A stretch of DNA of 64,000 nucleotides. Origin: Candidatus Latescibacterota bacterium (GTDB lineage: Bacteria > Latescibacterota > UBA2968). Location of the stretch: NCBI GenBank assembly GCA_965214925.1, contig OZ244028.1, positions 3,592,205 through 3,656,204 of the forward strand, in the 5' to 3' direction. Position numbers and translations under genes: made by a program. The notes below the pieces were generated by a model. That model saw nothing but the letters and a program-made list of their open reading frames with translations, ran no database searches and had not been told where the DNA came from. Shown piece by piece: positions 1 through 64,000 of this stretch (its first letter is position 1; each line of letters begins with the position of its first letter).

Positions 1-441
1 ACGGACATTGCAAACCTCAAGCGCAAAGTCGAATCCGGCGGCGATATCGTTATCACACAGCTTTTTTACAACAACGATCACTTTTTTCGCTTTGTCGATC
101 GCGCGCGCGCAGCCTACATCACCGCGCCCATTGTGCCAGGCCTTATGCCCATCCTCTCGGCAGGGCAAATCCAACGCATCGCGTCTTTGTGCGGGGCCGA
201 GATCCCCGTGGACTTGCAGGACCAACTCAACCGCGCCAGAGACGATAAAGACACGGCCGTGCAAATCGGCATTGATCAGTGCATTGCCCAAGCGACCCAA
301 TTGCTCGAACAAGGCGCGCCGGGCATTCACTTTTACGTGCTCAACCAATCCACCCACATGCGCCGCATTATCAACGCCCTTCCCCTGAGCGCGGATGAAA
401 AATTTACGTCATCTGCGGTCAAATCTGCGCTTGGGTTGTGA
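1..441 (+). CDS. metF: 5,10-methylenetetrahydrofolate reductase, C-terminal part; the gene is truncated at the window start
   Basis: Frame-1 translation TDIANLKRKVESGGDIVITQLFYNNDHFF...PGLMPILSAGQIQRIASLCGAEIP matches conserved MetF C-terminal blocks. Stop codon at 439-441. Confidence 0.85.
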   Translation, partial: TDIANLKRKVESGGDIVITQLFYNNDHFFRFVDRARAAYITAPIVPGLMPILSAGQIQRIASLCGAEIPVDLQDQLNRARDDKDTAVQIGIDQCIAQATQLLEQGAPGIHFYVLNQSTHMRRIINALPLSADEKFTSSAVKSALGL

Positions 442-819
442 AAGGACCAGTCTTTTGAATACCAAACTTTTCGACCCGAAATTGATTAACAAACCCACTT
501 CTAACCGATATGCCTTCAAGTAATTTAATGTCTGTGCCATGTGTGCATCTTCCAATGCAGAGATAGCTTTCAATTCTACCAATACTTTTCCTTCGACCAC
601 AAAATCGGCTCTGCGCGTGCCAATGGGCTCTGACAATTCTTTGTAGAAAATGTGTTGCTCAATTTCACGCGCAAATGCCAACCCCGCCTGTGTCATCTCA
701 AACGCCAAGGCCCGCTGATAAATGACCTCTTGGAAGCCATTGCCCAAAAATTTATGCACTTCAAAGGCTGCCCCAATAATTTTTTCCGTTATCTCGCGAT
801 ATTTCAGACTGTTGCTCAT
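409..819 (-). CDS. GxxExxY-family protein (PD-(D/E)XK-like fold)
   Basis: Motif GNGFQEVIYQRAL is the GxxExxY signature. The probable start is the internal MSNSLKY at 819 rather than the upstream extension. Confidence 0.7.
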   Translation of the reverse strand: MSNSLKYREITEKIIGAAFEVHKFLGNGFQEVIYQRALAFEMTQAGLAFAREIEQHIFYKELSEPIGTRRADFVVEGKVLVELKAISALEDAHMAQTLNYLKAYRLEVGLLINFGSKSLVFKRLVLSQPKRRFDRR

Positions 820-842
820 TATCTCTTTTTTCCTCCCCTGAT

Positions 843-945
843 CGCGGATTGTCGCGGATGAAAGGATTGCGCGGATTAAACCCATTCCCTCTGCACGACC
901 CGTAACGTCTAATCCGCGCCATCTGTGTCATCCCCCTAATCCGCG
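843..945. promoter_or_regulatory. Cluster of five 8-bp CGCGGATT/AATCCGCG motifs, three forward and two inverted
   Basis: Forward copies at 843-850, 853-860 and 870-877; inverted copies at 911-918 and 938-945. The cluster lies in the upstream region of the GxxExxY gene and the 3' end of the methyltransferase gene. Related copies occur at 25887-25912. Confidence 0.3.
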
Positions 946-3900
946 ATCCACCGCAGTAATTTCTTCCTCCGTCAGCCTGTATAGCCCATAGACTAATCGA
1001 TCTATCTCCCCTTCCTGCTCCCCGGTGTCCACCGCCGGGTCGTCCGCTTTAGCTTGCAGGATGCGCTCCACCAAGCGAATGAACGGACGCTGCTTTTCGG
1101 CAGGGATTCCAGGGATGGGGATGACTTCAACCGAACTGCGAATCCATCGAGTTACTCCCATTCCAGAATTGAGTGCCGTGTTCCCCATAAACCAAGTGAT
1201 CAGGCGGGAGTTGAGTATCGCGCATAGATACTTAATTGCTTGCCCAGACATTATAAAGCAAGTGTTCACGCAGAACATTTCACCTTCGTTATAGGCAAAT
1301 CGCCCTTGCTCTGTCAGATCCATCCATACCAGCTTTTCTTTGGCAAATTCGTCGTGGTAGGCGCAGTTGCGGAGATTGTAAGGTGTCTTGCCTTTGTCCT
1401 GCCGCTTTTCCAGTCTCTGATAGAACGTGTCCAGATGGGCTTTGATGGCCGGGTAATCGTCAATGTTGATAGCGGGAACATCGCCGTATCCGCTGTGCGT
1501 ATCAATCAGCCATAACCCCGCCCATTGTGCTTGATACTGCTGAATATCCCGGCCGCGTAGCACAGGCTTGATGATCTCCGCGGAGTTCGGGTCTTTGGTA
1601 ACAAGTACCTGCCGGGTCGCATTGTCTATTATAAAAGCATTGTTGTAGCCGGTCTTGATACCCATGTTAATGGACACATCCCATTCTTTTAGCGGCGTCC
1701 CAATGGCCTCTATCTTGTCCATCACGCTCTGTTCGGTAGCCGAAAGCGCACTCCACGGCTTTTCACCTTGTGGTCGGAACTGTCCCCAAAGACTCGCGTC
1801 GGGCGGGAAGGTTTTATCGGTCAGACGGTCCATATCCACGGCCTTGCCGGTCTCGCCACTTTTGCCGTGACGCACGATCAGGATGTTCGTATCCACAATG
1901 GCGTTTTCAAAAACGTCCTTGCCCATTTCCAGCAGTTGCAGCGGCGTATGTTTCTCCGCGAAATAGCGGCGCGTCGCCTTGCCGTATTCCGCCTTTAGCC
2001 AACTGTTGGACGTGATGTAAGACAGCAGGCCGTGCTGCGGCTTCAGCAGTTGGCAACCTTTCTCGTAGAAAAGCTGGTAAACGTCGCCGGTGCGGGCGAA
2101 GGTGGCGTAGCCAGCGTCTTTGTAGAGCCGCCCCAATTCGCCGCGGTTTTTCTGCAACTGGATATACGGCGGATTGCCAATCACCACATCGAAGCCATCG
2201 GCGATGCCAAACATATACTCAGCGTCGAACCAATCCGCCTTTGCGTTCTGATCGTAGGGATCCCAATGCGCGATTTTATTGGCGTCGTCCTCGGGCAGGC
2301 CGGCCGCGTTCAATTCCCTTGCCAATGCCTCGCGCAACCTTTTGTCCTCGTTCTTGCACGCCAGCTTTTGTGGTCGCGTGGTCGCGTGAAAATGCCGCTC
2401 GCGGTTTTCCGCCAGTCTCGTTTTCAGGGTCTCGATCTGTTGACGGAACAAGTCCAGTTGATCCGCATCTTCGAGCTTCAGTAGCGTATTGGCCGCCACA
2501 AAGCGCGTCTCCAGATTGGGCAGCGGCTTGATGCCGAAGTTATCCGCGGCCTCATCTGCTTCCTGCTCAATGGCTAGCGAAATGAAGAAGCGCAACTTGG
2601 CGATCTGACAGGCGATGGACTGAATATCGACACCGAAGATGCTGTTTTGGATCAGGTACAGCTTGCGCCCGAAATCCGAGTCGCGGTAGTGCTCAAAGGT
2701 CTCGCTGATCTCTTTGAGTTCGGCATCGCGATCTTCCCAATCGTCCGTTTCGTACGCCGACCTCGTCCGTTCCATCGCGAGCTCTTTTTGCAACTGCTCC
2801 CAGCGGCTGTTGTCGGGGTCGAGCCGTTTTAAGGCCAAGGTCAGTTTGTGCAACACGCCCATGGGAAACGCGCCAGAACCGACCGCCGGGTCGAGCACCT
2901 TGATCTCGGAAATCGTCCGCATAATCCCTGCCGCTTCGTCTGCCTCAAAAAGTTCATGGGCATCGTTGAACTCATCCTCATAATCCAACAAATAGCGCAG
3001 CCGTTCCTGCCAGAAATCGCGGTCGCCATCATCGGGTCGCGCTTTTTCCGTCAAAAACGCCACCAACGCCTCATCCACCATGTAGTCCACTACGGCGCGG
3101 GGCGTGTAGTAGGAGCCGGTCTGCTTGCGGGCGGTGTCGCGGGTCTCTGGGTTGTAGGCTGCCAACAGGTTCTCAAACACTTTGCCGAGAAGCTCCGGGT
3201 CGAGCGCGACTTCCTGTTCGGCGGGCGTGTTTTCCTCCACCGTGAACTTGTAGCGATTGAATAGGGTGATCAGCCCGTCGGCGCACCCTGAGCCTGCCGA
3301 AGCGTCGTCAAAGAACAGGCGGTTGGGAATGCTCAATTTGTGGTAATGGACGTCGGAAAAGCAGTCAATGCGCCAACCGCCATACGTTGTAGCCTCCTCG
3401 CTGTCCAAGCAGTCGAATAGCCCGCCGTTGATAAAGGGCGTTTGGCAAAACAAGGCCAAGAGCGCGTCCGGGTCGCGCATTTCTTGCTTGTAGCGATAGC
3501 GGGAGAAATCGCGGTGGGTGGCGTTTTTCACTTGGCTAAAACCGCGCGTGTCGATTTCGGTGTTGAGAGTAGCGAAAAACAGGTTTTGCAACACCGCGCG
3601 ATAATAGGAGTCGCCACCGTCGCGGTCATAGTTTTTCAGCAGAGGGCGGATTTGCGCCTCAATGAACAGGGCGTCGGCGATGAGTCCTTTTTCCTTGATG
3701 AACCAGACGAATAGCAGGCGGGTGATGAGACGGATGACGTGTTCTTCGGCGTGCAGAGTTCGCGCTTCGCTGGTCGGGAACCGCGCCTCGTTGACCGCGC
3801 GCTCAAACCATTCGTACAAGTCTCGGTAGAACCGCCGGTTCAGTTCCTCGGTGTCCAAGGCGTCCAGCCAAGCGTCTAACAGGCCGTCAAAATTGTGCGC

Positions 3901-4602
3901 TCTGTCGTGCTTGCTCATCCACCCCAAGCGGTCGTCCAACGCCAAGTCCGCCAGTATGTCGAGATGGGCGCGGTGTGGATCGGCCGGGTCGATCTCCCGT
4001 ATCAGCGACACACTGCCCAGCACATCGCGCTCGGGATCGCGCCGATGCGGGCGGCGGTGAACAAAGGACAGGGAGAGGAGGCTGTCAGCGGTCTTGAACA
4101 GCACCACGGCCGGCATTGGAAATCGCTTGTTGATCTCGCGGGTAAATGCGGCGTATTGGCCGCGGGGGTAGGACGTGCCCTTTAGCTCCACAGCGGCAAA
4201 GAGGAAGCTACGCGCGTTGCCTGTGTCAAAATCGCCCGTGTTGAACAGCGCACTTGAACTGCTGGCGCAGTTGTACCCCGGTGGCGCGGGCGCGACTTCA
4301 TCATCGGTCAACTGAAAAATGAGCCGCACGGATTGGGCGTTCTCGCGGAATGCCTGCTCGGTGTGAACTGCTGGCGCAGTTGTACCCCGGTGGGTGTTTT
4401 CATTGGACGCTGGGAATTGCTCGATAAAGTCATCCGCGCTTCCCGAAAGTGCCACCGTGCGCTCGCTCTGATAGCCGAGGACTTTGAGCAGGGCTTTGCT
4501 ATCCGACAAAAAATCCCCGTGAACTGCTGGCGCAGTTGTACCCCGGTGGGGCACAGCCGCCAAAGCAGACCGAATGCGCGCTATGAGATCGCCATTGCTC
4601 AT
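928..4602 (-). CDS. Type IIG/IIL-like restriction-modification fusion protein (MmeI/PglX-like): N-terminal PD-(D/E)xK nuclease, central N6-adenine methyltransferase, C-terminal target-recognition region
   Basis: Methyltransferase motif I LDPAVGSGAFP and motif IV VIGNPPYIQ. N-terminal GDFDTGN...FAAVELK gives a D...ExK nuclease motif. Total ~1,220 aa. The probable start MSNGDL at 4602 has an AAGGA ribosome-binding site and overlaps the upstream helicase stop as ATGA. Confidence 0.8.
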   Translation of the reverse strand: MSNGDLIARIRSALAAVPHRGTTAPAVHGDFLSDSKALLKVLGYQSERTVALSGSADDFIEQFPASNENTHRGTTAPAVHTEQAFRENAQSVRLIFQLTDDEVAPAPPGYNCASSSSALFNTGDFDTGNARSFLFAAVELKGTSYPRGQYAAFTREINKRFPMPAVVLFKTADSLLSLSFVHRRPHRRDPERDVLGSVSLIREIDPADPHRAHLDILADLALDDRLGWMSKHDRAHNFDGLLDAWLDALDTEELNRRFYRDLYEWFERAVNEARFPTSEARTLHAEEHVIRLITRLLFVWFIKEKGLIADALFIEAQIRPLLKNYDRDGGDSYYRAVLQNLFFATLNTEIDTRGFSQVKNATHRDFSRYRYKQEMRDPDALLALFCQTPFINGGLFDCLDSEEATTYGGWRIDCFSDVHYHKLSIPNRLFFDDASAGSGCADGLITLFNRYKFTVEENTPAEQEVALDPELLGKVFENLLAAYNPETRDTARKQTGSYYTPRAVVDYMVDEALVAFLTEKARPDDGDRDFWQERLRYLLDYEDEFNDAHELFEADEAAGIMRTISEIKVLDPAVGSGAFPMGVLHKLTLALKRLDPDNSRWEQLQKELAMERTRSAYETDDWEDRDAELKEISETFEHYRDSDFGRKLYLIQNSIFGVDIQSIACQIAKLRFFISLAIEQEADEAADNFGIKPLPNLETRFVAANTLLKLEDADQLDLFRQQIETLKTRLAENRERHFHATTRPQKLACKNEDKRLREALARELNAAGLPEDDANKIAHWDPYDQNAKADWFDAEYMFGIADGFDVVIGNPPYIQLQKNRGELGRLYKDAGYATFARTGDVYQLFYEKGCQLLKPQHGLLSYITSNSWLKAEYGKATRRYFAEKHTPLQLLEMGKDVFENAIVDTNILIVRHGKSGETGKAVDMDRLTDKTFPPDASLWGQFRPQGEKPWSALSATEQSVMDKIEAIGTPLKEWDVSINMGIKTGYNNAFIIDNATRQVLVTKDPNSAEIIKPVLRGRDIQQYQAQWAGLWLIDTHSGYGDVPAINIDDYPAIKAHLDTFYQRLEKRQDKGKTPYNLRNCAYHDEFAKEKLVWMDLTEQGRFAYNEGEMFCVNTCFIMSGQAIKYLCAILNSRLITWFMGNTALNSGMGVTRWIRSSVEVIPIPGIPAEKQRPFIRLVERILQAKADDPAVDTGEQEGEIDRLVYGLYRLTEEEITAVDRGLGG
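4255..4549. repeat. Three direct copies of a 30-bp palindromic element TGAACTGCTGGCGCAGTTGTACCCCGGTGG inside the 5' coding region of the methyltransferase gene
   Basis: Copies at 4255-4284, 4364-4393 and 4520-4549. The core AACTGC-TGGC-GCAGTT is a perfect 6-bp inverted repeat. Copies 2 and 3 are translated as HRGTTAPAVH. A fourth copy lies at 26959-26984. Confidence 0.8.
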
Positions 4603-5555
4603 GTCTGATCCTTTGCAATAATCAGCCATGTTACCAATTCAAAATCAACATGGCTCGGTTTTGTGGATTTAGCCGGCAGTCTGAAATCGCGCGAGCCGCG
4701 AATGCCCAATTGTCGGATTTGCCTTGCGGTGTTCGCCCCGCTGATGTGGGCAATGACCGCGTCCAACAATTTGTTGTAACGCGCCATGTCCCGGCCGTTT
4801 TGGGTATCGCTGTCAAACTGATCGCAAAGTCTTTGAAGCGGTTCGGTCTTGCCAACAGCCGCGGATTCAAACAACTCGAGCACCTGTCTGGCATTGGCAC
4901 AACCGTAGCGAATATCGCCTGTCTGCCGTGCCGGCACAGGCAGGCCGCTGTCGCGGATGTACACGGCATAGTACGGATGAATTGGGCTGGCGGATTTTTC
5001 CCGCTTGTCCGCGCCGGCATTGCGCTGGCGCAAAAAAAATATCGCGCCCGAGCGTGCGATGTCGCCCTTCCCGTCGGTTACGGCGTATGATCCGTTGGGC
5101 GTTGCTTCCAGTTCCGCCTTGTTTTTCTTCAAATACCGCAACAACTGGGCAAAAAAGTAATCGAGCGTAAAGTCGCTCATAACGACGCCGTCGGACAACT
5201 CGTCCAAGTCCAGAACCTCTTCGCGCATTTTCTTTAATTGCTCGTCGCGGAAGTTAAGCTCCATCTGAATCTGGTCAGCCGGGTCTTCGTTCAACGGATC
5301 GTCGTCGCCGCTACCCGCCGCGTCCGCCAAAGCCATGCGCGCTTCAACGCGGTTTCGCAGGCGCAAATAGACGTCCATGTCCCGCGTGGGCCAGTAGTTG
5401 ATCATTTGCACCGATGGGTTGCGACTGCCAATGCGGTCAACGCGCCCGAAACGCTGGATGATACGCACCGGATTCCAGTGGATGTCGTAGTTGAGCACGG
5501 TGTCGCAATCTTGCAGGTTCTGTCCCTCCGAAATGCAATCGGTGGCAATCAGCAA
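4599..5555 (-). CDS. SNF2-family helicase, C-terminal (helicase C) fragment; the downstream half of a frameshifted PLD-SNF2 gene
   Basis: LIATDCISEGQNLQDCDTVLNYDIHWNP...QRFGRVDRIG matches SNF2 motifs V and VI. The frame is open upstream of the annotated Met (..ATDIDGEIDLLIATD) and is +1 relative to the upstream ORF. Confidence 0.7.
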   Translation of the reverse strand: MLIATDCISEGQNLQDCDTVLNYDIHWNPVRIIQRFGRVDRIGSRNPSVQMINYWPTRDMDVYLRLRNRVEARMALADAAGSGDDDPLNEDPADQIQMELNFRDEQLKKMREEVLDLDELSDGVVMSDFTLDYFFAQLLRYLKKNKAELEATPNGSYAVTDGKGDIARSGAIFFLRQRNAGADKREKSASPIHPYYAVYIRDSGLPVPARQTGDIRYGCANARQVLELFESAAVGKTEPLQRLCDQFDSDTQNGRDMARYNKLLDAVIAHISGANTARQIRQLGIRGSRDFRLPAKSTKPSHVDFELVTWLIIAKDQT

Positions 5556-5556
5556 A

Positions 5557-7887
5557 TCAATTTCGCCATCTATGTCGGTCGCGGGCGCGCCCGCGCGCCC
5601 GCGGCGCGAAGTTGGTCAAGATCGCGTTGAAATTATTGTCGCCAAACGCGGTGCGCGTGGCGTCGCCACAGACCATCGCCATGTGTATCTCGAGTTCGTT
5701 TGCCAAATCCGCCAAGTTCTCGTAAAGGTATGCCGCCGTGTCCTTGAATGTGGTGAACACCAGCATTTTGCGGTTGGTCTTGCCATCCTCGTCCATCGTC
5801 GGATTTCGCGCCTTGTCCCGAATGCGCGCCTTAATCGCTTCGAGCTTGCCGTCCCGCTCGGGCGTGATCTCGGCGACCTTTTTCCACACCGCGGTCAGAA
5901 CTTTTTTGTCGTTGAGCAAATCCTTCTTCCAGCGGGGCAAATCCAACTCGCGCAGGTGATAGGGCGTGCGCGCCCGATTGATCAGAAACTCCTCGTCGTC
6001 CTCGTCGTCATTCGGGAGGATGTCGGCTTGTTCGTCCAACAGCAGGTTTTGCCCATAGCGGTCTATCTTTTTTAACAGATCGTCAATTTTGCCGACCGTG
6101 CGCCCGAGGGTTTCCGTCAGCGCGTGCGCGGAACTCTCCAAGCGTTTGAGAAAGTTCGTCCGCATCATGCCGATGAGGAATCGCTCGCGGTCCTCCTGAT
6201 TGAACCGCAGTTGCTTTTTTTCATTCGCCAACCGCTTTTTTGCCTCTTCGCCGGTGACATAGCCAGATGGCCGGTAAATGGACAGGGCGAATTGCCCGAT
6301 TTGCTCGGACAAATCCCGATAGGAAAGTTCGCGCGTGACGTCGGTCAGCGGATAGCCATTTTCCGGCGGCAACTGCGTGGGAAAATCGCCGATGCGGTGC
6401 ATTTCCTCGGCATAGAACGTCTCGATCTGTCGCCGCGAGCGCGCGATGGAAACGCCGCCCAACAACAACAAAAAATCAGCCCCCAGCGAATCCAACAACT
6501 CGCCCTTGTCTTTTTTTTTCGCGTTGGACTCCCAGGCCTTGAACTCCTTTTGCGCCTGTCCGAGCAAGGTGCCGATATGTCCAATGCCCAGACTTTCCCG
6601 GAACACATCCTCGCGCTTTTCGGTCATCAGATAAATCTGATTGCGGAGGTCGATGAGCGAGGTATTGACCGGCGTCGCGGAAAGCATCAGCACCTTGGTT
6701 TGCGTGCCTTCTTTGATCACTTCCTCCAACAGCCGCGAGTAGCGGCTGTGGCGAATTTTGCCATCATCGTCCAATCGGGGCTTGGTATCATTGCGGAAGT
6801 TGTGCGATTCGTCAATGACCACCACATCGAGATTGCGCCAGTTGAAATTTGCCAGATCAATATCGCCGGCTCGTCCCCTGCTGCGAGACAAGTCCGTGTG
6901 CGACAACAACGTGTAGCCAAAGCGATCCGCGGCAAAAGGATTGTGGGCATGGGCGTTATACACCGGATATAGCGCCCAGTTTTCGCGCAGCTTTTTGGGG
7001 CACAAGACCAGCACGCGCTCGTTTCGCAACTCAAAGAACTTGATCACCGCCAACGCCGTGTAGGTCTTTCCCAAGCCCACGCTGTCGGCCAAGATGCAGC
7101 CGTTGTGCCGCAACAAACGGGCGATCGCGCTTTTGGCGCCGTCTTTCTGAAAGCCGTACAGCGCGTTCCAAATCCGCGTGTCGTACAGGTGCGTATCCTC
7201 GAGTTGGCTTTCGCCCTTTTGTCTGTCTTCTATATCTGCCCGAAACAACTCGTAGAGCGTTTTGTAATAGATAAATTCCGGCGCGCAGTCTTTGCCGATT
7301 CGCGCCAGCGCGGCCAACACCTCCTTTTTGACATCCACAGTCAACGCGCGGTCTGCCCACAGGTCGTCAAACCACGCGCGCAGTTCCGCGCAGATTTCCG
7401 CGTCGCAGGTCGCCAGGTTGATTTCCATATTTGCGCGCGTCCCCCCGCCCAAGCCGCTGCGCGTGAAGTTGGAACTGCCGACCACCGCTGCGCCGCGGTT
7501 GGGCGATTCCGCGAGATACATCTTGCCATGCAGAAAATTGGATTTGCCGACAGAGCGGATTTTGACCCCTTTGCCGCGCACCCATGCGGCGCATTGCCGC
7601 GCCACATATTTCTGCTGCAACGCGCGATTCGGCGAGAGTCTGCCTTCGGTCAGGTCAAAAAATTTCCGCGCGCGCTCGCCGGGGTCCAACTCGCCAACCG
7701 ATGCCGGATCTCCAAAGAGAAACCGCACATCCCCGACGCGGGCGAGCGCGTCCTTCAGCAATTCATAGCCGTAAATGGTAAAATACGCGGAAACCAGCCT
7801 GAATACCTTCGCGGAGGGCAAATGTCCGCGCAGATAATCCGCGACCCGCTCGCGGCGATTGTCCAGAATGTGTTCGTATTTTTGCAT
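5557..7887 (-). CDS. PLD-family nuclease domain fused to an SNF2 helicase N-terminal ATPase domain; the upstream half of the frameshifted gene
   Basis: HKD motif HGKMYL...GSSNFT. Walker A GLGKTYT, DEAH-like VVIDESHNFRN and motif III LMLSATPV. Start MQKYEHIL at 7887 follows a GGGGGAG ribosome-binding site. The ORF terminates inside the GC repeat at 5581-5608. Confidence 0.75.
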   Translation of the reverse strand: MQKYEHILDNRRERVADYLRGHLPSAKVFRLVSAYFTIYGYELLKDALARVGDVRFLFGDPASVGELDPGERARKFFDLTEGRLSPNRALQQKYVARQCAAWVRGKGVKIRSVGKSNFLHGKMYLAESPNRGAAVVGSSNFTRSGLGGGTRANMEINLATCDAEICAELRAWFDDLWADRALTVDVKKEVLAALARIGKDCAPEFIYYKTLYELFRADIEDRQKGESQLEDTHLYDTRIWNALYGFQKDGAKSAIARLLRHNGCILADSVGLGKTYTALAVIKFFELRNERVLVLCPKKLRENWALYPVYNAHAHNPFAADRFGYTLLSHTDLSRSRGRAGDIDLANFNWRNLDVVVIDESHNFRNDTKPRLDDDGKIRHSRYSRLLEEVIKEGTQTKVLMLSATPVNTSLIDLRNQIYLMTEKREDVFRESLGIGHIGTLLGQAQKEFKAWESNAKKKDKGELLDSLGADFLLLLGGVSIARSRRQIETFYAEEMHRIGDFPTQLPPENGYPLTDVTRELSYRDLSEQIGQFALSIYRPSGYVTGEEAKKRLANEKKQLRFNQEDRERFLIGMMRTNFLKRLESSAHALTETLGRTVGKIDDLLKKIDRYGQNLLLDEQADILPNDDEDDEEFLINRARTPYHLRELDLPRWKKDLLNDKKVLTAVWKKVAEITPERDGKLEAIKARIRDKARNPTMDEDGKTNRKMLVFTTFKDTAAYLYENLADLANELEIHMAMVCGDATRTAFGDNNFNAILTNFAPRARGRARDRHRWRN

Positions 7888-7922
7888 CTTGCTCTCCCCC
7901 CTCAATGAGCAGTGTTTTGCCC

Positions 7923-8762
7923 TCAGAATTTGTTATTCCAATCATCGGTTGCGTATTTCTCCGCGACGAGGCGTTGGGTTTCCGCGCGTTCGGCCGCGCT
8001 GAATGTCGCTTCGATCAGATGGATGTCAAAGGTCTCTTGGATGCCCTGCTGGATGGCGGCGGCCGCGGTGTCAAAATCAATGGTGCTTGCAAGGGCTTCT
8101 GAGAGCGAGATCGTGTGGCGGTCGAGTTCGCGGCGAAAGCGTTTTTGCAGGCCCGGTTTGTCATCGGGCAGCAGATCGACAATTTGTTTGTGTTCTGCGC
8201 CGAGCAAGAGAGATCCGTGCTGCAAGAGCATGGCGCCGATGCGCTGTTGCGCGCTGCCGATGAGTTTGCGACCTCTGAATGTGACTTCGTATTGCGCGGC
8301 ACTGGTAAAACACGGCGCGGTGAGGGCTTTGCCGCGCGGGCCGGGCTGTGTTTGGCGGCGGGATTCAAAGGTCGCGTCAACACCCAGGGCGCGAATCCCC
8401 GCCAGAAGACCCCGACTGATTTTGCGATACGCGTCGTGGATACTGCCCCCCATCGTGGGGTCGTCGGCAGCGCAGACCACGCTGTAGGTCAGTTCGTTCC
8501 AGTGTAAAATCGCGCGCCCACCGGTTGGGCGGCGGACAATGTCAATACCGCGCGCGCGAACTTTTTGGGCATCCACTTCGCGGCGGACGCGCTGCGCGTA
8601 TCCAAAGGAGATCGCGGGGGGTTGCCACCCGTAAACGCGAAACGCGGGCAAAGTGCCCTTTGCAACCGCGCGCACGAGGGCTTCGTCTGCCGCCATATTA
8701 AAAAAGGCGTTTCCATGTTGGGTATTTAGGAAACGCCATGTGGGGATGGTGCGGTGTGTCAC
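7923..8762 (-). CDS. Lipoate-protein ligase / octanoyltransferase family protein (BPL/LPL catalytic domain)
   Basis: GGRAILH block and overall LplA/LipM-like N-terminal pattern. Confidence 0.65.
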   Translation of the reverse strand: MTHRTIPTWRFLNTQHGNAFFNMAADEALVRAVAKGTLPAFRVYGWQPPAISFGYAQRVRREVDAQKVRARGIDIVRRPTGGRAILHWNELTYSVVCAADDPTMGGSIHDAYRKISRGLLAGIRALGVDATFESRRQTQPGPRGKALTAPCFTSAAQYEVTFRGRKLIGSAQQRIGAMLLQHGSLLLGAEHKQIVDLLPDDKPGLQKRFRRELDRHTISLSEALASTIDFDTAAAAIQQGIQETFDIHLIEATFSAAERAETQRLVAEKYATDDWNNKF

Positions 8763-8764
8763 GG

Positions 8765-9400
8765 TTAGTGCAAGCCCAAATGCCTGAGCGCGTCTTTTGC
8801 AGCCATCTGTTGGGCTTCTTTCTTGCTGCGACCTTGTCCCTCGCCGAGTCGGTCACCTTGAATGGTCACTTCAATAGAAAAAATTTTCCGATGGTCTGGC
8901 CCTTCTTCAGAGATGGGCAGATAGCGCGGATGGCCCTGTCCCGTGCCCTGCGTGTGTTCGAGAAGCAGGCTTTTGAAGTTGAGATAGTTGCCATCAGCCA
9001 GGATTTCTTCCACATCGGCCAGAATTGCGCGCTCGACAAATTCGCGCGCGGCATCGAGCCCGCCATCGAGGTAAATCGCGCCTAAGAGTGCCTCAAACGC
9101 ATCGCCGATGATCGAAGCGCGCTGGCGTCCACCCGATGAGACTTCTTCTTTGCTCAAATAGAGGTATTCTCCCAAGCGAATGTCGCGCCCTTTTTCCGCC
9201 AAGATCACTTTGCTGACGAGCAGAGACTTGATCTGCGTGAGTTCGCCTTCTCTTTTGTCTTTGAACCGGTGATAGAGATGTTCGGTCACGAGGAGATCGA
9301 GCACGGCATCGCCCAAAAATTCCAAGCGTTCATTGGAGGCAATGCTGCCTTCCTGAGTGACGTAAACATAGGACCTGTGTTTGAGGGCTTGTTCGAGCAA
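8765..9400 (-). CDS. rnc: Ribonuclease III
   Basis: ERLEFLGDAVL signature and C-terminal dsRBD (GEGQGRSKKEAQQMAAKDAL). The in-frame upstream extension encodes DLQRALGYTFSNTALLEQAL, so the true start is upstream of 9400, possibly non-ATG, up to about 9480. Confidence 0.85.
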   Translation of the reverse strand: MLEQALKHRSYVYVTQEGSIASNERLEFLGDAVLDLLVTEHLYHRFKDKREGELTQIKSLLVSKVILAEKGRDIRLGEYLYLSKEEVSSGGRQRASIIGDAFEALLGAIYLDGGLDAAREFVERAILADVEEILADGNYLNFKSLLLEHTQGTGQGHPRYLPISEEGPDHRKIFSIEVTIQGDRLGEGQGRSKKEAQQMAAKDALRHLGLH

Positions 9401-9541
9401 CGCGGTATTGGAAAAGGTATAACCGAGCGCGCGTTGAAGGTCTTCCTGAGAACGCGCTTTGTCGCCAATGGACCAGCGTTTGATCGTCTGTAAGACGGTT
9501 CTAAGTCCGATAAAACCGCCCCCTCTCAGTTCATTGTCTCG

Positions 9542-10792
9542 TCAGATGTCAAATTTACGCAGGATGAGGACGGCGTTGTGACCGCCAAAGCCAAAGGAGT
9601 TGCTGATGGCGATTTCAACGGGCATTTCCCGCGCGTCATTGGGCACGTAATCGAGATCGCATTCTGGGTCGGGTGTTTCGTAATTGATGGTGGGCGGCAC
9701 GACATCGCGGTGAACCGCTAGGGCCGTCGCAATCGTTTCAATCGCGCCCGAAGCACCCAACAGATGTCCGGTCATGGATTTTGTCGAACTGACCGCGAGC
9801 TTTTTGGCGCGCCCGCCAAATACAGATTTGATCGCGGCTGTTTCTCCCGGATCGCCCACGGGCGTGGATGTGCCGTGCGCGTTGATATAAGACACGTCTT
9901 CCAAATTGACCTGGGCTTGGCGCAGCGCGCGGCGCATGGCGCGCGCGCCCCCCTCGCCGCCGGGCGCCATATCGGTAATGTGATACGCGTCGCCGGTATA
10001 ACCCGCGCCCACCACTTCGGCGTAGATCGTGGCACCGCGCTGTCTGGCGCGTTCGAGTTCTTCCAAAACGAGCCCGCCCGCGCCTTCGCCAATGACAAAT
10101 CCATCGCGGTCTGCATCAAAGGGCCTGCTGGCGCGCGCGGGCGCGTCGTTGCGCGTCGAAAGGGTTCGCGCGGAAGCAAATCCACCGACGGACATCGGGG
10201 TAATCGCGGCTTCGGCCCCGCCCGTGATCATGACATCGGCTTCGTCATCCCAAATTTCGCGGGCCGCATTGCCAATGGCATGGGCTGCCGACGCGCAGGC
10301 GGTGACCGTGGTGTAGTTGGGGCCTTTGGCGCCCAGGTAAATAGATACCTGACCAGCGGACATGTCCGCGATCATCATCGGCACAAAAAGCGGGCTGATG
10401 CGCCGGGGGCCCCCATCGCGGTAAGCATCGTACTGGTCTTCAAAGGTTTTAATGCCCCCAATGCCCGATCCAAAGACAACCCCGACGCGTTCGGCTCGTT
10501 CGGCGGCGAGGTCGAGACCCGCATTTTCAACAGCCTGAACAGACGCGGCAATGGCGTATTGCGTAAAGAGATCCATGCGACGCTGGCTTCGGCGATCCAT
10601 GCCGTAGCGCGCGGGATCAAAGTCTTTGACTTCCGCGGCAAATTGCACGCGGAAATTGGTGGCGTCAAATTTTGTGATGGGGCCAACACCTGTTCGTCCG
10701 TTGCACAAGGCGTCCCAATAGCGCGCTGTGGTATTGCCATTGGGCGCGAGTGTGCCCATGCCGGTGATGACCACTCTGCGTTGTTTGTTCAC
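9542..10792 (-). CDS. fabF: 3-oxoacyl-ACP synthase II
   Basis: VVITGMG..., active-site cysteine region and C-terminal GFGGHN, typical of KAS II. Confidence 0.9.
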   Translation of the reverse strand: MNKQRRVVITGMGTLAPNGNTTARYWDALCNGRTGVGPITKFDATNFRVQFAAEVKDFDPARYGMDRRSQRRMDLFTQYAIAASVQAVENAGLDLAAERAERVGVVFGSGIGGIKTFEDQYDAYRDGGPRRISPLFVPMMIADMSAGQVSIYLGAKGPNYTTVTACASAAHAIGNAAREIWDDEADVMITGGAEAAITPMSVGGFASARTLSTRNDAPARASRPFDADRDGFVIGEGAGGLVLEELERARQRGATIYAEVVGAGYTGDAYHITDMAPGGEGGARAMRRALRQAQVNLEDVSYINAHGTSTPVGDPGETAAIKSVFGGRAKKLAVSSTKSMTGHLLGASGAIETIATALAVHRDVVPPTINYETPDPECDLDYVPNDAREMPVEIAISNSFGFGGHNAVLILRKFDI

Positions 10793-10877
10793 AGAATGAC
10801 CTCCTGAAGGCTTGAGAGGTGTTCTTGCACCCGTTGATCAAGGGGCGAGAACCCTTCCTCAGCCCTCAGTTCCCAAA

Positions 10878-11117
10878 TTAAGTCAAGCGTTCGTCTAAAT
10901 ATTTGATGGCATCGCCGATTGTTTCGAGCTTCTCGGCGTCTTCATCGGGAATTTCCATGTCAAATTCTTCTTCAAAAGCCATGACCAGTTCGACCGTGTC
11001 GAGCGAGTCCGCGCCCAGATCGTCGATAAAATGCGCGTCGGAATTGACACTGTCGGCATCGACGCCGAGTTGATCGACGATCAGGTCAGTAACTTTTTGT
11101 TGAATATCATCGGCCAT
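10878..11117 (-). CDS. acpP: Acyl carrier protein
   Basis: [19 protein letters not shown] phosphopantetheine-attachment motif. Start at MADDIQQ. Confidence 0.9.
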
Positions 11118-11227
11118 GTGATCCTCCTTAAAAAATAAAACAGTACAGAGTAACGCGATAAAAATAGAAATACTCCACGGTTTGTGAAATGCGACTAATC
11201 GCAACATTGCTTCATCGAAAGCGATGT

Positions 11228-11974
11228 TTACATTGCCATGCCGCCATCGACGACAACGACCTGTCCGGTGATATAGGCCGCGTCGTCAGACGCGAGAAAC
11301 GCCACAGCGGCCGCGATATCTTCGGGGGTGCCGAGTTTGCCTAGTGGAATTTGCGCGATCAATTGTTCTCGCGTTTTTGCGTCGAGTTTGTCGGTCATGT
11401 CCGTTGGAATAAACCCGGGGGCAACCGCGTTGGCCGTAATATTGCGACTGCACAATTCTCTGGCGACCGATTTGGTCAGGCCAATCAGCCCGGATTTGGA
11501 CGCGGCGTAATTGATCTGCCCGGCATTGCCCATGAGGCCGACGACCGATGAAACATTGATGATGCGACCGGTTCGCGCTTTCATCATGGGGCGCGCAACG
11601 GCTTTGATGCAATGGTACGCACCTTTGAGATTGACGTCGAGGACGGCATCCCACTCCTCGTCTTTCATACGCATCAACAAATTGTCGCGCGCGATGCCCG
11701 CGTTGTTGACGAGGACATCCAGTTTACCCCATGTGGCGAGGACGGTTTTGACCAGTGTATCAACGGCTTCGGCATTGGACACATCGGTTTGTCGCGCGAT
11801 GGCCTCTCGACCTTCCGCGCGAATTTTTTCGGCCACGCCTTCTGCGGCTTCCGCGCTTTGACTAGCGCAAATGGCGACATGGGCTCCTTCGCGCGCAAGG
11901 CGCAGGGCAATGGCCTCGCCAATGCCGCGAGACCCGCCGGTTACAAGAGCTGTTTTGCCTGTGAGTCGGTTCAT
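11228..11974 (-). CDS. fabG: 3-oxoacyl-ACP reductase
   Basis: TGGSRGIG Rossmann motif and SDR YxxxK (YAASK); located in the fab cluster. Confidence 0.9.
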
Positions 11975-11986
11975 AAAATATAGGGG

Positions 11987-12943
11987 TTAGGAGCGCGCCC
12001 CGGGGTTGCCCATCACCGTTTTAATTTTGAGCTTTTCAATGGCTTCCCACGTGCCGGCTTCACGGACTGCAATATTCCGATCAATCCGGCGCATGAGGCC
12101 CTTGAGCACATTGCCGGCCCCCACTTCAAGGGCATGCGTCATGCCCTCTGCGATGAGGCATTGCATCGATTCGGTCCAGCGCACCGGTGAAATGACTTGC
12201 TCGATCAACAGGGCTTTGAGCAGGTCTGGATCGCGCGTGGGTTCAGCCGTGACATTGGGAATCACGGGGATTCGCGCGTGGGCAAAGGGCACATCCGCGA
12301 GGATGTCGGTCAGCGCGGTGGTAGCCGGCTGCATCAAGGCCGAGTGAAACGCGCCGCTTACGGGCAAGAGCACCGCGCGTTTGGCACCCAGTGCGCGGGC
12401 TTTTTCCAGCGCGCGCTCAACGGCCCTTTCCTCACCCGAGAGGACCACCTGCCCCGGGCAATTGAAATTGGCTGTTGTGACATGCCCCGAAGAACTGAGG
12501 TCATCGCATAGTTGAGTCATCACGTCGTCGTTGAGGCCGAGCACGGCAACCATCGCCCCTGGCCGAGTTTTGCCCGCCACTTGCATGGCGTGCCCGCGCA
12601 CACTGACGACCCGAAAGCCATCTTCCACGCCCATCACATCTGCCGCAACAAGCGCGGCGAGTTCTCCAACACTGTGCCCCGCCACGAGGTCGGGTTTCAG
12701 ATTTCGCTTTTTGAGCACTTCAAGCGCGGCAATGCTGTGCCCGAAAATTGCCGGTTGGGTGACCGCGGTCTGTTTGAGGGACTCGGCAGGGCCGTTGAAG
12801 CAAAATGATTTGATGTCAATGTCGAGCACATCGTCGGCGAGGTCAAAAATTTTGCGCGCTTCTGGTGCGGCCCTGTACAGGTCGTGCCCCATGCCGACAA
12901 ATTGGGCGCCTTGCCCTGGAAATAGGAATGCTTTTTTGCCCAT
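11987..12943 (-). CDS. fabD: Malonyl-CoA-ACP transacylase
   Basis: FPGQGAQ and GHSVGE active-site motifs. Confidence 0.9.
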   Translation of the reverse strand: MGKKAFLFPGQGAQFVGMGHDLYRAAPEARKIFDLADDVLDIDIKSFCFNGPAESLKQTAVTQPAIFGHSIAALEVLKKRNLKPDLVAGHSVGELAALVAADVMGVEDGFRVVSVRGHAMQVAGKTRPGAMVAVLGLNDDVMTQLCDDLSSSGHVTTANFNCPGQVVLSGEERAVERALEKARALGAKRAVLLPVSGAFHSALMQPATTALTDILADVPFAHARIPVIPNVTAEPTRDPDLLKALLIEQVISPVRWTESMQCLIAEGMTHALEVGAGNVLKGLMRRIDRNIAVREAGTWEAIEKLKIKTVMGNPGARS

Positions 12944-13969
12944 CTAATAAGCCCATGTTAGCAGGGCACTGCCCCAGGTATATCCCGCACCAGCACTGGC
13001 GAGCAACACATGGTCGCCGCGATGGATTCGGCCCTGTTCCGCGGCTTCAGACAAGCCAATCGGAATGGTGGCGGCCGAGGTGTTGGCATAGCGGTCGATA
13101 TTGAGCACCACGCGGTCTTTGGGTAAATCCGTGCGTTTCACACACGCGTCGATGATGCGCTGGTTCGCCTGATGCGGCACAAACAGCGCGATGTCTTTGC
13201 CGACGAGTCCGTTGCGTTCGAGAATCTGAGCGGAAACCTCGGCCATTTTGGGCACCGCAAATTTGAAAACCTCGCGCCCATCCTGATAAACATAGTGCAT
13301 TTTCCGATCAACGGTCTCGTGAGATGCCGGATGCAGGCTGCCGCCCGCGGGTTGCCGCAGGTATGCCACGCCGCTGCCATCACAAGAGAGGATAAAGTCC
13401 TTAAGCCCCAAGCCGGGTTCGCCGGGTTCGAGCAACACCGCGCCCGCGCCATCGCCAAAGAGCACGCAGATTTCGCGATTGGCGTAGTCTGTGATGCTGC
13501 TCATTTTGTCCGCGCCAATGACGACCACGCGCTTGTGCGCGCCCGTTTCAATAAATTGCGCGCCAACCACCAGCGCGTACAAAAAACCGCTGCACGCCGC
13601 CGATAGATCAAATGCCCATGCCTTTGTGGCGCCGATTGCGTTTTGCACCAGACAGGCGGTTGCTGGAAATAACATGTCGGGCGTGATGGTCGCAACAATG
13701 ATCAAGTCGATATCCCTGGCATCGAGTCCTTTGGTGTGCAGAATGGATTCCAGAGATTTTACGGCCATAAAAGATGTGCCCAATCCCTCGCTGAGAATGC
13801 GGCGTTCTTTGATGCCCGTGCGAGACGTGATCCACTCGTCAGATGTATCGACCATTTTTTCGAGGTCGGCATTGGTCAGCCGGTGTTCCGGAACATAGTG
13901 CCCAACCCCGGTGACGGCGGCTGTAAATGGTTTTTTCATAAGCAAAAAATTAAAAGCCGTCGGTTTCAA
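12944..13969 (-). CDS. fabH: 3-oxoacyl-ACP synthase III
   Basis: KAS III pattern (GTGHYVP, ACSGF, terminal TWGSALL). The start is uncertain: 13969 or MKKPF at 13939. The gene abuts rpmF with no plsX between them. Confidence 0.9.
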   Translation of the reverse strand: MKPTAFNFLLMKKPFTAAVTGVGHYVPEHRLTNADLEKMVDTSDEWITSRTGIKERRILSEGLGTSFMAVKSLESILHTKGLDARDIDLIIVATITPDMLFPATACLVQNAIGATKAWAFDLSAACSGFLYALVVGAQFIETGAHKRVVVIGADKMSSITDYANREICVLFGDGAGAVLLEPGEPGLGLKDFILSCDGSGVAYLRQPAGGSLHPASHETVDRKMHYVYQDGREVFKFAVPKMAEVSAQILERNGLVGKDIALFVPHQANQRIIDACVKRTDLPKDRVVLNIDRYANTSAATIPIGLSEAAEQGRIHRGDHVLLASAGAGYTWGSALLTWAY

Positions 13970-14132
13970 TCACTTCGCGGCCCTTGTAATACCCGCAATT
14001 GCCGCAGACCCGATGGGGTACTTTTTGCTGCCCGCAGTTGGGGCACTCGTTAAACGTGGGGTGACGCAACTTCCAATTGGCGCGCCGTTTACCCGTGCGA
14101 GAATTTGAACTTCGTCGTTTGGGATTGGCCAT
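13950..14132 (-). CDS. rpmF: 50S ribosomal protein L32
   Basis: MANPKRRSS...CPNCGQQKVPHRVCGNCGYY zinc-ribbon L32. Confidence 0.85.
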   Translation of the reverse strand: MANPKRRSSNSRTGKRRANWKLRHPTFNECPNCGQQKVPHRVCGNCGYYKGREVIETDGF

Positions 14133-14253
14133 GAGAAATTCCTTTTAAATTAACGCTTTGATTTTTGTTTTTTGCCAGACGCAAAACAAAGCCGCGAGTT
14201 TCCCTCGCCTTTTACCTGCCTGCCGTCAGGCAGGTCTGTGTCTATCCGTGTTC

Positions 14254-14772
14254 TTATGTGGTTGCTTCTTCTTTGAGCACTCGCAGGGCATCCCATCGCG
14301 GATCACGACCTGCTTCTCGTTTGTGTTCCAGCAGTTCGTGGGGGTCTTGCTCATAGCGTTCGCAGGGGCCGGAAGGCGACGCAGCGCAGGTTGGAATCAT
14401 GGGCAGTTCGAGCAAAATATAGTCTTTCACGTCATTGCCCAGGTCAATTTCGCCGGGTTCTTCATTGAGCCAGATCAGCGTGTCGTCGTCATCATCGCTC
14501 ATCGCATCCGGGCGACCTTTTTGAAAAACGAATGTGTATGAGACATCAATGGGAAATTCGATGGATTCCAGGCAGCGCGCGCAGTCTGAGCGCACCCGAC
14601 AGGTGGTTTGCCCTTTGGCCGAGAGCGACTCGCCAAATCTGCTCAGCACGAGGCGCGTGTTTATGGCACCTGCGAATCGGACGTCTTCATCGGCCATGTG
14701 CAGGTCGGCAGGCGTCTCTTCAAATGCAAATTCGGTTTCGCCTTCCTGTATATCTCTCAGGTCAATTTTCAC
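14254..14772 (-). CDS. yceD: YceD/DUF177 family protein, the usual upstream neighbour of rpmF
   Basis: Acidic ~170-aa protein with CxxC...C pattern in the conserved yceD-rpmF arrangement. GTG start at 14772. Confidence 0.75.
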   Translation of the reverse strand: MKIDLRDIQEGETEFAFEETPADLHMADEDVRFAGAINTRLVLSRFGESLSAKGQTTCRVRSDCARCLESIEFPIDVSYTFVFQKGRPDAMSDDDDDTLIWLNEEPGEIDLGNDVKDYILLELPMIPTCAASPSGPCERYEQDPHELLEHKREAGRDPRWDALRVLKEEATT

Positions 14773-14775
14773 GGT

Positions 14776-14806
14776 AGCTTTCAGTGGTCAGTGGTCAGCA
14801 CCCGCC
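14776..14806. repeat. Dispersed element, copy A: AGCTTTCAG-TGGTCAG-TGGTCAG-CACCCGCC
   Basis: Sits immediately 5' of the yceD start codon and over the ndk stop. Related copies at 25557-25585, 29614-29639 and 31874-31904. Confidence 0.6.
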
Positions 14807-15228
14807 CGAAGCGAGACGCCAGAATCCCGCGTTCCAAAAAAGAAGGCCACTTCTTTGCCCGCGTTTTCCGGTGAATCTGAGGCGTGTACCGCGTTGTTTT
14901 GAATGTCGGTGGCAAAGTCTTTGCGAATAGTGCCTTCCGCGGCGTCTGCGGGATTGGTGCTCCCAATGGTTTGGCGCAAAAACGCGACGGCATTGTCTCG
15001 GTCGAGCACCATGGGCACACAGGGGCCAGAGGTCATAAAATCGAGTAGGTCATGGTAAAAAGGCCGTTGGCGATGCACTGCATAGAACTCGGCGGCCTGT
15101 TCTCGCGTGAGGCGCACCATTCTCAGGTCTGCCACCCGAAAATTTTTTTCTTCCAGACGGCGAATGATTTCACCAATTGCGTTTTGTGCAACTGCATCGG
15201 GTTTGATGATGAGCAAGGTGCGTTCCAT
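14788..15228 (-). CDS. ndk: Nucleoside diphosphate kinase
   Basis: LLIIKPDAV, active-site region NAVHASDS and terminal EVAFFF. Confidence 0.9.
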   Translation of the reverse strand: MERTLLIIKPDAVAQNAIGEIIRRLEEKNFRVADLRMVRLTREQAAEFYAVHRQRPFYHDLLDFMTSGPCVPMVLDRDNAVAFLRQTIGSTNPADAAEGTIRKDFATDIQNNAVHASDSPENAGKEVAFFFGTRDSGVSLRAGADH

Positions 15229-15356
15229 GCATGAACTCTGTGTGGGGAAATGCGGTTCGCGTCGGCTTGAGAATAGACAAGTTAGGATTTGATCTTTTTT
15301 TTGTCAACCCCATTTTTAGAAGCGTTCGCGCCTGTAATTTGTTCAAAAGAAAGGGG

Positions 15357-15385
15357 TTGACACGAGTCCAATTGGAGACTTTAAT
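15357..15385 (+). promoter_or_regulatory. Putative sigma70-type promoter of the ether-lipid operon
   Basis: TTGACA (15357-15362), 17-bp spacer, TTTAAT (15380-15385), about 50 bp upstream of the FAR start. Confidence 0.3.
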
Positions 15386-15435
15386 TAGGGCACTTTTGGA
15401 AAGTGATTTTTTTTCTGCATTTTGGGGTTTTTGTT

Positions 15436-17052
15436 ATGAGCGTCGTTATTCCATTTTTGAATCACAAAGTTCTTTTTGTCACGGGTGCAACGGGTTTTTT
15501 GGGCAAGGGATTGGTGGAAAAGATCCTTCGCCATGTGCCGGATATTGGACGCATCTATCTCATGGTGCGCCCCCGAAGCCGAGGGGCAGGCAAGCCCGTG
15601 AGCACCGAAGACCGCCTTCAACGAGAGGTTTTGCAATCCAATGCCTTTGCGCGATTGCGCGCGGAACTCGGAGATCGATTTGACGCTGTGATGCGCGAAA
15701 AAGTCACGGCTGTGCCGAGTGACTTGACAGAAGACCGCCTCGGCATGGACGCCGAGACTTATGCGCGGTTGACCCGCGAAGTCGATATCGTGATCAACAG
15801 CGCAGCCACTGTGGTTTTTGACGAACCTCTGGATCTGGCCCTGGCTCAGAATACCCTCGGTACCATGCGCGTGGTCGAATTTGCCAAAGCGTGTCGCAAT
15901 GCCGTGCTCGTACACGTTTCAACGGCTTATGTCAATGGGCGGCAAAAGGGCGTGATTTCTGAAGACGCGCCCGTGCCCGATCACACTGTGGCACAGCAGA
16001 TGGGAGAGGGGCGCGCGCCCGATTACCATCTGGATTCGGAGATCGAAAGCATCCTGGCATATCGCCGCGAAGTCGAGGAGGCGTCGCGAAGCCCCGATCG
16101 ATTTGCCGAATTTACGCGTTTGCTCAACCGAAAAGACCGGGGCAAGCGCGTGACCGCGCATCGGCGGGAACACCAGATGGAGGCGTTGCGCCAACGCTGG
16201 ATCAGAGAGCGGATGGTGGCGCGCGGCACGCAGCGCGGGCGCGCGTTGGGCTGGCACGACAGTTATTCTTTTACCAAAGCCATGGGCGAGCAGATGATCG
16301 CCAAGACCCGGGGCAAGTTGCCGACTGTGATCGTCCGACCGTCAATTATCGAGAGCAGTTTGTCCGATCCCGAGCCCGGATGGATCGAGGGGCTCAAGGT
16401 GGCCGACCCGCTCATTGTACACTATGGCAAGGGGCGTTTGATGGATTTCCCCGCGCGCCCAGAAGCGATTTTAGACATTATTCCCGTGGATATAATTATC
16501 AATGCGATCATCGGTGTTTTGCCTTCCATCCATGCGGGGTCCAATTTGAAGGTTTATCACGTGACAACAGGTGCAAATAATCCGGTCACCATGGGCGAGG
16601 TCGCCCACTATGTGTACGAGTATTTTGTGAAAAACCCCATGCGAGATCGCAATGGCAACCCCATTGCGGTGGCGAAGTGGTCCTATCCGACGTTGTCCCA
16701 ATTCCGTCGAAAGTTGCGTTATCAATACCAGTTGCCACTCAAAATGATGCAGTGGGCCCTGAACCGGGTGCCACTGGTCGATGTTTCAAAACAGAAACGA
16801 CATTTGTCAATATTAGACGCCACATTGGAAAATACGCTGTCATTAACCAACATTTACGCGTCTTATATTTCTTTGGATTGCGTGTTTCAAAACGACCATA
16901 TCAATCGGCTGTTTGACGGCATGGATGCAGAAGATAAAGCAATTTTCAATTGCGATGTCTCGCGCATCAATTGGCCCGCATACATCAAAGAGATCCACGT
17001 TCCCGGCTTGCAACGCCACGTGCTCAAAACAGATGTGGCGAAAGGAAGTTGA
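15436..17052 (+). CDS. Fatty acyl-CoA reductase (alcohol-forming, FAR1-like; NAD_binding_4 plus FAR_C domains)
   Basis: TGATGFLGKGLVEKIL Rossmann motif, YVNG active-site region and RPSIIESSLSDPEPGWIEG, which mirrors eukaryotic FAR RPSIV..EPFPGWID. Confidence 0.8.
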   Translation: MSVVIPFLNHKVLFVTGATGFLGKGLVEKILRHVPDIGRIYLMVRPRSRGAGKPVSTEDRLQREVLQSNAFARLRAELGDRFDAVMREKVTAVPSDLTEDRLGMDAETYARLTREVDIVINSAATVVFDEPLDLALAQNTLGTMRVVEFAKACRNAVLVHVSTAYVNGRQKGVISEDAPVPDHTVAQQMGEGRAPDYHLDSEIESILAYRREVEEASRSPDRFAEFTRLLNRKDRGKRVTAHRREHQMEALRQRWIRERMVARGTQRGRALGWHDSYSFTKAMGEQMIAKTRGKLPTVIVRPSIIESSLSDPEPGWIEGLKVADPLIVHYGKGRLMDFPARPEAILDIIPVDIIINAIIGVLPSIHAGSNLKVYHVTTGANNPVTMGEVAHYVYEYFVKNPMRDRNGNPIAVAKWSYPTLSQFRRKLRYQYQLPLKMMQWALNRVPLVDVSKQKRHLSILDATLENTLSLTNIYASYISLDCVFQNDHINRLFDGMDAEDKAIFNCDVSRINWPAYIKEIHVPGLQRHVLKTDVAKGS

Positions 17053-17057
17053 TCGCT

Positions 17058-19004
17058 ATGCCGACACGCGACAAATTAGACCCCCGTCCCTTGCACGAAA
17101 CCCTGCTCGACAATACAGAGCAGATGTTGGCGATTTACGACCAATCGGTTCAGTACCTGCTCGAAGCCGTGCGACACGATGGCTATTTTGACGGTCTCGC
17201 GCCCGACGCGCTCGTGTGGCCGAAAAACCAGAGCGGGGCGATGGATCTCGAGGCGTTGCAATTTCGCGCTCAGATCGTGGATGCGATTTTTCGCGGCCTG
17301 CCCGAGATTCGCAATGTGCGTTTGTACGAGGCATATCGCCCGTTTGCGGATCTGCTTCCGCAGTATCACGCGGGCAGCCGGATGTATTTGCAACTCCGAC
17401 GGCAATTTGTCGCGCGCGGCAGAGGTGATGCCCGAGATTTTTTGAAATTGTATCAATCCCTGTATTTGAAGGCACTGGCCGGGGGCGAGTTGCACGCGCC
17501 CGAAGCCGTGGAAGAGGCCCTGGCGCAAGTGCATATTACGCAGGTGCCAATGTCGCATGCGCGGGCTGTTGCCGAGGCCCTTGGCGATGTTGCGGTGGAT
17601 GACGATGCGCACTGGGCAGAGGGGTATGTTTGCGAAATAGATGGCGCGAGCGTGGAAGGCGCGTTGCGCGATTTGTTGCAAGACGTGGCACAGCGCACGC
17701 TCAATCTGATTGCCGCGGGCGGTTTGCTGGCAACGCGATACAACTATCTGACAAATTTTGGCTGGTTTGGCGTCTCGGTGTGGAAGGTCATTGTCGATGC
17801 CGAGGTGGCCCTGGCGCAGGTGCGCGGTGCCTGCCCGGAGTCCGTTCTGAATTTGATCGATGAGGATGTGGCGCGCATGAAGGCATTGTTGATCGAATTT
17901 TTGCACGCCCATCAGGAGGATCCCACAAAGCTGCGCTCCAAGTTGTATTGGTATGGGCAAGAGTACAGCTATTTGACGCGGGATATGATCGATCTCTCCG
18001 TTAAACTCCTCGGCGATGTCAACGCGCAGATCAATCGCCTAGGACAAAAAATTTCGCGCTTGGAAATGCCCCCCTTGCTCGCGGATACCGCGCGCGGGCG
18101 ATTTTTGGAATATCCCAATGTGGGACGCAGGGGGCAATTTTCACGCGCGCAGCGGGGAATGCGTTTTGCCAGATGGATGGCGTTGTCGCTCAGGGTGGGA
18201 TGGAAAAAAAAGAAATTGTTGCACAAAGAAGCCGATCCCATTCGCCGCCGCGAAGCCGGGTGGCGCGCATGGCTCAATTGGGGGCGTCGCACGCTGGATA
18301 TTTTCGATATTCGGGTGCGCGTTTATATCGATCCCCATTTTGAAGCCGTTGCGCGGGATTTGAGGGCCGACAGAGAAAACCGCCGCCTTCTTTTTTTGCC
18401 AACGCATCAGAGTTTGTTTGACCATCCGGTTTTGTACGAAGTCTTGCAGTCCAAAGCATTTTGGGATGCGATGGGCTGGGAAAGGCCCGAACCGTGTGTG
18501 ATTTTGGCGCGCACGGGACTGGCGCGTTCGGGCATCAAAATTGGGTCGAAACAGATCACGCAATTTGGAATGTCGTCTGAGGCTTTTGACCACATTCTGG
18601 AAAATGTCGATGGCTATGTCATGCTCGAGCGGTCCCGTACCGCAGGGCATACGACGCAACGCGTGGCGCGGGCATTGACAGAGCGACCAGGCGTTATTTA
18701 TCCCATGGCGACGACCGCGGCGTTTGCCATTCAGCAATTTCCGCTTCAGCATGGGGTATTTGCACAATTGCCCCAGGATGTGGTGATTGTGCCGATTGCC
18801 TATCGCGGCCTTCACGCGCTGTGGCCCAAATGCCCAAAGGGAAATATCAATATCAACCCGGGGCAGGTCGATGTGTGGGTCTCGCCGCCCATGCTGGGCG
18901 AGACCGCGCTGCTGCCCAAAAGGCGGTCGTTGCGGATTCAGTCCGAAGCTGCCGCGCTATTTCAAGCCGTGCATATTGCCACATTGCTGAATCCGGAAGA
19001 ATGA
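17058..19004 (+). CDS. GNPAT/PlsB-like glycerol-phosphate/DHAP O-acyltransferase (HxxxxD acyltransferase with a ~420-aa N-terminal extension)
   Basis: LFLPTHQSLFDHPVLYEVL is acyltransferase block I (HX4D), close to mammalian DHAPAT LPTHRSYIDFL. ATG at 17058 lies 5 nt after the FAR stop. Confidence 0.65.
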   Translation: MPTRDKLDPRPLHETLLDNTEQMLAIYDQSVQYLLEAVRHDGYFDGLAPDALVWPKNQSGAMDLEALQFRAQIVDAIFRGLPEIRNVRLYEAYRPFADLLPQYHAGSRMYLQLRRQFVARGRGDARDFLKLYQSLYLKALAGGELHAPEAVEEALAQVHITQVPMSHARAVAEALGDVAVDDDAHWAEGYVCEIDGASVEGALRDLLQDVAQRTLNLIAAGGLLATRYNYLTNFGWFGVSVWKVIVDAEVALAQVRGACPESVLNLIDEDVARMKALLIEFLHAHQEDPTKLRSKLYWYGQEYSYLTRDMIDLSVKLLGDVNAQINRLGQKISRLEMPPLLADTARGRFLEYPNVGRRGQFSRAQRGMRFARWMALSLRVGWKKKKLLHKEADPIRRREAGWRAWLNWGRRTLDIFDIRVRVYIDPHFEAVARDLRADRENRRLLFLPTHQSLFDHPVLYEVLQSKAFWDAMGWERPEPCVILARTGLARSGIKIGSKQITQFGMSSEAFDHILENVDGYVMLERSRTAGHTTQRVARALTERPGVIYPMATTAAFAIQQFPLQHGVFAQLPQDVVIVPIAYRGLHALWPKCPKGNININPGQVDVWVSPPMLGETALLPKRRSLRIQSEAAALFQAVHIATLLNPEE

Positions 19005-19130
19005 TCGGAATCGCGCGCTGTGCGTGATGGCTCTGTCCAATAGCTTTAGCCGATGATTTCTCGTTGTGCGATTTTGATTTATGCACACCCCTCATTTAGA
19101 CACCTCGGCGTTTTATCCGTGAGGAACGCA

Positions 19131-20981
19131 ATGGATGAATTAACAGTTGTCGCATTTTTGCTGGCGTTGTGCTTGGTGCTGGTATTTCTGCTCGTTAGCA
19201 GGCGTCGCGCGTTTGCTCGTGAAGGCGATCTTTCAGATGGGTCAGACGGCGAGCGATTTGCACATAAGTGGGGGTATGCAGATACGCGATTTGAATTTGG
19301 CGATGACGGAAACGTGTGGATGACGGGCGCGCGGTACCTATTGTGTGGCTATCAGATGCCTCATTTTTTGCCCTTTGTCGAAGAGATGCTCGATCTGCCC
19401 ATCCGCCCTGAAGACATGGGACAAGAGGTCGAACACCGCGACTTGCCCAAACCCATAGCAAACGATGGATTTTTGACTGCGGTGCGCGAGGAGCTCGGGG
19501 ACGACCGAGTTTCTCAAGAAGATATCGAGCGTTTGGTGCATAGCCACGGTCAGTTGAGCGTGGATGAGGTATATCAAATTTTGTACCATCGCCCCCCCGA
19601 ACGCTTGGTGGATGTGGTGGTGTTTCCAGAGGGCGAGACAGATATTCAGAAAATCGTTCAGCTCGCAAACGACCACAACGCAGTGCTGGTGCCCTATGGC
19701 GGAGGGACGAATGTGAGTGGCGCGCTCGCCATTCCCACATCGGAAACGCGCATGGTCGCGTCGGTAGATATGCGGCGCATGAATCGCGTGGTGTGGTTGG
19801 ATGAAGAAAATTTCCAAGCATGTGTGGAAGCGGGCATGTCGGGCGTGCAATTGGAGAACGCCCTGAACGCGCGGGGGTACACCGCGGGACACGATCCAGA
19901 CAGCTTGGAGTTTTCGACCCTGGGCGGTTGGATTTCGACCCACGCCAGCGGCATGAAAAAGAATCGGTATGGCAATATTGAAGATATTGTGCTAGAAGCC
20001 ACGTTGGTGACGCCAACAGGTGAGGTCCAGACGCGACATGCAACGCCGCGCAATTCAACGGGTGTGCAACCCCGGTCATTTTTGTTTGGCAGCGAGGGCA
20101 ATTTGGGGATCATTACCCGGGCGATTATCAAGGTCCACAAACAACCCCGAGTGCAGCAATTTGGCTCGCTGGTCTTTCCGTCATTTGAACAGGGGGTGGA
20201 TTACCTCAAGGCACTGAGGCAGACCGGACAGATTCCGGCGAGTATTCGGCTGCTGAACAACACGGAATTTCGTTTTGGACAGGCATTGAAACCCGCGGCA
20301 AAAGGCGTCGCGAAGATCGAGCAAGAGATTCAGCGTTTCTTCCTGTTCAAGCTCAAGGGCTTTGATCTGAAGCAGGTGGTGGCGTGTACGATTGTGATGG
20401 AAGGAACAAAAGACGAGGTCAGGCAACAGGTAAAGACGATTTTCCGTTTGGCGAAAAAGTACGGCGGTATTTCGGGCGGGGCGAGCAATGGCAAGCGGGG
20501 GTATATGCTGACGTTTGGCATTGCGTATATCCGCGACTTTTTCAGTCAGTTTCACATTTTGGGCGAAACATTTGAAACCTCTGTGCCGTGGACACATGTC
20601 CACGAGGTCATCGGCGCGGTGAAAAAGAAGTTGTTTGCTTTGTGTGAAAAATGCGGGATACCGGGCAAGCCCTATTTGGCCTATCGCGTGACGCAGACCT
20701 ATCACACGGGCGTGTGCATTTATTTTACCATGGGCTTTTGCGGACAAGGGCTTGAAGATGCCGTTGGCGTTTTTCAAAAAATTGAGCGCGCGTTGCGCCA
20801 AGAGATCTTAAACCAGGGCGGCTCTTTGTCGCACCATCACGGCGTGGGCAAACTCCGCAGGGGATTCTTGCCGCAAATTCAAAGTGAAAACAGCATCGCG
20901 GTCTTGCGGCAGATGAAAAGGGCAATGGATCCAAACAATGTCTTTGCCATTGGCAACGGCGCGTTTGGAAGTGAAAGCTGA
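19131..20981 (+). CDS. Alkyldihydroxyacetonephosphate synthase (AGPS, FAD-linked oxidase) with an N-terminal transmembrane helix
   Basis: FAD-binding PCMH-type blocks (VVFPEGETDIQKIV, PYGGGTNVSG, GGWISTHASG) and C-terminal HHHGVGK. Start MDELTVVAFLL at 19131 follows a GAGGAA ribosome-binding site. Confidence 0.8.
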   Translation: MDELTVVAFLLALCLVLVFLLVSRRRAFAREGDLSDGSDGERFAHKWGYADTRFEFGDDGNVWMTGARYLLCGYQMPHFLPFVEEMLDLPIRPEDMGQEVEHRDLPKPIANDGFLTAVREELGDDRVSQEDIERLVHSHGQLSVDEVYQILYHRPPERLVDVVVFPEGETDIQKIVQLANDHNAVLVPYGGGTNVSGALAIPTSETRMVASVDMRRMNRVVWLDEENFQACVEAGMSGVQLENALNARGYTAGHDPDSLEFSTLGGWISTHASGMKKNRYGNIEDIVLEATLVTPTGEVQTRHATPRNSTGVQPRSFLFGSEGNLGIITRAIIKVHKQPRVQQFGSLVFPSFEQGVDYLKALRQTGQIPASIRLLNNTEFRFGQALKPAAKGVAKIEQEIQRFFLFKLKGFDLKQVVACTIVMEGTKDEVRQQVKTIFRLAKKYGGISGGASNGKRGYMLTFGIAYIRDFFSQFHILGETFETSVPWTHVHEVIGAVKKKLFALCEKCGIPGKPYLAYRVTQTYHTGVCIYFTMGFCGQGLEDAVGVFQKIERALRQEILNQGGSLSHHHGVGKLRRGFLPQIQSENSIAVLRQMKRAMDPNNVFAIGNGAFGSES

Positions 20982-21004
20982 CCGCGCGAGGGACGTTTGA
21001 CGCC

Positions 21005-21538
21005 ATGCGGGAAACGACCAATGCGATGAAGGTGCGGGAACTCATGCGGCATCTCGGCGCGGAGGCGAGAGGCGAAGGCCGTATTTACCTCGTCGGTGGG
21101 AGTTCCGCGGTGCTGCTGGGCTGGCGGATGACCACCGTGGATGTCGATCTCAAGATCGACCCAGAACCCGTCGGTGTCTTTGATGCGATTGCACGCGCCA
21201 AAAATATCTTGAACATAAATGTCGAACTGGCGGCTCCCGACGACTTCATCCCCGCCCTTCCCAACTGGCGCGAGCGCAGCGCGTTCATCGCCCGGTACGG
21301 ACAGATCGATTTTTTCCACTACGACTTCTACGCGCAAGCACTCGCGAAGATCGAGCGCGGCCATGAACAGGATCTGCGCGATGTCCAAGCGATGCACCGG
21401 GAACGATTGATTGAACCGACGCGTCTGACCGCGCTTTTCAGTGCCATAGAGCCGACTTTGGTGCGCTATCCCGCGATTGATGCCGCGTACTTCCACGAGA
21501 AGGTGCAAAAAGCGGTGATCGCGATGGGAAAACAATGA
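21005..21538 (+). CDS. Nucleotidyltransferase-fold protein (Pol-beta superfamily, minimal-NTase-like)
   Basis: VGGSSAV...VDVDL fits the hG[GS]-x(9-13)-DxD NTase signature. ATGA overlap with the next gene. Confidence 0.5.
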   Translation: MRETTNAMKVRELMRHLGAEARGEGRIYLVGGSSAVLLGWRMTTVDVDLKIDPEPVGVFDAIARAKNILNINVELAAPDDFIPALPNWRERSAFIARYGQIDFFHYDFYAQALAKIERGHEQDLRDVQAMHRERLIEPTRLTALFSAIEPTLVRYPAIDAAYFHEKVQKAVIAMGKQ

Positions 21539-22137
21539 CCAAAGTACCTGAAAATCTGCCCGGCGCGGATCTCGTTGCGTCGGGCATCGAAGCCTTGCAG
21601 CGCGGCGAGACCACGGTTGAGGCCTTGCTCGTCGCCATCGGTGCGCCGCGTTTGCGCGCGGCCGGACTGGAAATTCCCCACGCGCCGGGATTGCCCGACC
21701 AGCCAGAACTCGCCCTCTATACGGCCCTCGGTGCCATGTATCCCCGAGATACGCACTCGCGCTACAATGGTCTTATTCGCCGCCTCGTCAGCTTTGAGCG
21801 CGCACTCGAGCACTTGGTCGCACGGGGTGAGTCGCGCGCTTTGGACGCAACGGCTGACGAATTTCGTTTAACAGACGATCACCAGGAACCCCAACTGAAG
21901 AGGAACAACGACCTGACAGACTATCGGGACCGCATCACTATCGCACCGGGTAAACGCGGCGGAAAGCCTTGCATCCGCAACATGCGAATCACGGTTTACG
22001 ATGTGCTGGAATGGCTGGCTTCCGGCATGAGCGAAACCGAGATTCTGGCGGATTATCCGGAACTGACCCAAGAGGACATCCGAGCCTGCTTGGCTTTCGC
22101 CGCTGATCGAGAACGCCAACTGGTTGCACTGTCTTGA
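21535..22137 (+). CDS. DUF433 domain protein (antitoxin-like C-terminal domain) with an unidentified ~120-aa N-terminal region
   Basis: C-terminus ITIAPGKRGGKPCIRNMRITVYDVLEWLASGMSETEILADYPELTQEDIRACLAFA matches DUF433. Confidence 0.5.
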   Translation: MTKVPENLPGADLVASGIEALQRGETTVEALLVAIGAPRLRAAGLEIPHAPGLPDQPELALYTALGAMYPRDTHSRYNGLIRRLVSFERALEHLVARGESRALDATADEFRLTDDHQEPQLKRNNDLTDYRDRITIAPGKRGGKPCIRNMRITVYDVLEWLASGMSETEILADYPELTQEDIRACLAFAADRERQLVALS

Positions 22138-22441
22138 AACTGCTACTGGATCAAAATCTGTCATTGCTTATCCGTATTCAACTCAGGTACGGCTCGTTGG
22201 TTTGGATCACGCCGATGATCTGGATGTCTGGAACTATGCTAAAGATCAAGGCTTTGTCATCGTTAGCAAAGATGCGGATTTCTCTGAATTCAGCTTGATC
22301 TATGGTCATCCGCCTAAGGTCGTCTGGCTGAGGTGCGGTAACAAGCCCAACTGGTATGTGTTGAACCTGCTACTCAATCACCGAAATAGAATCAGTGACT
22401 TTATCCGTAATAGAGAAACCGGTTGTCTTGAGATGTACTGA
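22134..22441 (+). pseudogene. DUF5615-family (PIN-like) toxin candidate, disrupted by a -1 frameshift near 22150-22175
   Basis: Frame 3 from TTG 22134 gives MKLLLDQNLS, the DUF5615 N-terminal consensus. The rest of the domain (VGLDHADDLDVWNYAKDQGFVIVSKDADF...VVWLRCGN) is in frame 2. Confidence 0.5.
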
Positions 22442-22528
22442 GGTGTGGACTTAAGGACATTTTGAGAAAAATAAAGAGATAACGGAATCAACCATGCAAA
22501 CTGAACTTTTCATTATTGACTTATACCT

Positions 22529-23365
22529 ATGTCAGCACATGCTTTGAAAGGCGCGATGTTTCGCGATAAAGTGGCGATCATTACGGGCGCGTCTTCGGGC
22601 CTGGGGGCCGCGCTGGCACTGGAACTGGCGAAACGAGGTACGCACTTAGCCCTGTTTGCGCGGCGCGAGGCAAAGCTCGCGGAGACAACCGAACGGTGTC
22701 GATCATGGGGTGTGTGCGCGCGCCCTGTGACAGGCGATGTCACACAGGCCGAGCATTGCGAACACTTGATCGACGCGGCGATAACAGAATTTGGTCAAAT
22801 AGATTATTTGATCGCCAATGCCGGGATCAGTATGTGGGCGCGATTTGACGAGGTGGAAGATCTGGGCGTGTTTCGGAAATTAATGGAGACAAATTATCTC
22901 GGTCTGGTCTATTGTGTGCATTCGGCATTGCCCTATCTGAAAGCTTCAAAGGGCATGCTGGTGGGCATTGCTTCTGTGCAGGGCAAAATTAGCGTGCCCC
23001 TGCACACGGGGTATGCCGCGTCAAAACACGCTGGGGTGGGTTTTTTGAACGCCCTGCGGATGGAAGTCGATGATGTACACATATTGACGGTCTTGCCGCA
23101 CTGGCTTCAGGGAACGAATTTGAGACAGAGCGCCTTTGGCAAAGATGGCGAAGCACTCGGCGCATCCTCACAGCGACACAATAAAGAGTCAATTTCCACA
23201 AAAAATTGTTGCAACGCTATTTTGAAAGCCATAATAAAACAAAAGCGCGAACTCGTGATCCCATGGAAACTCCGTACCCTGCCCTGGCTGCAACTGATCC
23301 ACCCCAAAATTGTCGAATGGCTGGTGAAGGACAAGATGAAGGATCAAGAGTCAAATGGCTGGTGA
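22529..23365 (+). CDS. Short-chain dehydrogenase/reductase (SDR)
   Basis: ITGASSGLG and YAASKHA. The 3' end carries a ~40-bp imperfect tandem duplication. Confidence 0.8.
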   Translation: MSAHALKGAMFRDKVAIITGASSGLGAALALELAKRGTHLALFARREAKLAETTERCRSWGVCARPVTGDVTQAEHCEHLIDAAITEFGQIDYLIANAGISMWARFDEVEDLGVFRKLMETNYLGLVYCVHSALPYLKASKGMLVGIASVQGKISVPLHTGYAASKHAGVGFLNALRMEVDDVHILTVLPHWLQGTNLRQSAFGKDGEALGASSQRHNKESISTKNCCNAILKAIIKQKRELVIPWKLRTLPWLQLIHPKIVEWLVKDKMKDQESNGW

Positions 23366-23469
23366 AGGACAAGGCATGTTCTGAAAAGACGTTATTCAGT
23401 ATGAAGGATCAAGATGCCCAGGATTAGGCATCGCTGCTTGTTTTGACACCGAGTTGAGGACAAAAAAAA

Positions 23470-25365
23470 ATGAACCCACAAGTATCCATTCCCAAGACTC
23501 AGATCGCTTCGTTTTGTCAAGCTCGAGGAATCAAGCGGCTTGCCATCTTCGGTTCTGCACTGCGTTCCGATTTCGGGCCGGACAGCGATATCGACGTGCT
23601 CGTCGAATTTGAGCACGGCCACACGCCCGGATTCTTGGGGCTCGCCGACATATCGGCCGACGACCTTGAAGGTATGCTGGAAGATGACTCCGATGTTGCC
23701 GATATCGCAGGGGCAACTGGAGGGACATCTGAAAATGTACAGCGAGAGCTCGCATTGCTTAACCACGCCATCGCAGAGTTAGAACAAGTTGAAGACGACT
23801 CCAAAGCACAAGTACTTGTTGAACAACTTACTGAGATATTCAACAATCACGCGAACGAAAAAGTGATTGTGTTCACCCAGTTTCGTGAGACTCAGCGCTA
23901 TCTTGAGGAAAAACTCAGAGAGCGAGGTTGGGGTGTCAGTCTTTTCCATGGGCAATTGAACCCCAAAGAAAAGGATCGCGCTGTGGAGCGTTTTCGCGAT
24001 GGCACCGGCCCGCAAGGCCCGCAAGTACTCATCAGCACAGAGGCGGGCGGGGAAGGGCGAAACTTGCAGTTCTGTCATCTGCTGGTCAACTATGACTTGC
24101 CTTGGAACCCGATGAAAGTCGAGCAACGCATCGGCAGAATCGACCGCATCGGGCAGAACCACCCAATTAGCATCTTCAATTTTGGGGTCAAGGATACCAT
24201 TGAGGATCGTGTACTCGAGGTATTGGAGAATCGTATCAGATTGTTCGAAGATACTGTGGGCGGCCTCGACCCAATTCTCGGCGATGTCGAGAGCGATAGT
24301 AAGAAAATCATGCGCGTCGCTGAAGATAAACGAGAGGCAGCTATCGCCAAATTAGGAAAGCGCGTGGAGGAAGATATACGCAACGCCAGGGAAGCAGGGG
24401 AACTGCTTGACGACTTCATTATGGACACAAAGTCGTACCGAAAAGAAATAGTCGAGCGTATCTTAGGGCAACCCTCGCCTGTTAACAATGACGACTTTGA
24501 GCAGTTTATTGGACAGAGCCTCGCCGATGTACGCACATACATCAAACAAACCGGAGATATGTACGAGTTGACTTTCCATGGTGACTTTTTCGATACCCAT
24601 CAGCGGCATCTCTTTCCCAGGGGACGGAAAATGAGGGCGGTGTTCCGTCCAGACAGCCGGTCCGACGCGGAGGATGTCGAATTTATGGCCTTCGGCCACA
24701 AAATCGTCAATGTCATTGTCGAACAAATTCTCAACGAGGAATATGAAGGAGTGACCGGCACCCGTCGCATTGCTGCGGACAGCGACCTATCTCCCACAGC
24801 CGGGTGGCTTTTCACCTACCAGTTCACCACGTCTGGTGCGCGTCCCATCGAAAAGGTCATGCCGGTTTTCGTGAGCGATAGTGGCGAGATTGATTTGCAG
24901 ACAGGACACCATCTTTTGCGGCGTGCTTTCCGGTTTGACAGCACAGAGACAGAAATCAATCGGGATGAGATTCCCAACAATCTTAACGAGAGTTATTCTC
25001 GGGCAGATGGGTTCGCTAACGCGGAGAGGGAGAGAATCCAGCGGAAGGCACAACAGGAGGCCACAGAGAGGGCTGACCGGGAAGTCTCCAGGATCGAGAA
25101 GTTATTCGACTATAAAGAACGTGGAGCTAGCGATAAGGTGAAAGCTGCTCGAACCACGCTGAATTGTCTTCGAGAAAGTGGCGATGAGTCGCAGCGTCAG
25201 ATTTTGCCTGTCTGGGAAGCCAATTTACGACGGGCCGAGGAATTATCCGCCAAATTGGCCGAAGATCGCTGTCGTCAGATTGCTGAGGTGGAGAAATATC
25301 GTCACCCACAAGTTGATTGGGCACTGAAGTCACTCGGCCGTATTGAGGTGGTAGTTCGCAAATAG
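23470..25365 (+). CDS. Chimeric ORF: truncated minimal nucleotidyltransferase N-terminus fused to the C-terminal half of a RapA/HepA-like SNF2 helicase; no DEXH ATPase N-domain
   Basis: AIFGSALRSDFGPDSDIDVLVEF (NTase) then VIVFTQF...VLISTEAGGEGRNLQFCHLLVNYDLPWNPMKVEQRIGRIDRIGQ (helicase C motifs IV-VI). No Walker A/B anywhere in the ORF. Confidence 0.6.
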   Translation: MNPQVSIPKTQIASFCQARGIKRLAIFGSALRSDFGPDSDIDVLVEFEHGHTPGFLGLADISADDLEGMLEDDSDVADIAGATGGTSENVQRELALLNHAIAELEQVEDDSKAQVLVEQLTEIFNNHANEKVIVFTQFRETQRYLEEKLRERGWGVSLFHGQLNPKEKDRAVERFRDGTGPQGPQVLISTEAGGEGRNLQFCHLLVNYDLPWNPMKVEQRIGRIDRIGQNHPISIFNFGVKDTIEDRVLEVLENRIRLFEDTVGGLDPILGDVESDSKKIMRVAEDKREAAIAKLGKRVEEDIRNAREAGELLDDFIMDTKSYRKEIVERILGQPSPVNNDDFEQFIGQSLADVRTYIKQTGDMYELTFHGDFFDTHQRHLFPRGRKMRAVFRPDSRSDAEDVEFMAFGHKIVNVIVEQILNEEYEGVTGTRRIAADSDLSPTAGWLFTYQFTTSGARPIEKVMPVFVSDSGEIDLQTGHHLLRRAFRFDSTETEINRDEIPNNLNESYSRADGFANAERERIQRKAQQEATERADREVSRIEKLFDYKERGASDKVKAARTTLNCLRESGDESQRQILPVWEANLRRAEELSAKLAEDRCRQIAEVEKYRHPQVDWALKSLGRIEVVVRK

Positions 25366-25556
25366 CACCCTCCATACTTAAGGAAAGCCTATATTTTTTT
25401 TCATACCCGCCTGCCAACAATGTGGTGAGAAATATTTGACCACTGCTGCCGCAAAAGAGATTGAGCACCACACCGATTCAAACACGGATAAAGTCTCTGG
25501 ATAAATCTCATCGCCCTTTTTGAACTCATCTCATTATGAGGTGGGTTTTCTTTTTT

Positions 25557-25585
25557 AGCTATTGGCTATCAGCTTTCAGCCCGTC
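25557..25585. repeat. Dispersed element, copy D: AGCTATT-GGCTATCAG-CTTTCAG-CCCGTC
   Basis: Sequence similarity to copies at 14776, 29614 and 31874. Confidence 0.5.
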
Positions 25586-25793
25586 TCTCAAACCCTCTGG
25601 ATTCCGGCTTTCATCACCACAGACTTTTCACCTGAATGACGCGATTGCTGTCCCTTGTTCATCTCTGTTCATCCGTGGTTGCGTCTTACCTCTCGCGCCT
25701 GCCCCTGACGGCCCTGCCTACTGCCAGACAGTGCATTTGGCTTTTTTGTTTTCGGGCGGGCACAGGGGCCGCGCCTCTACCCTCGTGTCTTTC

Positions 25794-25823
25794 TGCACTT
25801 TGCACTTTGCACTTTGCACTTTG
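25794..25823. repeat. Microsatellite (TGCACTT / CACTTTG), about 4.3 tandem copies
   Basis: ctgcactttgcactttgcactttgcactttg read directly. It sits inside a ~380-bp CT-rich non-coding block (25540-25930) that also contains the AATCCGCG motifs. Confidence 0.85.
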
Positions 25824-25954
25824 TCTGACCTTTCGCTTTTCATCCGCGTTCATCTGCATTTATCAGTGGTTGCTTTTCGCTTTTCATCCGCGCAATCCGC
25901 GTCATCTGCTTAATCCGTGATCCGCCTTTTATCTTTCGCGTCTTACCTCTCTAT

Positions 25955-26969
25955 GTCAACCCATTGGACAATCATTGCAAATCCCGTTTCGGGACGGGGC
26001 CGTGCAAAACGCATGGGGGAGTTGGTCGCGGATTTATTGCACAATCGAGGTGTAGGTGCTGACCTGATGGTGTCGGAGGCACCGGGCGAGTGTGAACGCC
26101 TCGCGCGAAAAGCATTGGCGCGGGGCGTGCGACAGGTTGCAGCGTGTGGCGGGGATGGCACAGTCCATGAAGTGGTCAACGGCCTCGCAAATTCAGACGC
26201 TGTTCTAGGGATTGTGCCCTGTGGCCGAGGGAATGATTTGGCGCGCGCATTGGATCTGCCCAAAGATGTGAACCGCGTGGTCAATACGCTGGTGCATGGC
26301 GCGGATCGCGCGATTGATCTGGGAAAAATGAACTGCTGTCGCAATGGGACACCGCTTGGCGATCGGTTTTTTGCGACCATTGCGAGTTTGGGATTCGACA
26401 CCGCAGTCGCACAAAGGACGCGGTCTCAGTCACCTCGCTCTCGAGCTTTGGGATGGGGCGGAACCGCATCTTATGGACTGGCGATTTTGCAAACGCTAGT
26501 GGGATATCGGTCTCCGATGGTGCGCTTGAGAGGAGATTTTGGTATTTTTGAAGGGCGTATTCTGCTGGTTGCAACGGCAAACGCGCCGTTTTATGGGAGC
26601 GGAATAAAAATTGCCCCTCACGCCGTGGTCGACGACGGAATGCTGGACGTGTGCATTGTGGCAGATGTGCCGCGCCGGACGGTTTTGCGACTCTTTTCAA
26701 GCGTGTATTCCGGCGCACACGTCGACCACCCTGCGGTGCATATCGCGCGAACCAAAACCTTGCAGATTGAAGCGGTGGATACCTGCGATAGCCGTTCAGC
26801 CGATGATCCCATGTGGGTATTTGCCGATGGCGAACCCATGTGTGAGATTCCTGCAAAAATCGAGGTCGTTCCCAACGCGCTGACTGTGAAAACAATGCGA
26901 ATGTACGACGCGAGACGCAAGAGGCGAGAGGCCCCCAAAACCCCTGCCTGTGCGCCGATGAACTGCTGA
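25955..26969 (+). CDS. Lipid kinase, diacylglycerol-kinase catalytic-domain family (YegS/BmrU-like)
   Basis: ANPVSGRG, ACGGDGTVHEV and GRGNDLAR blocks. The start could be 25917 or 25955. The stop TGA lies inside repeat copy 4. Confidence 0.75.
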
Positions 26970-26984
26970 CGCAGTTGTACCCCG
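26959..26984. repeat. Fourth copy of the 30-bp palindromic element (variant TGAACTGCTGACGCAGTTGTACCCCG)
   Basis: 24/25 identity to the core of the copies at 4255-4549. The G->A variant creates the TGA stop of the lipid kinase gene. Confidence 0.75.
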
Positions 26985-27030
26985 CCGCGTCAATGCGTCA
27001 ATGCTTCTATTCATAAAAGGGAGGTTTGAG

Positions 27031-27705
27031 ATGATTCAGATGGCGGGTATTCAAAAGTGGTATTCCTCGCGCTTTATCAGAACGGTTGTCTTGCAGGGCA
27101 TTGATCTAAAGGTTGCATCTGGGGAGTTTGTCTCCATTATGGGGCCTTCTGGGTCGGGCAAATCCACGTTGTTGCACATTATGGGCATGCTGGATTCCTC
27201 AAACAAAGGCGAATACTTTTTTGATGGCAAAGCCGTGCATAAGATGCGCGAACGCCAGCGATCAGATTGTCACAAGGACAATATCGGCTTTGTGTTTCAG
27301 AGCTACCATCTGATTGACGAACTGACCGTGTACGGAAACATCGAAACACCTTTGTTGTACAAAAAGGTGAAGGGGGATGAACGCAAGGATCGGGTGAATG
27401 CCATGCTGGACGAGTTTGATCTGACGCAGAAGAGAGACTTGTTTCCCCACCAATTGTCGGGCGGCGAACAGCAGCGCGTGGGCATCGCGCGCGCGGTGGT
27501 GATCGAACCGCGCTTGATTTTGGCTGACGAACCCACGGGCAACTTAAATTCAACACAGGGCGAGCAGGTGATGAATCTGTTCACGCAGTTGCATGGCGAA
27601 GGTACAACCATTGTGCAGGTGACGCATTCGGAAAAATGGGCGGGCTATGGCAAACGCATTGTGCATCTGCTCGATGGGGAAGTGGTGAAGGATGAAGCGG
27701 TGTGA
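27031..27705 (+). CDS. ABC transporter ATP-binding protein (LolD/MacB-type), with no adjacent permease gene
   Basis: GPSGSGKST Walker [15 protein letters not shown] signature and [10 protein letters not shown] Walker B. AAGGGAGG ribosome-binding site. Confidence 0.85.
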
Positions 27706-28250
27706 ATCGGTGAATGCTTCGCGTGGATGAGGTCAGGTGATCGGCAGTTGACGGGTGCGGATTTGCCCTTTGGCAACACTGAGAACAGCTCCTCGTGCCA
27801 AACTACTTTGATGCTGGTGGAGGATCGTTAGAAGATACCGATTCACGTTTTGCGGGGTCATATTTCGAAGGCGAAAGATGATCACACTGGGAAGGATAAC
27901 TCGAGTGGCGGCGAGAATATTGGCGAAGTCCAAATCGTGGGTCAGGATGATGCGAGATTCTCGATTTCAAAAATGTCAATATCTGGCAGTCGGTCGAGTT
28001 GTTGGTCACTCAGATAAACCGCCTCGTATCCCTGCGATTTTAAAAAAGAAATGGTTTGAGGCGATATACCCCCATGTCGGCGAGAAAGTTCACAGTACAG
28101 CGGCCTCGAGTGGGTGAACGGATTCCTCAGCGAGCCACGCAGCATATTGAAGGGCCTGTTGAATGTATTCAACTTCGACATACAGCCGGCGCGCAGCACC
28201 CTGATCGCACGCTCAATTTCCATTTGAATCGTTTTCACAAGTTCTCGCGG

Positions 28251-28907
28251 TTATTGAGGTCTTTGCGTATCAAAACGAAAGCGCAATTGCACTTGTAAGT
28301 CGCCCTGGGAATTGGCGGAAACCGTCGCTTTGGGGAGCGTTTTGGATGCGATATTGGCTGCATTTAACGCGCTGGCAAAGCGGTTAAAAAGGAGCGCGCC
28401 CGCAAAGAGAAAACCGCGCGTGCGCGCCCAAGTGGCTTTGCTCCGCAACGCGCGAAATTGTTCGCGCGAAGCCCGCGAGTCCCACTCCCAAAAGTTGTCG
28501 GGGGTTTCTGTCAGGGGGTTGGACGACGCGCCTTCAACGTATTGCAATCGGGCATTGTAGTCGTAGATGCTGTCGAAGGCGGCCAAACGGTCGTAATGGG
28601 AGTTGGGCCTTTTGTCGGGGGTTGCACCCGCGCGCGCCGCAGCATACGCGCGGAAGGTGTTTTCGCGAGTGGCATTGAGTTTTTTGAATGCAAATAATCC
28701 CGTCCAGAACATGCCTTCGGAAAAGAAAAAAAACTTCACGGACTTTCGCCCGCCCGCATACCGTTCGCCCAGGCCGGGCAAAAGAACCGATAAAAACGCG
28801 GCTTTTTGAGGCGATTTCGCTTCTTGGGCGAATGCGGCAACAGGCGCGAGCAAGCATGCTATTGTGCACGCGGTCAGGATACGCAATTTTTGGGCAGATG
28901 GTTTCAT
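28251..28907 (-). CDS. Secreted hypothetical protein, tandem paralogue 1
   Basis: Signal peptide, then the conserved block KSPQKAAFLSVLLPGLGERYAGG shared with the neighbour. Confidence 0.5.
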   Translation of the reverse strand: MKPSAQKLRILTACTIACLLAPVAAFAQEAKSPQKAAFLSVLLPGLGERYAGGRKSVKFFFFSEGMFWTGLFAFKKLNATRENTFRAYAAARAGATPDKRPNSHYDRLAAFDSIYDYNARLQYVEGASSNPLTETPDNFWEWDSRASREQFRALRSKATWARTRGFLFAGALLFNRFASALNAANIASKTLPKATVSANSQGDLQVQLRFRFDTQRPQ

Positions 28908-28923
28908 GTGATTTCTTGGAAAA

Positions 28924-29595
28924 TTAAAACCTCGTTTTCAATTCAACCATTGATCGTCCCTCGATATCGACGGGCGTAATGTCAATCCACAAACTCGGCT
29001 CGGTTTGTTTTTCGAGCGCGTGCGTATAGGCCGAAGCGTGTATGGCACTGGCTATGTGATTGAGCACGGCTAGGCCAGTGACAACCGACGCGCGTTTGAG
29101 GTATTTGTTGCTGTCGTTGCGACGGGTTTCATAATCCTGTCGTCGGGCCGATTGCACGCTCTTGTTATTGGTCGTAAAGTCAGCCGCAACGTCGTCCCAG
29201 CCATGGACAAACTGATGGTATTTGCCAATGAGTTCGTAATACTGTTGCGTGTCTTTGTCTTTGGAGGGCAGCGCGTGGGTTTCGAAATACGGATCGGACT
29301 GGCTTTTGTTCCAGTCCCGCCACGCCCTGTACCGCGCTTCATGCCAATGCCGATCCGCATACGCTCGAAATTCTGCTTTAATGTCATTGCCTTTGCCCCG
29401 CCATAAAACATAAGCGGTCCATGTGAGGGCTTCCGCGCCCATAAATCCGACCGCGCGCAGTTTGGCTCCAGCGTAAAATTCACCCAACCCCGGTACGAGC
29501 AACGAAAGAAAGAAAGCCGTTTTCGGCGATTTTTCCGCGCCAGCCTGCCCGCATACCAGAAGTAAAACAAACGTGCAGATCGCAAATTTTCGCAT
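28924..29595 (-). CDS. Secreted hypothetical protein, tandem paralogue 2; C-terminal ...ELKTRF
   Basis: Signal peptide and KSPKTAFFLSLLVPGLGEFYAGA block. The terminal Phe suggests an outer-membrane beta-barrel-type C-terminus. Confidence 0.5.
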   Translation of the reverse strand: MRKFAICTFVLLLVCGQAGAEKSPKTAFFLSLLVPGLGEFYAGAKLRAVGFMGAEALTWTAYVLWRGKGNDIKAEFRAYADRHWHEARYRAWRDWNKSQSDPYFETHALPSKDKDTQQYYELIGKYHQFVHGWDDVAADFTTNNKSVQSARRQDYETRRNDSNKYLKRASVVTGLAVLNHIASAIHASAYTHALEKQTEPSLWIDITPVDIEGRSMVELKTRF

Positions 29596-29613
29596 GGGAA
29601 ATTTCCCGTGAAT

Positions 29614-29639
29614 GAGCTATCAGTGGTCAGCACACCGCC
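29614..29639. repeat. Dispersed element, copy B: GAGCTATCAG-TGGTCAG-CACACCGCC
   Basis: Lies about 20 nt upstream of the paralogue-2 start codon on the minus strand. Confidence 0.6.
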
Positions 29640-29759
29640 GGAAAGCACGAGACGCGAGCGGGGATGGGTGGCGTTACTCGCTTCGTTGCGTCGTCTGCCC
29701 GCCTTCGGCGAGTGCCCCGTTCTGTAGATGAACTGTAGGTGGCGTTGATTCGCACATTT

Positions 29760-30581
29760 TCAAGACGCGTCGCACAAGGTGCCCAGCAATTCTATCAGAG
29801 GGGCCATTGAGACATCATTGCAGATCACGACATCGTAAACGCGCAGATATTCAGTTCCGTGTTCTTTGACCACTTCATTCAAAAACCCCGCGCGAATGAC
29901 ACAGTCTAAATCGGCATCGTTCACCATCTGTGCATCTTCGATGGTATCTCCCAAAAGCAGGACGCAGCCCCGCGCGCCAATTGCCTGACGCGCTTTATTC
30001 AAACTGTGAATGATCGGCTCGCAAAACCCCGCCACCGCGCCATGGGCATCAAACATCAACTGATTTGCCGTCACTGTCACATTTGGCGTGTGCAATGCCC
30101 GCACCGCTAAGAACTGTGAAATCACATTGCCAATACCCGCGGATAAAATCAACAGGGGAACCGCTCTATCTGCCAACACCTTGAAGTAATCGACAGCATC
30201 GTCGCGCAGATGGATCAAATCTCGGTCTGCCATATCTGCGATCATCCTTTTGGTCAGCCCGTATTGCTGCATCATCGCAAACGCCGCCATCCACCAATCG
30301 CGCATGGCGTTCTGTTTCTCGCGCTCCGAAATCGTCCGCGAGACTTCGATGGGACGATATCGCGCGTACAAGCGATCCATCTCATGGCGATATGCGTCCC
30401 CCAAATACGCCCCGCGTACAATTGCCGAATAAGATGTCGCATCTTTGCCATCTTCGGTTCGCGCCTTTGTCAATGTGCGATCCCAATCGCTGACCACACA
30501 TAGCCGCTCGATTCCCGCGCGTTGAAAATGCGCGATTTTGCGCTGTAAGGTCTCGCGATCCGCGATCAATACCTGTTCCAT
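29760..30581 (-). CDS. HAD-superfamily hydrolase resembling eukaryote-type pyrimidine 5'-nucleotidase (UMPH-1 family)
   Basis: VVSDWDRTLT (DxDxT motif I) and overall ~270-aa length, with Lys/Asp blocks typical of cN-III-like nucleotidases. Confidence 0.5.
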   Translation of the reverse strand: MEQVLIADRETLQRKIAHFQRAGIERLCVVSDWDRTLTKARTEDGKDATSYSAIVRGAYLGDAYRHEMDRLYARYRPIEVSRTISEREKQNAMRDWWMAAFAMMQQYGLTKRMIADMADRDLIHLRDDAVDYFKVLADRAVPLLILSAGIGNVISQFLAVRALHTPNVTVTANQLMFDAHGAVAGFCEPIIHSLNKARQAIGARGCVLLLGDTIEDAQMVNDADLDCVIRAGFLNEVVKEHGTEYLRVYDVVICNDVSMAPLIELLGTLCDAS

Positions 30582-30656
30582 AGCACTGGGATAATCCCGG
30601 TTTGACCCTTCAAAAGATCTACGCGCTCAATAGACATCTGCCACAATTTCATTGCC

Positions 30657-31853
30657 TTACGCCTCAATCCGCTCGCTGATTTCACCCGTCTGTTTGTCCT
30701 TCACAATCCGCTTCAACCGGCCATCGGGCATGCGCTCGGTTTTAAGGGTGACAAACCGCTCGTCCGCTTCTACGGATGTGGTTTCCCGTTTCACTTCGCC
30801 GCCGCGCCAGTCCATCTCGATTGGGACCCACTGCTTTGTTTTTGCCGATTTGTAACACGCATCTATAATGGCATTGACAACATAGCCGTCATACAAGGTC
30901 TCCATTGGCTCGCGCCCTTCATCCCAGGCATTGAACATATCCACAAACATATCTGCATATCCCAATTCCGCCACCTCGTCGCCTACGGGAAAAAGCCATC
31001 CCGTATCTCCTTCGGCTTTCTCGGCCACATATCCCCCTTGTCCCACAGCCGTAAACATGTCAAATCCCGTGCACAACCAGTGGTTGAGCCAGATGGTTCC
31101 TTCGGTACCGGCGACCTCATCCCGCAAATCCATTCCCCCGCGAAATGCCCATCCCACCTCAAACTGTCCCATGGAGCCATTTTCAAACTTGATCAATCCG
31201 ATCCCGTGATCCTCTGCCACTACCGGATGCACGAGTGTATCGGCCCAACACATCGCCTCAACCGGTCGAATATCTTTGCCAATGAAATTGCGGATGATCT
31301 CTACACAATGACATCCCATATCCACGATGGCCCCACCGCCTGCCCGGTTCACATCCCAAAACCAATCGCTGTGCGGGCCGGGGTGAGTCTCGCGCGATCG
31401 CACCCACAATATCCGCCCCAATGCCCCATTTTTCACGGCCGCCAGTGCCTTCAGTGTTTTGGGTGGATACACCAAATCCTCTAAATATCCGCCAAACACG
31501 CCTGCCTTTTCCACGGCATTCAGGATGTGACCTGCCTCGTCAGCCGTGCGCCCCAAGGGCTTGGTACACAATACGGCTTTGCCCGCCTCGGCCGCCAGGG
31601 TCGCGGCTTTGAGGTGCATATCATTGGGCAATCCAATGACCACACCATCGGTCTCGTCGTCTTCAATTGCCACTTTTATATCCGTTGTCCACTTTGGAAT
31701 CTCCCATTCTTCCGCAAACGCCTTGGCTCGCTCTTCTGTGCGCGAATACACCATTTGAACCCGGTCAACACCCCGATGCCTGTGCAATGTCATGGTGTAA
31801 AACATCCCGATCAACCCCGTTCCCAGCATCGTCAACTTATGTCCTTCAGGCAT
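30657..31853 (-). CDS. Gfo/Idh/MocA-family NAD(P)-dependent oxidoreductase
   Basis: N-terminal Rossmann region [10 protein letters not shown] plus EKP-like central motif architecture. AAGGAG ribosome-binding site. Confidence 0.8.
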
Positions 31854-31873
31854 TTTGAACTCCTTTGAAAATA

Positions 31874-31904
31874 GAGCTATCAGCCTTCAGCTTTCAGCCC
31901 CGCC
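31874..31904. repeat. Dispersed element, copy C: GAGCTATCAG-CCTTCAG-CTTTCAG-CCCCGCC
   Basis: Lies immediately upstream of the ribosome-binding site of the Gfo/Idh/MocA gene on the minus strand. Confidence 0.6.
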
Positions 31905-32457
31905 TTTCCGCCCCAATCAGCGTAAAAGGTGCTTGCTTTGCTGACCGCCGACCACTTTCATGCGCCAACAGAAATTTTTTCTTTTTTATTCCCCCGGCAT
32001 ATCCCGTCAAATCGCCAGACGCGCCAATCACGCGGTGGCACGGCACCACAATCGCCACCGGATTGTTGCCATTGGCCGCGCCCACTGCTTGCGCTGCCCC
32101 AACGCTACCCAACGCGCGCGCGATATCGCCATAAGTTCGCGTCTCTCCAAAGGGAATTTTCAGCAACAATTTCCATACCCGCTTCTGGAAATCCGTTCCG
32201 TGCAAATCCAATGGCAAATCAAAAATTTTCAGCGTCCCGTCAAAATATATTGTCAGTTGCTCAACCGCCGCATCGATCACCGCATGCGCCACTGCCCGAG
32301 GCAAACCTATCTTCGCCCGCGCTGCTCGTTCACCCTCAAACGCAATTGCCCGCACCCCATCATCCGACGCCAACACGGTCAACGGCCCCAATGGACTCGC
32401 CACCTCGCCCCAAACCGTCTCCCCTGGCAATTTTTTCACACGCTGTAAGTCAAACAT
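31894..32457 (-). CDS. ogt: Methylated-DNA-[protein]-cysteine S-methyltransferase
   Basis: IVVPCHRVIG active site (PCHR) and HTH region. Probable start MFDLQR. Confidence 0.8.
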   Translation of the reverse strand: MFDLQRVKKLPGETVWGEVASPLGPLTVLASDDGVRAIAFEGERAARAKIGLPRAVAHAVIDAAVEQLTIYFDGTLKIFDLPLDLHGTDFQKRVWKLLLKIPFGETRTYGDIARALGSVGAAQAVGAANGNNPVAIVVPCHRVIGASGDLTGYAGGIKKKKFLLAHESGRRSAKQAPFTLIGAERRG

Positions 32458-32663
32458 GTCGCGCCTCAATTTCTCGATACATGGTCTTATATTGGGCAAC
32501 CCCTGTGGTTGCCCCTACGGGGTTGGGGGATTGGGGGACTTTCTCACTTCTCACTTCTTGAGGTCTCTCAAACCCGCGAACGCAGGACCTCGGCATACAA
32601 GTGTCGGCAGAACTGACGTTGTGATCGGTGCGCGCCACTAGGACAATGTCAATTCTTCTTGGA

Positions 32664-33113
32664 TCACCGCTTCATTATTAGGGCAACTTTTTTGCGGGGC
32701 TTGGAAATCGCAATATCCGGTTTTAAGGCAATCCGCGTATGGTCTATATGCTCAATTTTAGATGGCATGTGGTAAAATTCTTTTAAGTGGTTCCAATCTT
32801 TGTCTCTCAAAGTTGCCAATTGATCCAAGTAAAAACTTACCCAATAAACACCCAATTTCGATCTAAAATTTTCTTGCAAAAGTTTATTTTTTGCAATTTC
32901 AACGTATTTGTTGTCCAATTCAAAACCCATAAATTTTCTGCCCAAACGCTTGGCGGCCAACGCGGTTGTGCCGGTTCCGCTAACCGGATCGAGAATAATA
33001 TCGCCTTCATCTGAGGACATTAAAATGATTCTTTCCAATAGGTGCATGGGCAACTGACACGGATGTTTATCTCTGTATTTATTGTGTTTTACCCTGTGAA
33101 TATCTGTCCACAC
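32664..33113 (-). CDS. Beta-class DNA N6-adenine/N4-cytosine methyltransferase, C-terminal half (motif I); downstream part of a split gene
   Basis: HPCQLP, then DPVSGTGTTALAAKRLGRKFMGFEL (FxGxG motif I). In its own frame the upstream sequence reads LLHPFGPLVSDVWTDI. Confidence 0.7.
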   Translation of the reverse strand: MWTDIHRVKHNKYRDKHPCQLPMHLLERIILMSSDEGDIILDPVSGTGTTALAAKRLGRKFMGFELDNKYVEIAKNKLLQENFRSKLGVYWVSFYLDQLATLRDKDWNHLKEFYHMPSKIEHIDHTRIALKPDIAISKPRKKVALIMKR

Positions 33114-33616
33114 ATCGGAAACAAGGGGTCCGAATGGATGTAATAATTTTTTTTTTCGTAATCTTTTGCCAATAGACCTGATTTTCGCGTGCGTTCGTGG
33201 GGATAGCGAATTTCATAAAATTTCAATTGCTGAATGTCTTTTTTGGCAGAAAACAAAATGCCATAATGCGAAGGCTGCAATGTTTTTCCCATTGGAGCCG
33301 TAGGCGCGTCCCAACTTATCCAGTGCTTAAAATCGGCAATTTGATTGAGGTATGCCGTATAAAATGTGAGCCATTTCGGTATGTTGTGCAAAAAAATACT
33401 GCCCGTTGGTTTGGTGATGCGAACCATTTCAGTTATCCAAAGTTCGCACCAATCCAAATATTCTCGAAGTTTCAGGCGGTCTTTGTAACTGTTGTAAGAT
33501 TTTTTGAGATTAAAAGGGGGGTCGGCAAATGTGACATCCACCGAATGATCTGGCATCGTTTTGAGCAGTTCTAAACAATCCCCTTGAATAATATTGTTTA
33601 TGTATCGTTCAATCAT
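33089..33616 (-). CDS. Beta-class DNA methyltransferase, N-terminal half (motif IV DPPF); upstream part of a split gene
   Basis: IIQGDCLELLKTMPDHSVDVTFADPPFN. The ORF ends 20 codons after an A10 tract (T10 on the plus strand at 33147-33156). The start could be 33616 or 33712. Confidence 0.65.
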   Translation of the reverse strand: MIERYINNIIQGDCLELLKTMPDHSVDVTFADPPFNLKKSYNSYKDRLKLREYLDWCELWITEMVRITKPTGSIFLHNIPKWLTFYTAYLNQIADFKHWISWDAPTAPMGKTLQPSHYGILFSAKKDIQQLKFYEIRYPHERTRKSGLLAKDYEKKNYYIHSDPLFPMCGQIFTG

Positions 33617-33638
33617 ACACTTAAGAAATTGTTGAACA

Positions 33639-36164
33639 TCACGCCCCGGCAGTTTTGCCGAACACGCTGACGAACAACAAAAAATCGCTGAAATTGACCT
33701 GACCATCGTCATCTAAATCAAAGCGCGCGTCGGGATTATCCGCGCCATAAGCGGAAACAAACAGGAGAAAATCGCCAAAGTCGATCTTTCCACTGCCATC
33801 GAAATCCGCCTGATTGGCCACCTCGCGCAAGGGCAAAAACACAGCCGGCTGAGGGCGTATCGCCACCCCCCGAGGCCCATCGCTCAAACGCAGCGTTCTC
33901 AGAATCTGAAGCGACTCGGCATCAAAAACGACCAGATCATCCGAATCCTGATTGGTCACATACACCCGCGATCCGTCACGCGACACGAACAACTCGCGCG
34001 TTTCCTCGCCGCCCGGCAAAACATCTACGCGATGGGTGACGCGGTTTTGAGCCACATCGATGACGAGCAATTGCGCGTTCACGCGGTCTGTTGCGTATAG
34101 CCGAGAGCCATCGGGCGATAAGGCCATGCGAAAAATCCCGGAATCGTCTGTGCGAATCGTTGCAATTACAGACAACGCATCGGTATCCACCACCGAAATA
34201 CCGCCATCGCCATTCTCATCAAAGTCGCCCCCCGACACGTACAACCGCTTTCCATCGGCAGACAAAACCAGTGATCGCGGGTCGGCAATCACATTGACGC
34301 GCGCGATCGTCGCCCTGATTGAGGGGTCAATGACCAGAACCTGATCGCCTTCGATATCGGTGACATAAACGCGCGACCCGTCTAGGCTCACCGCCACGCC
34401 ATAAGGCCCGCGCTCTGCAACGGGCACCCGAATGCGCGCCGCGCGCGCGGTCAAGGTCGCCACCTCGAGGATCGAAATACTCCGATCCCGTGAATTGGTG
34501 ACATAAACCAAACGCCCATCCGCGCTCAAAGCGAGATCCAACGGCGCATTGCCGACCTCGAGAATCGCAGCCACCCGATGCGTGGCGGTCTCGATCGCCA
34601 TGACCCGATTTTCAGATGTACTGCTGCCCGATCCCGCATTGGCGACAAAGATATAGCGTTCATCAGGCGTCATCAACACACTCAGGGGCGTCTCTCCCGT
34701 GGGGATGCGCGCCACCTCTTTGCCCGGGCCCATATCGATAACGGCCAGTGCATTTGCCTCTCGCAGTGCAACAAAGGCCACGGGCGCGCCGGAAAGTGCC
34801 AGTACCTCAAACCGGAGCATGGGCAATTCCAGGGGTGGCAGCGGCGTCTCATTGCCATCGCCGTCGCGAGCGATCAACCGATATTCAATGATCGTTCCCA
34901 CGCGCTGTCCATCAATTTCAGCGGTAAAAACATCGTCACCTGCGCGCGCGGTTCGCGCCACCTGCACACTGCCGCCATTGATGCGATAGTGCAATTCAAC
35001 AGCCGCGACTCCCTCGTTGTCCGTCACAGTTGCCGAAAAGCGATAGGGGCCATTGGGATCCGGGGTATTGGTTGGAAAATTGGGTCGCTGAATAAAGGGC
35101 GCGCCGGGAGCAGAAGGCCCGAGCGCGAAGTCGATATTGGCGATGACTTGATCGATTTCAACGCGCACGATTTGGGCATTGGCCTGCCGAAACGCATTGT
35201 TGAAATACTCTATGTCGAAGTTCTCATCAAATGATGTCTGAAAAATACCGCCAAAATTCTCGGGCGAAATCGTGCGATGGTGGGGTTCAATAGCCATGTG
35301 ATAATCGCCCGGGGGCAAACCGAGGATTTCATACCGCCCATCGCTGCTGCTCCCCGTCTGCGCGCCAGTCGAACCCGACAGCGCGCTTGCAACAAAGACC
35401 TGAGTGCCCGCGCGATAAGCCACCACATGCACGCCAAACACGGGGCGCTCGGCCCCCAAGACCTGCCCACTCACACCGCCTGTTAGCTCTTCTACCGGGT
35501 AGATCGCCGTGATACCCGCGCGATCGTCGGGTTGAAGTGAACGCTCCTCCTGCGGTGCTTCGGGCGTATGATAGGGATACATGGTCGGGCGCACCTCGGG
35601 GTCGCCCACGAGCGGGGAGTGATCCAACCCCAACAGATGCCCGATCTCATGCGTCATCACGCCCTCGAGATCGACGTGATTGCGCGGGGTGTTATCCTCA
35701 TTGACCGAAAAGTCAAAATCTCGACCATTAAAAATAATATCCACATCCGTGATATACCCGTCATCGTTCCAGTTGATCCGCGCAATAGCAATGACGCCAG
35801 TACCCTCGGGCGCGTTCAAAATTTGTCCGGTCTCATCGTAAATAATCACATTGCGCCGATCGGAAGGCGAGGCGGGAATTTGCGTCGTCCCTTCGTATTC
35901 AAATGCAATAAATGCCGACGGCACCTCGCCCCAGCGATTAAACCCGCGTCGGGCAATACGCACCACATCGGCCTCGGCAAAGGGAAAACTCCCGGCATTG
36001 ACCACAAAGGGAATCCCAGCTCCGGCCCGAGAAGCGGACCAGCCAATGTTCACAATGCGCCCGCGCGTATTGCGATGGGTTTGAATGACATACCCTTCTG
36101 CCCCCATCCATAGGACGAGCACGAGGCCAACAACACAAATTTTTTTCACAGCATCAATCCTCAT
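33639..36164 (-). CDS. Secreted multidomain protein: matrixin-like Zn-metalloprotease + YVTN-type beta-propeller repeats + C-terminal dockerin-like Ca-binding repeats
   Basis: HEIGHLLGLDHS (HExxHxxGxxH); repeated RVYVTN/RLVYVTN/RLYATD blades; DFDGSGKIDFGDF...DLDDDGQVNFSDF dockerin pair. Confidence 0.7.
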   Translation of the reverse strand: MRIDAVKKICVVGLVLVLWMGAEGYVIQTHRNTRGRIVNIGWSASRAGAGIPFVVNAGSFPFAEADVVRIARRGFNRWGEVPSAFIAFEYEGTTQIPASPSDRRNVIIYDETGQILNAPEGTGVIAIARINWNDDGYITDVDIIFNGRDFDFSVNEDNTPRNHVDLEGVMTHEIGHLLGLDHSPLVGDPEVRPTMYPYHTPEAPQEERSLQPDDRAGITAIYPVEELTGGVSGQVLGAERPVFGVHVVAYRAGTQVFVASALSGSTGAQTGSSSDGRYEILGLPPGDYHMAIEPHHRTISPENFGGIFQTSFDENFDIEYFNNAFRQANAQIVRVEIDQVIANIDFALGPSAPGAPFIQRPNFPTNTPDPNGPYRFSATVTDNEGVAAVELHYRINGGSVQVARTARAGDDVFTAEIDGQRVGTIIEYRLIARDGDGNETPLPPLELPMLRFEVLALSGAPVAFVALREANALAVIDMGPGKEVARIPTGETPLSVLMTPDERYIFVANAGSGSSTSENRVMAIETATHRVAAILEVGNAPLDLALSADGRLVYVTNSRDRSISILEVATLTARAARIRVPVAERGPYGVAVSLDGSRVYVTDIEGDQVLVIDPSIRATIARVNVIADPRSLVLSADGKRLYVSGGDFDENGDGGISVVDTDALSVIATIRTDDSGIFRMALSPDGSRLYATDRVNAQLLVIDVAQNRVTHRVDVLPGGEETRELFVSRDGSRVYVTNQDSDDLVVFDAESLQILRTLRLSDGPRGVAIRPQPAVFLPLREVANQADFDGSGKIDFGDFLLFVSAYGADNPDARFDLDDDGQVNFSDFLLFVSVFGKTAGA

Positions 36165-36537
36165 TTTTGAGCACGGGTTCTGATCCCATTGCATCTATCA
36201 TCCAGACCTCGGCCTTGCCATCGCGATCAAAATCCGCTTCGGCATACGCCCTGAAACCATCTTCTGAAACGGTCACCCGATAGCGAAAGCGCCCGGGCGC
36301 GCGGTCGAGTTGTAAAATACGGCCGTTTTTCTCTCGATCAATAGGCAGATAAGTTCTGTTTTCTGCCCAATATGCGTGTTCCAAAACCGCAATGCGCTGC
36401 AACATAATGCGGGCGCGTTCTCGCTCTGCATCTTCGGGCGTGCGATCTGTAAAGCGATAAATCAACACCGCGCACAGCACCGCGCATAGCGCAAGCACAA
36501 TTCCCGCTCGATACAACTGGTCGCGATAGTTCCGCAT
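36154..36537 (-). CDS. Hypothetical membrane-anchored protein
   Basis: Single N-terminal transmembrane helix, no recognisable motif. ORF only. Confidence 0.3.
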   Translation of the reverse strand: MRNYRDQLYRAGIVLALCAVLCAVLIYRFTDRTPEDAERERARIMLQRIAVLEHAYWAENRTYLPIDREKNGRILQLDRAPGRFRYRVTVSEDGFRAYAEADFDRDGKAEVWMIDAMGSEPVLKNED

Positions 36538-38234
36538 TACGGCCTCTCTTCATGCCACCAGATTTTGGGTTCCAACCTTCCGGTCTCCGTCTCCCATCTC
36601 GCGCGCACCTCTGCGGTATCGGCATGCGCGATCAGAGGCTCGGCGGGCAAAAACGGATGGATTTGTCCAGACATCCACTGTGCATTGCCATCGCGATCCA
36701 AAAAGCCGGAAATGCGATAGGTGCCCGGAATTAAATTGGTCAACGCAAACGTCGTATCCCGCAAGACCTGTTCGACAAAAAAGTCATGCGTCATGCCCCG
36801 TGCCCAAATCACCACATTGGAAGAAGACGTCGTTCCAGAAACGCGCCCCAAAGCCGCGGTGTCCACCACTGAAAAGACAAATGCAATTGGTTCAGAGAGG
36901 CCATTGCCGCCAATGTCAAAAAGGCCATTCGGATTTCCAATGAGTCGAATTGTCTCACCACTTGCCCATGGATCATCCGCCACAAACACGAGATGGTTGG
37001 GTGCGGCCCATTCAAAATGCCCCTGGGGAACAACAGTCGAATCCGAGGCTATCCACAATTCGGACACCTCATCCAAACGCATGGCATCGGAAAAAAAAAT
37101 GCGAACCAGAGCCGTTGGCAAAACATGCGCGGCATTCTCCGCCGGCGCAATCGCCAGCACCTCGGGCGCGCGTCGGTCTCGCGTGGCATCGCCCCGCACG
37201 GTTGCATCAATGGTATCGCGATTGCCCCACTGATCTGCAACATCGATGAGAACCGCGTAGTCTGCCCTCCGAGTTTGCGGTTCGGTGATCAAACCCATCC
37301 CACTCGCGTCTGTGGGATCCTGATACATGTCCAACACAGACAGGTCGGGGATTTGCACGGACAAAATCCGCACGGGTTCGTCAAATCGCATCAGGATATG
37401 CTGTTGATCGGGTGTGCGCGCGGCAACGAGCACAGGGGCTGACGTGTCGCGCACCGCGAGCTTGAGATCGCCCAGGCGAACGCGATCCGCATCCGCGAGC
37501 ACCACGTCGCCGGGCGGAAGGGCCAGAAAATCCCCGGGCGAATACGTGCGGTCTGCGTTCTGATCGCCAAAAGCAAATACCCGATAGTGCCCAGGGCCCA
37601 ACCGCTTCAAGACAAAATGGCCCGTTTCGTCGGGTTGTGTCACATAAGCGGGGCGATCTCGCCCCGGGTCGGGCGCTGCCAGCAGCGAGAGATCATATCC
37701 CCAAACGAAAATTTGCCCGCTCCGCGCATCAGACGCCAGAACGCGGCCGCTGAGTTCCCCTCGATTTAAGCGATCCCCTGTGGCAAATCCAAAACTGTGA
37801 GAAGACCGCATGCGGTTGCGCCATTCATCGGCACTTTCCTGCCCCACCGTGACCAAATACGTTCGGTCGGCTTGCAGGCCATCGGGCAATCGGATTTCTA
37901 ATATTTCTCCACGCCATCGAAAATCGGGTTCCTCAGATCCCTGTGGCGATATAAACACTGCATGCTCGACCGATTTGCGATCCATCGGCTCGGAAAATCG
38001 AATGCGAATGGAGGTGTCCAATCCCACCCGTAGCGAACCATCCGCGGGCATTGTGGCAATCACCCTGGGCGGTGTTTCATCGGGTGGGCCGCCCGGCGGT
38101 GGCATCTGCCGCGCGCAGGCCACAAAAAAACAGAGAACGAAAAAAAAACAGATTCCCCCAACCCTTTGTTCTGAAAAGAATACCAAAATGACATCACCGC
38201 GTTTATAGGTTGGATTCGGCTGCGTCAGGTCCAC
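36537..38234 (-). CDS. Secreted protein with bacterial Ig-like (SbsA/Big-type) domains
   Basis: Signal/transmembrane N-terminus and repeated Ig-like blocks (RIRFSEPMDRKSVEHAV...). Confidence 0.4.
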   Translation of the reverse strand: MDLTQPNPTYKRGDVILVFFSEQRVGGICFFFVLCFFVACARQMPPPGGPPDETPPRVIATMPADGSLRVGLDTSIRIRFSEPMDRKSVEHAVFISPQGSEEPDFRWRGEILEIRLPDGLQADRTYLVTVGQESADEWRNRMRSSHSFGFATGDRLNRGELSGRVLASDARSGQIFVWGYDLSLLAAPDPGRDRPAYVTQPDETGHFVLKRLGPGHYRVFAFGDQNADRTYSPGDFLALPPGDVVLADADRVRLGDLKLAVRDTSAPVLVAARTPDQQHILMRFDEPVRILSVQIPDLSVLDMYQDPTDASGMGLITEPQTRRADYAVLIDVADQWGNRDTIDATVRGDATRDRRAPEVLAIAPAENAAHVLPTALVRIFFSDAMRLDEVSELWIASDSTVVPQGHFEWAAPNHLVFVADDPWASGETIRLIGNPNGLFDIGGNGLSEPIAFVFSVVDTAALGRVSGTTSSSNVVIWARGMTHDFFVEQVLRDTTFALTNLIPGTYRISGFLDRDGNAQWMSGQIHPFLPAEPLIAHADTAEVRARWETETGRLEPKIWWHEERP

Positions 38235-38240
38235 TTGTTT

Positions 38241-39128
38241 TCACGCCCTCGGATGCGCTTGTCGATAGGCTTTTTTTAAGCGTTCAACGCTGACGTGCGT
38301 ATAGACCTGTGTGGTTGAAAGGCTCGCATGACCGAGCAACTCTTTCACGGCATTTAAGTCTGCGCCCGCATCCAGCAGATGGGTTGCAAAGGCGTGGCGC
38401 AATGCATGGGGCGACAAAGACCGCCCGGTCGCTTTGCCGAGGTATCGGGTTACGCGCCCTTGAATACCGCTTGGACTGAGCGGGCGTCCGGATCGCGCCA
38501 AAAACAGGTGTTGTCGGTCGGTCGTCTGTTGAGAAATCAGTTCTCCTCGACGCGCCAGATACGCCCCCAATGCTGCCCGAGCAGGTTCACCGAAAGGAAT
38601 CAACCGCTCTTTGTTGCCCTTGCCGACAACCCGCACGAGTTTGCCGGTCAGGTCCAGCGCATCGAGTTTGAGGCCCGCGAGTTCGCGCAAGCGAATCCCC
38701 GCGCTGTAAAACAACTCCAATATCGCCCGGTCGCGCAATCCCAACGCGGTATTGGGCGATGGCATGGACATCGATCGCGCCACCTCTTCGACATCCATAT
38801 AAACGGGCAATATTTTGTCTTGCTTAGGCGGGCGCACATTGAGCGCTGGATTTTGCTCCAAATCGCCCAAATTGCACAAATAACTCAAAAACGTGCGTAC
38901 CGCGGCCAGCTTTCGGGCAACAGACCGCCGACCAAATCCCCTGTTGTGCAAAAAGCCCAAAAACCCCCGAACCGCGTTGCGATCAATCTGTTGCGCGCGG
39001 GTCACATCACACGCGTGCAAAAAAGCAGCGAATTGATCCAGATCCGTGGCATAAGCCGTACATGTGTGATCCGACAATCGCCGCTCGCGCGACAGATGGG
39101 TGAGGAATTGGGCAATGGTTGATCGCAT
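38241..39128 (-). CDS. xerC: Tyrosine site-specific recombinase XerC/XerD
   Basis: HALRHAFATHLL...LLGHASLSTTQVYTHV catalytic R-H-R-Y pattern. Adjacent to topA. Confidence 0.85.
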   Translation of the reverse strand: MRSTIAQFLTHLSRERRLSDHTCTAYATDLDQFAAFLHACDVTRAQQIDRNAVRGFLGFLHNRGFGRRSVARKLAAVRTFLSYLCNLGDLEQNPALNVRPPKQDKILPVYMDVEEVARSMSMPSPNTALGLRDRAILELFYSAGIRLRELAGLKLDALDLTGKLVRVVGKGNKERLIPFGEPARAALGAYLARRGELISQQTTDRQHLFLARSGRPLSPSGIQGRVTRYLGKATGRSLSPHALRHAFATHLLDAGADLNAVKELLGHASLSTTQVYTHVSVERLKKAYRQAHPRA

Positions 39129-39291
39129 GGCAATGATCAAAATCCTCTCGCTTCTCAGGCCGGGATGGCAATGTGAATGACATCTCGTTCAATGGGAAGT
39201 ATGGACTGGGCAAATGAGTCGCCGCGGTCGGCGAACTCGTTGGTATATTGAATAAACGCGGGGTGAACGTGACAGCACAATCGGGGGACAC

Positions 39292-41736
39292 TTACTTTTT
39301 GCGCGTTCTTCTCTTGTTTCTCTTGTTTGTCGCGGGGTTTGAAGCGATGATTTTCTCGCAGGCCGCGCGCGTCAAAGACGACGCATCCACGTTTTTTGGC
39401 ATGCGATAATTGTTCCCATTGTGCTTGATATAAGGGCCATAGCGACCAGCAATGACCTGAATGCCGTCAAAATCGTGGATGACGTGCTGGGACTGTCTGC
39501 CGCCTGACCCGCGTTGCATGAATTTTTCGAGGGTCTGGCGATCTAAGGACGCCGCATCCAATCCCCTGGGAATTTTGTAATTTTGACCGTCTTTGCGGAT
39601 ATAGGGGCCATACCGTCCCTTGAGCACCTGAAAGTCGTCAAAATCTCGAATCACATTCTTGGCTTTGCGATCTTTTTCCGCCGCCGCGATTGTCAGCGCG
39701 CGATTCAGCGTCATCGCAAACAGGTCTTCGCCCTTTGGGATGGAAAAAAAGTCGCGCCCCATTCGCACATAAGGGCCGTATCGGCCGATGTTGACCTCCA
39801 CCTCGTCACCCGCATCATTTTGACCGAGTTTGCGGGGCAATTCAAAATACTTGAGGGCATCGGTCAATTTGATATCAAAAATACGCTGATTTGGGGGAAT
39901 AGACGCAAACAAAGGCTTTTCGCTTTCCCGTGCCGTACCAATCTGAATATAGGGGCCGTATCTGCCAAAACGCACACTCACCTCGCGCCCGGTCTTGGGG
40001 TCTGTACCCAATTTGCGCCCGATCTTATCCACTGATTTTTTGTTTTCCACCCGCTTGTTAAACGGCGGATAAAACGCTTTTAACATGGCCTTCCATGAAT
40101 TTTTGCCCTGGGCAATCTCGTCAAAATCGCCTTCAATGTGCGACGTAAAACCCAAATTGACAATATCGGGAAAGTGCGCGATCAAAAAATCGTTGACCAC
40201 TTCGCCGATATCCGTGGGTTCGAGTTTCTTGTCGCGCGTGCGTTCCACATACCCCCGGCTCTGAATGGTCGAAATCGTCGGTGAATAAGTCGAGGGCCGT
40301 CCAATGCCCTCGCTTTCGAGCTTCTTGACCAGCGATGCCTCGGTATATCGCGCGGGCGGTTTGGTGAACAACTGCTCCAAGTGCAACTTCTTCAAATTGA
40401 GCACCTGCCCCTTTTTCACCGCGGGCAAAATGACATCTTTGTTGCTGATAGCCGCGTCTGGATCATCCGATCCTTCGGTATAAACTTTCAAAAATCCAGG
40501 GAACAAAATCCGCTGCCCCTTGGCTTCAAAAAGCAATTCGCCCGATTCGCCGGCCCGAATGCGAAGGGTGGTATAGGCCAGGCGCGCGTCGGCCATTTGC
40601 GTGGCCAATGTGCGTTTCCAAATCAAATCGTAAAGCCGAAACTGTCGCGCCTCGAGATGGGCTTTTACGCGAAGGGGTTTAATCAACAAATCCGCCGGAC
40701 GAATCGCCTCGTGCGCTTCTTGCGCGCCCTTGCTTTTATTGGCAAAGCCGCGCGGTCTCTCGATGGTATAATCCCGACCATATGCTCGCGCGATCACCTC
40801 CCGCGCCTGATTCACCGCTTGCTCGGCCAAATTCACGGAATCGGTACGCATATACGTAATCAAACCGCCGGTATAGCCGGGAATGTCAAAATTGCCTTCG
40901 TAAAGCTGTTGGGCAATCCGCATGGTTTGCGACACGGAAAATCCCAACTTGCGAGACGCCTCTTGTTGGAGTGTCGATGTCGTAAACGGAGGCACGGGTG
41001 ATCGCTTGCCCTCGCGTTCGACCACTTCGGCCACCACAAATTGCCCCTTCAGCGCGCTCGCTTCAATGGCCTTGGCCTCGGCTTCATTTTTCACAGACGC
41101 TTTTTTGCCATTTTGCCGCGTCAATTCGGCCTGAAATTCGGGATTTTTGAAATCGGACTTAATTTTCCAATATTCCTCGGGCTTAAACGCCCGAATCTCC
41201 CGCTCCCGATCGACAATAATTCGCACCGCCACACTCTGCACGCGCCCGGCCGACAGCCCACCTTTGACTTTTTGCCACAACAAAGGCGAAAGCTGATAGC
41301 CCACCGCGCGATCCAAAATGCGTCGCGCCTGTTGCGCATCCACCAGATTTTGATCCAGCGCGCGCGGATTTTCAAGCGCGTGTAAAATTGCAGATCGGGT
41401 AATCTCGTGAAAAACAATGCGCTTGATGGGCTGCTCCCTGAGCCTCAGCGCAGAAATCAAATGCCACGAAATGGATTCCCCCTCGCGGTCTTCGTCCGTC
41501 GCCAGATAAACGGTCGTATCTTTCCCAATCTCTTTTTTCAGTGCCTGAATAACCTTGCGCTTGTCTTGAGACACGACGTATTGGGGATCAAAACTCTCTG
41601 CATCAAAGCCCAATTCGTCCGCGGGCAGATCGCGCACATGTCCCATTGAAGCGGCGACTTTATAGTCCTTGCCCACAAATCGCGAAATGGTGCGTGCTTT
41701 GGCAGGCGATTCGACAATGATCAAATTTTTTGCCAT
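39292..41736 (-). CDS. topA: DNA topoisomerase I
   Basis: Toprim N-terminus (MAKNLIIVESPAKA), catalytic-Tyr region (GYTGGLITYMRTDS) and four C-terminal GRYGPYI/V repeats. Confidence 0.9.
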   Translation of the reverse strand: MAKNLIIVESPAKARTISRFVGKDYKVAASMGHVRDLPADELGFDAESFDPQYVVSQDKRKVIQALKKEIGKDTTVYLATDEDREGESISWHLISALRLREQPIKRIVFHEITRSAILHALENPRALDQNLVDAQQARRILDRAVGYQLSPLLWQKVKGGLSAGRVQSVAVRIIVDREREIRAFKPEEYWKIKSDFKNPEFQAELTRQNGKKASVKNEAEAKAIEASALKGQFVVAEVVEREGKRSPVPPFTTSTLQQEASRKLGFSVSQTMRIAQQLYEGNFDIPGYTGGLITYMRTDSVNLAEQAVNQAREVIARAYGRDYTIERPRGFANKSKGAQEAHEAIRPADLLIKPLRVKAHLEARQFRLYDLIWKRTLATQMADARLAYTTLRIRAGESGELLFEAKGQRILFPGFLKVYTEGSDDPDAAISNKDVILPAVKKGQVLNLKKLHLEQLFTKPPARYTEASLVKKLESEGIGRPSTYSPTISTIQSRGYVERTRDKKLEPTDIGEVVNDFLIAHFPDIVNLGFTSHIEGDFDEIAQGKNSWKAMLKAFYPPFNKRVENKKSVDKIGRKLGTDPKTGREVSVRFGRYGPYIQIGTARESEKPLFASIPPNQRIFDIKLTDALKYFELPRKLGQNDAGDEVEVNIGRYGPYVRMGRDFFSIPKGEDLFAMTLNRALTIAAAEKDRKAKNVIRDFDDFQVLKGRYGPYIRKDGQNYKIPRGLDAASLDRQTLEKFMQRGSGGRQSQHVIHDFDGIQVIAGRYGPYIKHNGNNYRMPKNVDASSLTRAACEKIIASNPATNKRNKRRTRKK

Positions 41737-41825
41737 TACAATGTCCTTTATGAAAGCGAATCTGCGAACTATCCGTCTATTCAGTCCAAAACCCAAAATA
41801 CATGCACGGGTTACAAAAGTCAAGG

Positions 41826-43871
41826 TCACGCCTTGCGACTCGTGCGCGTGGATCGCGCGATGAGCATTTCCGCGGCCATTGCCAGCAAGGCCATTCCCAA
41901 CACCCAGCGCCAGAGTTCCCGACCATGTCTTTGCGACAGGATGGCCGCCTTCAAATCAACCTCGCCATCCACAACGCGCAAGCGGTCTGTCCCAAACAAT
42001 GCCTCGAGCCGCGCCATAGAAACCGGGGTCAAATCGGGTTCGCGGTCATCAACCTGAACAGCAAAGCGATCCGCGAGACGCTCGCGCGCAAAAATTTCCC
42101 ACAGGCCCGGCACATCTACCGCGCCAACCGGCCACACCGATTGCAGGCCGCGCTGTTGCGGCCAAATCGTTTTGGGTTCTCGGCCCGGTGCCTGCAAAAC
42201 AGCTTCCCAAGCCTTGTCCTGACGCATATCTCTGTACACGACTTGCCCAACGCGATAGTCAGAATGCCCAAATGCCCCGGCTGCCAAATATCCGCTCAGG
42301 CGATGCACAAAGGGGACAAAAAAGCCGGAAAGCGGCGCGTCACTCCATCCCAAATTCGCGCCCACCGAAGACGCAAATAGCACCGCGCGCCCTTGGCCTT
42401 TGCGAGATTCGAGCAGGGCCGGCGTCCCCGAAGCAAAGGACAACACAGGTTGTGTATTTCGCGCGGGGCGAACCCGATGCGAAACAAAAAAACGCGGGCT
42501 TTGAAACGCGCCTTTGAGTTCGAGGCCCGACAGCATGGGATGATCGGGCAAAACCGTCTGTAAAGCTTGATACGCGCCCTCTAGCGTGCCCCGCGCGCCG
42601 AGCAATGTGGCCGGACAAAGCGCGGGCAACACGCGTTCATTGTAATGCCGGATATCGATTTGATCGCCCAAAAAAAGAGCCAGACCCATCCCGCGCGAGA
42701 TTCGCGTTTGCAAAGCGGCAATCGCGTCCACAGAAAGCCGCGCCACATTGCACAAAAAGACCACCTCAACACCCTCCAACACTTGATCTGATACGCGATC
42801 GGGTTTCACATGCGCCACCTCGCCCGAGACAACGGACAAAGCCTGTGCGAGATAATAAGACTCGCGGGACGCATCCGCGACCAGCAAAACGCGCACGCGA
42901 TCGGGAACGCGCACCACGGTCGCGCGCGCGTTGTCTGCATCGAGATCGTCTTCTCCTATTTCCACGCGCAGGGCAACAACTCCCCCTGTTTCGGGCACGA
43001 ATCGCGCGTGCAATTTGCGACGTCCGGCCGCAGGCACATGGGCAATGTGCTGCGCGATGCGCCGATCATCCAAAAATATCTGCACGGGCACGTCGCCCCG
43101 ATTGGCGTCGCCGTAATTGATCAGTTCGATCCCCAGCGTACTTGAACGCCCGACCTGTGGCGAACGGGCATGCACTTGCCCTATACCTATATTGGCAACT
43201 TGCGAGGGCCGCTCGGAAATGATGTACACCGACACACCGTCCAGGCGCGCCAGCGTATCGGGCAAGGTCGTCCAGCCATTGGACGCGCGATCCGTGACGC
43301 AATACAACTCGCGATTGGGCATCTGCGACCCGGACAAATGCGACCAAGCCAGTTGCACCCCCGCCTCAAAATCCGTGCTGCCAAATCCGGGTTGTAAAGC
43401 ATTTAGATGCAGCCTCAAACGCTCGGGTGAGGCCACCTTGACCTCCTCGACTCCCTCGTCGACCAGCACCAGACGCACATCGTCGCGATCATCAAACAAG
43501 GTCAAAAGCGCGCGCACCCTCAGAAGCGCGCGATCAAATAATGTGCCCTCGGATGTGCGGTATTGCATGCTCAATGAACGGTCGAGCAAAATAACCGCCG
43601 ACGTGCCCGCCTGCCCACTGCCCCCGCTCAAAGTTGGCCGCGCAAAAGCCAGCACCAGCAAAACAATGAGCAGGGTTCGCAATATGAGCAACACGAGGTG
43701 CTTTAATTTTATCCGCCGCATGCGGTCGTGCTGTAGGGTTTGCAAAAGCATCACATTTGAAAACGACACCGTTACGATACGACGCCGATTCAGCAGATGG
43801 ATCACGAGCGGCAACAGCGCCGCCCACAAACCGTGCAACAGCATCGGATTTGTAAATGAAAGACCGGACAT
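41826..43871 (-). CDS. BatA-like VWA-domain protein with N-terminal double-transmembrane domain
   Basis: FTNPMLLHGLWAALLPLVIHLLNRRR (TIGR02226-like) and vWA block ILLDRSLSM. Confidence 0.7.
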   Translation of the reverse strand: MSGLSFTNPMLLHGLWAALLPLVIHLLNRRRIVTVSFSNVMLLQTLQHDRMRRIKLKHLVLLILRTLLIVLLVLAFARPTLSGGSGQAGTSAVILLDRSLSMQYRTSEGTLFDRALLRVRALLTLFDDRDDVRLVLVDEGVEEVKVASPERLRLHLNALQPGFGSTDFEAGVQLAWSHLSGSQMPNRELYCVTDRASNGWTTLPDTLARLDGVSVYIISERPSQVANIGIGQVHARSPQVGRSSTLGIELINYGDANRGDVPVQIFLDDRRIAQHIAHVPAAGRRKLHARFVPETGGVVALRVEIGEDDLDADNARATVVRVPDRVRVLLVADASRESYYLAQALSVVSGEVAHVKPDRVSDQVLEGVEVVFLCNVARLSVDAIAALQTRISRGMGLALFLGDQIDIRHYNERVLPALCPATLLGARGTLEGAYQALQTVLPDHPMLSGLELKGAFQSPRFFVSHRVRPARNTQPVLSFASGTPALLESRKGQGRAVLFASSVGANLGWSDAPLSGFFVPFVHRLSGYLAAGAFGHSDYRVGQVVYRDMRQDKAWEAVLQAPGREPKTIWPQQRGLQSVWPVGAVDVPGLWEIFARERLADRFAVQVDDREPDLTPVSMARLEALFGTDRLRVVDGEVDLKAAILSQRHGRELWRWVLGMALLAMAAEMLIARSTRTSRKA

Positions 43872-44063
43872 ATCAGTTGTCAGTTGCCATAGAGATAGAG
43901 CAACCCCTTGCGGCTCCCCTATCACCGACACCTGTCTGCCAAGTGGTTGGGAGAGATGGGTTGCACGCGGGGCACAACGTCAGTAAAGCTGACCCCTGAA
44001 AGTCAACACAAAAAAACCCGCTTCGCAGCAAAGCAGGCGTTGGAATAAAATTTACGACATCCA

Positions 44064-44525
44064 TCAATATTTTTTATCTTCCGCTTCAATAATCGCCAGG
44101 GCCTCCTCGCGATCGCTAAGTCCAATCAAACGCTGTCTAAAATCTTCTCTTTTTAGAACCCTTGAAATGCGCGCTAAGGCTTTAATATGCGGCCCTGATA
44201 CATCCAAAGGCGAGACCAAAAGAAAAAAAATATAGGTCTTTTTGCCATCTAAAGCATCAAAATTTATGCCTTCAGACTTGATGCCCAAAACACCCCCCAA
44301 TGTCAGGGCGTATTCTGACTTCCCGTGGGGAATGGCAATGCCGTGTCCGATGCCGGTGCTCATAATTTCTTCGCGCGCCAACACGGCCTCGAGCACCTTC
44401 TCGCGGTCAATAATTTTATCGCCTACTTGAAGCGCGCCAACAAGCTCTTCGAGAACTTCCCGCTTGTTTTGCCCCTTGAGCCCGACGATGACCGATTTGC
44501 CCGACAAAATCTCCATCAACGTCAT
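44064..44525 (-). CDS. ptsN: PTS IIA-type nitrogen regulatory protein
   Basis: GIGHGIAIPHG with active-site His, and an EIIA-Ntr-like length. Confidence 0.7.
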   Translation of the reverse strand: MTLMEILSGKSVIVGLKGQNKREVLEELVGALQVGDKIIDREKVLEAVLAREEIMSTGIGHGIAIPHGKSEYALTLGGVLGIKSEGINFDALDGKKTYIFFLLVSPLDVSGPHIKALARISRVLKREDFRQRLIGLSDREEALAIIEAEDKKY

Positions 44526-44831
44526 GAATGCCCTTTCTTCAAGCCCGATGTGGGATCGCAAACTGCTTTCTGTCCTACAAAGACGGAACATAAAACGCCC
44601 CTTTAACAAAGTCAAGAAAATTAGGGAATACATTCGCCAGTGCAGACGCCTGCGCCACAAAAGTCATTGAGAAATCCGGCAAAAGTGTTTAACGTTCACA
44701 TGGTGTGCCGCGCGAGAAACCCAAAATCCAAACAGGCGTCTCAAAGTACACCAAAAAACAGAAATGCAAAGTAACCCCGGCCTGCTGCCCCAAACCAGCA
44801 GTTAGGCCCATTCCGCACAAAGGATTGTCTT

Positions 44832-47141
44832 ATGCTTCGAGTCTCGTATTCAACCCTGTATCTGATCTTCATCGGTTTTGCAAGCGCGGGATTCGCGCAA
44901 GACCGCGATCTCCACGACGTCATCCGCCGCTTGAAAGCCGATTTGCCGACCGCGTCTGATTCATCCGCGACCTATGCGCGCATGGGCCTGCTCTATTCGC
45001 GCCTCAAAGAAGCCGATAGCGCCGAAGTGGCCTTTCAAAACGCAATCGCCTTGCGTCCCGACCTCGCACTTGCCCACGCGGGGTTGGGGCGCGTGTACCA
45101 CGACCTGAAAAACAAACCCGCGCGCGCGCTGCCACACTTTAAAAAAGCGGTCGAAATCGACACCACCGACGCGGATGTTCACGACCGCCTCATCAAAACC
45201 CTGATCGCCCTCGACCAAATGGGAAGCCGCGCGCGAAAAGCCGCGTCGCAAACCATTGCGCGATTTCCCGACCTATCTTCGCCCTATCTGCTGCTCGCCC
45301 GCGCGCATAGCGAAGAAGGCAGCGCGCACCAAGTCGCGCTTTATTATTACAAAAAATACCTCCAACGCAATCCCGAAGATCGCGAAACCGCGTACCATTT
45401 TGCCTTCGCGCTCTACGAAGCCAAAGCATACCGCGACCTCGAAGACATCACATCGCGCATGCGGGATCCGCGCGCGCTGCCCTTGCTCGCCCAAGCCCTC
45501 ATTCAAAGGCGCGACCACGAAGGCGCGCTGGCCGCGTTTCAACGCTATATTAAAACCCTGCCCAAAGAAGAACAGCCCCTTTTTGACGACATCTCGTATA
45601 TTGGCTCAAAAGCCGAAAGCCGCGCGTATCGCCTCGCGTCCGCGTCTGACGACCAAACGCAGCGCCAGCGTTTTCTCGCCCGTTTTTGGCTGCAAAAAGA
45701 CCCCTTCAAAACCTCGGGGGGCGCGCTGCGTCGGGTCGAGCACTATCGCAGGGTATGGCATGCGCGAACCCACTTTGGCAAAAAGTGGCCGTGGGACCGC
45801 AGAGGAGAAATTTTCATTCGCTATGGCGAGCCCGACTACATCTCGACATCGCGCAAACTCAATGCGATTGTGCCGCTCGATGTCCAGCGCGTTCAGGAAC
45901 AAAGAGCTTATGCGATTTACGGCGAGGCAGGCATCGAGGCCAATTTCGTCGGGCCCGTCTATCCGATTCGCACGATGAAAGAAGGCGGCATAGGCCATGC
46001 ATTTACGGGCCGTTTGGGGTTCTCCGAATACCGCCCGGTCACGACGAGCAGCGGTTGGACCTCTGTGCCGTGGGAAGTGTGGATTTACAAAAACCTCGGC
46101 AATGGCGCGGAGTTCACGTTTACCGATGAATTTTTGAGCGGGAATTACGATTTTGCCCCTGTACCGTCGCTGACCGAAGAAGACCTCGCCCATGCCGAAT
46201 CTTCCGGACGCTCGTACATGAGCGTTATTCAACGCCTCAACGAATTTAACTCCGCCACGCTCGCGCAATCGCTATCGGCAACCGAACCCGAATTGTACAG
46301 CATAGAAGCCCTTGAACCCCTCGACTTTTACTTTGACGCGCTCACCTTTCGGGGTCCAGAGAACAAAACCGAATTGCAGGTCGTATTTGGCTTGCCATTA
46401 GACAATGTGGCTCTGCCCACGGACCCGGACACCACGGTTGTGGTTGAACGCCGCACCGCGCTGATCTACCCCCGCGCGCTCGATTTTCAAAATACCAAAC
46501 ACGCATTGGCAATTGACATTACCGATGACACTCGCGGTCTCGGTTTGCAAGCCCTGAGCGGCGTGCGCCACATCGCCGAACCCGGCGAATACGAATTGGC
46601 TGTTGAAGCGTGGCGGCAAAATACCAACCGCATTGGCGCGTATCGCCAACCCCATCTTCAATTGCCCGCGTACCGCGACAAAAGTCACTTGATGATGAGC
46701 GATATTCAGGTTGCTTCCCGCGTCACGGAAGCCCACCGCGCGCCCGACACATCCTTTGTGCGCGGCGACCTCTACATTCAGCCGCAGCCTTCGGCAACCT
46801 TCATCCTCGGCATGTCCATGTTCGTTTACTTTGAAATTTACAACCTCACACGCGATGAATTTGGGCAGACGCGCTATACCATCTCTTATGAAGTACAAAA
46901 ACGCCAAGAAGCCGGTTTTACACTCATTTCCCTGTTTGCCAAATTGGGCAAAAAAAATACCGAGGCCATTGGCCTCAGCTTTGATCAAGTGGGAACGGAG
47001 CCCGGCGAAAATACCTATCTCGAAATGCCCCTCGCCAACCTCGCGCCTGGCCGCTACACCCTCAAACTCACCATCACAGACAAAAATGCCGACCAGAACA
47101 CCACAAAAGATGCCGTATTCTTTATTTCGAGCACTCGGTAA
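44832..47141 (+). CDS. TPR-repeat plus GWxTD-domain secreted protein
   Basis: N-terminal signal peptide, TPR repeats, then FWLQKDPF...GKKWPWDRRGEIFIRYGEPD (GWxTD signature). Confidence 0.7.
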   Translation: MLRVSYSTLYLIFIGFASAGFAQDRDLHDVIRRLKADLPTASDSSATYARMGLLYSRLKEADSAEVAFQNAIALRPDLALAHAGLGRVYHDLKNKPARALPHFKKAVEIDTTDADVHDRLIKTLIALDQMGSRARKAASQTIARFPDLSSPYLLLARAHSEEGSAHQVALYYYKKYLQRNPEDRETAYHFAFALYEAKAYRDLEDITSRMRDPRALPLLAQALIQRRDHEGALAAFQRYIKTLPKEEQPLFDDISYIGSKAESRAYRLASASDDQTQRQRFLARFWLQKDPFKTSGGALRRVEHYRRVWHARTHFGKKWPWDRRGEIFIRYGEPDYISTSRKLNAIVPLDVQRVQEQRAYAIYGEAGIEANFVGPVYPIRTMKEGGIGHAFTGRLGFSEYRPVTTSSGWTSVPWEVWIYKNLGNGAEFTFTDEFLSGNYDFAPVPSLTEEDLAHAESSGRSYMSVIQRLNEFNSATLAQSLSATEPELYSIEALEPLDFYFDALTFRGPENKTELQVVFGLPLDNVALPTDPDTTVVVERRTALIYPRALDFQNTKHALAIDITDDTRGLGLQALSGVRHIAEPGEYELAVEAWRQNTNRIGAYRQPHLQLPAYRDKSHLMMSDIQVASRVTEAHRAPDTSFVRGDLYIQPQPSATFILGMSMFVYFEIYNLTRDEFGQTRYTISYEVQKRQEAGFTLISLFAKLGKKNTEAIGLSFDQVGTEPGENTYLEMPLANLAPGRYTLKLTITDKNADQNTTKDAVFFISSTR

Positions 47142-47224
47142 ATGAGCGTTGAGCAAACGGAAACTGGGATAAACGCGAATAAAGGGCCAATGCCGAGTTT
47201 ACGTCCTTGTCCACCACCAAATTT

Positions 47225-47764
47225 TTACCCCGTTTTAATCACATAGGTCTCTGCCGCGCGATCGTGAATCCCCTGTCTATCGGGATGGCGACGCGCCACT
47301 TGAATCAACACCAACCAACCCACTGCGCCGATCGCGCCGGTCGCCATGGCGACCGATGGAGCGAGCACCAATCGCGCCTCCTCCTCTATCCTCTCGATCC
47401 CCTCTCCATCCGCGGGACGCTGGTACAACTCTTCTGGCGTCAACAGAGCCATCGCGATAAACAGCACAAAAATCGGCGACCACTTCACCGCGGCGCGCCG
47501 AAACATTTGCGCGTAATCCAGTCCACCCCCATGAGCATCGATCACGCGCAACCCCAATAACATTTTGCCCGGGGTTTGCCCCTTGAGCACCCCAAATATT
47601 GCACAATACACCAGTATCAAAACAAAATCCACTGCCCACATGCCCGCGGGCGACATCGGCATGTTGCGCGCAATCACGGACAGTGCCACAATCAAAATTA
47701 CAAAATCCAACGCGGTCGCCAGCACGCGCCGTCCCATTCCGGCGATTTCGCTTTGCATCAACAT
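47225..47764 (-). CDS. RDD-family membrane protein
   Basis: GRRVLATALDFVIL...GQTPGKMLLGLRV pattern (R..D..D). Confidence 0.6.
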   Translation of the reverse strand: MLMQSEIAGMGRRVLATALDFVILIVALSVIARNMPMSPAGMWAVDFVLILVYCAIFGVLKGQTPGKMLLGLRVIDAHGGGLDYAQMFRRAAVKWSPIFVLFIAMALLTPEELYQRPADGEGIERIEEEARLVLAPSVAMATGAIGAVGWLVLIQVARRHPDRQGIHDRAAETYVIKTG

Positions 47765-47902
47765 TGTTTCACCTTTTCTCGCGTATTTTCAATTTTTTGC
47801 CGTTTAATAAACGCTTCCAATGGTTCAGTTACTCATCCATTTTTGTTTTTTCCCCACCAATACCAGGCATTATTTTTTTTGAGCGGTGGACAATATAGAC
47901 CC

Positions 47903-48685
47903 TCAGCGTTCCCGTCTCAAAATCAGCGCTTTTGTAACGCCTGCAACAACCCGTCGAGGCAATGCGCGCACGCAAAATGCCAGCACTTTATTGATATATC
48001 CGTGAACGGCCACGCGCTTGCGCTTTTGCAGTGCTCTGTAGCCGTATATTGCGACATCCGCGCCCGTGGGCAACTCGCGCGCGTCAAACAAGCGCGAACC
48101 CATGGCACCTGCTGTCCGTTGAAATCCCGTCTCTGTTGGCCCCGGGCACAGCGCGGTCACGGTCACGCCAGTGCCCTCTAATTCGTGGGCAACGGCATAG
48201 GAAAACGACAACACATAAGCTTTGGTCGCAAAATACACGGCCATCATCGGGCCAGGTTGAAATGCCGCGGTCGAAGCGACATTCAAAATTTTTCCCCGGC
48301 CTTTGGCAATCAAATCCGGCAAAAATAATTTGGTCAAATGCGTGAGCGCGACAATATTCACCTGCAACATATCCGCTTCCGCTGTCCAGTCTGTTTCTGC
48401 ATGCGCCCCGTAGACCCCAAACCCGGCATTGTTCACCAGATAATCCACGTTCCAACCGTTTTCCACGACCCGATCATAGACCTTCTTTGCTCCGCCCGGC
48501 AGCGACAAATCCGCCGCGATCACCAGGGCTTTTACGCGGTGTTCTTCGCGCACTTCTTTTGCCAGCGCATGTAACTTATCCCCAGACCGCGCGGACAAAA
48601 TCACATCACTCCCCTCTGCTGCAAACACCCGTGCCAATGCCAAACCAATGCCGCTCGACGCGCCTGTGATCAGTGCTGTTGCCAT
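47903..48685 (-). CDS. SDR-family oxidoreductase
   Basis: ITGASSGIG and YFATKAY. Confidence 0.8.
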   Translation of the reverse strand: MATALITGASSGIGLALARVFAAEGSDVILSARSGDKLHALAKEVREEHRVKALVIAADLSLPGGAKKVYDRVVENGWNVDYLVNNAGFGVYGAHAETDWTAEADMLQVNIVALTHLTKLFLPDLIAKGRGKILNVASTAAFQPGPMMAVYFATKAYVLSFSYAVAHELEGTGVTVTALCPGPTETGFQRTAGAMGSRLFDARELPTGADVAIYGYRALQKRKRVAVHGYINKVLAFCVRALPRRVVAGVTKALILRRER

Positions 48686-48711
48686 CCTGTTTCGACCTTT
48701 TTTTTAAATGC

Positions 48712-49644
48712 TCATTGCTCTCGAAACCACTCAATGGTGCGTCGCAACCCCCGCGCTGCTGGTACCTTGGGCTCCCATCCCAAGAGTTTTTTGGCGACGG
48801 TAATATCGGGTCGCCGCGCTTGAGGGTCGTCACCAATTTGTGCATTGGGCATCAGCGCGATCTCGCTTTTGCTCTCGGTCAACGCAATGATCGTTTTCGC
48901 CAGACCTAATATCGATGTCTCACCCAATGGGTTGCCGAGGTTTACCGGCGCGTGATAATCTGTGTTCATCAACCGATAAATCCCTTCAACCAAGTCCGAA
49001 ACATAACAAATACTGCGCGTTTGGCGGCCATCGCCGTACACCTTCAACGGTTCACCTGCCAGCGCCGAAGCGATAAAATTGGGAATGGCCCGCCCATCGT
49101 TTTTTCGCATACGGGGGCCATAAGTATTAAAAATTCGCACAATCCGCGTGTCGATCCCGCGCTCGCGGTAATAGACCATCGTCATCGCCTCGGCAAAACG
49201 CTTGGCTTCGTCATACACCGCGCGCACGCCCAAAGTATTGACATTGCCCCAATACGATTCCGGTTGCGGATGCACCAGGGGGTCGCCGTAAATCTCGGAC
49301 GTAGAGGCCAAAAGAAACTTCGCGTTTTTCGCGCGCGCCACCCCGAGCGCGTTGTATGTGCCGTGCGACCCGACCTTCATAATGCGAATGGGATAGCGCG
49401 AAAAATCACTGGGGCTAGCCGGGCTGGCAAAATGCAAAACATAATCCAGAGGGCCCTTCACATAGATGTAATTGATCACGTTGTGCTTGATAAATGTAAA
49501 ACCATCTCGGCCCAACAAGTGCGCGACATTTTTTGTCTGTCCGGTCAACAAGTTATCCATCACAATCAGTTCGTGCCCGTCATCCAACAAGCGGTCGCAC
49601 AAATGCGACCCCAAAAAACCGGCACCGCCTGTGAGTAAAATACG
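48712..49644 (-). CDS. UDP-glucuronate decarboxylase (UDP-xylose synthase-like NAD-dependent epimerase/dehydratase)
   Basis: [16 protein letters not shown] and YxxxK (YDEAKR). Confidence 0.8.
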
Positions 49645-49658
49645 CATACCATTCCCCG

Positions 49659-51002
49659 CTACAGTTTCACGACGTGATCCTTCTTTCCAGCCACATCCCG
49701 CGTGGCATTGCGCGTATCGACAATACAGCGCGCGCGCCGCACAACCCATTCGTAATCGCAAGTGCTGTGATCCGTCGCAATCACCACGCAATGGGCATCT
49801 TTTAGCCGTTTTGCATTCAAATCCACACCCTTCAAATCCAGACTTTCTACCTTGAGATGATCCACAAACGGATCGTGATACGAAATTTTCGCGCCCTTCT
49901 TCTGGAGCATGTCTAAAATATCCAATGCGGGCGACTCTCGAATATCACCCACATCGGGTTTATACGTCACGCCCAAAATCAGGATGTTTGACCCTTTCAA
50001 GCTGCGCTCGTATTCGTTGAGCACCGCGGCGATCTTATCCACCACATAGCCCGGCATGCTGCGCGTCACTTCGCTGGCCAATTCAATAAAGCGCGCGTGG
50101 TAATTCAACGACTTCAGCTTCCACGCCAGAAAGTGCGGATCAACCGGAATGCAATGCCCGCCCAACCCAGGGCCGGGATAAAACGGCATAAACCCAAACG
50201 GCTTGGTCGCTGCGGCATCGATCACTTCCCAAACATCCACCTCCAACCGGTCACACATCAACGCCACCTCATTAACCAAGCCGATATTCACACTGCGAAA
50301 CGTATTCTCCAGCAATTTGGTCATTTCCGCCGCTTGCGTCGACGATACCGGCACCACATCCCCGATGAATTGCCGGTAAAAACGCGTGCCTATCTTTTTG
50401 CAAGCCGGAGTCATACCCCCCACCACTTTGGGCGTGTTGGTCAGGGTATAAAGCTGATTGCCCGGGTCGACGCGCTCCGGGGAAAATACCAAAAAAAAAT
50501 CTTTCCCCACCGTCAAACCACTTTCCTCGAGCAGGGGCAAGACCAGTTCGCGCGTTGTCCCCGGATACGTCGTGCTCTCCAAAATCACCAGTTGCCCGCA
50601 GCGCAATCGGTTCTTGATCGCACCACATGCCTGTGCAATAAATGAGATATCCGGATCGCGCGTTTTATTTAACGGGGTGGGCACACACACCACCACCACA
50701 TCGACATCGCCGAGCACATCGCAGGCCTGCGTCGCCGCCAATTTTCCCGCTGCCTGAAGCCCTAACAACTCAAACTCCGACACGCCCTGCACGTCTGACT
50801 TTCCCGACGACACCAAATCCACTTTGCGCGCGGAGGTATCCACCCCGGTTACGGAAAACCCCACCTTACCCAATGCCACGGCCAAAGGCAACCCCATATA
50901 CCCCAACCCCATCACCGCTACCCGTGCGTCGCGCGCCGAGATTTTCTTTTCCAGCACCTGTTCGGGCGTTGCGATTTTATGGCACTCTTTTTTTTGTGCC
51001 AT
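49659..51002 (-). CDS. UDP-sugar 6-dehydrogenase family (Ugd/WecC/TviB-like)
   Basis: [20 protein letters not shown]-binding and catalytic GGHCIPVDP. Confidence 0.85.
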
Positions 51003-51924
51003 TATCCCCTCCCTCCGGTCCGATCATCCGCATCAACACGGCTTTTTGAATGTGCATGCGATTCTCTGCCTGATCCACAGCGATGCAGCGGTCACTCGCC
51101 ATCACCTCATCTGTCACCTCATAGCCCTTGTGTGCGGGCAAACAATGCATCACCAATGCGTGGGTCTTTTTGAGCAAATCGCCATTGATCTGATACGGCG
51201 CGAACACACTCGTGCGCCGCTGCTTCTCTTTTGCAAATTCTGGGCTGTTAAAAAATTCCATATCGATCCACGTATCGGTATATACAAAATCAGCATCGGC
51301 AACCGCGGCGTGCAGATCTGGCGTTTCCGCAAACAACCCGGTTGCGCGAGCCGCTTCGATCAGTTCGGGGTCTTCCGATGGCTTGTTGATCTCAGGCGTC
51401 ACAGCAGTGATGCGTAGACCGGCTTTTGTACACGCGGTCACCAGCGAATTGCACACGTTGTTCCAGATGCCCACATAAACCACGTGCGCGCCCTCGAACT
51501 TGCCCCGCACGTCCAATATCGACAGCAGATCGCCCAATGCCTGACAGGGGTGGTACCGGTCGCAACATCCGTTGATCACGGGCACTTCGGATCCGCTGGT
51601 CAGACGCTGCAAATCTTCGTGCCTGAGCATGCGCGCCATAATCACATCTGTATATCGCGACAACACCTGCGCTTCATCGCGCAAATCAGCCAACCCAAAA
51701 TTGGTGGTCGCCCAGTCCAAAAACACCGCTTGACCCCCCAGTTGATGCATGCCCACTTCAAAAGACACGCGGGTGCGCGTCGATGTTTTCTGAAACAACA
51801 TTGCCAGTGTCTGTCCCGTGAGCAAACCCGCATAGCGGTCAGGGTGCTTTTTTATCGCCAGACCCATTTCCACCGCACTGAAAATATCATCTGTTGACCA
51901 CGTCTTCAACGTCAAAAGATCCAT
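50977..51924 (-). CDS. Ornithine/aspartate carbamoyltransferase-family protein (OTCase-like)
   Basis: STRTR, HPCQALGD and HCLPAHKG motifs. Confidence 0.8.
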   Translation of the reverse strand: MDLLTLKTWSTDDIFSAVEMGLAIKKHPDRYAGLLTGQTLAMLFQKTSTRTRVSFEVGMHQLGGQAVFLDWATTNFGLADLRDEAQVLSRYTDVIMARMLRHEDLQRLTSGSEVPVINGCCDRYHPCQALGDLLSILDVRGKFEGAHVVYVGIWNNVCNSLVTACTKAGLRITAVTPEINKPSEDPELIEAARATGLFAETPDLHAAVADADFVYTDTWIDMEFFNSPEFAKEKQRRTSVFAPYQINGDLLKKTHALVMHCLPAHKGYEVTDEVMASDRCIAVDQAENRMHIQKAVLMRMIGPEGGDNGTKKRVP

Positions 51925-51983
51925 AGCCCATTCCTTCCCGTTGAACTTCTGCTTGCCCATACTTGCCTGCGATAGGTAGAGGC

Positions 51984-53000
51984 TTACAATTGCTCGCGCA
52001 CAACAGACAGCAAACGCCCGCGCACCTCATCGACAGCACCTTCGATGAGGCATCCCGATGCACATCTGTGACCCCCGCCATCAAATTGACGGGCGACGCG
52101 ATGGACATCCACTTTTCCCCTCGACCGCAAACTCACGCGCTGTTGCCCAGGCTCGTATTCCTTAAAAAACAATGCCACTTCAACGCCGTCGACCGATATC
52201 GCCTGATCCACCACCCCATCGAGATCGCCATTCATCGCATAGGTTTTGTGATCGACGTACAACGCGCTGACCCGTCCATTTTCGTGTCGTGTCATATTCG
52301 ATAGCGCGAACCCCAATGTTTTCACCGTTTGATACGTCTGACGCGAAAACAAACCCTCTGCAATCTGCTGCGGATCAGCACCGTGCTCAACGAGTTCTGA
52401 TGCCGCGCGCAGCGCGCGTTCTGGATGCGAATGCCTAAACAGTTTCGTGTCAAATGCAATCCCGGCATACAGACACGTGGCGATCTCTGGCGTAAACCCC
52501 GCGCCAGACGCGCGCTGCGGGATACAACTGGCGTGCCAGTTTATGAGCAAATAGATCAACTCGCTGGCTGCACTGGCACCCGCATCGATCACCCGCACAT
52601 CGCCATCTTCATCTTCGCCCACATGGTGATCGATCACCAACGTTTGGGTTGCGCGCCCAATAAGACCCGCCACATCGCCAATGCGTTTTTCCGACAACGT
52701 CGGTGCATCCACCACCACGAGCCGAGGCACAGGCGCGCAATCGGCCCCTGTACCGTGCGATGAACTTCGGACAAAGTTGCACACCGTTTCAATGCGATCA
52801 TAGCCCGGCAAAAATCGCAACTTGCGATCTGGCGTCTCATCCGCCAACACAATCCGATGCTTTCGCCCCTGCCGCGCCAACCAGTGACTCAACCCCAACA
52901 GCGCGCCTATGCCATCGCCATCTGCATTCACATGCGTTGTCAGCACCAGGTCATCTCCTGCCGACAAAAATTCCAGAGCCGATTGAAAGTCCATGCCCAT
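51984..53000 (-). CDS. nrnA: DHH/DHHA1 phosphoesterase (NrnA-like oligoribonuclease/pAp phosphatase)
   Basis: DGDGIGA, VIDHH and GGGH motifs. Confidence 0.75.
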   Translation of the reverse strand: MGMDFQSALEFLSAGDDLVLTTHVNADGDGIGALLGLSHWLARQGRKHRIVLADETPDRKLRFLPGYDRIETVCNFVRSSSHGTGADCAPVPRLVVVDAPTLSEKRIGDVAGLIGRATQTLVIDHHVGEDEDGDVRVIDAGASAASELIYLLINWHASCIPQRASGAGFTPEIATCLYAGIAFDTKLFRHSHPERALRAASELVEHGADPQQIAEGLFSRQTYQTVKTLGFALSNMTRHENGRVSALYVDHKTYAMNGDLDGVVDQAISVDGVEVALFFKEYEPGQQRVSLRSRGKVDVHRVARQFDGGGHRCASGCLIEGAVDEVRGRLLSVVREQL

Positions 53001-53096
53001 GTCCGTTCAATTGGAGTAACTTTGGGGATGCGCGCCGTCTGATTTTCAATTGTTTTCAACACGTCCGATTTTGAGTCTCGGCTGCCCGAACCCTTT

Positions 53097-53735
53097 TCAT
53101 TTTTTAGGGGCGGGCTTTTCAGATATCCTATTTTTTTTTCTGCGGATAGCCCGCAAACGCTTTGAAGTACTGTCCAAAATGCGTTGTCGCTCCTGCTGAG
53201 AATGGCGTATGGCATGAAAAAGACTCGCGCGTTTGCGCGCGGCTTGCAATGCCCGAAAATCCCGTTGATCCCGATCTCCCAGCCGAGACAAATACCGCAC
53301 GCGTTGGGCCGCATTTCTAAATGACCTCGCCGAAAACAACACCGCCAGTATCCCCCGCCGCCCTATTTTGTATTTCTCTCGAGCGCGCCGCGCCAGATCC
53401 CGTTCGAGACTTTTGAGCTGAGACTCGACCTGTCGAAGCTGTTGCTCGGTGCGATTGAGCTCACGCGCCAGATCCTGAGACGCGTGCTGCACCGCGCGCA
53501 ACGCATCTTCGATCTGAGCCGTATCGCGTTCTTGTTGATTCTGTGCCGACGCTTCCGACGACATTTGCAAGAGCACTTCTTCAGCCGCGATTCGCGCTTT
53601 CAAACTGTCCAGCGCGGCTCGCTCAGCCTTTAGCCGCGCCTCCAACTCGCCCACTGTCTGCGCCATTGTCTTTCCATTGATCGACAAGGCGATCAGAAAT
53701 GCCATCGCGCGCAATATATACGCTGCTCGCTGCAT
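53097..53735 (-). CDS. Coiled-coil secreted protein resembling the EnvC N-terminal region; no LytM/M23 domain
   Basis: Signal peptide plus long heptad-rich region. Located immediately downstream of ftsEX. Confidence 0.4.
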   Translation of the reverse strand: MQRAAYILRAMAFLIALSINGKTMAQTVGELEARLKAERAALDSLKARIAAEEVLLQMSSEASAQNQQERDTAQIEDALRAVQHASQDLARELNRTEQQLRQVESQLKSLERDLARRAREKYKIGRRGILAVLFSARSFRNAAQRVRYLSRLGDRDQRDFRALQAARKRASLFHAIRHSQQERQRILDSTSKRLRAIRRKKNRISEKPAPKK

Positions 53736-53774
53736 GTTGCACTTTCATACCAACGGGTGGACACAAGGCCGCCC

Positions 53775-54662
53775 CTACAATTCAATCGCCCCCAACACCC
53801 GGTTCAGCGACGACCAAGCACCTATCGCGCCCAGCACCGCGCCCAGCACCACCAGACCGAATCCCAGATCAATCGTTGGCGCGACCGCCAAATCCGGCAC
53901 GCGAACAGTCCACCACCACGACGCATAAGACAACATCAGGGACGCCAAAACTCCACCGGCAAAACCCTGAAGCGCACCCCCGGCCAAAAAGATCATCCGC
54001 ACAGTCGCGTCTGTCGCGCCCGCCAACCGCATAATCTCAATGGCATCGCGACGCGCCAGCACCATCAACTTTGACGTATTGCCCACGGCAAACGCGCACG
54101 CCAAACACAACACACCCCCTAAAACGAGTCCAACCTCCGTGATCACCTGAACAAATTCCTCTAACTTATCCACCCAAATTTCACCCACATCCACACTTTC
54201 CACACCTTCATAACCGCTTACGGCCCGTGCAACTGTCTGCTTGCGGCGCGGCATATCCAGTCCATGGGAAATGCGGACCCTGAGCGAAGCGGGCACGGGA
54301 TTGCGCGAGAGCGCATCGACCATGTCCGGACCAAATAGTGCCCGAAATTCTTTGGCAGCCACGTCCTGATCCACATACACAGTCCCGGCCACCTCGGGCA
54401 TCTCTTCCAACTTGCGGCGCAGTGCGAAGACGCGCTGTTGTGAAACGCCATCCCGAAAATAAATGTCTATCTCCACCTGAGCACGCAATTGGTCAACCAG
54501 CCCATATCCCCTCACAATCACCTGCCCAAACACCCCCCACACCAGCAGCGATACCCCCATGGTCGCCACAGAAATCACCCCCACTATCCCCGTGCGTGCA
54601 ACCCCTCGCCATGCCTCGCGCAACACCAGCAACAAACCCATGCCATTTTTCCGCCTGCTCAA
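53775..54662 (-). CDS. ftsX: Cell-division ABC transporter permease FtsX
   Basis: Four-TM FtsX topology with a periplasmic loop and a conserved C-terminal TM block. Translationally coupled to ftsE. Confidence 0.8.
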   Translation of the reverse strand: MSRRKNGMGLLLVLREAWRGVARTGIVGVISVATMGVSLLVWGVFGQVIVRGYGLVDQLRAQVEIDIYFRDGVSQQRVFALRRKLEEMPEVAGTVYVDQDVAAKEFRALFGPDMVDALSRNPVPASLRVRISHGLDMPRRKQTVARAVSGYEGVESVDVGEIWVDKLEEFVQVITEVGLVLGGVLCLACAFAVGNTSKLMVLARRDAIEIMRLAGATDATVRMIFLAGGALQGFAGGVLASLMLSYASWWWTVRVPDLAVAPTIDLGFGLVVLGAVLGAIGAWSSLNRVLGAIEL

Positions 54663-55324
54663 TGTGTAACCTGCTCAATCACCCCATCCACCAACCGCAA
54701 TATTCGCCGCGGATATCGCGCCACCAGCACCTCGTCATGCGTCGCCATGATCACAGCCATGCCGCGCGCCTGCATCTTCGCAAAAATCGCCATCACGTGA
54801 TCCGCCGCCTCGGAATCCATATAGGCTGTCGGTTCATCTGCCAACAGGACAAAGGGATCATTCACCAGTGCCCGCGCAATCGCCACCCGCTGTTGCTCAC
54901 CACCCGACAACACATCGGGATACGCATCGCGTTTGTGCAACAAATCCACATCCGACAACACCGCCAGTGTTTTGCGCTTCACCCAAGGCCGCGAAACGCC
55001 TATCACTTCGAGCGCGAAAGCCACGTTTTCATACACCGTGCGATCGCGCAACAATTTGAAATCCCGAAACACCACCCCCACGCGCCGCCGCATCCGCGGG
55101 ATATCCACTTTTCGAATCTGCTGCGAATCGCATTCCCCCACAAATACCACACCCGAACTGGGCAATTCCCCAAAAATAATCAACCTCAATATCGCGCGGT
55201 TTTCCACCCCTGTCTGCCCGACCAAATAGACAAACTCGCCCCGCTGGACTTCAAAGTCCACATTGACCAATATCGGTTGGCCCCGCTGTTCAACCCGCAC
55301 GTGTTGGAATTTAATCGCGCTCAT
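54659..55324 (-). CDS. ftsE: Cell-division ATP-binding protein FtsE, with a non-canonical Walker A
   Basis: [21 protein letters not shown] and ATHD are intact, but the P-loop reads GQTGVENRA where GxSGAGKST is expected (no Lys/Ser). Confidence 0.8.
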   Translation of the reverse strand: MSAIKFQHVRVEQRGQPILVNVDFEVQRGEFVYLVGQTGVENRAILRLIIFGELPSSGVVFVGECDSQQIRKVDIPRMRRRVGVVFRDFKLLRDRTVYENVAFALEVIGVSRPWVKRKTLAVLSDVDLLHKRDAYPDVLSGGEQQRVAIARALVNDPFVLLADEPTAYMDSEAADHVMAIFAKMQARGMAVIMATHDEVLVARYPRRILRLVDGVIEQVTH

Positions 55325-56097
55325 CTTTTATTTTTCAGCACAAAATGCACTCGATCCGACAACTCCGTTGGCGGTGCATACCCAAACCCGCCGTAGGCAC
55401 CCACCACTTCAAAAGGCGAAGCATCCACAATTTCTCCGATCTTCTCCAAAGAATAAATGCGCTGTTGATGCAACTCTTTTACCACTTCATTCGCGTCTTC
55501 AAAATGAATCTCAAATTTGTTGTACTGCACCCCCATCTCGTAATAACTGTGCCGCAAGTACGAAAACCCATCTCCGAAATCTTCTGACTGCATATTGCTA
55601 AAGTATTGCATCGAATTGCTCTCCGTACAAATATCGACCACAAAAACACCGCTCGGCGTCACCGCGCGATGCACTTCTTCAAACGCCTGCACCATCATTT
55701 CAGGTGACATCAAATAGTTAATGCTGTCGTACAAACACAACACCGCGTCACACGCGGGCAGATCGCCCAAATCAAGCAAATCGCGATGATAAAATGAAAT
55801 GGGATAGCGCAACTTGCGAACCTTCTGCACGGCCACATCGACCATCTCCCTGCACCCATCTGCGCCCAAAACATCAAATCCCCGGCGGTATATCTCAATC
55901 GCCAGACTGCCCGTGCCACAAGCCAGATCCAATACGCGGTTGGGGGTCACTTTGTGTCGGGCGAGCAACGACAACACATAGCGCGCCCAATGCACGTAAT
56001 CCACGTGTCGCATCACATAATCGTAAATGGCCGCCAAGCGGCTATAAGGTGCGGCTACTGTATCGGAGTTCGACATAAATGAAAAACGGCCAGCCAC
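55321..56097 (-). CDS. Class I SAM-dependent methyltransferase
   Basis: VLDLACGTGSLAIEI (motif I) and acidic motif II. Confidence 0.7.
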   Translation of the reverse strand: MAGRFSFMSNSDTVAAPYSRLAAIYDYVMRHVDYVHWARYVLSLLARHKVTPNRVLDLACGTGSLAIEIYRRGFDVLGADGCREMVDVAVQKVRKLRYPISFYHRDLLDLGDLPACDAVLCLYDSINYLMSPEMMVQAFEEVHRAVTPSGVFVVDICTESNSMQYFSNMQSEDFGDGFSYLRHSYYEMGVQYNKFEIHFEDANEVVKELHQQRIYSLEKIGEIVDASPFEVVGAYGGFGYAPPTELSDRVHFVLKNKR

Positions 56098-56139
56098 TGC
56101 CGGCCTTTACCTTTTTTCGCTTGGGTCATGATATCGCCG

Positions 56140-56412
56140 TCAAAAAAACTCTGCCGCCCGCGCTTCATCTCGAACAATGCGATAGAATTGAGGCGCGTCC
56201 TTCCGCGACACATTGCCCCGTGGAATCGCCGTCACCTCAAACTCCAACACGCGATCGGAAAATGCAATGCACACCCTTTGCCCGGCTTGTAAAATGCGAC
56301 TCGGCTTGGCCTTCTGACCTTCCACTGTCACAATGCCATTGTCGCACGCCCGCTTGCCCTCTGACCGCCGCCGCACCAGACAACACGTATTTAAATAGAC
56401 ATCCAGTCTCAT
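56140..56412 (-). CDS. S4-domain RNA-binding protein (Hsp15/YlmH-like)
   Basis: MRLDVYLNTCCLVRRRSEGKRACDNGIVTVEGQKAKPS S4 fold. Start chosen at MRLDVYL. Confidence 0.6.
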   Translation of the reverse strand: MRLDVYLNTCCLVRRRSEGKRACDNGIVTVEGQKAKPSRILQAGQRVCIAFSDRVLEFEVTAIPRGNVSRKDAPQFYRIVRDEARAAEFF

Positions 56413-56437
56413 GCTCTTCGCGCCTCTCGAGCGCAAA

Positions 56438-57679
56438 TTATTCCAACCGCACATCCACATACAACTTCGCTCGCGTTTCTGCCAACTTTTCATGGAACAA
56501 CGCCTGCAAACGCTCTTGTCGGGCAATCTCCTCTAAGGCATTGGCATCGTCATTGATCCGAAACAGATTCCACCCGCCTTCCACTTTCACGGGCAAACTC
56601 ACATCGCCCGGTTTGAGTGCCCGCACCACATCTGCGTATTCGGCCGGGAGATCGGCCTTGGGAAAACTCCCCAAAAATCCGCCGCGCGATGCCGTCTGTT
56701 CAAAATCGGAATGCGCGCGCGCGAGTTCGGCAAAATCAGCCCCGTCTTGAATCTGTTGATACAGTGCCATCGCCCTGTGCCGAGCGGCTTCTTCGTCTAT
56801 GGGCAACAAAAACAAAATGTGCCGCGCCCGCACTTGATCGTCCGATTTTTCCTCGACGCGGATAATGTGAAAGCCAAACTTCGACCGCACGAGGTCGCTC
56901 ACCCCCCCCACTTTGAGGCCAAATGCGACGTCCTCAAATGCCGTCACCATTGTACCGCGCCCAAAAAAGCCCAAATCCCCACCTTGAGCCGCGCTGCCCG
57001 GATCCTGTGAATATTCTCTTGCCAGAGCGGCAAAATTTTCACCCGCGCGAACGCGCGCCAAAACCGCTTCTGCCCGGGGGCGAATTTTGTCCGCCTGTTC
57101 TGTCGATGCCCTGGGTTCAACAAAAATATGACTTAACGACAGGATATTGGACTCGCCGCGCCGGTACTTTTCTTGAAATTCCTTCACGTACCGAGGCGAC
57201 ACACTCACCTGCTGCGCCAGCACCTCATACATACTGCGTTCCAAATACTGGTCGCGAAACTGCTCTCTGAACTCGTCTCGCATCTGTCGCTCGGTCAACC
57301 CCTGCTTTTTCAACTCTTCGGCAAAAGCCTCTGCGCCAAACTGCTCCTTGAGCTGGCGAACCTGCGCCCGCACCATCTCTTCCACGCGATCATCATCCAC
57401 CTCAATGCTGTCTTCTCGCGCTTTGGCCAGCAATAATTTGCGCTGAATTTCATTCTCCAGCACCTTATTAAACATATCCTCAAGTTCTGCCTGTGGCATG
57501 GTGCGAACATCGACCCCTCGCCCGATCAACGCCATTCGCAGTTTGTTCTCCACATCTGACTGCAACACGATCTCGTCATCTACCACAGCCACAATTTTAT
57601 CCAACAACACAGGCTCTGCACGCGCCGCGCCCAATAGCGCGAACAACCCGATCAACAAGGCAATAAACACAATTTTCAT
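56438..57679 (-). CDS. surA: SurA-like periplasmic chaperone/peptidyl-prolyl isomerase with two parvulin domains
   Basis: Signal peptide; two parvulin blocks (..FGFHIIRV.., ..GGWNLFRI..). Confidence 0.7.
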
Positions 57680-57748
57680 GCCGACAAACTCCTATTTTGC
57701 ACTCGGGCACGCCCGTCCAAGCCAATGGGACGCCGCGTCCGCGCTCTA

Positions 57749-58609
57749 CTATTCAATTTTTTCCAGATCTAGGGACCATTTCATCCGCCCTTTGAGCTCG
57801 GCGAGCAACTCCGCCCGCTGCTCTCGTCTCCGTTCAGCCAGAATGCGCTGTTGAATTTCGCCGCGCACATCGGACAAAGCGCGTGTGGAACCCGCTCCGC
57901 GGCGATCCATCACCTCGATGACATGGTAGCCTAACTCGGTCGAAACGCGCGTGCGATGCCCCAATTTGGCACCCCGACATGCCGACCAAAAAGAGGGATT
58001 GACCATATTCTCGGTAAAATATCCCAAATCGCCGCCCTCTGCAGCCGACAGATCGATGGACACCTCGCCAGCCACTTGCCCGAAAAACTCGCCCTTTTGC
58101 AGCCGTTCCCATGCTTGATCCATTGTATCCTCATCTTTTACAACGAGATGTCGCACCCTGATTTCGAGCTGTTCGCGCGCAAAATCCGCCCGATGTGCTC
58201 CGTAATAGTCGAGAATTTCGCCTTCTGTGACTTCGGCATTGCGCGCGTGCACGCGCGCCACCAATTCGCCCGCCAACAGTTGCCGAACCGCGCGATCAAT
58301 GCGATCTGCCAATTCGGGATCTCTATCGAGCTTTTGTCGCACGGCTTCTCGATACAACAACTCTTCCTCAACCCAATTTTCGGCCAACCTCCGCTTTTCC
58401 TCAACTGAAATTGTGCCTATAAACGGGGCGGGAATCCGCCGATCCAACGCCTCTTGGGTCAGGTAGCGATCTCCTACCTGTGCGACCGCGGTGCCTTTTG
58501 GCGACCCCCCGCACCCCCACAGGGCGAGCAGGGCGATCATCAGGGCAATTTTCAAACGCCCCGGCCGCATCACAAAGCGCGTCCTCGCTGCGGTCATAAC
58601 CCCTCGCAT
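57749..58609 (-). CDS. PpiC-type peptidyl-prolyl isomerase (PrsA/SurA-like)
   Basis: Lipoprotein-like signal (LLALWGCGG) and parvulin block LGYHVIEV. Confidence 0.65.
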   Translation of the reverse strand: MRGVMTAARTRFVMRPGRLKIALMIALLALWGCGGSPKGTAVAQVGDRYLTQEALDRRIPAPFIGTISVEEKRRLAENWVEEELLYREAVRQKLDRDPELADRIDRAVRQLLAGELVARVHARNAEVTEGEILDYYGAHRADFAREQLEIRVRHLVVKDEDTMDQAWERLQKGEFFGQVAGEVSIDLSAAEGGDLGYFTENMVNPSFWSACRGAKLGHRTRVSTELGYHVIEVMDRRGAGSTRALSDVRGEIQQRILAERRREQRAELLAELKGRMKWSLDLEKIE

Positions 58610-58663
58610 GTGGCTCTAACTATCAGGCGACAAATAAAGTTCCAAGTGACCGAATATATGCCC

Positions 58664-61600
58664 TCAAACCAGGCTCTGCAACACATTTTTCGCGGATTCC
58701 AACCGCGATCGCGGATTCTTTCCGGTCAGTGTAACTTCGATTCTCGGCGGCTCTCCCAGCGCAAATTCCAAGGGCAGAGGCGACTGCGTAACCATCCGTT
58801 CAATCTCCTGTCGCGTCAGCGTTTTTTCCGGACATAGGGTCATCGTCATCACCTGCCCAATGTGCAACTGCGACAATCTGAGTCGGCGCGCCAAAATTTT
58901 GACCTGTAAAATGTCCAACAACGCGGATGTGGGTTCGGGCAAAGGGCCAAAGCGATCCGCGAGCTCTTCCTCAATCGCCATGACCTCCACGGTTTGCCGC
59001 ATCTCGCCCAAGCGCTGGTAGAACTGCATTTTTTGATCCGCATCCGAAATATAATCGTCCGGAATATACGACGAGACCGACACCTGCACATCGGGCTCAA
59101 TCGCGGGTTCGGTTGAATTGCCATCGCCCTTGATCTGTTGCACGGCCTCGTCTAACAAGCGCGTGTACAAATCAAATCCCACGGCTACAATCTGTCCGTG
59201 CTGCTGTGCCCCCAGCACATTGCCCGTACCCCGAATTTCCATATCCCGCATTGAAACCTGAAACCCCGACCCCAAATCCGAAAATTCTTCAATGGCCCGC
59301 AATCGCCGCACCGCCGCTTTCCGAAGTGCTCGGCGCGAGGGCACAAACAAATACGCATACGCCCGCTTGTTTGACCGGCCTACCCGACCGCGCAACTGAT
59401 ACAACTGCGCCAATCCCAATCGATCCGCCCGATTCACGATCAGCGTGTTCACATTGGGAATGTCCAGCCCGGATTCCACGATCATGGTCGAGACCAGAAC
59501 ATCGTATTTGTGTTCAAAAAAGTCCAGCATCACTTTTTCGAGCTGTCGCTCGGGCATCTGACCATGCCCCATGCCAAAACGCACTTCTGGCACCAGGCGA
59601 TTGAGAAAGTCCATCATCGCCGGCATTGACTGAACGCGGTTGTGTACAAAATAGACCTGTCCGCCGCGATCCACTTCTCGCAAAATCGCCTCGGCAATGC
59701 GTTCTTCTTCAAAGGCCAGGACTTCGGTCTGAATGGGCAAGCGATCTTTGGGCGGGGTTTGAATCACCGACATATCGCGCGCGCCCATCAGCGACATGTG
59801 CAAGGTGCGCGGAATCGGCGTGGCGGTCAGGGTCAACACATCCACCAAGCGCCGCATTTCCTTCAATCGCTCTTTGTGCCGCACCCCAAAGCGGTGTTCT
59901 TCATCTATGACCAAAAGACCCAGTGATTTGAACGCCACGTCCTTTGACAACAACCGATGCGTGCCCACCACAATATCCACGCTGCCGTTCTTCATTCGCT
60001 CAAGGGTGCGTTGCTGTTCGGCCCGCGTGCGGAACCGGCTCATGACTGCCACGTACACGGGAAACTCGGAAAACCGCTCGCAGAACGTGCGATAATGCTG
60101 CTGCGCCAAAATGGTCGTGGGCGCCAAAACCGCCACTTGCTTGCCGTCTAAAATCGCCTTAAATGCCCCTCGAATCGCCACTTCTGTCTTGCCATATCCC
60201 ACGTCGCCACAAATCAGCCGATCCATGGGCGACCGCGCTTCCATATCCTTTTGCACAGCCTCTATCGCCGCCTGTTGATCCCGTGTTTCGCGAAAGGGAA
60301 ACGACGCTTCCAGCGCCTTCATCTCTGCGCCATCGGGCAAAAATGCCGTGCCCGGTCGGGCTTTGCGTTCCGCGTACAAAGACACGAGTTCTGCGGCCAT
60401 TTTGAAAATCTCTTTGCGCGTCCTTTCCTTCAGTCGCTCCCACGTCACCGTGCCCAACTTGCTCAACACAGGTACCGCGCCATCTCGCCCCGAATACTTC
60501 TGCACGTGATCCATCTGGTCCACCGGCACAAAAACCCGATCTCCACCCCGATATCCAATGGTCAGACAATCGCTGGACAAGCGGCCTATTTCAATCCGCT
60601 CTACGCCCTCAAACCGTCCGATGCCGTGATCCACGTGCACCACAAAATCGCCGCGCTGAAGGGCTGCCACCGTCTTGATCGGCGACGCATCTTGAAAACG
60701 GCGATACCGCCGACGCCGATGCACGCGGCTGTAAATCTCGTGGTCATTCACCAAAAAGACCTTGCCGGGGTGGTACACAAACCCGGATTGCAGCACCCCC
60801 ACGTAAATTGAGACCACATTGGCACTCTCTTCCAAAATTTCCTCCAACCGCGCCTGCTGCCCAACGCTTTCACACAGAATGACAACTTCATACGCGTCCA
60901 GCCAGTGCTTTCGCAAATCCTCCTTCAACACTTGCACATGGCCTTCGTAGTGCTGCCCGCCCTGCCCCCCCAAATCCACCACGTCCTCAGACGCGCCCCC
61001 CAACGCGCGATTCAATACCCGAGGCATTTGTTCCAATTGATGGAGCACGGTTTTTGGCTCTCGGAGCACACATCGCGTTGGCAGGGGTTCTGTTTCTGAT
61101 CGCCGCTTCTTTTTTCGCCGCGCGATTTCCTCACACGCCCGCCATGCATTATCCGCTGCGTCGGCAATGCCATCCGGATCGTCGAGGACGATCCAACATC
61201 CTTCGGGCACGTAATCCAACAAACCCGTTCGCGCGCGGTACAACACCCCCAAGTAATGCTCCTGCCCTTCAAAGATGCCTTCGCGATCGAGTAAGTTCCG
61301 CACCATGGGCAATTCGAGGCCCACATCCCGTTCTGCTTTTTCCAAATTTTCCAAATAGACATCCGCCATCATCAGCGGGAGCACGCTTTCGCGGCAAGGC
61401 AAAATCCGCGTGTGTTCCAACTGCGACACGGACCGTTGGGTACTTAAATCAAACGCCCGAATCGACGACACCTCATCACCCCAAAACTCCAGGCGCACCG
61501 GATGCGAATTGCCAAACGAACAAAAATCCAAAATGCCACCGCGCATCCCAAATTGCCCCACACCTTCCACCGTGGTCACCCGTTCATATCCGATTTCCAC

Positions 61601-62134
61601 GAGATGATCCGCCAGTTCCAAAGGCGCGATTTCCTGCGCCAGACGAACCGTCTTCACACTCAAGTCAAACAGGTCTGGGGACAATGTGTGTCCCATCAGC
61701 GCATCGACCGGCACGACCACAATGCCACCTATCCCGCGGTGCAACTGATCCAATGCCTCCATCCGCAATCCCACCACATCCAAATGCGGCGACCGCCCAT
61801 CCAAATGCGCCACATCCCACCCCGGGAAGTACCCCACATCTTCTACCAGCCGCTCCAAATCATTTCGCAGGGCCTCGCCGCGATCTTCATCCGCACACAC
61901 AACCACCACCGGGCCGGGCACGGTCTCTTCAACCCACGCGATAGCAAATGCCGAGAGCGACCCCGCTCCTCCGCGCATCGTCACCACCTGCTCGCCCGAT
62001 GCGAGTTTTTGGGCCAAGTCCCTAAATGGCGGCGAATTTTTAATCCGATTGTACAATTTTTCAACAGACATAATTTCCTTAAAATCGGTAAGAGGTAAGA
62101 GGGTGTCTTCCGCTCGCGTCTGACCTTTATGCAA
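58664..62134 (-). CDS. mfd: Transcription-repair coupling factor
   Basis: 1,156 aa. UvrB-homology N-terminus, RecG-like helicase motifs (GDVGYGKTEVA, DEEHRFG), TRCF C-terminal domain. Confidence 0.9.
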   Translation of the reverse strand: MHKGQTRAEDTLLPLTDFKEIMSVEKLYNRIKNSPPFRDLAQKLASGEQVVTMRGGAGSLSAFAIAWVEETVPGPVVVVCADEDRGEALRNDLERLVEDVGYFPGWDVAHLDGRSPHLDVVGLRMEALDQLHRGIGGIVVVPVDALMGHTLSPDLFDLSVKTVRLAQEIAPLELADHLVEIGYERVTTVEGVGQFGMRGGILDFCSFGNSHPVRLEFWGDEVSSIRAFDLSTQRSVSQLEHTRILPCRESVLPLMMADVYLENLEKAERDVGLELPMVRNLLDREGIFEGQEHYLGVLYRARTGLLDYVPEGCWIVLDDPDGIADAADNAWRACEEIARRKKKRRSETEPLPTRCVLREPKTVLHQLEQMPRVLNRALGGASEDVVDLGGQGGQHYEGHVQVLKEDLRKHWLDAYEVVILCESVGQQARLEEILEESANVVSIYVGVLQSGFVYHPGKVFLVNDHEIYSRVHRRRRYRRFQDASPIKTVAALQRGDFVVHVDHGIGRFEGVERIEIGRLSSDCLTIGYRGGDRVFVPVDQMDHVQKYSGRDGAVPVLSKLGTVTWERLKERTRKEIFKMAAELVSLYAERKARPGTAFLPDGAEMKALEASFPFRETRDQQAAIEAVQKDMEARSPMDRLICGDVGYGKTEVAIRGAFKAILDGKQVAVLAPTTILAQQHYRTFCERFSEFPVYVAVMSRFRTRAEQQRTLERMKNGSVDIVVGTHRLLSKDVAFKSLGLLVIDEEHRFGVRHKERLKEMRRLVDVLTLTATPIPRTLHMSLMGARDMSVIQTPPKDRLPIQTEVLAFEEERIAEAILREVDRGGQVYFVHNRVQSMPAMMDFLNRLVPEVRFGMGHGQMPERQLEKVMLDFFEHKYDVLVSTMIVESGLDIPNVNTLIVNRADRLGLAQLYQLRGRVGRSNKRAYAYLFVPSRRALRKAAVRRLRAIEEFSDLGSGFQVSMRDMEIRGTGNVLGAQQHGQIVAVGFDLYTRLLDEAVQQIKGDGNSTEPAIEPDVQVSVSSYIPDDYISDADQKMQFYQRLGEMRQTVEVMAIEEELADRFGPLPEPTSALLDILQVKILARRLRLSQLHIGQVMTMTLCPEKTLTRQEIERMVTQSPLPLEFALGEPPRIEVTLTGKNPRSRLESAKNVLQSLV

Positions 62135-62142
62135 GACAAACC

Positions 62143-62171
62143 TTGACCAAAGAGATCAACTTGGATATATT
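62143..62171 (+). promoter_or_regulatory. Putative sigma70 promoter for ssrA
   Basis: TTGACC (62143-62148), 17-bp spacer, TATATT (62166-62171), about 12 nt before the tmRNA 5' end. Confidence 0.4.
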
Positions 62172-62183
62172 TGCCCATGTGCT

Positions 62184-62551
62184 GGGGGCGACATGGTTTC
62201 GACGGGGGTGGAGCGGTGATGGCCGCGTGTCGAGGTGCCCGATTCCCTCGTAAAACAATTGGGAAAAAACGCAAGTGCGGACGATAACACGTACGCAATG
62301 GCTGCCTAACCAACCGTTACGCAGTCCGTTCTGCTAGGCCTCGCCTGCGTGGTCTGGACAGAGCGCCGACGAGAGCAGGCTGGTTCGGGGGTTTCCGCTC
62401 GAGGCCCTCCGGGCGAAATAAAATCGGGCTGGCATCTCAGCGCCCCTGTCTGTTGGGGCGCGGGGTGTGAGATTCCATAAATAGACTACACACGTAGACG
62501 CCATTGTCAAACTGCTTTCGGACGCGGGTTCGATTCCCGCCGCCTCCACCA
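62184..62551 (+). ncRNA. ssrA: tmRNA (SsrA)
   Basis: 5' GGGGGCGACAUGGUUUCGACGGG and 3' T-arm GGUUCGAUUCCCGCCGCCUCCACCA form a tRNA-Ala-like acceptor. Internal tag frame ..ASADDNTYAMAA ends at a TAA stop. Confidence 0.85.
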
Positions 62552-62560
62552 ACAACTTTG

Positions 62561-62600
62561 ATCGCAACTTCTATCAAATGGAAGTTGCGATTTTTTGTGC
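62561..62600 (+). terminator. Rho-independent terminator of ssrA
   Basis: Perfect 11-bp stem ATCGCAACTTC / GAAGTTGCGAT with a 9-nt loop, followed by TTTTTTGTGCTTGTTTT. Confidence 0.75.
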
Positions 62601-62621
62601 TTGTTTTAGAGGGTCACAACG

Positions 62622-63064
62622 CTAAAAAGGTTTCAGGATAGCCAACGCTACAATGATGACCGCGATGAGCGTCGCGACATAGCTGACAGTGCGAAAGTAG
62701 GCTGCGCTTTTGGTGTTTTCGCCGCGTTGGAATTTTTTGCGCTGGCGCGACATCACGCCGTGTAATCCGGCGAGCGCGATCACCAACAGCAGTTTGGCGT
62801 GCAGCCACCCGCCGATTTTGCCACCGATTGCAATGATCAAAAGAATACCCGTGATAAAGACGACGATCAGACAAGGGACGAGCAGAAGGCGGAGGAGGTT
62901 GCGTTCCATGTGTTGAAATGTGGCGTCCGTATCGGATCCCACAGCGGCGTTGGCGTGGTAGGCGAATAATCTCGGCAAATACAAAAGGCCGATCATCCAG
63001 CCGATGATGGCAATGAAGTGTGCGGTTTTTAGCCACAGATAGTATGCTATAAGAAAATTCACGG
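62622..63064 (-). CDS. hemJ: Protoporphyrinogen IX oxidase HemJ (CopD-like TIGR00701 family)
   Basis: YLWLKTAHFIAIIGWMIGLLYLPRLFAYHA...MERNLLRLL...WLHAKLLLV...ILKPF matches HemJ blocks. GTG start at 63064. Confidence 0.7.
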
Positions 63065-63072
63065 CGTGTTCC

Positions 63073-63864
63073 TCAGTCGTAGTTGCTGCTTTTGTGGTCG
63101 CCCATAAGGCGGCGTTGGCGCGGGGTGGCGCGGTCGAGAATTTGGGGGTCAAATTGAAATCGGTTGAGATAGGGGGGATATTTTTGCGCGATCATGCGTT
63201 TGGCATAGTGGACTTGAAGCAGATAGCGCGTTTGGTCGCTGGTATTGGCCGCGCCGCGATGCCAGACTTCGCTGCGGAAGATGACCACGTCACCGGCGTT
63301 GCACATGATGGATTTTTCAGTCTGGCCTTTCCAAGTCGTATCGCCATTGGGGCTCCGGCCCGAGAGGTGGCTGCCGGGGATGAAGTTGGTGGGGCCAATG
63401 GCTTCGGTGATATCATTGAGGTAGAAGTGCGCCGTGGTGATAAAGATGGGGAGGCGCGCGCGGGGGTCGGCGAGTATGTCTTCGGGCAGGCTTATGGGCA
63501 GCCAGTCCGTGTGGAGCTTTTGGTCGGGACGACCGGGGCCGGTCATCCATGCGGTCATGCCGATGCAATGGCAATCGCTGCCGTGTATGACTTCTGCAAT
63601 TGCGATGACGCCGGGGCAGTCGAGAAATTGAAGAAAATGAGGATGTCGGTTGAACGCGTTGTTGATGTGTTTGTTGATGTAGCCGGCGCGCGTGTATTTG
63701 TCAAAACTTTCCGGAAGGGGTGTGAGCGCGTCCATGTGATCGCGGAGTTTCGCAACCCGATTGCGCGTCAATACATTTGGCAGATAGACGTAGCCATCGC
63801 GATACAGGGCTTCGGTTCGATCTGCAAGCGTGTCGAAAGCAATGAGCGGAAGAGGGGCAGCCAT
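63073..63864 (-). CDS. Phytanoyl-CoA dioxygenase (PhyH) family Fe(II)/2-oxoglutarate oxygenase
   Basis: HTDW..(HxD) and a distal His/Arg block (VWHRGAANTS). Confidence 0.65.
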   Translation of the reverse strand: MAAPLPLIAFDTLADRTEALYRDGYVYLPNVLTRNRVAKLRDHMDALTPLPESFDKYTRAGYINKHINNAFNRHPHFLQFLDCPGVIAIAEVIHGSDCHCIGMTAWMTGPGRPDQKLHTDWLPISLPEDILADPRARLPIFITTAHFYLNDITEAIGPTNFIPGSHLSGRSPNGDTTWKGQTEKSIMCNAGDVVIFRSEVWHRGAANTSDQTRYLLQVHYAKRMIAQKYPPYLNRFQFDPQILDRATPRQRRLMGDHKSSNYD

Positions 63865-63893
63865 ATCAGGACTCCGGGGTGATGTGGTCTGTG

Positions 63894-64000
63894 AGATCGC
63901 GCAGGGCGATTACGCTGTATTCATTGTCTGCGAGATGTTGCATACAGCGTTCAAAAAACGCGGGTTCGGTATGCACCCATGGGTGATCGAGGTCGGGCAT
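63894..64000 (-). CDS. 3' end of an unidentified gene that continues beyond the window
   Basis: Open frame ...MPDLDHPWVHTEPAFFERCMQHLADNEYSVIALRDLTDHITPES ends at a stop at 63894. No assignable domain. Confidence 0.3.

Follow-up and report, generated by a model that had tools for sequence, protein, structure and literature searches.

A conserved operon of the Latescibacterota, an uncultured phylum, probably encodes an alkyl-dihydroxyacetonephosphate synthase (AGPS)-dependent (aerobic, 'peroxisomal-type') route to 1-O-alkyl glycerolipids, and is arranged divergently from fatty acid synthesis genes. The window, i.e. the entire stretch of 64,000 nucleotides that was analysed, thus upholds the core of an earlier, sequence-only reading, that of an AGPS-dependent ether-lipid operon beside fab genes, and supports that interpretation as a whole in part. 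In the proposed pathway, a fatty acyl reductase (FAR) would generate a fatty alcohol from acyl-CoA or acyl-ACP, an acyltransferase (AT2) would convert dihydroxyacetone phosphate (DHAP) to 1-acyl-DHAP, and AGPS, a membrane-anchored flavoenzyme, would exchange the acyl group for the alcohol to give 1-O-alkyl-DHAP. Keto reduction by an SDR would yield 1-O-alkyl-sn-glycerol-3-phosphate, which may enter ordinary phospholipid synthesis via a PlsC-type enzyme encoded elsewhere, while alkyl(acyl)glycerol is probably re-phosphorylated by a YegS-type lipid kinase. The genomic context suggests a membrane lipid as the product. Among those ORFs of the window that were scanned, none matched the PEDS1/CarF desaturase, and a plasmanyl (alkyl) lipid rather than a plasmalogen is therefore predicted.

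Three co-directional ORFs on the forward strand, linked as previously claimed, form the core of the operon. These encode an alcohol-forming fatty acyl-CoA/ACP reductase (FAR; 15436-17052, +; 538 aa), AT2 (17058-19004, +; 648 aa) and an FAD-dependent AGPS with an N-terminal membrane anchor (19131-20981, +; 616 aa). The 5-nt spacing claimed between the stop and start codons of FAR and AT2 is exact (TGA at 17050-17052; ATG at 17058), and a Shine-Dalgarno-like run, GAAAGGAAG, is located within the 3' end of FAR; translational coupling of the two genes is predicted from this arrangement. The AGPS ORF at its longest begins at 19053, with the likely start being the ATG at 19131, six nt upstream of which GAGGAA occurs. 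A candidate sigma-70-like promoter (TTGACA-17 nt-TTTAAT; 15358..15386, +) could be read in the divergent ndk/FAR intergenic region, and was missed by a consensus scan because of the T at position 2 of its second hexamer.

FAR and AGPS could both be assigned to their families, retain the catalytic residues, and are linked across many species. The family identity of FAR is secure, with the domains NAD_binding_4 (PF07993; 1.6e-68, 231 bits) and C-terminal Sterile (PF03015; 1.4e-12, 48 bits) in the order typical of the family and above the Pfam cut-offs, a GxxGxxG-type nucleotide motif (TGATGFLGK), a catalytic YxxxK motif (YSFTK) and homology along its length to the solved FAR 7eoz (E 1e-89; two aligned stretches, residues 5-209 and 256-532). 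The block RPSIIESSLSDPEPGWIEG shares 13/19 residues with RPSVIESTWRDPFPGWMEG of PDB 7eoz and is thus a genuine FAR-family block. The family membership read from this block therefore stands, while its description as nearly identical to animal FAR1 was overstated, the comparison being with 7eoz only.

The third protein has a VAO-type architecture, comprising FAD_binding_4 (PF01565; 9.6e-38) and FAD-oxidase_C (PF02913; 3.8e-36) domains. It matches guinea-pig AGPS (4bby) with an E-value of 1.1e-150, query residues 72-632 aligning with chain residues 95-653 (43 % identity over 557 aligned positions), and Dictyostelium AGPS (2uuu) at 1.3e-89, while the best non-AGPS match, a D-lactate dehydrogenase, reaches 7e-22 over query residues 143-402 only. 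The 4bby match starts at guinea-pig residue 95, upstream of the stretch reached by the D-lactate dehydrogenase matches, and its score against the NCBIfam GlcD model (154.7 bits) falls far short of the 567.9 required. In the alignment T309, R419, R515, Y578 and H615-617 (guinea-pig numbering) are kept, among which R419, R515, Y578 and H615-617 are the catalytic residues. Roles have been described for R352, R447 and Y508 of Dictyostelium AGPS (PMC3509576), the last being equivalent to guinea-pig Y578. The identification of this protein as an AGPS rather than a D-lactate/glycolate oxidase, on the basis of these E-values and the retained Arg/Tyr/His-His-His set, is secure, contrary to the outcome that would have refuted the sequence-only reading, and the formation of alkyl-DHAP from acyl-DHAP and fatty alcohol is predicted. 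Bacterial AGPS homologues start just upstream of the same hydrophobic N-terminal helix, so the claimed transmembrane helix can be considered real.

Conservation was assessed in 80 species-level loci, almost all from Latescibacterota, with ~22 kb covered per genome. FAR-AT2 occurs in 51/80 loci, together with AGPS in 43, additionally with the SDR in 37 and with the lipid kinase in 19, and AGPS was never observed without FAR among the 80 loci. The co-localisation of homologues in related genomes, proposed as a check in the sequence-only reading, is thus found, and dozens of species-level genomes, in which AT2 identity falls to as little as about 47 %, share the gene order, so that the arrangement is not due to chance. 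The label 'eukaryote-like' is weaker than was implied: the search bearing on it yielded more than 4,800 database homologues at E ≤ 1e-50, with the named matches among the best 120 of these all being bacterial MAGs and none bearing a eukaryote name. Agps and ElbD homologues in Latescibacterota have been reported in surveys (PMC11868695; bioRxiv 10.64898/2026.06.23.733905), the ElbD matches putatively corresponding to the FAR of the operon, and no description of the FAR-AT2-AGPS operon or of AT2 was found in the literature searched.

A classical SDR is encoded at the coordinates given previously (22529-23365, +; adh_short 5.5e-43; NCBIfam PRK06181 288 bits against a cut-off of 215). Its closest solved relatives, 11-beta-HSD1 and clavaldehyde dehydrogenase (about 1e-23), are uninformative as to DHRS7B/Ayr1 orthology. 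The SDR lies downstream of AGPS in 37/43 loci, within 300 nt in 25 of these (minimum 16 nt), and a Poribacteria-labelled contig without FAR and AT2 has an SDR of 56 % identity 24 nt beyond its AGPS gene. This direct succession in related genomes strengthens the earlier proposal of the SDR as the missing reductase, and its context makes it a candidate acyl/alkyl-DHAP reductase. The last, loosely attached gene of the module (25953..26969, +) encodes a lipid kinase of the YegS/Rv2252/BmrU (YegS/DgkB) family, with DAGK_cat (PF00781; 8.8e-32) and YegS_C (PF19279; 3.6e-37) domains and a TIGR00147 score of 163 bits against a cut-off of 118.65. The gene had been correctly recognised, with its start misplaced at 25955, the in-frame ATG being at 25953. 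Its suggested relevance to the module is in keeping with its occurrence downstream in 19 of the 37 loci with the four-gene set, directly after the SDR in loci L002/L030, L022, L028, L047 and L056, and this context points to an alkyl(acyl)glycerol as its putative substrate. In the window, a DUF6036/DUF433 pair separates AGPS from the SDR and a nucleotidyltransferase-helicase ORF separates the SDR from the kinase, and co-transcription of the SDR and kinase is therefore uncertain here.

AT2 comprises an all-helical N-terminal domain without detectable relatives (17058..18302, +; ~residues 1-415) and a C-terminal acyltransferase domain (18303..19004, +; ~residues 416-648) with the HX4D motif THQSLFD, contained within LFLPTHQSLFDHPVL (residues 445-459). 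All 38 homologues compared have His450, with either Asp or Glu at position 455, and the domain adopts the LPLAT alpha/beta core fold; sequence and structure together thus identify an acyltransferase fold with a conserved HX4D motif. Blocks II-IV line up in order with E. coli PlsC, in an hhalign alignment without significance (E 0.057). Conservation of block II is poor, its Arg being variable; in block III (IYPxGTT) the Glu and Arg of the canonical FPEGTR are replaced and Tyr548 and Thr552 are kept by all homologues, and block IV (VVIVPIA) includes an invariant Pro579. No match reached the Pfam, NCBIfam or PDB sequence thresholds, and a PDB profile search was likewise without a match. Against PF01553, AT2 attains an E-value of 0.12 (12.6 bits; cut-off 23), and the best member of its family 0.0013. 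The hhalign comparison with E. coli PlsB covered 31 columns around block I only (probability 3 %), and a profile search of 1.84 billion representative proteins (1.84e9) showed no HMMER-detectable relatives beyond AT2's own small family, whose members occur in about 131 species genomes of GTDB. In these comparisons AT2 did not specifically resemble GNPAT, GPAT1 or PlsB, and the label 'GNPAT-like' previously applied to it is unsupported; the block I motif by itself does not separate DHAP, G3P and lyso-PA acyltransferases.

The top structural match of AT2 is a lyso-PA acyltransferase, and its structure is no nearer to those of GPAT1/GNPAT-type enzymes than to those of other LPLATs. AT2 could be an AGPAT/PlsC-like sn-2 acyltransferase, which converts 1-O-alkyl-G3P and an acyl donor to 1-alkyl-2-acyl-G3P, with acyl-DHAP supplied by an enzyme encoded elsewhere. 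This is unlikely. The acceptor is not predictable from fold similarity inside the LPLAT/AGPAT superfamily. An sn-2 function would also leave the operon without DHAP acylation, an activity which to our knowledge bacteria normally lack, yet have it duplicate PlsC, which they normally possess. Furthermore, acyltransferases coupled to FAR, whether physically or genetically, are described as GNPAT/DHAP acyltransferases in every characterised system (FARAT; PMC13012113). The position of AT2 between FAR and AGPS, and the analogy with FARAT, suggest that it may be a DHAP acyltransferase.

The neighbouring ndk-yceD-rpmF-fabH-fabD-fabG-acpP-fabF cluster (9542..15228, −; Pfam assignments), followed by rnc on the same strand, is divergent from FAR and lacks plsX, in agreement with the earlier description; rpmF (13950-14132, −) abuts fabH, leaving no plsX in the position where it is usually found. 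In 33 related loci a fab cluster likewise lies divergently upstream and lacks plsX, rpmF and fabH being 23-218 nt apart in each. Along with the occurrence of the AT2 family in so many species, and a monophyletic clade of 28 species with a well-conserved, apparently monocistronic AT2 and no FAR or AGPS within 10 kb, this would agree with AT2 being the general sn-1 glycerolipid acyltransferase of the phylum, acting on G3P and/or DHAP in place of PlsB or PlsX/PlsY, with the ether-lipid genes merely adjoining it. AT2 is evidently not obligately tied to AGPS, given this clade. However, the absence of plsX pertains to the rpmF-fabH slot within the ~22 kb covered per genome, and the tight FAR-AT2 spacing (median tblastn gap of 72 nt; 51 loci) argues for a dedicated partnership. 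Such a general function, which overlaps with the AGPS-dependent route if the acceptor is DHAP, is considered distinctly unlikely. More specifically, AT2 might represent an unrecognised class of glycerolipid sn-1 acyltransferase, providing the main entry to the membrane lipids of the Latescibacterota via acyl-DHAP and replacing PlsB or PlsX/PlsY, a proposal that is speculative and rather improbable. The basis for such a class is the new 415-residue helical domain and the highly diverged LPLAT core. If AT2 were the main sn-1 entry, ether and ester phospholipids would share a single pool of acyl-DHAP as their branch point, as they do in the acyl-DHAP pathway of eukaryotes, and the clade without AGPS would retain AT2 solely for ester lipids. 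This would account for both the stand-alone AT2 clade and the fab operon consistently lacking plsX.

Instead of membrane ether phospholipids, the cluster could also yield neutral lipids for storage or the cell surface (fatty alcohols, wax esters, alkyl-diacylglycerols), given that FAR enzymes supply wax-ester synthesis too (PMC11948995). De novo ether phospholipid synthesis, moreover, needs no lipid kinase. However, AT2 has the LPLAT fold, from which that of the WS/DGAT wax synthases presumably differs, while AGPS with intact catalytic residues and the conserved adjoining SDR fit the alkyl-DHAP route only, and the divergent fab operon linkage in 33 species suggests membrane lipid supply. Neutral lipids are thus a highly improbable product.

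Sediments, hot springs and sponges commonly contain non-isoprenoid 1-O-alkylglycerol lipids, for which the bacterial producers are poorly constrained. The AGPS-dependent operon provides a concrete four-to-five-gene candidate module for these lipids in a phylum without cultured members, and takes the aerobic AGPS route, in the form of a conserved operon, outside the myxobacteria. It also includes a bacterial SDR that is a candidate for alkyl-DHAP reduction, kept beside AGPS in contigs of two assigned phyla. As the AT2 family falls under every curated threshold, it is missed by domain annotation and BLAST-style surveys, so that a survey restricted to GNPAT or ElbD would wrongly assess how complete the pathway is. 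The occurrence in bacteria of a split FAR and acyltransferase, beside the fused FARAT proposed as ancestral in eukaryotes (PMC13012113), is also relevant to how the eukaryotic pathway arose.

AT2 differs from PlsC/AGPAT enzymes, sharing 13 % identity with Thermotoga maritima PlsC (PDB 5kym) and scoring 12.6 rather than the required 23 bits for PF01553, in its YPxGTT rather than FPEGTR block III, its large additional N-terminal helical domain and a genomic context that points to another acceptor (DHAP). As with ElbD of the M. xanthus elbA-E system, reductase and acyltransferase functions are combined for bacterial alkyl-glycerol lipids; in contrast to ElbD, neither an acyl-CoA synthetase nor a carrier-protein domain was observed here, FAR stands alone with a C-terminal Sterile domain, and the ether bond would arise from the predicted action of AGPS and not from the elb route. 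The proposed chemistry and the FAR, AGPS and SDR classes are those of the eukaryotic peroxisomal pathway (FAR1/2, GNPAT, AGPS and DHRS7B/PexRAP), which differs in that the operon described here has no peroxisome or PTS signal associated with it, an AGPS with an N-terminal transmembrane anchor, an acyltransferase that is not a sequence-detectable GNPAT homologue, genes organised in an operon, and no PEDS1 match in the scanned ORFs. The MXAN_1676-MXAN_1675-MXAN_1674 operon of M. xanthus encodes AGPS and a FARAT (MXAN_1675), in which FAR is fused to a GNPAT/AGPAT-type acyltransferase (PMC13012113). Bacterial AGPS is genetically supported, since deletion of its gene in M. xanthus blocks ether-lipid production via the AGPS pathway (PMC13012113, Fig. 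1 legend). Both bacterial operons thus include AGPS, FAR and an acyltransferase, with FAR ahead of the acyltransferase, whereas in the Latescibacterota the latter two are separate genes, FAR-AT-AGPS replaces the order AGPS-FARAT, AT2 belongs to an orphan family whose N-domain of 415 residues is helical and in which no PF01553/GNPAT domain is recognisable, and the cluster includes a conserved SDR and lipid kinase and a divergent link to the fab operon. The FAR-then-acyltransferase order is that of the domains in the fused FARAT of M. xanthus and most eukaryotes (PMC13012113), which the coupling of FAR and AT2 in the window mirrors.

Three plus-strand genes, as recognised in the sequence-only reading, are found at 15.4–21.0 kb, and encode a fatty acyl-CoA reductase (FAR; 15436–17052, 538 amino acids), a protein of 648 amino acids with a predicted acyltransferase domain (AT2; 17058–19004) and an alkyl-DHAP synthase (AGPS; 19131–20981, 616 amino acids). 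The AT2 start lies 5 nt past the FAR stop codon (TGA, 17050–17052) and a ribosome-binding-like run, GAAAGGAAG, is located ahead of it within the 3' end of the FAR gene, which fits translational coupling. The ATG at 19131 was preferred as the AGPS start over that at 19053, where the ORF listing begins, because GAGGAA occurs 6 nt 5' of the former and homologues start just before the same hydrophobic helix. A TTGACA/TTTAAT site read by hand was missed by the consensus promoter scan of the window, where promoter and terminator counts were no higher than in shuffles. Pfam comparison of the first protein identified an NAD_binding_4 domain (1.6e-68) and, C-terminal to it, the 'Sterile' domain specific to FARs (1.4e-12), while the solved fatty acyl-CoA reductase 7eoz matches along its length in two stretches (E 1e-89). 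Both the nucleotide motif TGATGFLGK and the catalytic motif YSFTK are present, and by its sequence this protein is a FAR. The block taken earlier to be nearly identical to animal FAR1 is instead a family signature, with 13/19 residues identical to RPSVIESTWRDPFPGWMEG of 7eoz.

The best phmmer matches of the third protein among all PDB sequences were the AGPS enzymes of guinea pig (1.1e-150) and Dictyostelium (1.3e-89), followed by a D-lactate dehydrogenase (7e-22) aligned over the FAD domain only. Furthermore, the NCBIfam glycolate oxidase GlcD model fell far under its cut-off. Together with the PDB ranking this rules out a D-lactate or glycolate oxidase, and the question of whether the protein groups with these oxidases or with AGPS is settled for the latter. 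Over 557 aligned positions it shares 43 % identity with the guinea-pig enzyme, with Thr309, Arg419, Arg515, Tyr578 and His615–617 all retained. The equivalents of residues kept here include R352, R447 and Y508 of Dictyostelium, found important by mutagenesis (PMC3509576). The third gene can thus be assigned as AGPS with reference to these alignments. A hydrophobic N-terminal helix is common to AGPS homologues in metagenome-assembled genomes (MAGs) labelled Latescibacterota, Poribacteria and Gammaproteobacteria; these proteins may therefore be anchored in the membrane, whereas the eukaryotic enzyme carries a peroxisomal targeting signal. More than 4,800 AGPS homologues (E ≤ 1e-50) occur in public data, many of them labelled alkyl-DHAP synthase by JGI. 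One protein of 1060 amino acids (P0221), which shares 65 % identity with the AGPS of the window, contains aminotransferase/beta-eliminating-lyase Pfam domains as well; it derives from a 5.8-kb metagenome contig and is a product of gene fusion or else an artefact of gene calling.

AT2 has no Pfam or NCBIfam match at E ≤ 0.01 and no match in the PDB, either by phmmer or with a 38-sequence profile, and its named close homologues are all annotated as 'hypothetical protein', with the exception of one JGI label. When compared one by one at relaxed thresholds, 21/38 family members touched PF01553 (Acyltransferase), all sub-threshold (best E 0.0013), with the window AT2 scoring 12.6 bits (cut-off 23) over residues 439–582. 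When 1.84 billion cluster representatives were searched with an HMMER profile and no filters, only 66 matches were obtained, about seven full-length and the rest fragments of the same family, with no sequence bridge to known acyltransferase families among them. Across the family alignment the HX4D motif has His450 without exception, and only Asp or Glu at position 455. The hhalign alignment with E. coli PlsC is non-significant alone, yet blocks I (PTHQSLFD in AT2, ANHQNNYD in PlsC), III (IYPMATT, MFPEGTR) and IV (VVIVPIA, VPIIPVC) are in register. The condition that the sequence-only reading had set for its own refutation, a lack of blocks II–IV on alignment, thus did not refute it, and the acyltransferase core appears complete. 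With the family alignment as input, AlphaFold2 gave a confident model (pLDDT 86, pTM 0.90) that comprises an almost entirely helical region (residues 1 to ~415) and an alpha/beta region (418–648). Foldseek returned probabilities of 0.99–1.00 for PlsC, squash GPAT and tafazzin only, in agreement with another fold comparison, in which the remaining matches were generic helical bundles on the N-domain. It is thus by predicted structure, and not by sequence methods, that AT2 is classed as a probable acyltransferase. The label 'GNPAT-like' is not retained, as the model is nearer to PlsC than to GPAT1, E. coli PlsB aligns by hhalign around block I only and the canonical Glu and Arg of block III are lost. 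A cryptic FAR has been reported for kinetoplastid GNPAT (PMC13012113); one of this kind was rejected for the AT2 N-domain, which in the model consists of helices throughout, lacks a Rossmann sheet and matches no fold specifically.

With one genome scanned per GTDB species, 131 loci encoding AT2 relatives were identified, of which the best 80 were retained for counts by tblastn of the window proteins. Almost all of these 80 loci are labelled Latescibacterota, with a few Gemmatimonadota, Handelsmanbacteria and Eisenbacteria and one Gammaproteobacteria, and the closest relatives (82–86 % AT2 identity) are all labelled Latescibacterota. Among the best 80 of 131, FAR is directly 5' of AT2 in 51/80 loci, FAR-AT2-AGPS occurs in 43/80, this trio with a short-chain dehydrogenase/reductase (SDR; 22529–23365, plus strand, in the window) in 37/80, and all of these with a YegS-type lipid kinase (25953–26969, plus strand) in 19/80, while AGPS without FAR was found in none. 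For example, on an 8.08-Mb chromosome encoding an AT2 with 52 % identity the five genes are contiguous and divergent from the same fab cluster as in the window. There, ndk, yceD, rpmF, fabH, fabD, fabG, acpP, fabF and rnc lie upstream of FAR on the opposite strand, and plsX is missing from its usual slot, as had been noted, because rpmF (13950–14132) abuts fabH (12944–13969). A divergent fab cluster occurs in 33 related loci, and the rpmF-fabH gap of 23–218 nt in 33/33 indicates that plsX is consistently absent from its canonical position there. In loci L018, L026, L035, L050 (labelled Eisenbacteria) and L055 (labelled Gammaproteobacteria, on a 1.99-Mb chromosome), FAR-AT2 is present and AGPS is absent for at least 5 kb downstream, which could be due to loss of AGPS, to insertions of larger size, or to copies that were transferred or wrongly labelled.

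The SDR gene starts 16–30 nt past AGPS in many close relatives, and on a contig with a Poribacteria-labelled AGPS, with no FAR or AT2 nearby, an SDR with 56 % identity follows AGPS after 24 nt. From the SDR-after-AGPS counts and this contig, the AGPS-SDR pair is the most widely conserved unit. In mammals acyl/alkyl-DHAP reduction is performed by an SDR, DHRS7B (PMC13200781), and there is good contextual evidence for the window SDR as a candidate acyl/alkyl-DHAP reductase. Given the short spacing in relatives, the 1.5-kb pair of plus-strand genes between AGPS and SDR, encoding a DUF6036 nucleotidyltransferase (21005–21538) and a DUF433 protein (21535–22137) and overlapping by 4 nt in the manner of a toxin-antitoxin pair, is a local insertion, and the junction seems to accept small insertions. 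Similarly, more distant relatives have SDR and kinase side by side, so that the intervening ORF (23470–25365, plus strand, 631 amino acids) looks like a local insertion. It joins an MntA-like nucleotidyltransferase N-terminus to the C-terminal half of a SNF2/DrmD-like (DISARM) helicase and has the appearance of a defence gene that was truncated or recombined. Elsewhere in the window, a defence-island-like block on the minus strand (409–7905) encodes a PD-(D/E)XK nuclease (409–885), an Eco57I/TaqI_C-type methyltransferase of 1233 amino acids (928–4629) and a PLD-SNF2 helicase apparently split in two ORFs (5557–7905 and 4599–5555, the latter starting mid-Helicase_C), and is possibly a DISARM-like system in which the helicase is frameshifted. 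A XerC/D-type tyrosine recombinase gene (38241–39140, minus strand) adjoins topA. In the window ORFs that were compared with Pfam, neither PEDS1/CarF nor a further glycerolipid gene was detected.

In the proposed pathway FAR, an enzyme of established identity like AGPS, would provide the fatty alcohol, AT2 would make acyl-DHAP and AGPS would exchange the acyl for the alkyl group. The SDR would then reduce the product to 1-O-alkyl-G3P, a PlsC encoded elsewhere would acylate sn-2, and the kinase would salvage alkyl(acyl)glycerol; for AT2, SDR and kinase these acceptors are the ones we infer. To our knowledge, a DHAP acyltransferase is ordinarily absent from bacteria. The need of the pathway for one, the tight coupling of AT2 to FAR and the parallel with FARAT, in which FAR and acyltransferase are fused in M. 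xanthus (MXAN_1675) and most eukaryotes (PMC13012113), argue for AT2 as a putative DHAP acyltransferase. The main alternative, that AT2 is an sn-2 acyltransferase acting on 1-alkyl-G3P, would suit its predicted PlsC-like fold, but the first committed step of the pathway would then be missing. DHAP acylation is the preferred reading for AT2.

Among the best 80 AT2 loci, 28 or 29 encode AT2 without FAR or AGPS within 10 kb, and the 28 stand-alone proteins included in the neighbour-joining tree form one monophyletic clade there (L048–L049, L052, L057–L060, L062–L082; for example L086:6001–7941). They are well conserved, and in three loci inspected the gene looks monocistronic. Its neighbours there are genes for a UvrD-type helicase and PhyH-family proteins, and no partner from lipid synthesis is conserved, although one locus has a GDPD-family gene ~4 kb away. 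A PhyH-family dioxygenase is also encoded at the end of the window (63073–63864, minus strand). Retention of AT2 in this clade indicates that it is useful without a linked AGPS, and would be compatible with a wider function as sn-1 acyltransferase.

The AGPS/FARAT operon of M. xanthus has been described, with genetic evidence for its AGPS (PMC13012113). A BLAST survey of Black Sea Latescibacterota MAGs found homologues of Agps in 67/92 and of ElbD in 50/92 (PMC11868695), and both have been reported in sponge-associated Latescibacterota, the phylum being called a new candidate ether-lipid producer (2026 preprint, bioRxiv 10.64898/2026.06.23.733905). No description of the FAR-AT2-AGPS-SDR(-kinase) operon, its fab linkage or the AT2 family was found in the literature searched. 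The earlier observation of a eukaryote-like ether-lipid operon is confirmed and its interpretation largely right, with 'eukaryote-like', as well as 'GNPAT-like', in need of correction. The pathway itself is known and the operon is a variant arrangement of it, the most original element of which is AT2, a predicted orphan acyltransferase family recognisable by fold alone.

Follow-up and report, generated by a model that had tools for sequence, protein, structure and literature searches.

The sequence in front of a lipid kinase gene in the Latescibacterota window studied here (the whole stretch of 64,000 nucleotides) raises the question of what a long block of short repeats represents and why some of its motifs recur at 840-950, next to a GxxExxY gene. 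The first-pass annotation had described 25540-25930 as a CT-rich noncoding block with a microsatellite and partial duplications, and this description was borne out. The C+T content is 67%, compared to 52% across the whole 64-kb window, the tandem repeat was recovered at 25794-25823, and the duplications were found: GCGTCTTACCTCTC at 25681 and 25938, the 18-mer TTTCGCTTTTCATCCGCG at 25831 and 25875, and a 26-nt duplication with 81% identity at 25657 and 25848. The only open reading frames (ORFs) in the block (25536-25913, 25636-25920, and, on the minus strand, 25686-25859) had no Pfam match at E ≤ 1, and a GxxExxY profile detected no remnant of such a gene in the six frames of 25366-25952. Folding energies showed no excess (z −0.46 and −0.41 for the whole block, +0.4 for 25826-25935), with z-scores for the block spanning −0.4 to +0.5 overall. 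The block is thus noncoding and unstructured. At present, repeats of this kind are translated into spurious ORFs, as in 25536-25913 and the N-terminal extension of 409-885.

A terminator scan identified an intrinsic terminator of an upstream helicase remnant at 25522-25557 on the plus strand (12-bp stem and T-run; dG −14.2, z −3.7). In three related genomes (L001-L003), an equivalent hairpin lies 10 to 20 nt before the kinase ATG, which in the window is at 25953, as set by homology with P0004 and other homologues. Because ~390 extra bases separate the conserved terminator from the kinase ATG in the window, the block can be read as an insertion, placed by alignment at 25561-25951 on the plus strand and absent from L001-L003; the terminator is its native left boundary. 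By these alignments, the block is a strain-specific insertion in front of the lipid kinase gene. The kinase of the three genomes without the block is only ~75% identical to that of the window. The genes in front of the kinase gene differ from one relative to the next, and in the window a truncated BrxH/DrmD-like helicase remnant adjoins the block. The intergenic region of L001 and L002 contains other tandem repeats (12-mers), and the (TGCACTT) tract is absent from all relatives compared. A replication origin was rejected as an explanation of the site: one DnaA box resembling TTATCCACA with 1 mismatch lies nearby (25496) and none inside the block, and the cumulative GC skew near 28-30 kb shows a peak, not a dip, with genes converging there.

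The sharing of motifs with 840-950 was confirmed, and the similarity exceeds the octamer: 25886-25923 and 912-949 have in common a 38-nt arrangement, AATCCGCG-N-CATCTG-N(2 or 11)-TAATCCGYGATCC. The count of three forward and two inverted octamers given earlier for 843-945 has to be corrected, as exact AATCCGCG occurs there four times (two forward, two inverted) and the heptamer ATCCGCG five times (two forward, three inverted). Across the window, AATCCGCG is present 15 times (6.9 expected) and ATCCGCG 49 times (21.9 expected), an excess that lies partly within coding sequence. Three places in the window, 390-429, 843-945, and 25842-25919, have clusters of at least three units per 45 nt, and no others do; the number obtained with dinucleotide shuffles is 0.02 per window. 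The copies in the block are CATCCGCG at 25841 and 25885, AATCCGCG at 25894, and AATCCGTG at 25912.

We refer to these unit arrays as arms. An nhmmer profile of 121 arms taken from other genomes only had its best match in the window at 25890-25925 (E 7.4e-10), comprising four units with 9-bp spacing. Three further matches all bracket the GxxExxY gene, and elsewhere in the 64 kb nothing was found below E 0.1. The AATCCGCG pair at 58691 and 58710 was rejected as an arm (E 2, inside an mfd-like ORF). No significant inverted partner near 25890 was found with the arm profile, and the fold z-score there is +0.4. Because neither an inverted partner nor a GxxExxY remnant was detected, the arm in the block is regarded as a solo arm, the complete form being that at 390-952.

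On the plus strand, the block can be followed module by module. At its 5′ end lie GCTATCAGCTTTCAGCCC and GTCTCTCAAACCC (25565-25595), which recur at 31876-31900 and 32563-32575; singly they are near chance expectation, and the collinearity of the copies is suggestive only. Next is a candidate degenerate inverted partner, CCTGAATGACGCG-ATTGC (25633-25651), which pairs with the arm at 25892-25905 in the minus-strand minimum free energy fold; it was not detected by the arm profile, and the assignment as inverted partner is tentative. Degenerate 10-bp units (GTTCATCTCT, GTTCATCCGT, GGTTGC) and, after them, copy one of GCGTCTTACCTCTC occupy 25657-25694 (repeat families D1, D2, and D4), and the terminator scan identified a terminator-like hairpin, GCCAGACAGTGCATTTGGC, followed by TTTTTTGTTT, at 25723-25751. 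For the first ~200 nt of the block (25561-25760), no match was obtained in any sequence searched. By contrast, 25761-25935 aligns with composite repeats of the related genomes L004, L122, and L094. The segment 25761-25793, a GC hairpin (GGGGCCGCGCCTC) whose T-rich tail has decayed, corresponds by homology to the terminator-like head of the L004 and L122 composite repeat. It is followed by the microsatellite, 4.3 copies of (TGCACTT) with 100% identity (25794-25823; TRF), which appears as a 42-nt insertion in the alignment with L004 and L122. This suggests that the microsatellite is a window-specific local expansion within the T-rich tail of a terminator-like module. At 25831-25884 the 18-nt direct repeat TTTCGCTTTTCATCCGCG flanks degenerate 10-bp units (TTCATCCGCG, TTCATCTGCA, TTTATCAGTG); this segment is homologous to positions 4135-4090 of L004, its arm-profile match is weak (E 0.23), and the second copy of TTTCGCTTTTCATCCGCG (25875) extends to 25892, into the arm. 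The solo arm itself (25885-25927; nhmmer and array scan) consists of four tandem 9-bp units, CATCCGCGC, AATCCGCGT, CATCTGCTT, and AATCCGTG, and the tip GATCCGCC, and the second copy of GCGTCTTACCTCTC (25938-25951) directly precedes the kinase ATG.

The complete form in the window is built around a GxxExxY (PDDEXK_3) nuclease gene at 412-822 on the minus strand (Pfam PF13366, 3e-36; TIGR04256, 1e-38). Directly upstream of this gene, and overlapping the 3′ end of a type IIG RM gene, an inverted arm (839-884), a loop, and a forward arm (905-952) form a hairpin at 839-952 (nhmmer E 9e-4 and 1e-8), the fold of 836-960 having dG values of −48.7 and −56.5 on the two strands (z −6.4 and −5.6). Downstream, adjoining the stop codon, a small hairpin or arm remnant, CGCGGATGA...TCATCTGCG, is found at 390-434 (nhmmer E 1e-3; fold z −2.6; also in the cluster scan), where the relatives L206-L209 have a full hairpin. 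These four also possess a hairpin orthologous to 839-952, with a 104-nt indel within its loop between L207/L209 and L206/L208. The orthology of the window cassette to that of L206-L209 implies vertical inheritance in this clade, and as arms were found in the 20-kb loci of relatives only beside the GxxExxY gene, proliferation in this lineage has been modest. Beyond the last unit, the arms of the window do not have the terminal tip (A/G)TTCAGACA; they end in GATCCGCC, GATCCACC, and GATCAGGG. The window-type variant tip is also present in L004, L094, and L122, and an intermediate, GATCCAGACA, in L206-L209. The neighborhood of the GxxExxY locus contains type IIG RM and HKD-Snf2 genes, and both window loci are defense-gene contexts. 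The two unrelated accessory loci have motifs in common because both carry pieces of one repeat family in defense-gene hotspots.

The arms are not confined to this lineage. The 20-base pattern ATCCGCGNCATCTGN{2,11}WAATCCGYG, derived from the window's own two arms, matched at least 119 genome loci, compared to ~3 expected by chance according to our hand estimate. The matches include metagenome-assembled genomes labeled Poribacteria, Latescibacteria, Verrucomicrobia (including Akkermansia), Planctomycetes, Acidobacteria, Bacteroidota, Chloroflexi, Cyanobacteria, and others, so that, going by these labels, the arm repeat spans >10 bacterial phyla. The suggestion that the two loci share a mobile or recombinogenic sequence is thereby upheld, as both are arms of one family that canonically brackets GxxExxY genes. 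Each of the 10 GxxExxY genes in the pattern loci is flanked by unit clusters no more than 100 nt away on either side. Among 80 metagenome loci picked by protein only, ~36 of the 39 close homologues are preceded by inverted-type and followed by forward-type units, the background being 0.08 units per 200 nt. In the same sample, 49 of 65 GxxExxY loci had a flanking inverted repeat that was stronger than in all 60 shuffles, compared to 3 of 73 control sites. Of 37 close homologues, 21 carry the tip type GTCTGAAT-CRCGGAT, and of 40 distant ones none does, the host flank GC being 0.38 in both groups; it is the protein clade, and not host GC, that arm type follows. GxxExxY homologues form >8,000 clusters at E ≤ 1e-10, the top 120 at 77-100% identity, and the genes are multi-copy in many genomes. 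In the plasmid collection close copies are few, and distant GxxExxY genes have analogous flanks of different units; the pattern scan of viral contigs gave no match.

We consider it probable that the block is a largely inert relic of intergenic repeat debris, made up of a solo arm, terminator-like debris, and a local microsatellite in a defense-gene hotspot, rather than a gene, an operator array, or an sRNA. An arm comprises three or four tandem 9-bp units (nAATCCGCG-like; TMATCCGCG-like in the block) and a short tip. In the canonical form, two inverted arms surround a gene for a GxxExxY PD-(D/E)XK nuclease of ~125 amino acids in the layout 5′-tip-(CGCGGATn)n-gene-(nATCCGCG)n-tip-3′, and the gene-less forms are arm-loop-arm hairpins of ~100 nt or single arms. 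The window has one gene-bearing copy (390-952) and one detached arm (25885-25927). Upstream of the latter lies the remainder of a clade-specific composite repeat, in which a terminator-like GC hairpin is followed by a T-rich tail and by degenerate 10-bp units, and the heptamer probably grew to 4.3 copies within that tail. We infer that gene and arms travel jointly as a small selfish cassette, with a presumed mechanism of mobility. The arms are probably the DNA recognized by the GxxExxY nuclease, a putative role, and hairpins and solo arms may derive from the cassette as decayed or non-autonomous forms that insertion, deletion, and recombination have left behind in gene-turnover hotspots. The relic before the kinase gene most likely has no dedicated function; the sole plausible effect is that the kinase is set apart from upstream transcription by ~390 bp and two extra terminator-like hairpins.

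Several observations would also fit a recombination scar, in which the arms are generic REP-like host repeats untied to GxxExxY and nuclease genes simply prefer to insert there. Arms far outnumber genes (162 unit clusters and 11 GxxExxY genes in 874 kb), PIN, TIR, ParB-like, or Rpn-like genes lie between the arms at some loci, the site is a gene-turnover hotspot, and the truncated helicase adjoins the block. We nevertheless regard this explanation as unlikely: arm type follows protein clade and not host GC, proteins with 77-90% identity bear the same arms in different phyla, and 33 of 39 tip-to-tip cassettes contain a GxxExxY ORF. Movement of gene and arms as one unit explains the clade, cross-phylum, and cassette data more easily. 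Under the scar reading, the block is what remained after defense genes were deleted, and for the block itself this overlaps with the cassette view.

A role at the RNA level, with the block or the arms transcribed as an sRNA or acting in cis as a leader (a processing or stability hairpin), was considered in view of the very stable hairpin at 836-960 and since the canonical arms could pair at long range into a stem enclosing the GxxExxY ORF, much as stems do with the ORF of 23S rRNA intervening sequences. The block, however, has no fold signal, and the inverted architecture is strand-symmetric, as for a DNA element. A scan of the whole window at Rfam gathering thresholds found the tmRNA at 62184-62551 only, a search of 25300-26000 at E ≤ 10 gave nothing beyond chance-level matches to snoRNAs and leaders, and the eight related loci had no relevant match. 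Solo arms show no strand bias relative to transcription, which counts against an RNA-level role. We judge this explanation improbable, and the earlier proposal of a possible sRNA is not sustained.

The first-pass annotation had also proposed a common DNA-binding regulator. Units of 9 to 10 bp, direct or inverted and periodic, do lie just upstream of two start codons in clusters far above chance, as expected of an operator array at which one transcription factor would control the kinase and GxxExxY genes together. Across more than 10 phyla, however, the same arms stand in intergenic regions with unrelated surroundings; they take either orientation with respect to the neighboring genes (23 vs 17 for co-directional pairs) and follow genes as frequently as they precede them. 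In the three relatives no arm lies in front of the orthologous kinase gene, and no linked regulator gene was found. An operator array is therefore very unlikely, and nothing supports the regulator proposal. Still less probable is a contingency locus in which slippage of (TGCACTT)n switches or tunes kinase expression: although a perfect 4.3-copy heptamer lies upstream of the kinase gene and 12-mer tandem repeats lie in the same intergenic region of L001 and L002, the copy number is low, the tract is ~130 nt from the ATG and within the decayed terminator tail of a repeat, and no promoter-like hexamers flank it.

Among known systems, REP/REPIN-RAYT elements (Bertels & Rainey, PMC3337134, PMC3116915) offer a close parallel, with short intergenic repeats that occur as hairpin-forming inverted doublets and as singlets, and a small single gene that is itself repeat-flanked and outnumbered by gene-less derivatives. 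Here, however, the gene encodes a PD-(D/E)XK protein (PF13366/TIGR04256) and not a Y1 HUH transposase, and each arm is a tipped array of direct 9-bp sub-repeats instead of a 20- to 40-bp palindrome with a GTAG/CGTC tag; none of these motifs appears in a survey paper (PMC3733652). Vertical inheritance is described for REPIN-RAYT systems, whereas gene and arms here are 77-90% conserved across phyla, which implies horizontal spread.

The family also resembles MITEs and small insertion sequences in having inverted termini with TG...CA-like tips (TGTCTGAA...TTCAGACA) around a single ORF, ORF-less hairpin derivatives of 90 to 115 nt, and intergenic insertions. Terminal inverted repeats are a feature of the family (the 49 of 65 against 3 of 73 given above), and the block has one end only. 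It differs in that no transposase is recognized and the window arms end in GATCC(G/A)CC, without the TTCAGACA tip. Nor is there a consistent short target-site duplication: around 26 hairpins, the best direct match between the flanks measured 0 to 5 nt and favored no particular length, the cassette of the window lacks such a duplication, and some loci have 60- to 90-nt duplications of the 3′ end of the upstream gene instead. The comparison of relatives gave no clean empty site, whether for an arm or for a cassette, and no mobility event was observed.

TnsA is a PD-(D/E)XK nuclease, and the ends of Tn7 and Mu have multiple subterminal binding sites. As a lead, the tandem, similarly oriented short repeats at each inverted end and the element-encoded PD-(D/E)XK enzyme recall these transposons; here there is no DDE transposase, targeting protein, or 5-bp target-site duplication, and the size is only ~0.5 kb. 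Integron attC cassettes are likewise small, promoter-poor ORFs between foldable imperfect inverted repeats, commonly with toxin-antitoxin and defense-type neighbors. They were rejected by inspection, as the ends, which read TTGACC.../...GGTCAA, GTCTGAA.../...TTCAGAC, or GATCC, do not contain RYYYAAC/GTTRRRY core sites. No integrase was found among the annotated ORFs beside the window loci, and the arm sequence is conserved across phyla, unlike attC.

As a tentative possibility, which we rate as rather less likely than not to hold, the GxxExxY gene and its two arms may be an autonomous mobile element of ~0.5 kb and of an undescribed kind that has spread horizontally across >10 phyla. It would be among the smallest known, with the nuclease as its only protein, and would insert at gene ends inside operons and defense islands, the left tip supplying the upstream gene with a TGA stop and the right tip abutting the ATG of the next gene, sometimes with a 60- to 90-nt duplication of the 3′ end of the target gene. 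Its non-autonomous offspring would be the hairpins and the solo arms, the one at 25885-25927 among them. The arm-GxxExxY family looks undescribed: the searchable literature on the motifs, the tips, GxxExxY, PDDEXK_3, and four-helix-bundle/IVS proteins contained no description of the repeats, and the only comment found on GxxExxY was "function unknown, multiple transfers" (PMC3424549). No PADLOC model matches GxxExxY, a PDB sequence search returned spurious weak matches to Pcc1 only, and the AlphaFold model, from a low-diversity alignment of 35 sequences, had a pLDDT of only 50.

These results remove 25540-25930 from the candidate regulatory or sRNA loci of this genome and provide an arm signature that can be used for annotating such repeats. 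For GxxExxY (PF13366/TIGR04256), a very large family of unknown function, the idea that the arms are the substrate of the nuclease is now testable; its basis is that inverted arms of 9-bp units bracket the genes, that arm type follows the protein clade, and that detached arms are scattered through the intergenic DNA of many phyla.

The intergenic gap between the stop codon of the ORF 23470-25365 and the start codon of the lipid kinase gene at 25953 comprises 587 bp. According to Pfam and PADLOC, the gene order around it is a short-chain dehydrogenase gene (22529-23365), a chimeric ORF (23470-25365) combining a nucleotidyltransferase fragment with the C-terminal half of a BrxH/DrmD-like SNF2 defence helicase, and a DAGK/YegS-type lipid kinase gene (25953-26969) followed by an ABC ATPase gene. 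Homologues of the kinase with ~75% identity occur in large circular metagenome contigs, of which three (L001-L003) were retrieved. The lipid gene cluster was kept in all three, but the genes directly before the kinase differed: two contigs carried a GH3 gene there, and the third a full-length SNF2 helicase gene (1087 aa) together with extra ORFs, which marks the site as a gene-turnover hotspot. A terminator hairpin (ACTCATCTCAT...GAGGTGAGTTTTCTTTTT) lies 10-20 nt ahead of the kinase ATG in each of these relatives. The same hairpin is present in the window at 25522-25548, and alignment with L001-L003 revealed ~390 extra bases between it and the kinase ATG. The CT-rich block at 25540-25930 is thus an insertion relative to these relatives.

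Residues 1-93 of the chimeric ORF 23470-25365 correspond to an MNT-type nucleotidyltransferase fragment (NTP_transf_2 / PDC-S09) and are joined in frame to the C-terminal half, from Helicase_C onward, of a BrxHI/DrmD-like helicase. L003 carries an intact 1087-aa helicase at the same position. The ORF looks like a product of deletion or recombination. In the same intergenic region, L001 (9780-9895) and L002 (9905-9930) contain a tandem 12-mer, CCGGGGAAGTTG x6, followed by CCACCCAAGTTA-type units, indicating that the pre-kinase spacer is repeat-prone across the whole clade. Further upstream, at 21005-22137, a DUF6036 nucleotidyltransferase and a DUF433 protein form a toxin-antitoxin-like pair that interrupts the otherwise conserved lipid cluster of fatty acyl reductase, FAD oxidase, dehydrogenase and kinase genes; at this position the relatives carry a short DUF433 gene alone or no gene at all.

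The first-pass annotation had described the block as a CT-rich stretch with a microsatellite and partial duplications and no credible ORF, and this description was correct. C+T accounts for 67% of the plus strand at 25540-25930 versus 52% in the window, and none of the three ORFs crossing the block (57-125 aa) gave a Pfam match even at E<=1. TRF detected a 100% identical (TGCACTT) x4.3 tract at 25794-25823, and a repeat search found duplications of the 18-mer TTTCGCTTTTCATCCGCG (25831 and 25875), of GCGTCTTACCTCTC (25681 and 25938) and of a 26-nt segment with 81% identity (25657 and 25848). Reading through arms, as we term runs of tandem 9-bp ATCCGCG-like units, creates spurious ORF sequence, such as the 125-aa ORF 25536-25913 (+) across the block, the N-terminal extension MGLIRAILSSATIRDQGRKKEI of the GxxExxY ORF (409-885, -), and repetitive pseudo-proteins of the IRVIRVIRV.. 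type in other loci, e.g., L009.

The octamer AATCCGCG had also been reported at 843-945, in five copies with three forward and two inverted. Its presence there was confirmed, but not the count: the exact octamer occurs four times, twice per strand, whereas it is the heptamer ATCCGCG that occurs five times (two forward, three inverted). Both motifs are about twofold overrepresented in the window, with 15 observed versus 6.9 expected for AATCCGCG and 49 versus 21.9 for ATCCGCG, but much of this excess falls within coding sequence and is uninformative. Clusters of at least three ATCYGYG units per 45 nt were found in the window only at 390-429, 843-945 and 25842-25919, compared to 0.02 expected per 64 kb from dinucleotide shuffles. 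Moreover, the block and the 840-950 region have in common a 38-nt arrangement, AATCCGCG-N-CATCTG-(2 or 11 nt)-TAATCCGYGATCC, which at each locus represents an arm of four units with 9-bp spacing. The motif sharing exceeds chance and extends beyond the octamer.

A replication origin was rejected, as the block contains no DnaA-box cluster and neither local GC skew nor gene orientation is origin-like. A known structured RNA was likewise rejected, since an Rfam search of the whole window returned only the tmRNA at 62184-62551; at E<=10, nothing meaningful was obtained over 25300-26000. Folding signals were absent both from 25826-25935 (z +0.4) and from the whole insert (z -0.46 and -0.41 on the two strands). 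The block contains a second terminator-like hairpin at 25723-25741; neither a sigma-70-like promoter nor a remnant of a GxxExxY gene was found in it.

Alignment, blastn and the L004 sequence identified 25761-25935 as a copy of a composite repeat present in the related MAGs L004, L122, L094 and L019. In this repeat, a GC hairpin and its T-rich tail (GCACAGGGGCCGCGCCCCTACGTTTTTATTTT in L004 and L122) are followed by three degenerate 10-bp units, a TTTTCGCYTTTC linker and a 9-bp arm ending in GATCCGCCTTT. In the window the T-rich tail is decayed, and MAFFT placed a 42-nt window-specific insertion there that contains the (TGCACTT) tract, so that the microsatellite is a local expansion rather than a conserved feature. 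Degenerate units and the first GCGTCTTACCTCTC copy are located at 25657-25694, and 25633-25651 is a weak candidate for an inverted partner of the arm. For the ~200 nt at 25561-25760 no match was found in any other sequence. Within the window, two short modules abutting at 25565-25595 (GCTATCAGC..TTTCAGCCC and GTCTCTCAAACCC) recur on the same strand and with their order preserved at 31876-31900 and 32563-32575; there they are separated by 690 nt and flank an O6-methylguanine methyltransferase (MGMT) gene (31894-32499, -). Singly these matches are near chance; the collinearity has a roughly estimated p of about 0.01-0.02.

One genome per species (596 Gb) was scanned with the pattern ATCCGCGNCATCTGN{2,11}WAATCCGYG, which has 20 fixed and 2 two-fold positions and for which we calculated ~3 chance matches. 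At least 119 loci were found. The matches listed include many MAGs labelled Poribacteria and Latescibacteria, Verrucomicrobia including Akkermansia muciniphila, Planctomycetes, Acidobacteria (Pyrinomonadaceae, Blastocatellia), Chloroflexi, Bacteroidota (Saprospiraceae, Cytophagales, Bacteroides), one Dolichospermum and one Obscuribacterales genome, and Thiotrichaceae and others; a few, e.g., L025 and L057, look like coincidences within coding sequences. Match lengths among those listed were mainly 25 and 34 nt, differing by one 9-mer unit. In viral contigs, scanned with the arm pattern, no arms were found. An nhmmer profile built from 121 arms of other genomes matched the window at 25890-25925 (+, E 7.4e-10), 905-952 (+, E 1e-8), 839-884 (-, E 9e-4) and 407-434 (+, E 1e-3), with no further matches below E 0.1. 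As the scan pattern was derived from the two best window arms, these fit that pattern by construction; independent of it are the other two profile matches and the profile's flanking columns.

An inverted arm was present within 110 nt upstream at 44 of 121 sites and downstream at only 5, indicating that the preferred full form is 5'-(CGCGGATn)n-loop-(nATCCGCG)n-3'. The window sequence 836-960 has exactly this form and folds with -48.7 / -56.5 kcal/mol (z -6.4 / -5.6). About 100 of the 121 arms were intergenic by crude ORF calling. Solo arms lay between minus-strand gene pairs in 23 cases versus plus-strand pairs in 17, and this lack of strand preference points to a DNA-level rather than an RNA element. 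Hairpins lacking a gene measure 88-115 nt and are found both next to genes and standing alone; around 26 of them, no consistent short target-site duplication was found. Arms also form tandem arrays of higher order, with 75-nt and 112-nt periods, beside GxxExxY genes in L065 (5905-6238, Dolichospermum) and L087 (5478-6122), and one Saprospiraceae MAG (L009, L053, L096) has long runs of 10-13 units with TTCCAAAAAA spacers. In L077 and L095 (OY282377.1, labelled Latescibacteria), arms located 125-270 nt from TnpB-like ORF remnants (..VCDCGYETDRDLNAATNI..) flank an Rpn/PDDEXK_2-like 317-aa gene, and an arm plus 70 nt of upstream flank is repeated ~1.7 kb apart.

The window ORF 412-822 (-) encodes a PDDEXK_3 / TIGR04256 "GxxExxY" protein with intact GFQEVIY and D...ELK motifs and sits between the arms 390-434 and 839-952. 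A tblastn search with this protein against the arm-seeded loci uncovered 10 more genes (46-81% identity, one in Dolichospermum), nine of which were flanked on either side by a unit cluster no more than 100 nt away; the tenth, in L058, is cut off by the locus end and has one cluster only. Because these loci had been preselected for arms, an unbiased sample of 80 metagenome loci was drawn by protein similarity only. For homologues with at least 72% identity, about 36 of 39 had units of the inverted type upstream (up to 200 nt away) and of the forward type downstream (up to 230 nt), against a background of 0.08 units per 200 nt. In a motif-free test, the best local inverted repeat between upstream and downstream flanks was compared to 60 shuffles; it outscored all of them in 49 of 65 loci (31 of 33 close and 18 of 32 distant homologues), but in only 3 of 73 control pseudo-sites on the same contigs. 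A GxxExxY ORF was enclosed by 33 of the 39 tip-to-tip pairs (outer arm ends) spaced 250-3000 nt apart in all loci.

The canonical layout is TTGTCTGAAT-CACGGATTA-AAAGGATTA-AAAGATTAC..ATG...stop..ATCTGTGAA-ATCCATAA-ATCCGTG-ATTCAGACAA. Distant homologues keep this arrangement but use other units (GTCTGAAC-CATGATTAA... / ...AATCATGG-GTTCAGACA), and units of the AATCC, CACGGATTCG and TCTCTGTG types occur in annotated plasmid or chromid copies. The tip-proximal type GTCTGAAT-CRCGGAT was found in 21 of 37 close but in none of 40 distant homologues at equal host flank GC (median 0.38), showing that the arm type follows the protein and not base composition. The protein family comprises at least 8000 clusters at E<=1e-10, the top 120 of which are 77-100% identical and labelled Bacteroidota, Eremiobacterota and others.

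Cassettes, i.e., genes between inverted arms, are tightly packed in operons. The ORF ahead of the cassette, in many cases an HsdS C-terminus, has its stop codon at or in the left tip (GTC-TGA), and the right tip is followed by the start codon of the next gene (GTTCAGACA-ATG), in many cases an HsdR N-terminus. A frequent position of GxxExxY cassettes is between type I RM genes (L174, L177, L180, L184, L201, L203 and others), where by eye the upstream ORF has an HsdS-like end (...VTGKIKV, stop in GTCTGA) and the next ORF an HsdR-like start (MS.IHTE.TFESAIIEHL). In L128, L134-L136, L140, L141, L151, L154 and L183, both cassette tips are abutted by direct duplications that cover 60-90 nt from the 3' end of the upstream gene; the duplicated end is a histidine-kinase C-terminus, or a different gene in L183, and in L128 another left arm follows the second copy. 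They could stem from duplication of a long target or from homing in which a gene end was carried along, but are only a lead, as two perfect cases run up to the end of a contig and may have arisen during assembly.

Four related strains (L206-L209) carry a GxxExxY gene 90% identical to that of the window in an orthologous cassette, so that its inheritance in this clade is vertical. Between the RM gene and the hairpin they have an AAA_15-TIR gene pair that is absent from the window, and among the four strains the hairpin loop differs by a 104-nt indel. In L001-L003 and L206-L209, arms were found only beside the GxxExxY gene. The neighbouring HKD(PLD)+Snf2 defence helicase, a single 1101-aa protein in L206-L209, is apparently split in the window (4599-7905, -; ORFs 5557-7905 and 4599-5555). 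Next to it, a 1232-aa type IIG RM enzyme gene (928-4629, -) runs with its 3' end into arm 905-952, and L207 and L209 contain a copy of this RM 3' end (LYGL.EEE-coding) just before the hairpin.

These results show that the block is a non-coding insertion and that it includes a genuine solo arm from a widespread repeat that canonically flanks GxxExxY genes. Gene and arms may form one selfish cassette whose nuclease would recognise the arms, with hairpins and solo arms as putative cassette derivatives; the block would in that case be a relic of insertion, deletion or recombination in a defence-gene hotspot. According to PADLOC, a truncated defence helicase adjoins the block and both window arm loci lie in defence contexts. 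Its functional consequence is at most an altered coupling of the kinase to upstream transcription, and as a feature of the window it is ordinary debris of low functional interest.

Membership in REP, MITE/IS, attC, origin or Rfam classes failed on the defining features tested. The closest analogy is REPIN-RAYT (PMC3337134, PMC3116915), from which the GxxExxY element differs in enzyme class, repeat anatomy and apparent horizontal spread. The only comment on PF13366 in the searchable literature is "function unknown, multiple transfers" (PMC3424549). As no description of these repeats was found in that literature, the element family looks undescribed, although database comments or subscription journals may mention it. 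The motif in the block is the part that shows of a cross-phylum element which is apparently uncharacterised and is linked to a large family of proteins of unknown function.

Follow-up and report, generated by a model that had tools for sequence, protein, structure and literature searches.

A split beta-class methyltransferase gene in a Latescibacteria genome, probably a recently inactivated orphan of a Type II restriction-modification system

Restriction-modification (R-M) systems decay, and loss of the nuclease can leave orphan methyltransferases behind. Methyltransferase genes can also be interrupted as part of a switch. In phasevarions and other homopolymer-switched genes, among them Type III mod genes and Type II/IIG genes of Helicobacter pylori, a slippable homopolymer interrupts the open reading frame (ORF), and a change of 1 nt brings most of the frame back. 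H. pylori has homopolymer-switched methyltransferase genes, and tracts of >8 bp are held likely to switch (PMC3936762). A broken frame may be rescued at the level of expression as well: transcription is known to slip on runs of more than seven A, and A_AAA_AAA is a recognized heptamer for -1 frameshifting (PMC3711429). The interrupted tssM gene of Citrobacter rodentium is rescued by an A11 run (PMC4256274), and the A9 run of Thermus dnaX, as cited in PMC3711429, offers another comparison of this kind. We have analyzed a 64-kb stretch of DNA (the window) from an environmental Latescibacteria genome, in which a methyltransferase gene is split at an A10 run.

Structure of the split gene and its protein family

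The features of the locus are as follows.

33639..36194, minus strand: upstream host gene, an 851-aa M10 peptidase / beta-propeller / EF-hand protein (Pfam); synteny anchor (L004, L208), separate from the methyltransferase
32638..33616, minus strand: full extent of the methyltransferase remnant, with its ATG at 33616 and its ancestral-frame TAG stop at 32638-32640; a low-GC islet
33089..33616, minus strand: N-terminal ORF, starting MIERY, with 156 authentic residues including motif IV (FADPPFN), followed by 19 out-of-frame residues (NYYIHSDPLFPMCGQIFTG)
33156..33160, minus strand: site of a net 4-nt deficit, TAC-G-A10 in the window against TAY-GGN-GGN-AAR-AAR in relatives; the Gly-Gly codons are gone
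33147..33156, minus strand: A10 run, read as A_AAA_AAA in the frame of the N-terminal ORF, coding for a conserved Lys-Lys(-Lys)
32664..33113, minus strand: C-terminal ORF with SDVW, HPCQLP and motif I (LDPVSGTGTT), ended by a premature TGA that results from the tail frameshift
32688..32693, minus strand: second lesion, an A6 run with a -1 indel relative to the A7 context of relatives (alignment); the last ~12 codons are shifted and the protein is 8 residues shorter
31894..32499, minus strand: downstream ogt, O6-methylguanine-DNA methyltransferase (Pfam PF01035/PF02870)

The sequence-only reading of this DNA had described a split beta-class methyltransferase whose halves are rejoined by one added A, and its statements about the sequence all hold. 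The minus-strand gene starts at 33616 and consists of two ORFs that overlap out of frame by 25 nt, each carrying the motifs assigned to it, FADPPFN in the first and HPCQLP with LDPVSGTGTT in the second. The coding-strand A10, a T10 on the plus strand, is the longest homopolymer of the 64 kb, the next longest being six runs of 9 nt at 6511, 23462, 37091, 38140, 50491 and 53131, and a change to A11 does join both frames. What had been overlooked is that the junction lacks 4 nt rather than 1 nt and that a second frameshift follows near the 3' end, so that the frame is broken both at 33147-33160 and at 32688-32693. By blastn against L003, L005 and L004 the remnant extends from 33616/33617 to 32638/32642, and its GC content is 39.6% compared to 54.5% for the window. 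With the alternative ATG at 33712 the N-terminal ORF merely gains codons that overlap the upstream gene at its 3' end.

The A11-repaired translation has 317 aa and matches Pfam PF01555 (N6_N4_Mtase) over profile positions 1-220 of 221 (E 7.9e-47; 160.5 bits, gathering cut-off 26.7 bits). Thousands of intact proteins share 70-85% identity over 94-100% of its length. The order of motifs is that of the beta class, with FADPPFN (residues 30-36) N-terminal to LDPVSGTGTT (209-218), and the solved relatives M.MboIIA (1G60), CcrM (6PBD) and M.RsrI (1EG2) are matched in the PDB with E values from 5e-28 to 1e-14. The protein thus resembles the beta-class amino-methyltransferases of Type II R-M systems; unlike these, the window gene carries two frameshifts and stands without a nuclease partner. 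Since it does not reach the NCBIfam equivalog cut-offs for YhdJ-like PRK11524 and CcrM, it represents a distinct subfamily, and it is probably N6-adenine specific.

The junction and the tail compared with related loci

The sequence-only reading had called the arrangement the classic architecture of a phase-variable mod gene and had proposed to search related genomes for other tract lengths. That comparison does not support a switch. At all 82 related loci the motif KDYGGKK (KDY-GG-KK) is in frame in DNA and protein alignments, and the tract measures 2-9 nt, with differences that arise through codon choice only and always keep the frame. Between TAC and TTA the window junction is 4 nt shorter than in the relatives and the invariant Gly-Gly is absent. 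Deletion of GGNG from TAC-GGN-GGA-AAA-AAA-AAA-TTA yields exactly TAC-G-A10-TTA; the second Gly codon is GGA in L002, and KKK is present in L001 and L004. An A10 is the run length expected from in-frame GGA-AAA-AAA-AAA (G-K-K-K). On this alignment the A10 would represent unchanged Lys-Lys-Lys codons together with the final base of a Gly codon, and not an expanded switch tract. A homopolymer at the frame break of a methyltransferase gene can therefore mimic a switch, a point for caution in similar cases: the relatives show ordinary lysine codons, and the real lesion is the adjacent 4-nt deletion.

Repair to A11 alone does not restore the complete protein. It leaves a tail ending in KPRKKVALIMKR in place of the QEELTLS of the relatives, whereas 1 nt added at the A6 run gives an ending in NNEAVIQEELTLS as in L003 and L005 and brings back both the QEELTLS terminus and the stop at 32638-32640. 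The shifted tail falls in a region that is variable in the family, and this lesion may thus be harmless. Of the 118 columns with at least 97% conservation, 5 are altered in the window copy even once its tract is set to A11 (Y123S, K141E, the deleted Gly, G154E and F212V), the highest count of the 82 sequences (mean 0.93, maximum 4). F212V lies in motif I, where at least 97% of the 81 relatives have Phe.

The break recurs at this site in further members of the family, some of which have extra lesions. The copy L203 has a second frameshift, and in L204-L206, where one split allele was found in three samples, the nuclease gene is frameshifted too. The lesions of these split copies differ from those in the window. 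In this widespread methyltransferase family, breaks appear to recur at the stretch GGNGGAAAAAA. A protein search with the N-terminal half brought up these other split copies; it returned no near-identical fragment, a weak absence, as the candidate set missed known relatives of 85% identity. Exact look-ups of the 175-aa product of the first ORF, of a 398-aa neighbour and of P0239 for within-species variants matched no record, and a clade-specific DNA pattern had 0 matches in metagenome contigs. A looser pattern of the shortened junction gave 120 matches, nearly all by chance, with L180 as the only family member.

An orphan gene under selection

This family normally forms a two-gene R-M module, in which a nuclease of ~320 aa is followed by a beta-class methyltransferase of ~326 aa. 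By tblastn with the nuclease candidate of L003, such a gene lies directly upstream in 70 of the 82 loci, in 61 of them at full length. The candidate has weak Pfam matches to RE_BanI/DpnII and no match to a named NCBIfam family. The same search found no nuclease in the 64-kb window, and none in L004 or L005. No cognate endonuclease gene is adjacent to the window methyltransferase, whose start is 22 nt from the upstream host gene, and its description as an orphan was correct. The reported adjacency to ogt was likewise borne out by Pfam; it is coincidental, since a BatD gene takes its place at the syntenic loci of L004 and L208, and a functional link between methyltransferase and ogt was rejected. 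A scan for promoters and terminators stayed at background level.

A sister species within the Latescibacteria (L004) has an intact orthologue in synteny, with 5 kb aligned at 79% identity. A second genome of that species (L208) has the identical A9 tract. On the window branch dN/dS is 0.05 upstream of the tract and 0.13 downstream, equal to the branch of the intact L004 gene. We therefore conclude that the gene either died only recently or is in some manner still expressed, and a long-standing pseudogene was rejected on the same values. The apparent long retention of the orphan under purifying selection also hints at a former host function.

Weighing the explanations

We consider it probable that the window gene is a recently inactivated, orphaned Type II R-M methyltransferase with two frame-breaking deletions, and not an on/off switch. 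In this lineage the methyltransferase would have persisted alone, without the nuclease, between host genes, and it would have been held under purifying selection for long before it broke. Deletion of 4 nt at the 5' border of the ancestral in-frame GGA-AAA-AAA-AAA would have removed Gly-Gly and shifted the frame, and a separate 1-nt deletion would have occurred at the A-run near the 3' end. As assembled, the gene would yield a 175-aa fragment without the AdoMet-binding half. The order of these events and the loss of activity are what we infer; the lesions, the synteny, the missing nuclease and the intact orthologue are observed directly. As in decaying R-M systems, the nuclease is absent and the methyltransferase was kept and then disrupted, and sister copies elsewhere show frameshifts in both genes. 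Unlike in such systems, purifying selection apparently preserved the window orphan for long before it was disrupted. If so, the locus is a dated snapshot of R-M decay in an uncultured phylum, with the nuclease lost, the orphan selected and then broken. Several points count against inactivation: dN/dS shows no decay at the level of substitutions on the window branch, an A10 run can return to frame by slippage at an appreciable rate, and the two lesions lie at A-runs, as would also be typical of homopolymer miscalls in long-read data.

The latter observation leads to the view that the true tract is A11, under-called in the consensus, and that the gene is intact save for a real in-frame loss of one residue. 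The window allele is known from a single 4.7-Mb contig, of a kind typical for long-read metagenome assemblies, with one genome of the species on record; both lesions are deletions at A-runs, and the low dN/dS would be that of a working gene. However, a miscall covers 1 nt and not 4, such that a real 3-nt deletion and a substitution in an invariant motif would still be needed, and an A6 run is short for a consensus error. Moreover, five other runs of the window, four of 9 nt and one of 8 nt, lie within long ORFs that are intact, and for four of them the encoded protein has a Pfam match. We regard an artefact as unlikely. That the assembly is error-prone at homopolymers in general found no support, as 63 other A/T runs of at least 6 nt sit undisrupted in long open frames of the window, 9-nt runs within complete-domain proteins among them. 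In the methyltransferase, 2 of its 6 runs of this kind coincide with indels, in line with inactivation.

Slipped-strand switching would make A10 the OFF state and A11 or A8 the ON state, with an active methyltransferase carrying E-K-K-K in place of G-G-K-K-K. The window does contain a hypermutable simple repeat within an ORF, the longest of its homopolymers; both A11 and A8 unite the frames, reversible slippage of an A10 is physically plausible, the downstream half has no non-synonymous excess, and the orphan is conserved at its locus under purifying selection. However, in contrast to phasevarions, the lesion is not a difference in tract length: the OFF state is 4 nt shorter than the in-frame relatives and has lost the invariant Gly-Gly, and the tract codes for conserved residues that are in frame in all relatives. 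To reach an in-frame A11 from the ancestor, a codon deletion and a G-to-A change in the invariant motif are needed, followed by the slip. A conserved frame transition is absent among the 82 relatives, and no length polymorphism was seen, the tract being A9 in both sister-species genomes. Repair of the tract leaves the second frameshift and F212V in place, and in H. pylori 2 of 6 frameshift-repaired methyltransferases were still inactive (PMC3936762). Phasevarions are, furthermore, known from host-adapted pathogens, whereas the window genome is environmental. Switching at this tract is in our view quite improbable.

Much the same holds for a constitutive low-level rescue without any DNA change, which we judge to be equally improbable. 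Here the RNA polymerase would add one A, or the ribosome would shift by -1 on A_AAA_AAA, to give some full-length E-K-K-K protein. The shift needed from the first to the second ORF is indeed -1, that is +1 nt in the mRNA; the slippery motif is in the correct phase (GAA-AAA-AAA-AAT), dN/dS is low downstream of the tract, and, as in tssM of C. rodentium with its A11 (PMC4256274), the run precedes the premature stop by ~19 codons and one more A gives the required frame. Unlike in slippage-rescued genes, the orthologues do not share the interruption: all 82 loci are in frame at this site, and PMC3711429 takes conservation of the frame transition among orthologues as a criterion. The product would still lack Gly-Gly and carry the shifted tail. 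Folding of the 77 nt downstream revealed no stimulatory RNA structure (minimum free energy -10.2 kcal/mol, z = +0.78 vs shuffled sequences), and there is no obvious AGGAGG as a Shine-Dalgarno-like site before the tract. For transcriptional slippage a stimulator is not required. Slippage-rescued or switchable expression, if true, would exemplify epigenetic heterogeneity beyond host-adapted pathogens.

A broader version of this idea, which we hold to be very unlikely, regards the Gly-Gly-Lys-Lys loop as both a hotspot and a tolerated break, with the split copies (the window, L204-L206, L207 and L203) retaining some activity, either through polymerase or ribosome slippage on the A-run, which would supply a low and noisy dose of an orphan methyltransferase, or through two halves that work as distinct polypeptides. 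Both the slippage route and the two-polypeptide route agree with the low dN/dS of the downstream half, and the split allele of L204-L206 is fixed in three samples.

The split methyltransferase gene

The feature is best read as a recently broken orphan methyltransferase, the remnant of a restriction-modification system, a reading that we hold to be rather more probable than its rivals combined. It is a new but ordinary example of an already known kind. The parts of the gene and its neighbor are as follows.

33616, minus strand: ATG start of the methyltransferase, protein beginning MIERYINNIIQGDC...
33089-33616, minus strand: ORF1, N-terminal part
33147-33156, minus strand: A10 run of the coding strand (T10 on the plus strand)
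32664-33113, minus strand: ORF2, C-terminal part
31894-32499, minus strand: ogt, O6-methylguanine-DNA methyltransferase gene

ORF1 passes through FADPPFN (motif IV) and a conserved block, HNIPKWLT...ADFKHWISWDAPTAPMGK, before reaching GAT TAC G AAAAAAAAAA TTA TTA CAT. The A10 run is the longest homopolymer of the 64-kb window, which has six 9-nt runs besides. Past the run the incoming frame reads on as NYYIHSDPLFPMCGQIFTG to a stop at 33089, and the -1 frame, open between the tract and 32664, encodes LLHPFGPLVSDVWTDIHRVKHNKYRDKHPCQLP...LDPVSGTGTT. With one A more, or two fewer, both frames join into a 317-aa protein that matches PF01555 across the whole profile and shares 70-85% identity, over near full length, with intact proteins of many phyla, numbering in the thousands. 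At 39.6% GC, against 54.5% for the window, the gene forms an islet of 1 kb. As a description the sequence-only reading, a methyltransferase split at the longest homopolymer and rejoined by one added A, was accurate.

Lesions at the junction and in the tail

In an alignment with 18 homologues the junction reads KDY-GG-KK-x-L-HPFG, with both Gly and both Lys invariant; the A11-repaired window protein reads KDY-E-KKK-LLHPFG, lacking Gly-Gly and shorter by one residue. At the DNA level the window junction, TAC G A10 TTA TTA, has 4 nt fewer than its closest relatives.

Junction DNA in related loci
L001, family locus: TAC GGC GGC AAA AAA AAG CTG TTA
L002, unrelated run assembly: TAC GGG GGA AAA AAA AGA CTC TTA
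L004, syntenic orthologue in a sister species: TAT GGC GGC AAA AAA AAA CTG TTA

KDYGGKK is in frame at 82/82 family loci, gathered from genomes and assemblies, and their A-run varies from 2 to 9 nt (commonest 6) through codon choice only. On these grounds the proposed switching by tract length was not borne out. Since removal of GGNG from TAC-GGN-GGA-AAA-AAA-AAA-TTA gives TAC-G-A10-TTA exactly, the simplest history would be a single 4-nt deletion at the edge of an A-run already 10 long and in frame. The in-frame A11 route requires a codon loss and a G-to-A change in an invariant motif, then a slip or miscall.

There is a second lesion. DNA homology with L003 and L005, two chromosomal copies of the gene, extends 26 nt beyond the window's TGA stop, and the 3'-end alignment shows one nt missing from the window at an A-run, A6 on the coding strand (32688-32693). 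One base added there turns the tail ...ISKPRKKVALIMKR into ...ISKPRxKSCPNNEAVIQEELTLS, with ending and stop (32638-32640) identical to L003 and L005, and thus A11 alone does not regenerate the ancestral protein. The shifted tail may be dispensable; the tail region is variable across the wider family.

A search with the N-terminal half of the methyltransferase retrieved truncated relatives, several of them broken at or beside the same site. Copies from three independent samples share GGA-A9-GGC, two bases more than the in-frame A7, with a frameshift in the nuclease gene as well (nuclease 243 + 77 aa, methyltransferase 165 + 191 aa).

Doubly broken allele
L204, 2029-4049
L205, 3-1161
L206, 1-1121

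This allele is a fixed, doubly broken restriction-modification module. Locus L203 has A4 for A5, lacks the nuclease and is frameshifted a second time around residue 205, and L207 has a -1 indel directly after the A-run. On the minus strand of metagenome contig Ga0180298_1012678 (~1040-1250), the family member L180 has one frameshift at an A8 run and a compensating one at GGGGAAAAAA, with 25 codons between the two; they may be real or sequencing errors. Judged from these copies, the G-run/A-run stretch is apparently a recurrent break point in genes that carry other damage too, a pattern more in keeping with decay at a mutational hotspot than with a switch that is maintained.

Genomic context and age of the break

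A conserved ~320-aa protein with weak Pfam matches to BanI and DpnII nucleases is encoded immediately upstream at 70 of the 82 loci (full length at 61), which suggests that the family is a compact Type II restriction-modification module with this protein as candidate nuclease partner. No such candidate was found in the 64-kb window, where the methyltransferase start lies only 22 nt from the stop of an upstream 851-aa host protein. L004, an uncultured Latescibacteria chromosome, aligns continuously with window 37587-32642 at 79% identity; it shares the upstream gene and has, in the same place, an unbroken 333-aa methyltransferase, likewise without nuclease. L208, of the same species (99.8% identity), has the same gene and the same A9 tract; in three other related species (L209-L212) the methyltransferase is missing from this locus. 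The description as an orphan beside ogt holds for the adjacency and the missing nuclease, but the ogt neighbor is window-specific, with BatD there in L004 and L208.

A Big_5/small ORF/M10-beta-propeller cluster (33639-38234) is kept in several Latescibacteria genomes (compared with L004, L208 and L209-L212). The methyltransferase follows it in two species only, that of the window and that of L004/L208, and genes downstream of the insertion point vary between the genomes compared. The spacer between remnant and ogt contains an 8-bp perfect hairpin, GGGCAACC-CCTGT-GGTTGCCC (32494-32514), without a T-run and without a further copy within the window.

Window-branch dN/dS (pairwise and three-taxon estimates) is ~0.05 upstream of the tract and ~0.13 beyond it, indistinguishable from the intact L004 branch, and dS between window and L004 is of the same order for the methyltransferase (0.94) and a flanking gene (0.56). 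These values suggest that purifying selection acted on the orphan gene through most of its time at the locus and that its lesions arose recently. Once repaired, the protein is off-consensus at 5 of 118 columns conserved at 97% or more, the top count among the 82 sequences; one deviation, F212V, lies in the AdoMet motif.

Assembly error, slippage and phase variation

Three rivals are each given a smaller probability: a miscall of the homopolymer that explains part of the difference, rescue by slippage, and true phase variation. We keep an artefact component because the window is part of a single 4.7-Mb contig from the one genome of the species on record. A miscall could account for one base, not four. 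Moreover, intact long ORFs hold four 9-nt runs and one of 8 nt, four of the five in proteins with Pfam matches, among them a UDP-glucose dehydrogenase matched over all its domains. Long open frames outside the methyltransferase contain 63 A/T runs of at least 6 nt; the methyltransferase has indels at 2 of 6 such runs. The hypergeometric probability of this split is ~0.006 by hand calculation, a rough value, as a run counted inside an open frame cannot, by construction, be one that disrupts it. Two host genes with 9-nt A/T runs served as assembly-quality controls: the Big_5 protein (36537-38234, minus strand) tolerates in-frame A9 runs at 37091 and 38140, and a 782-aa PLD/SNF2-helicase protein (5557-7905, minus strand) an in-frame T9 run at 6511.

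Some full-length product via slippage, or reversion in a subpopulation, would be physically plausible. Passage from ORF1 to ORF2 needs a -1 shift, and A_AAA_AAA, a known -1 heptamer, lies in phase within GAA-AAA-AAA-AAT; transcriptional slippage is known at runs of >7 A (PMC3711429). An interrupted tssM gene is rescued by an A11 run (PMC4256274), and frame repair reactivates some, not all, homopolymer-interrupted methyltransferase genes of H. pylori (PMC3936762). Three points speak against a mechanism that is programmed or selected: orthologues do not share the interruption, RNA structure downstream of the tract is not outstanding (z = +0.78), and any rescued product would lack Gly-Gly and retain the shifted tail.

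Elsewhere in the family, the alleles L002 13-993, L003 4001-4981 and L005 4001-4981 differ by a mutual dS of only 0.02-0.05, which points to very recent transfer between phyla: L003 is a Limisphaerales chromosome, L005 a Latescibacterota chromosome and L002 the unrelated run assembly. The nuclease gene is present in L003 and absent from L005. The window also contains a tmRNA gene at 62184-62551 on the plus strand (Rfam RF00023, 197 bits) with the tag peptide ADDNTYAMAA.
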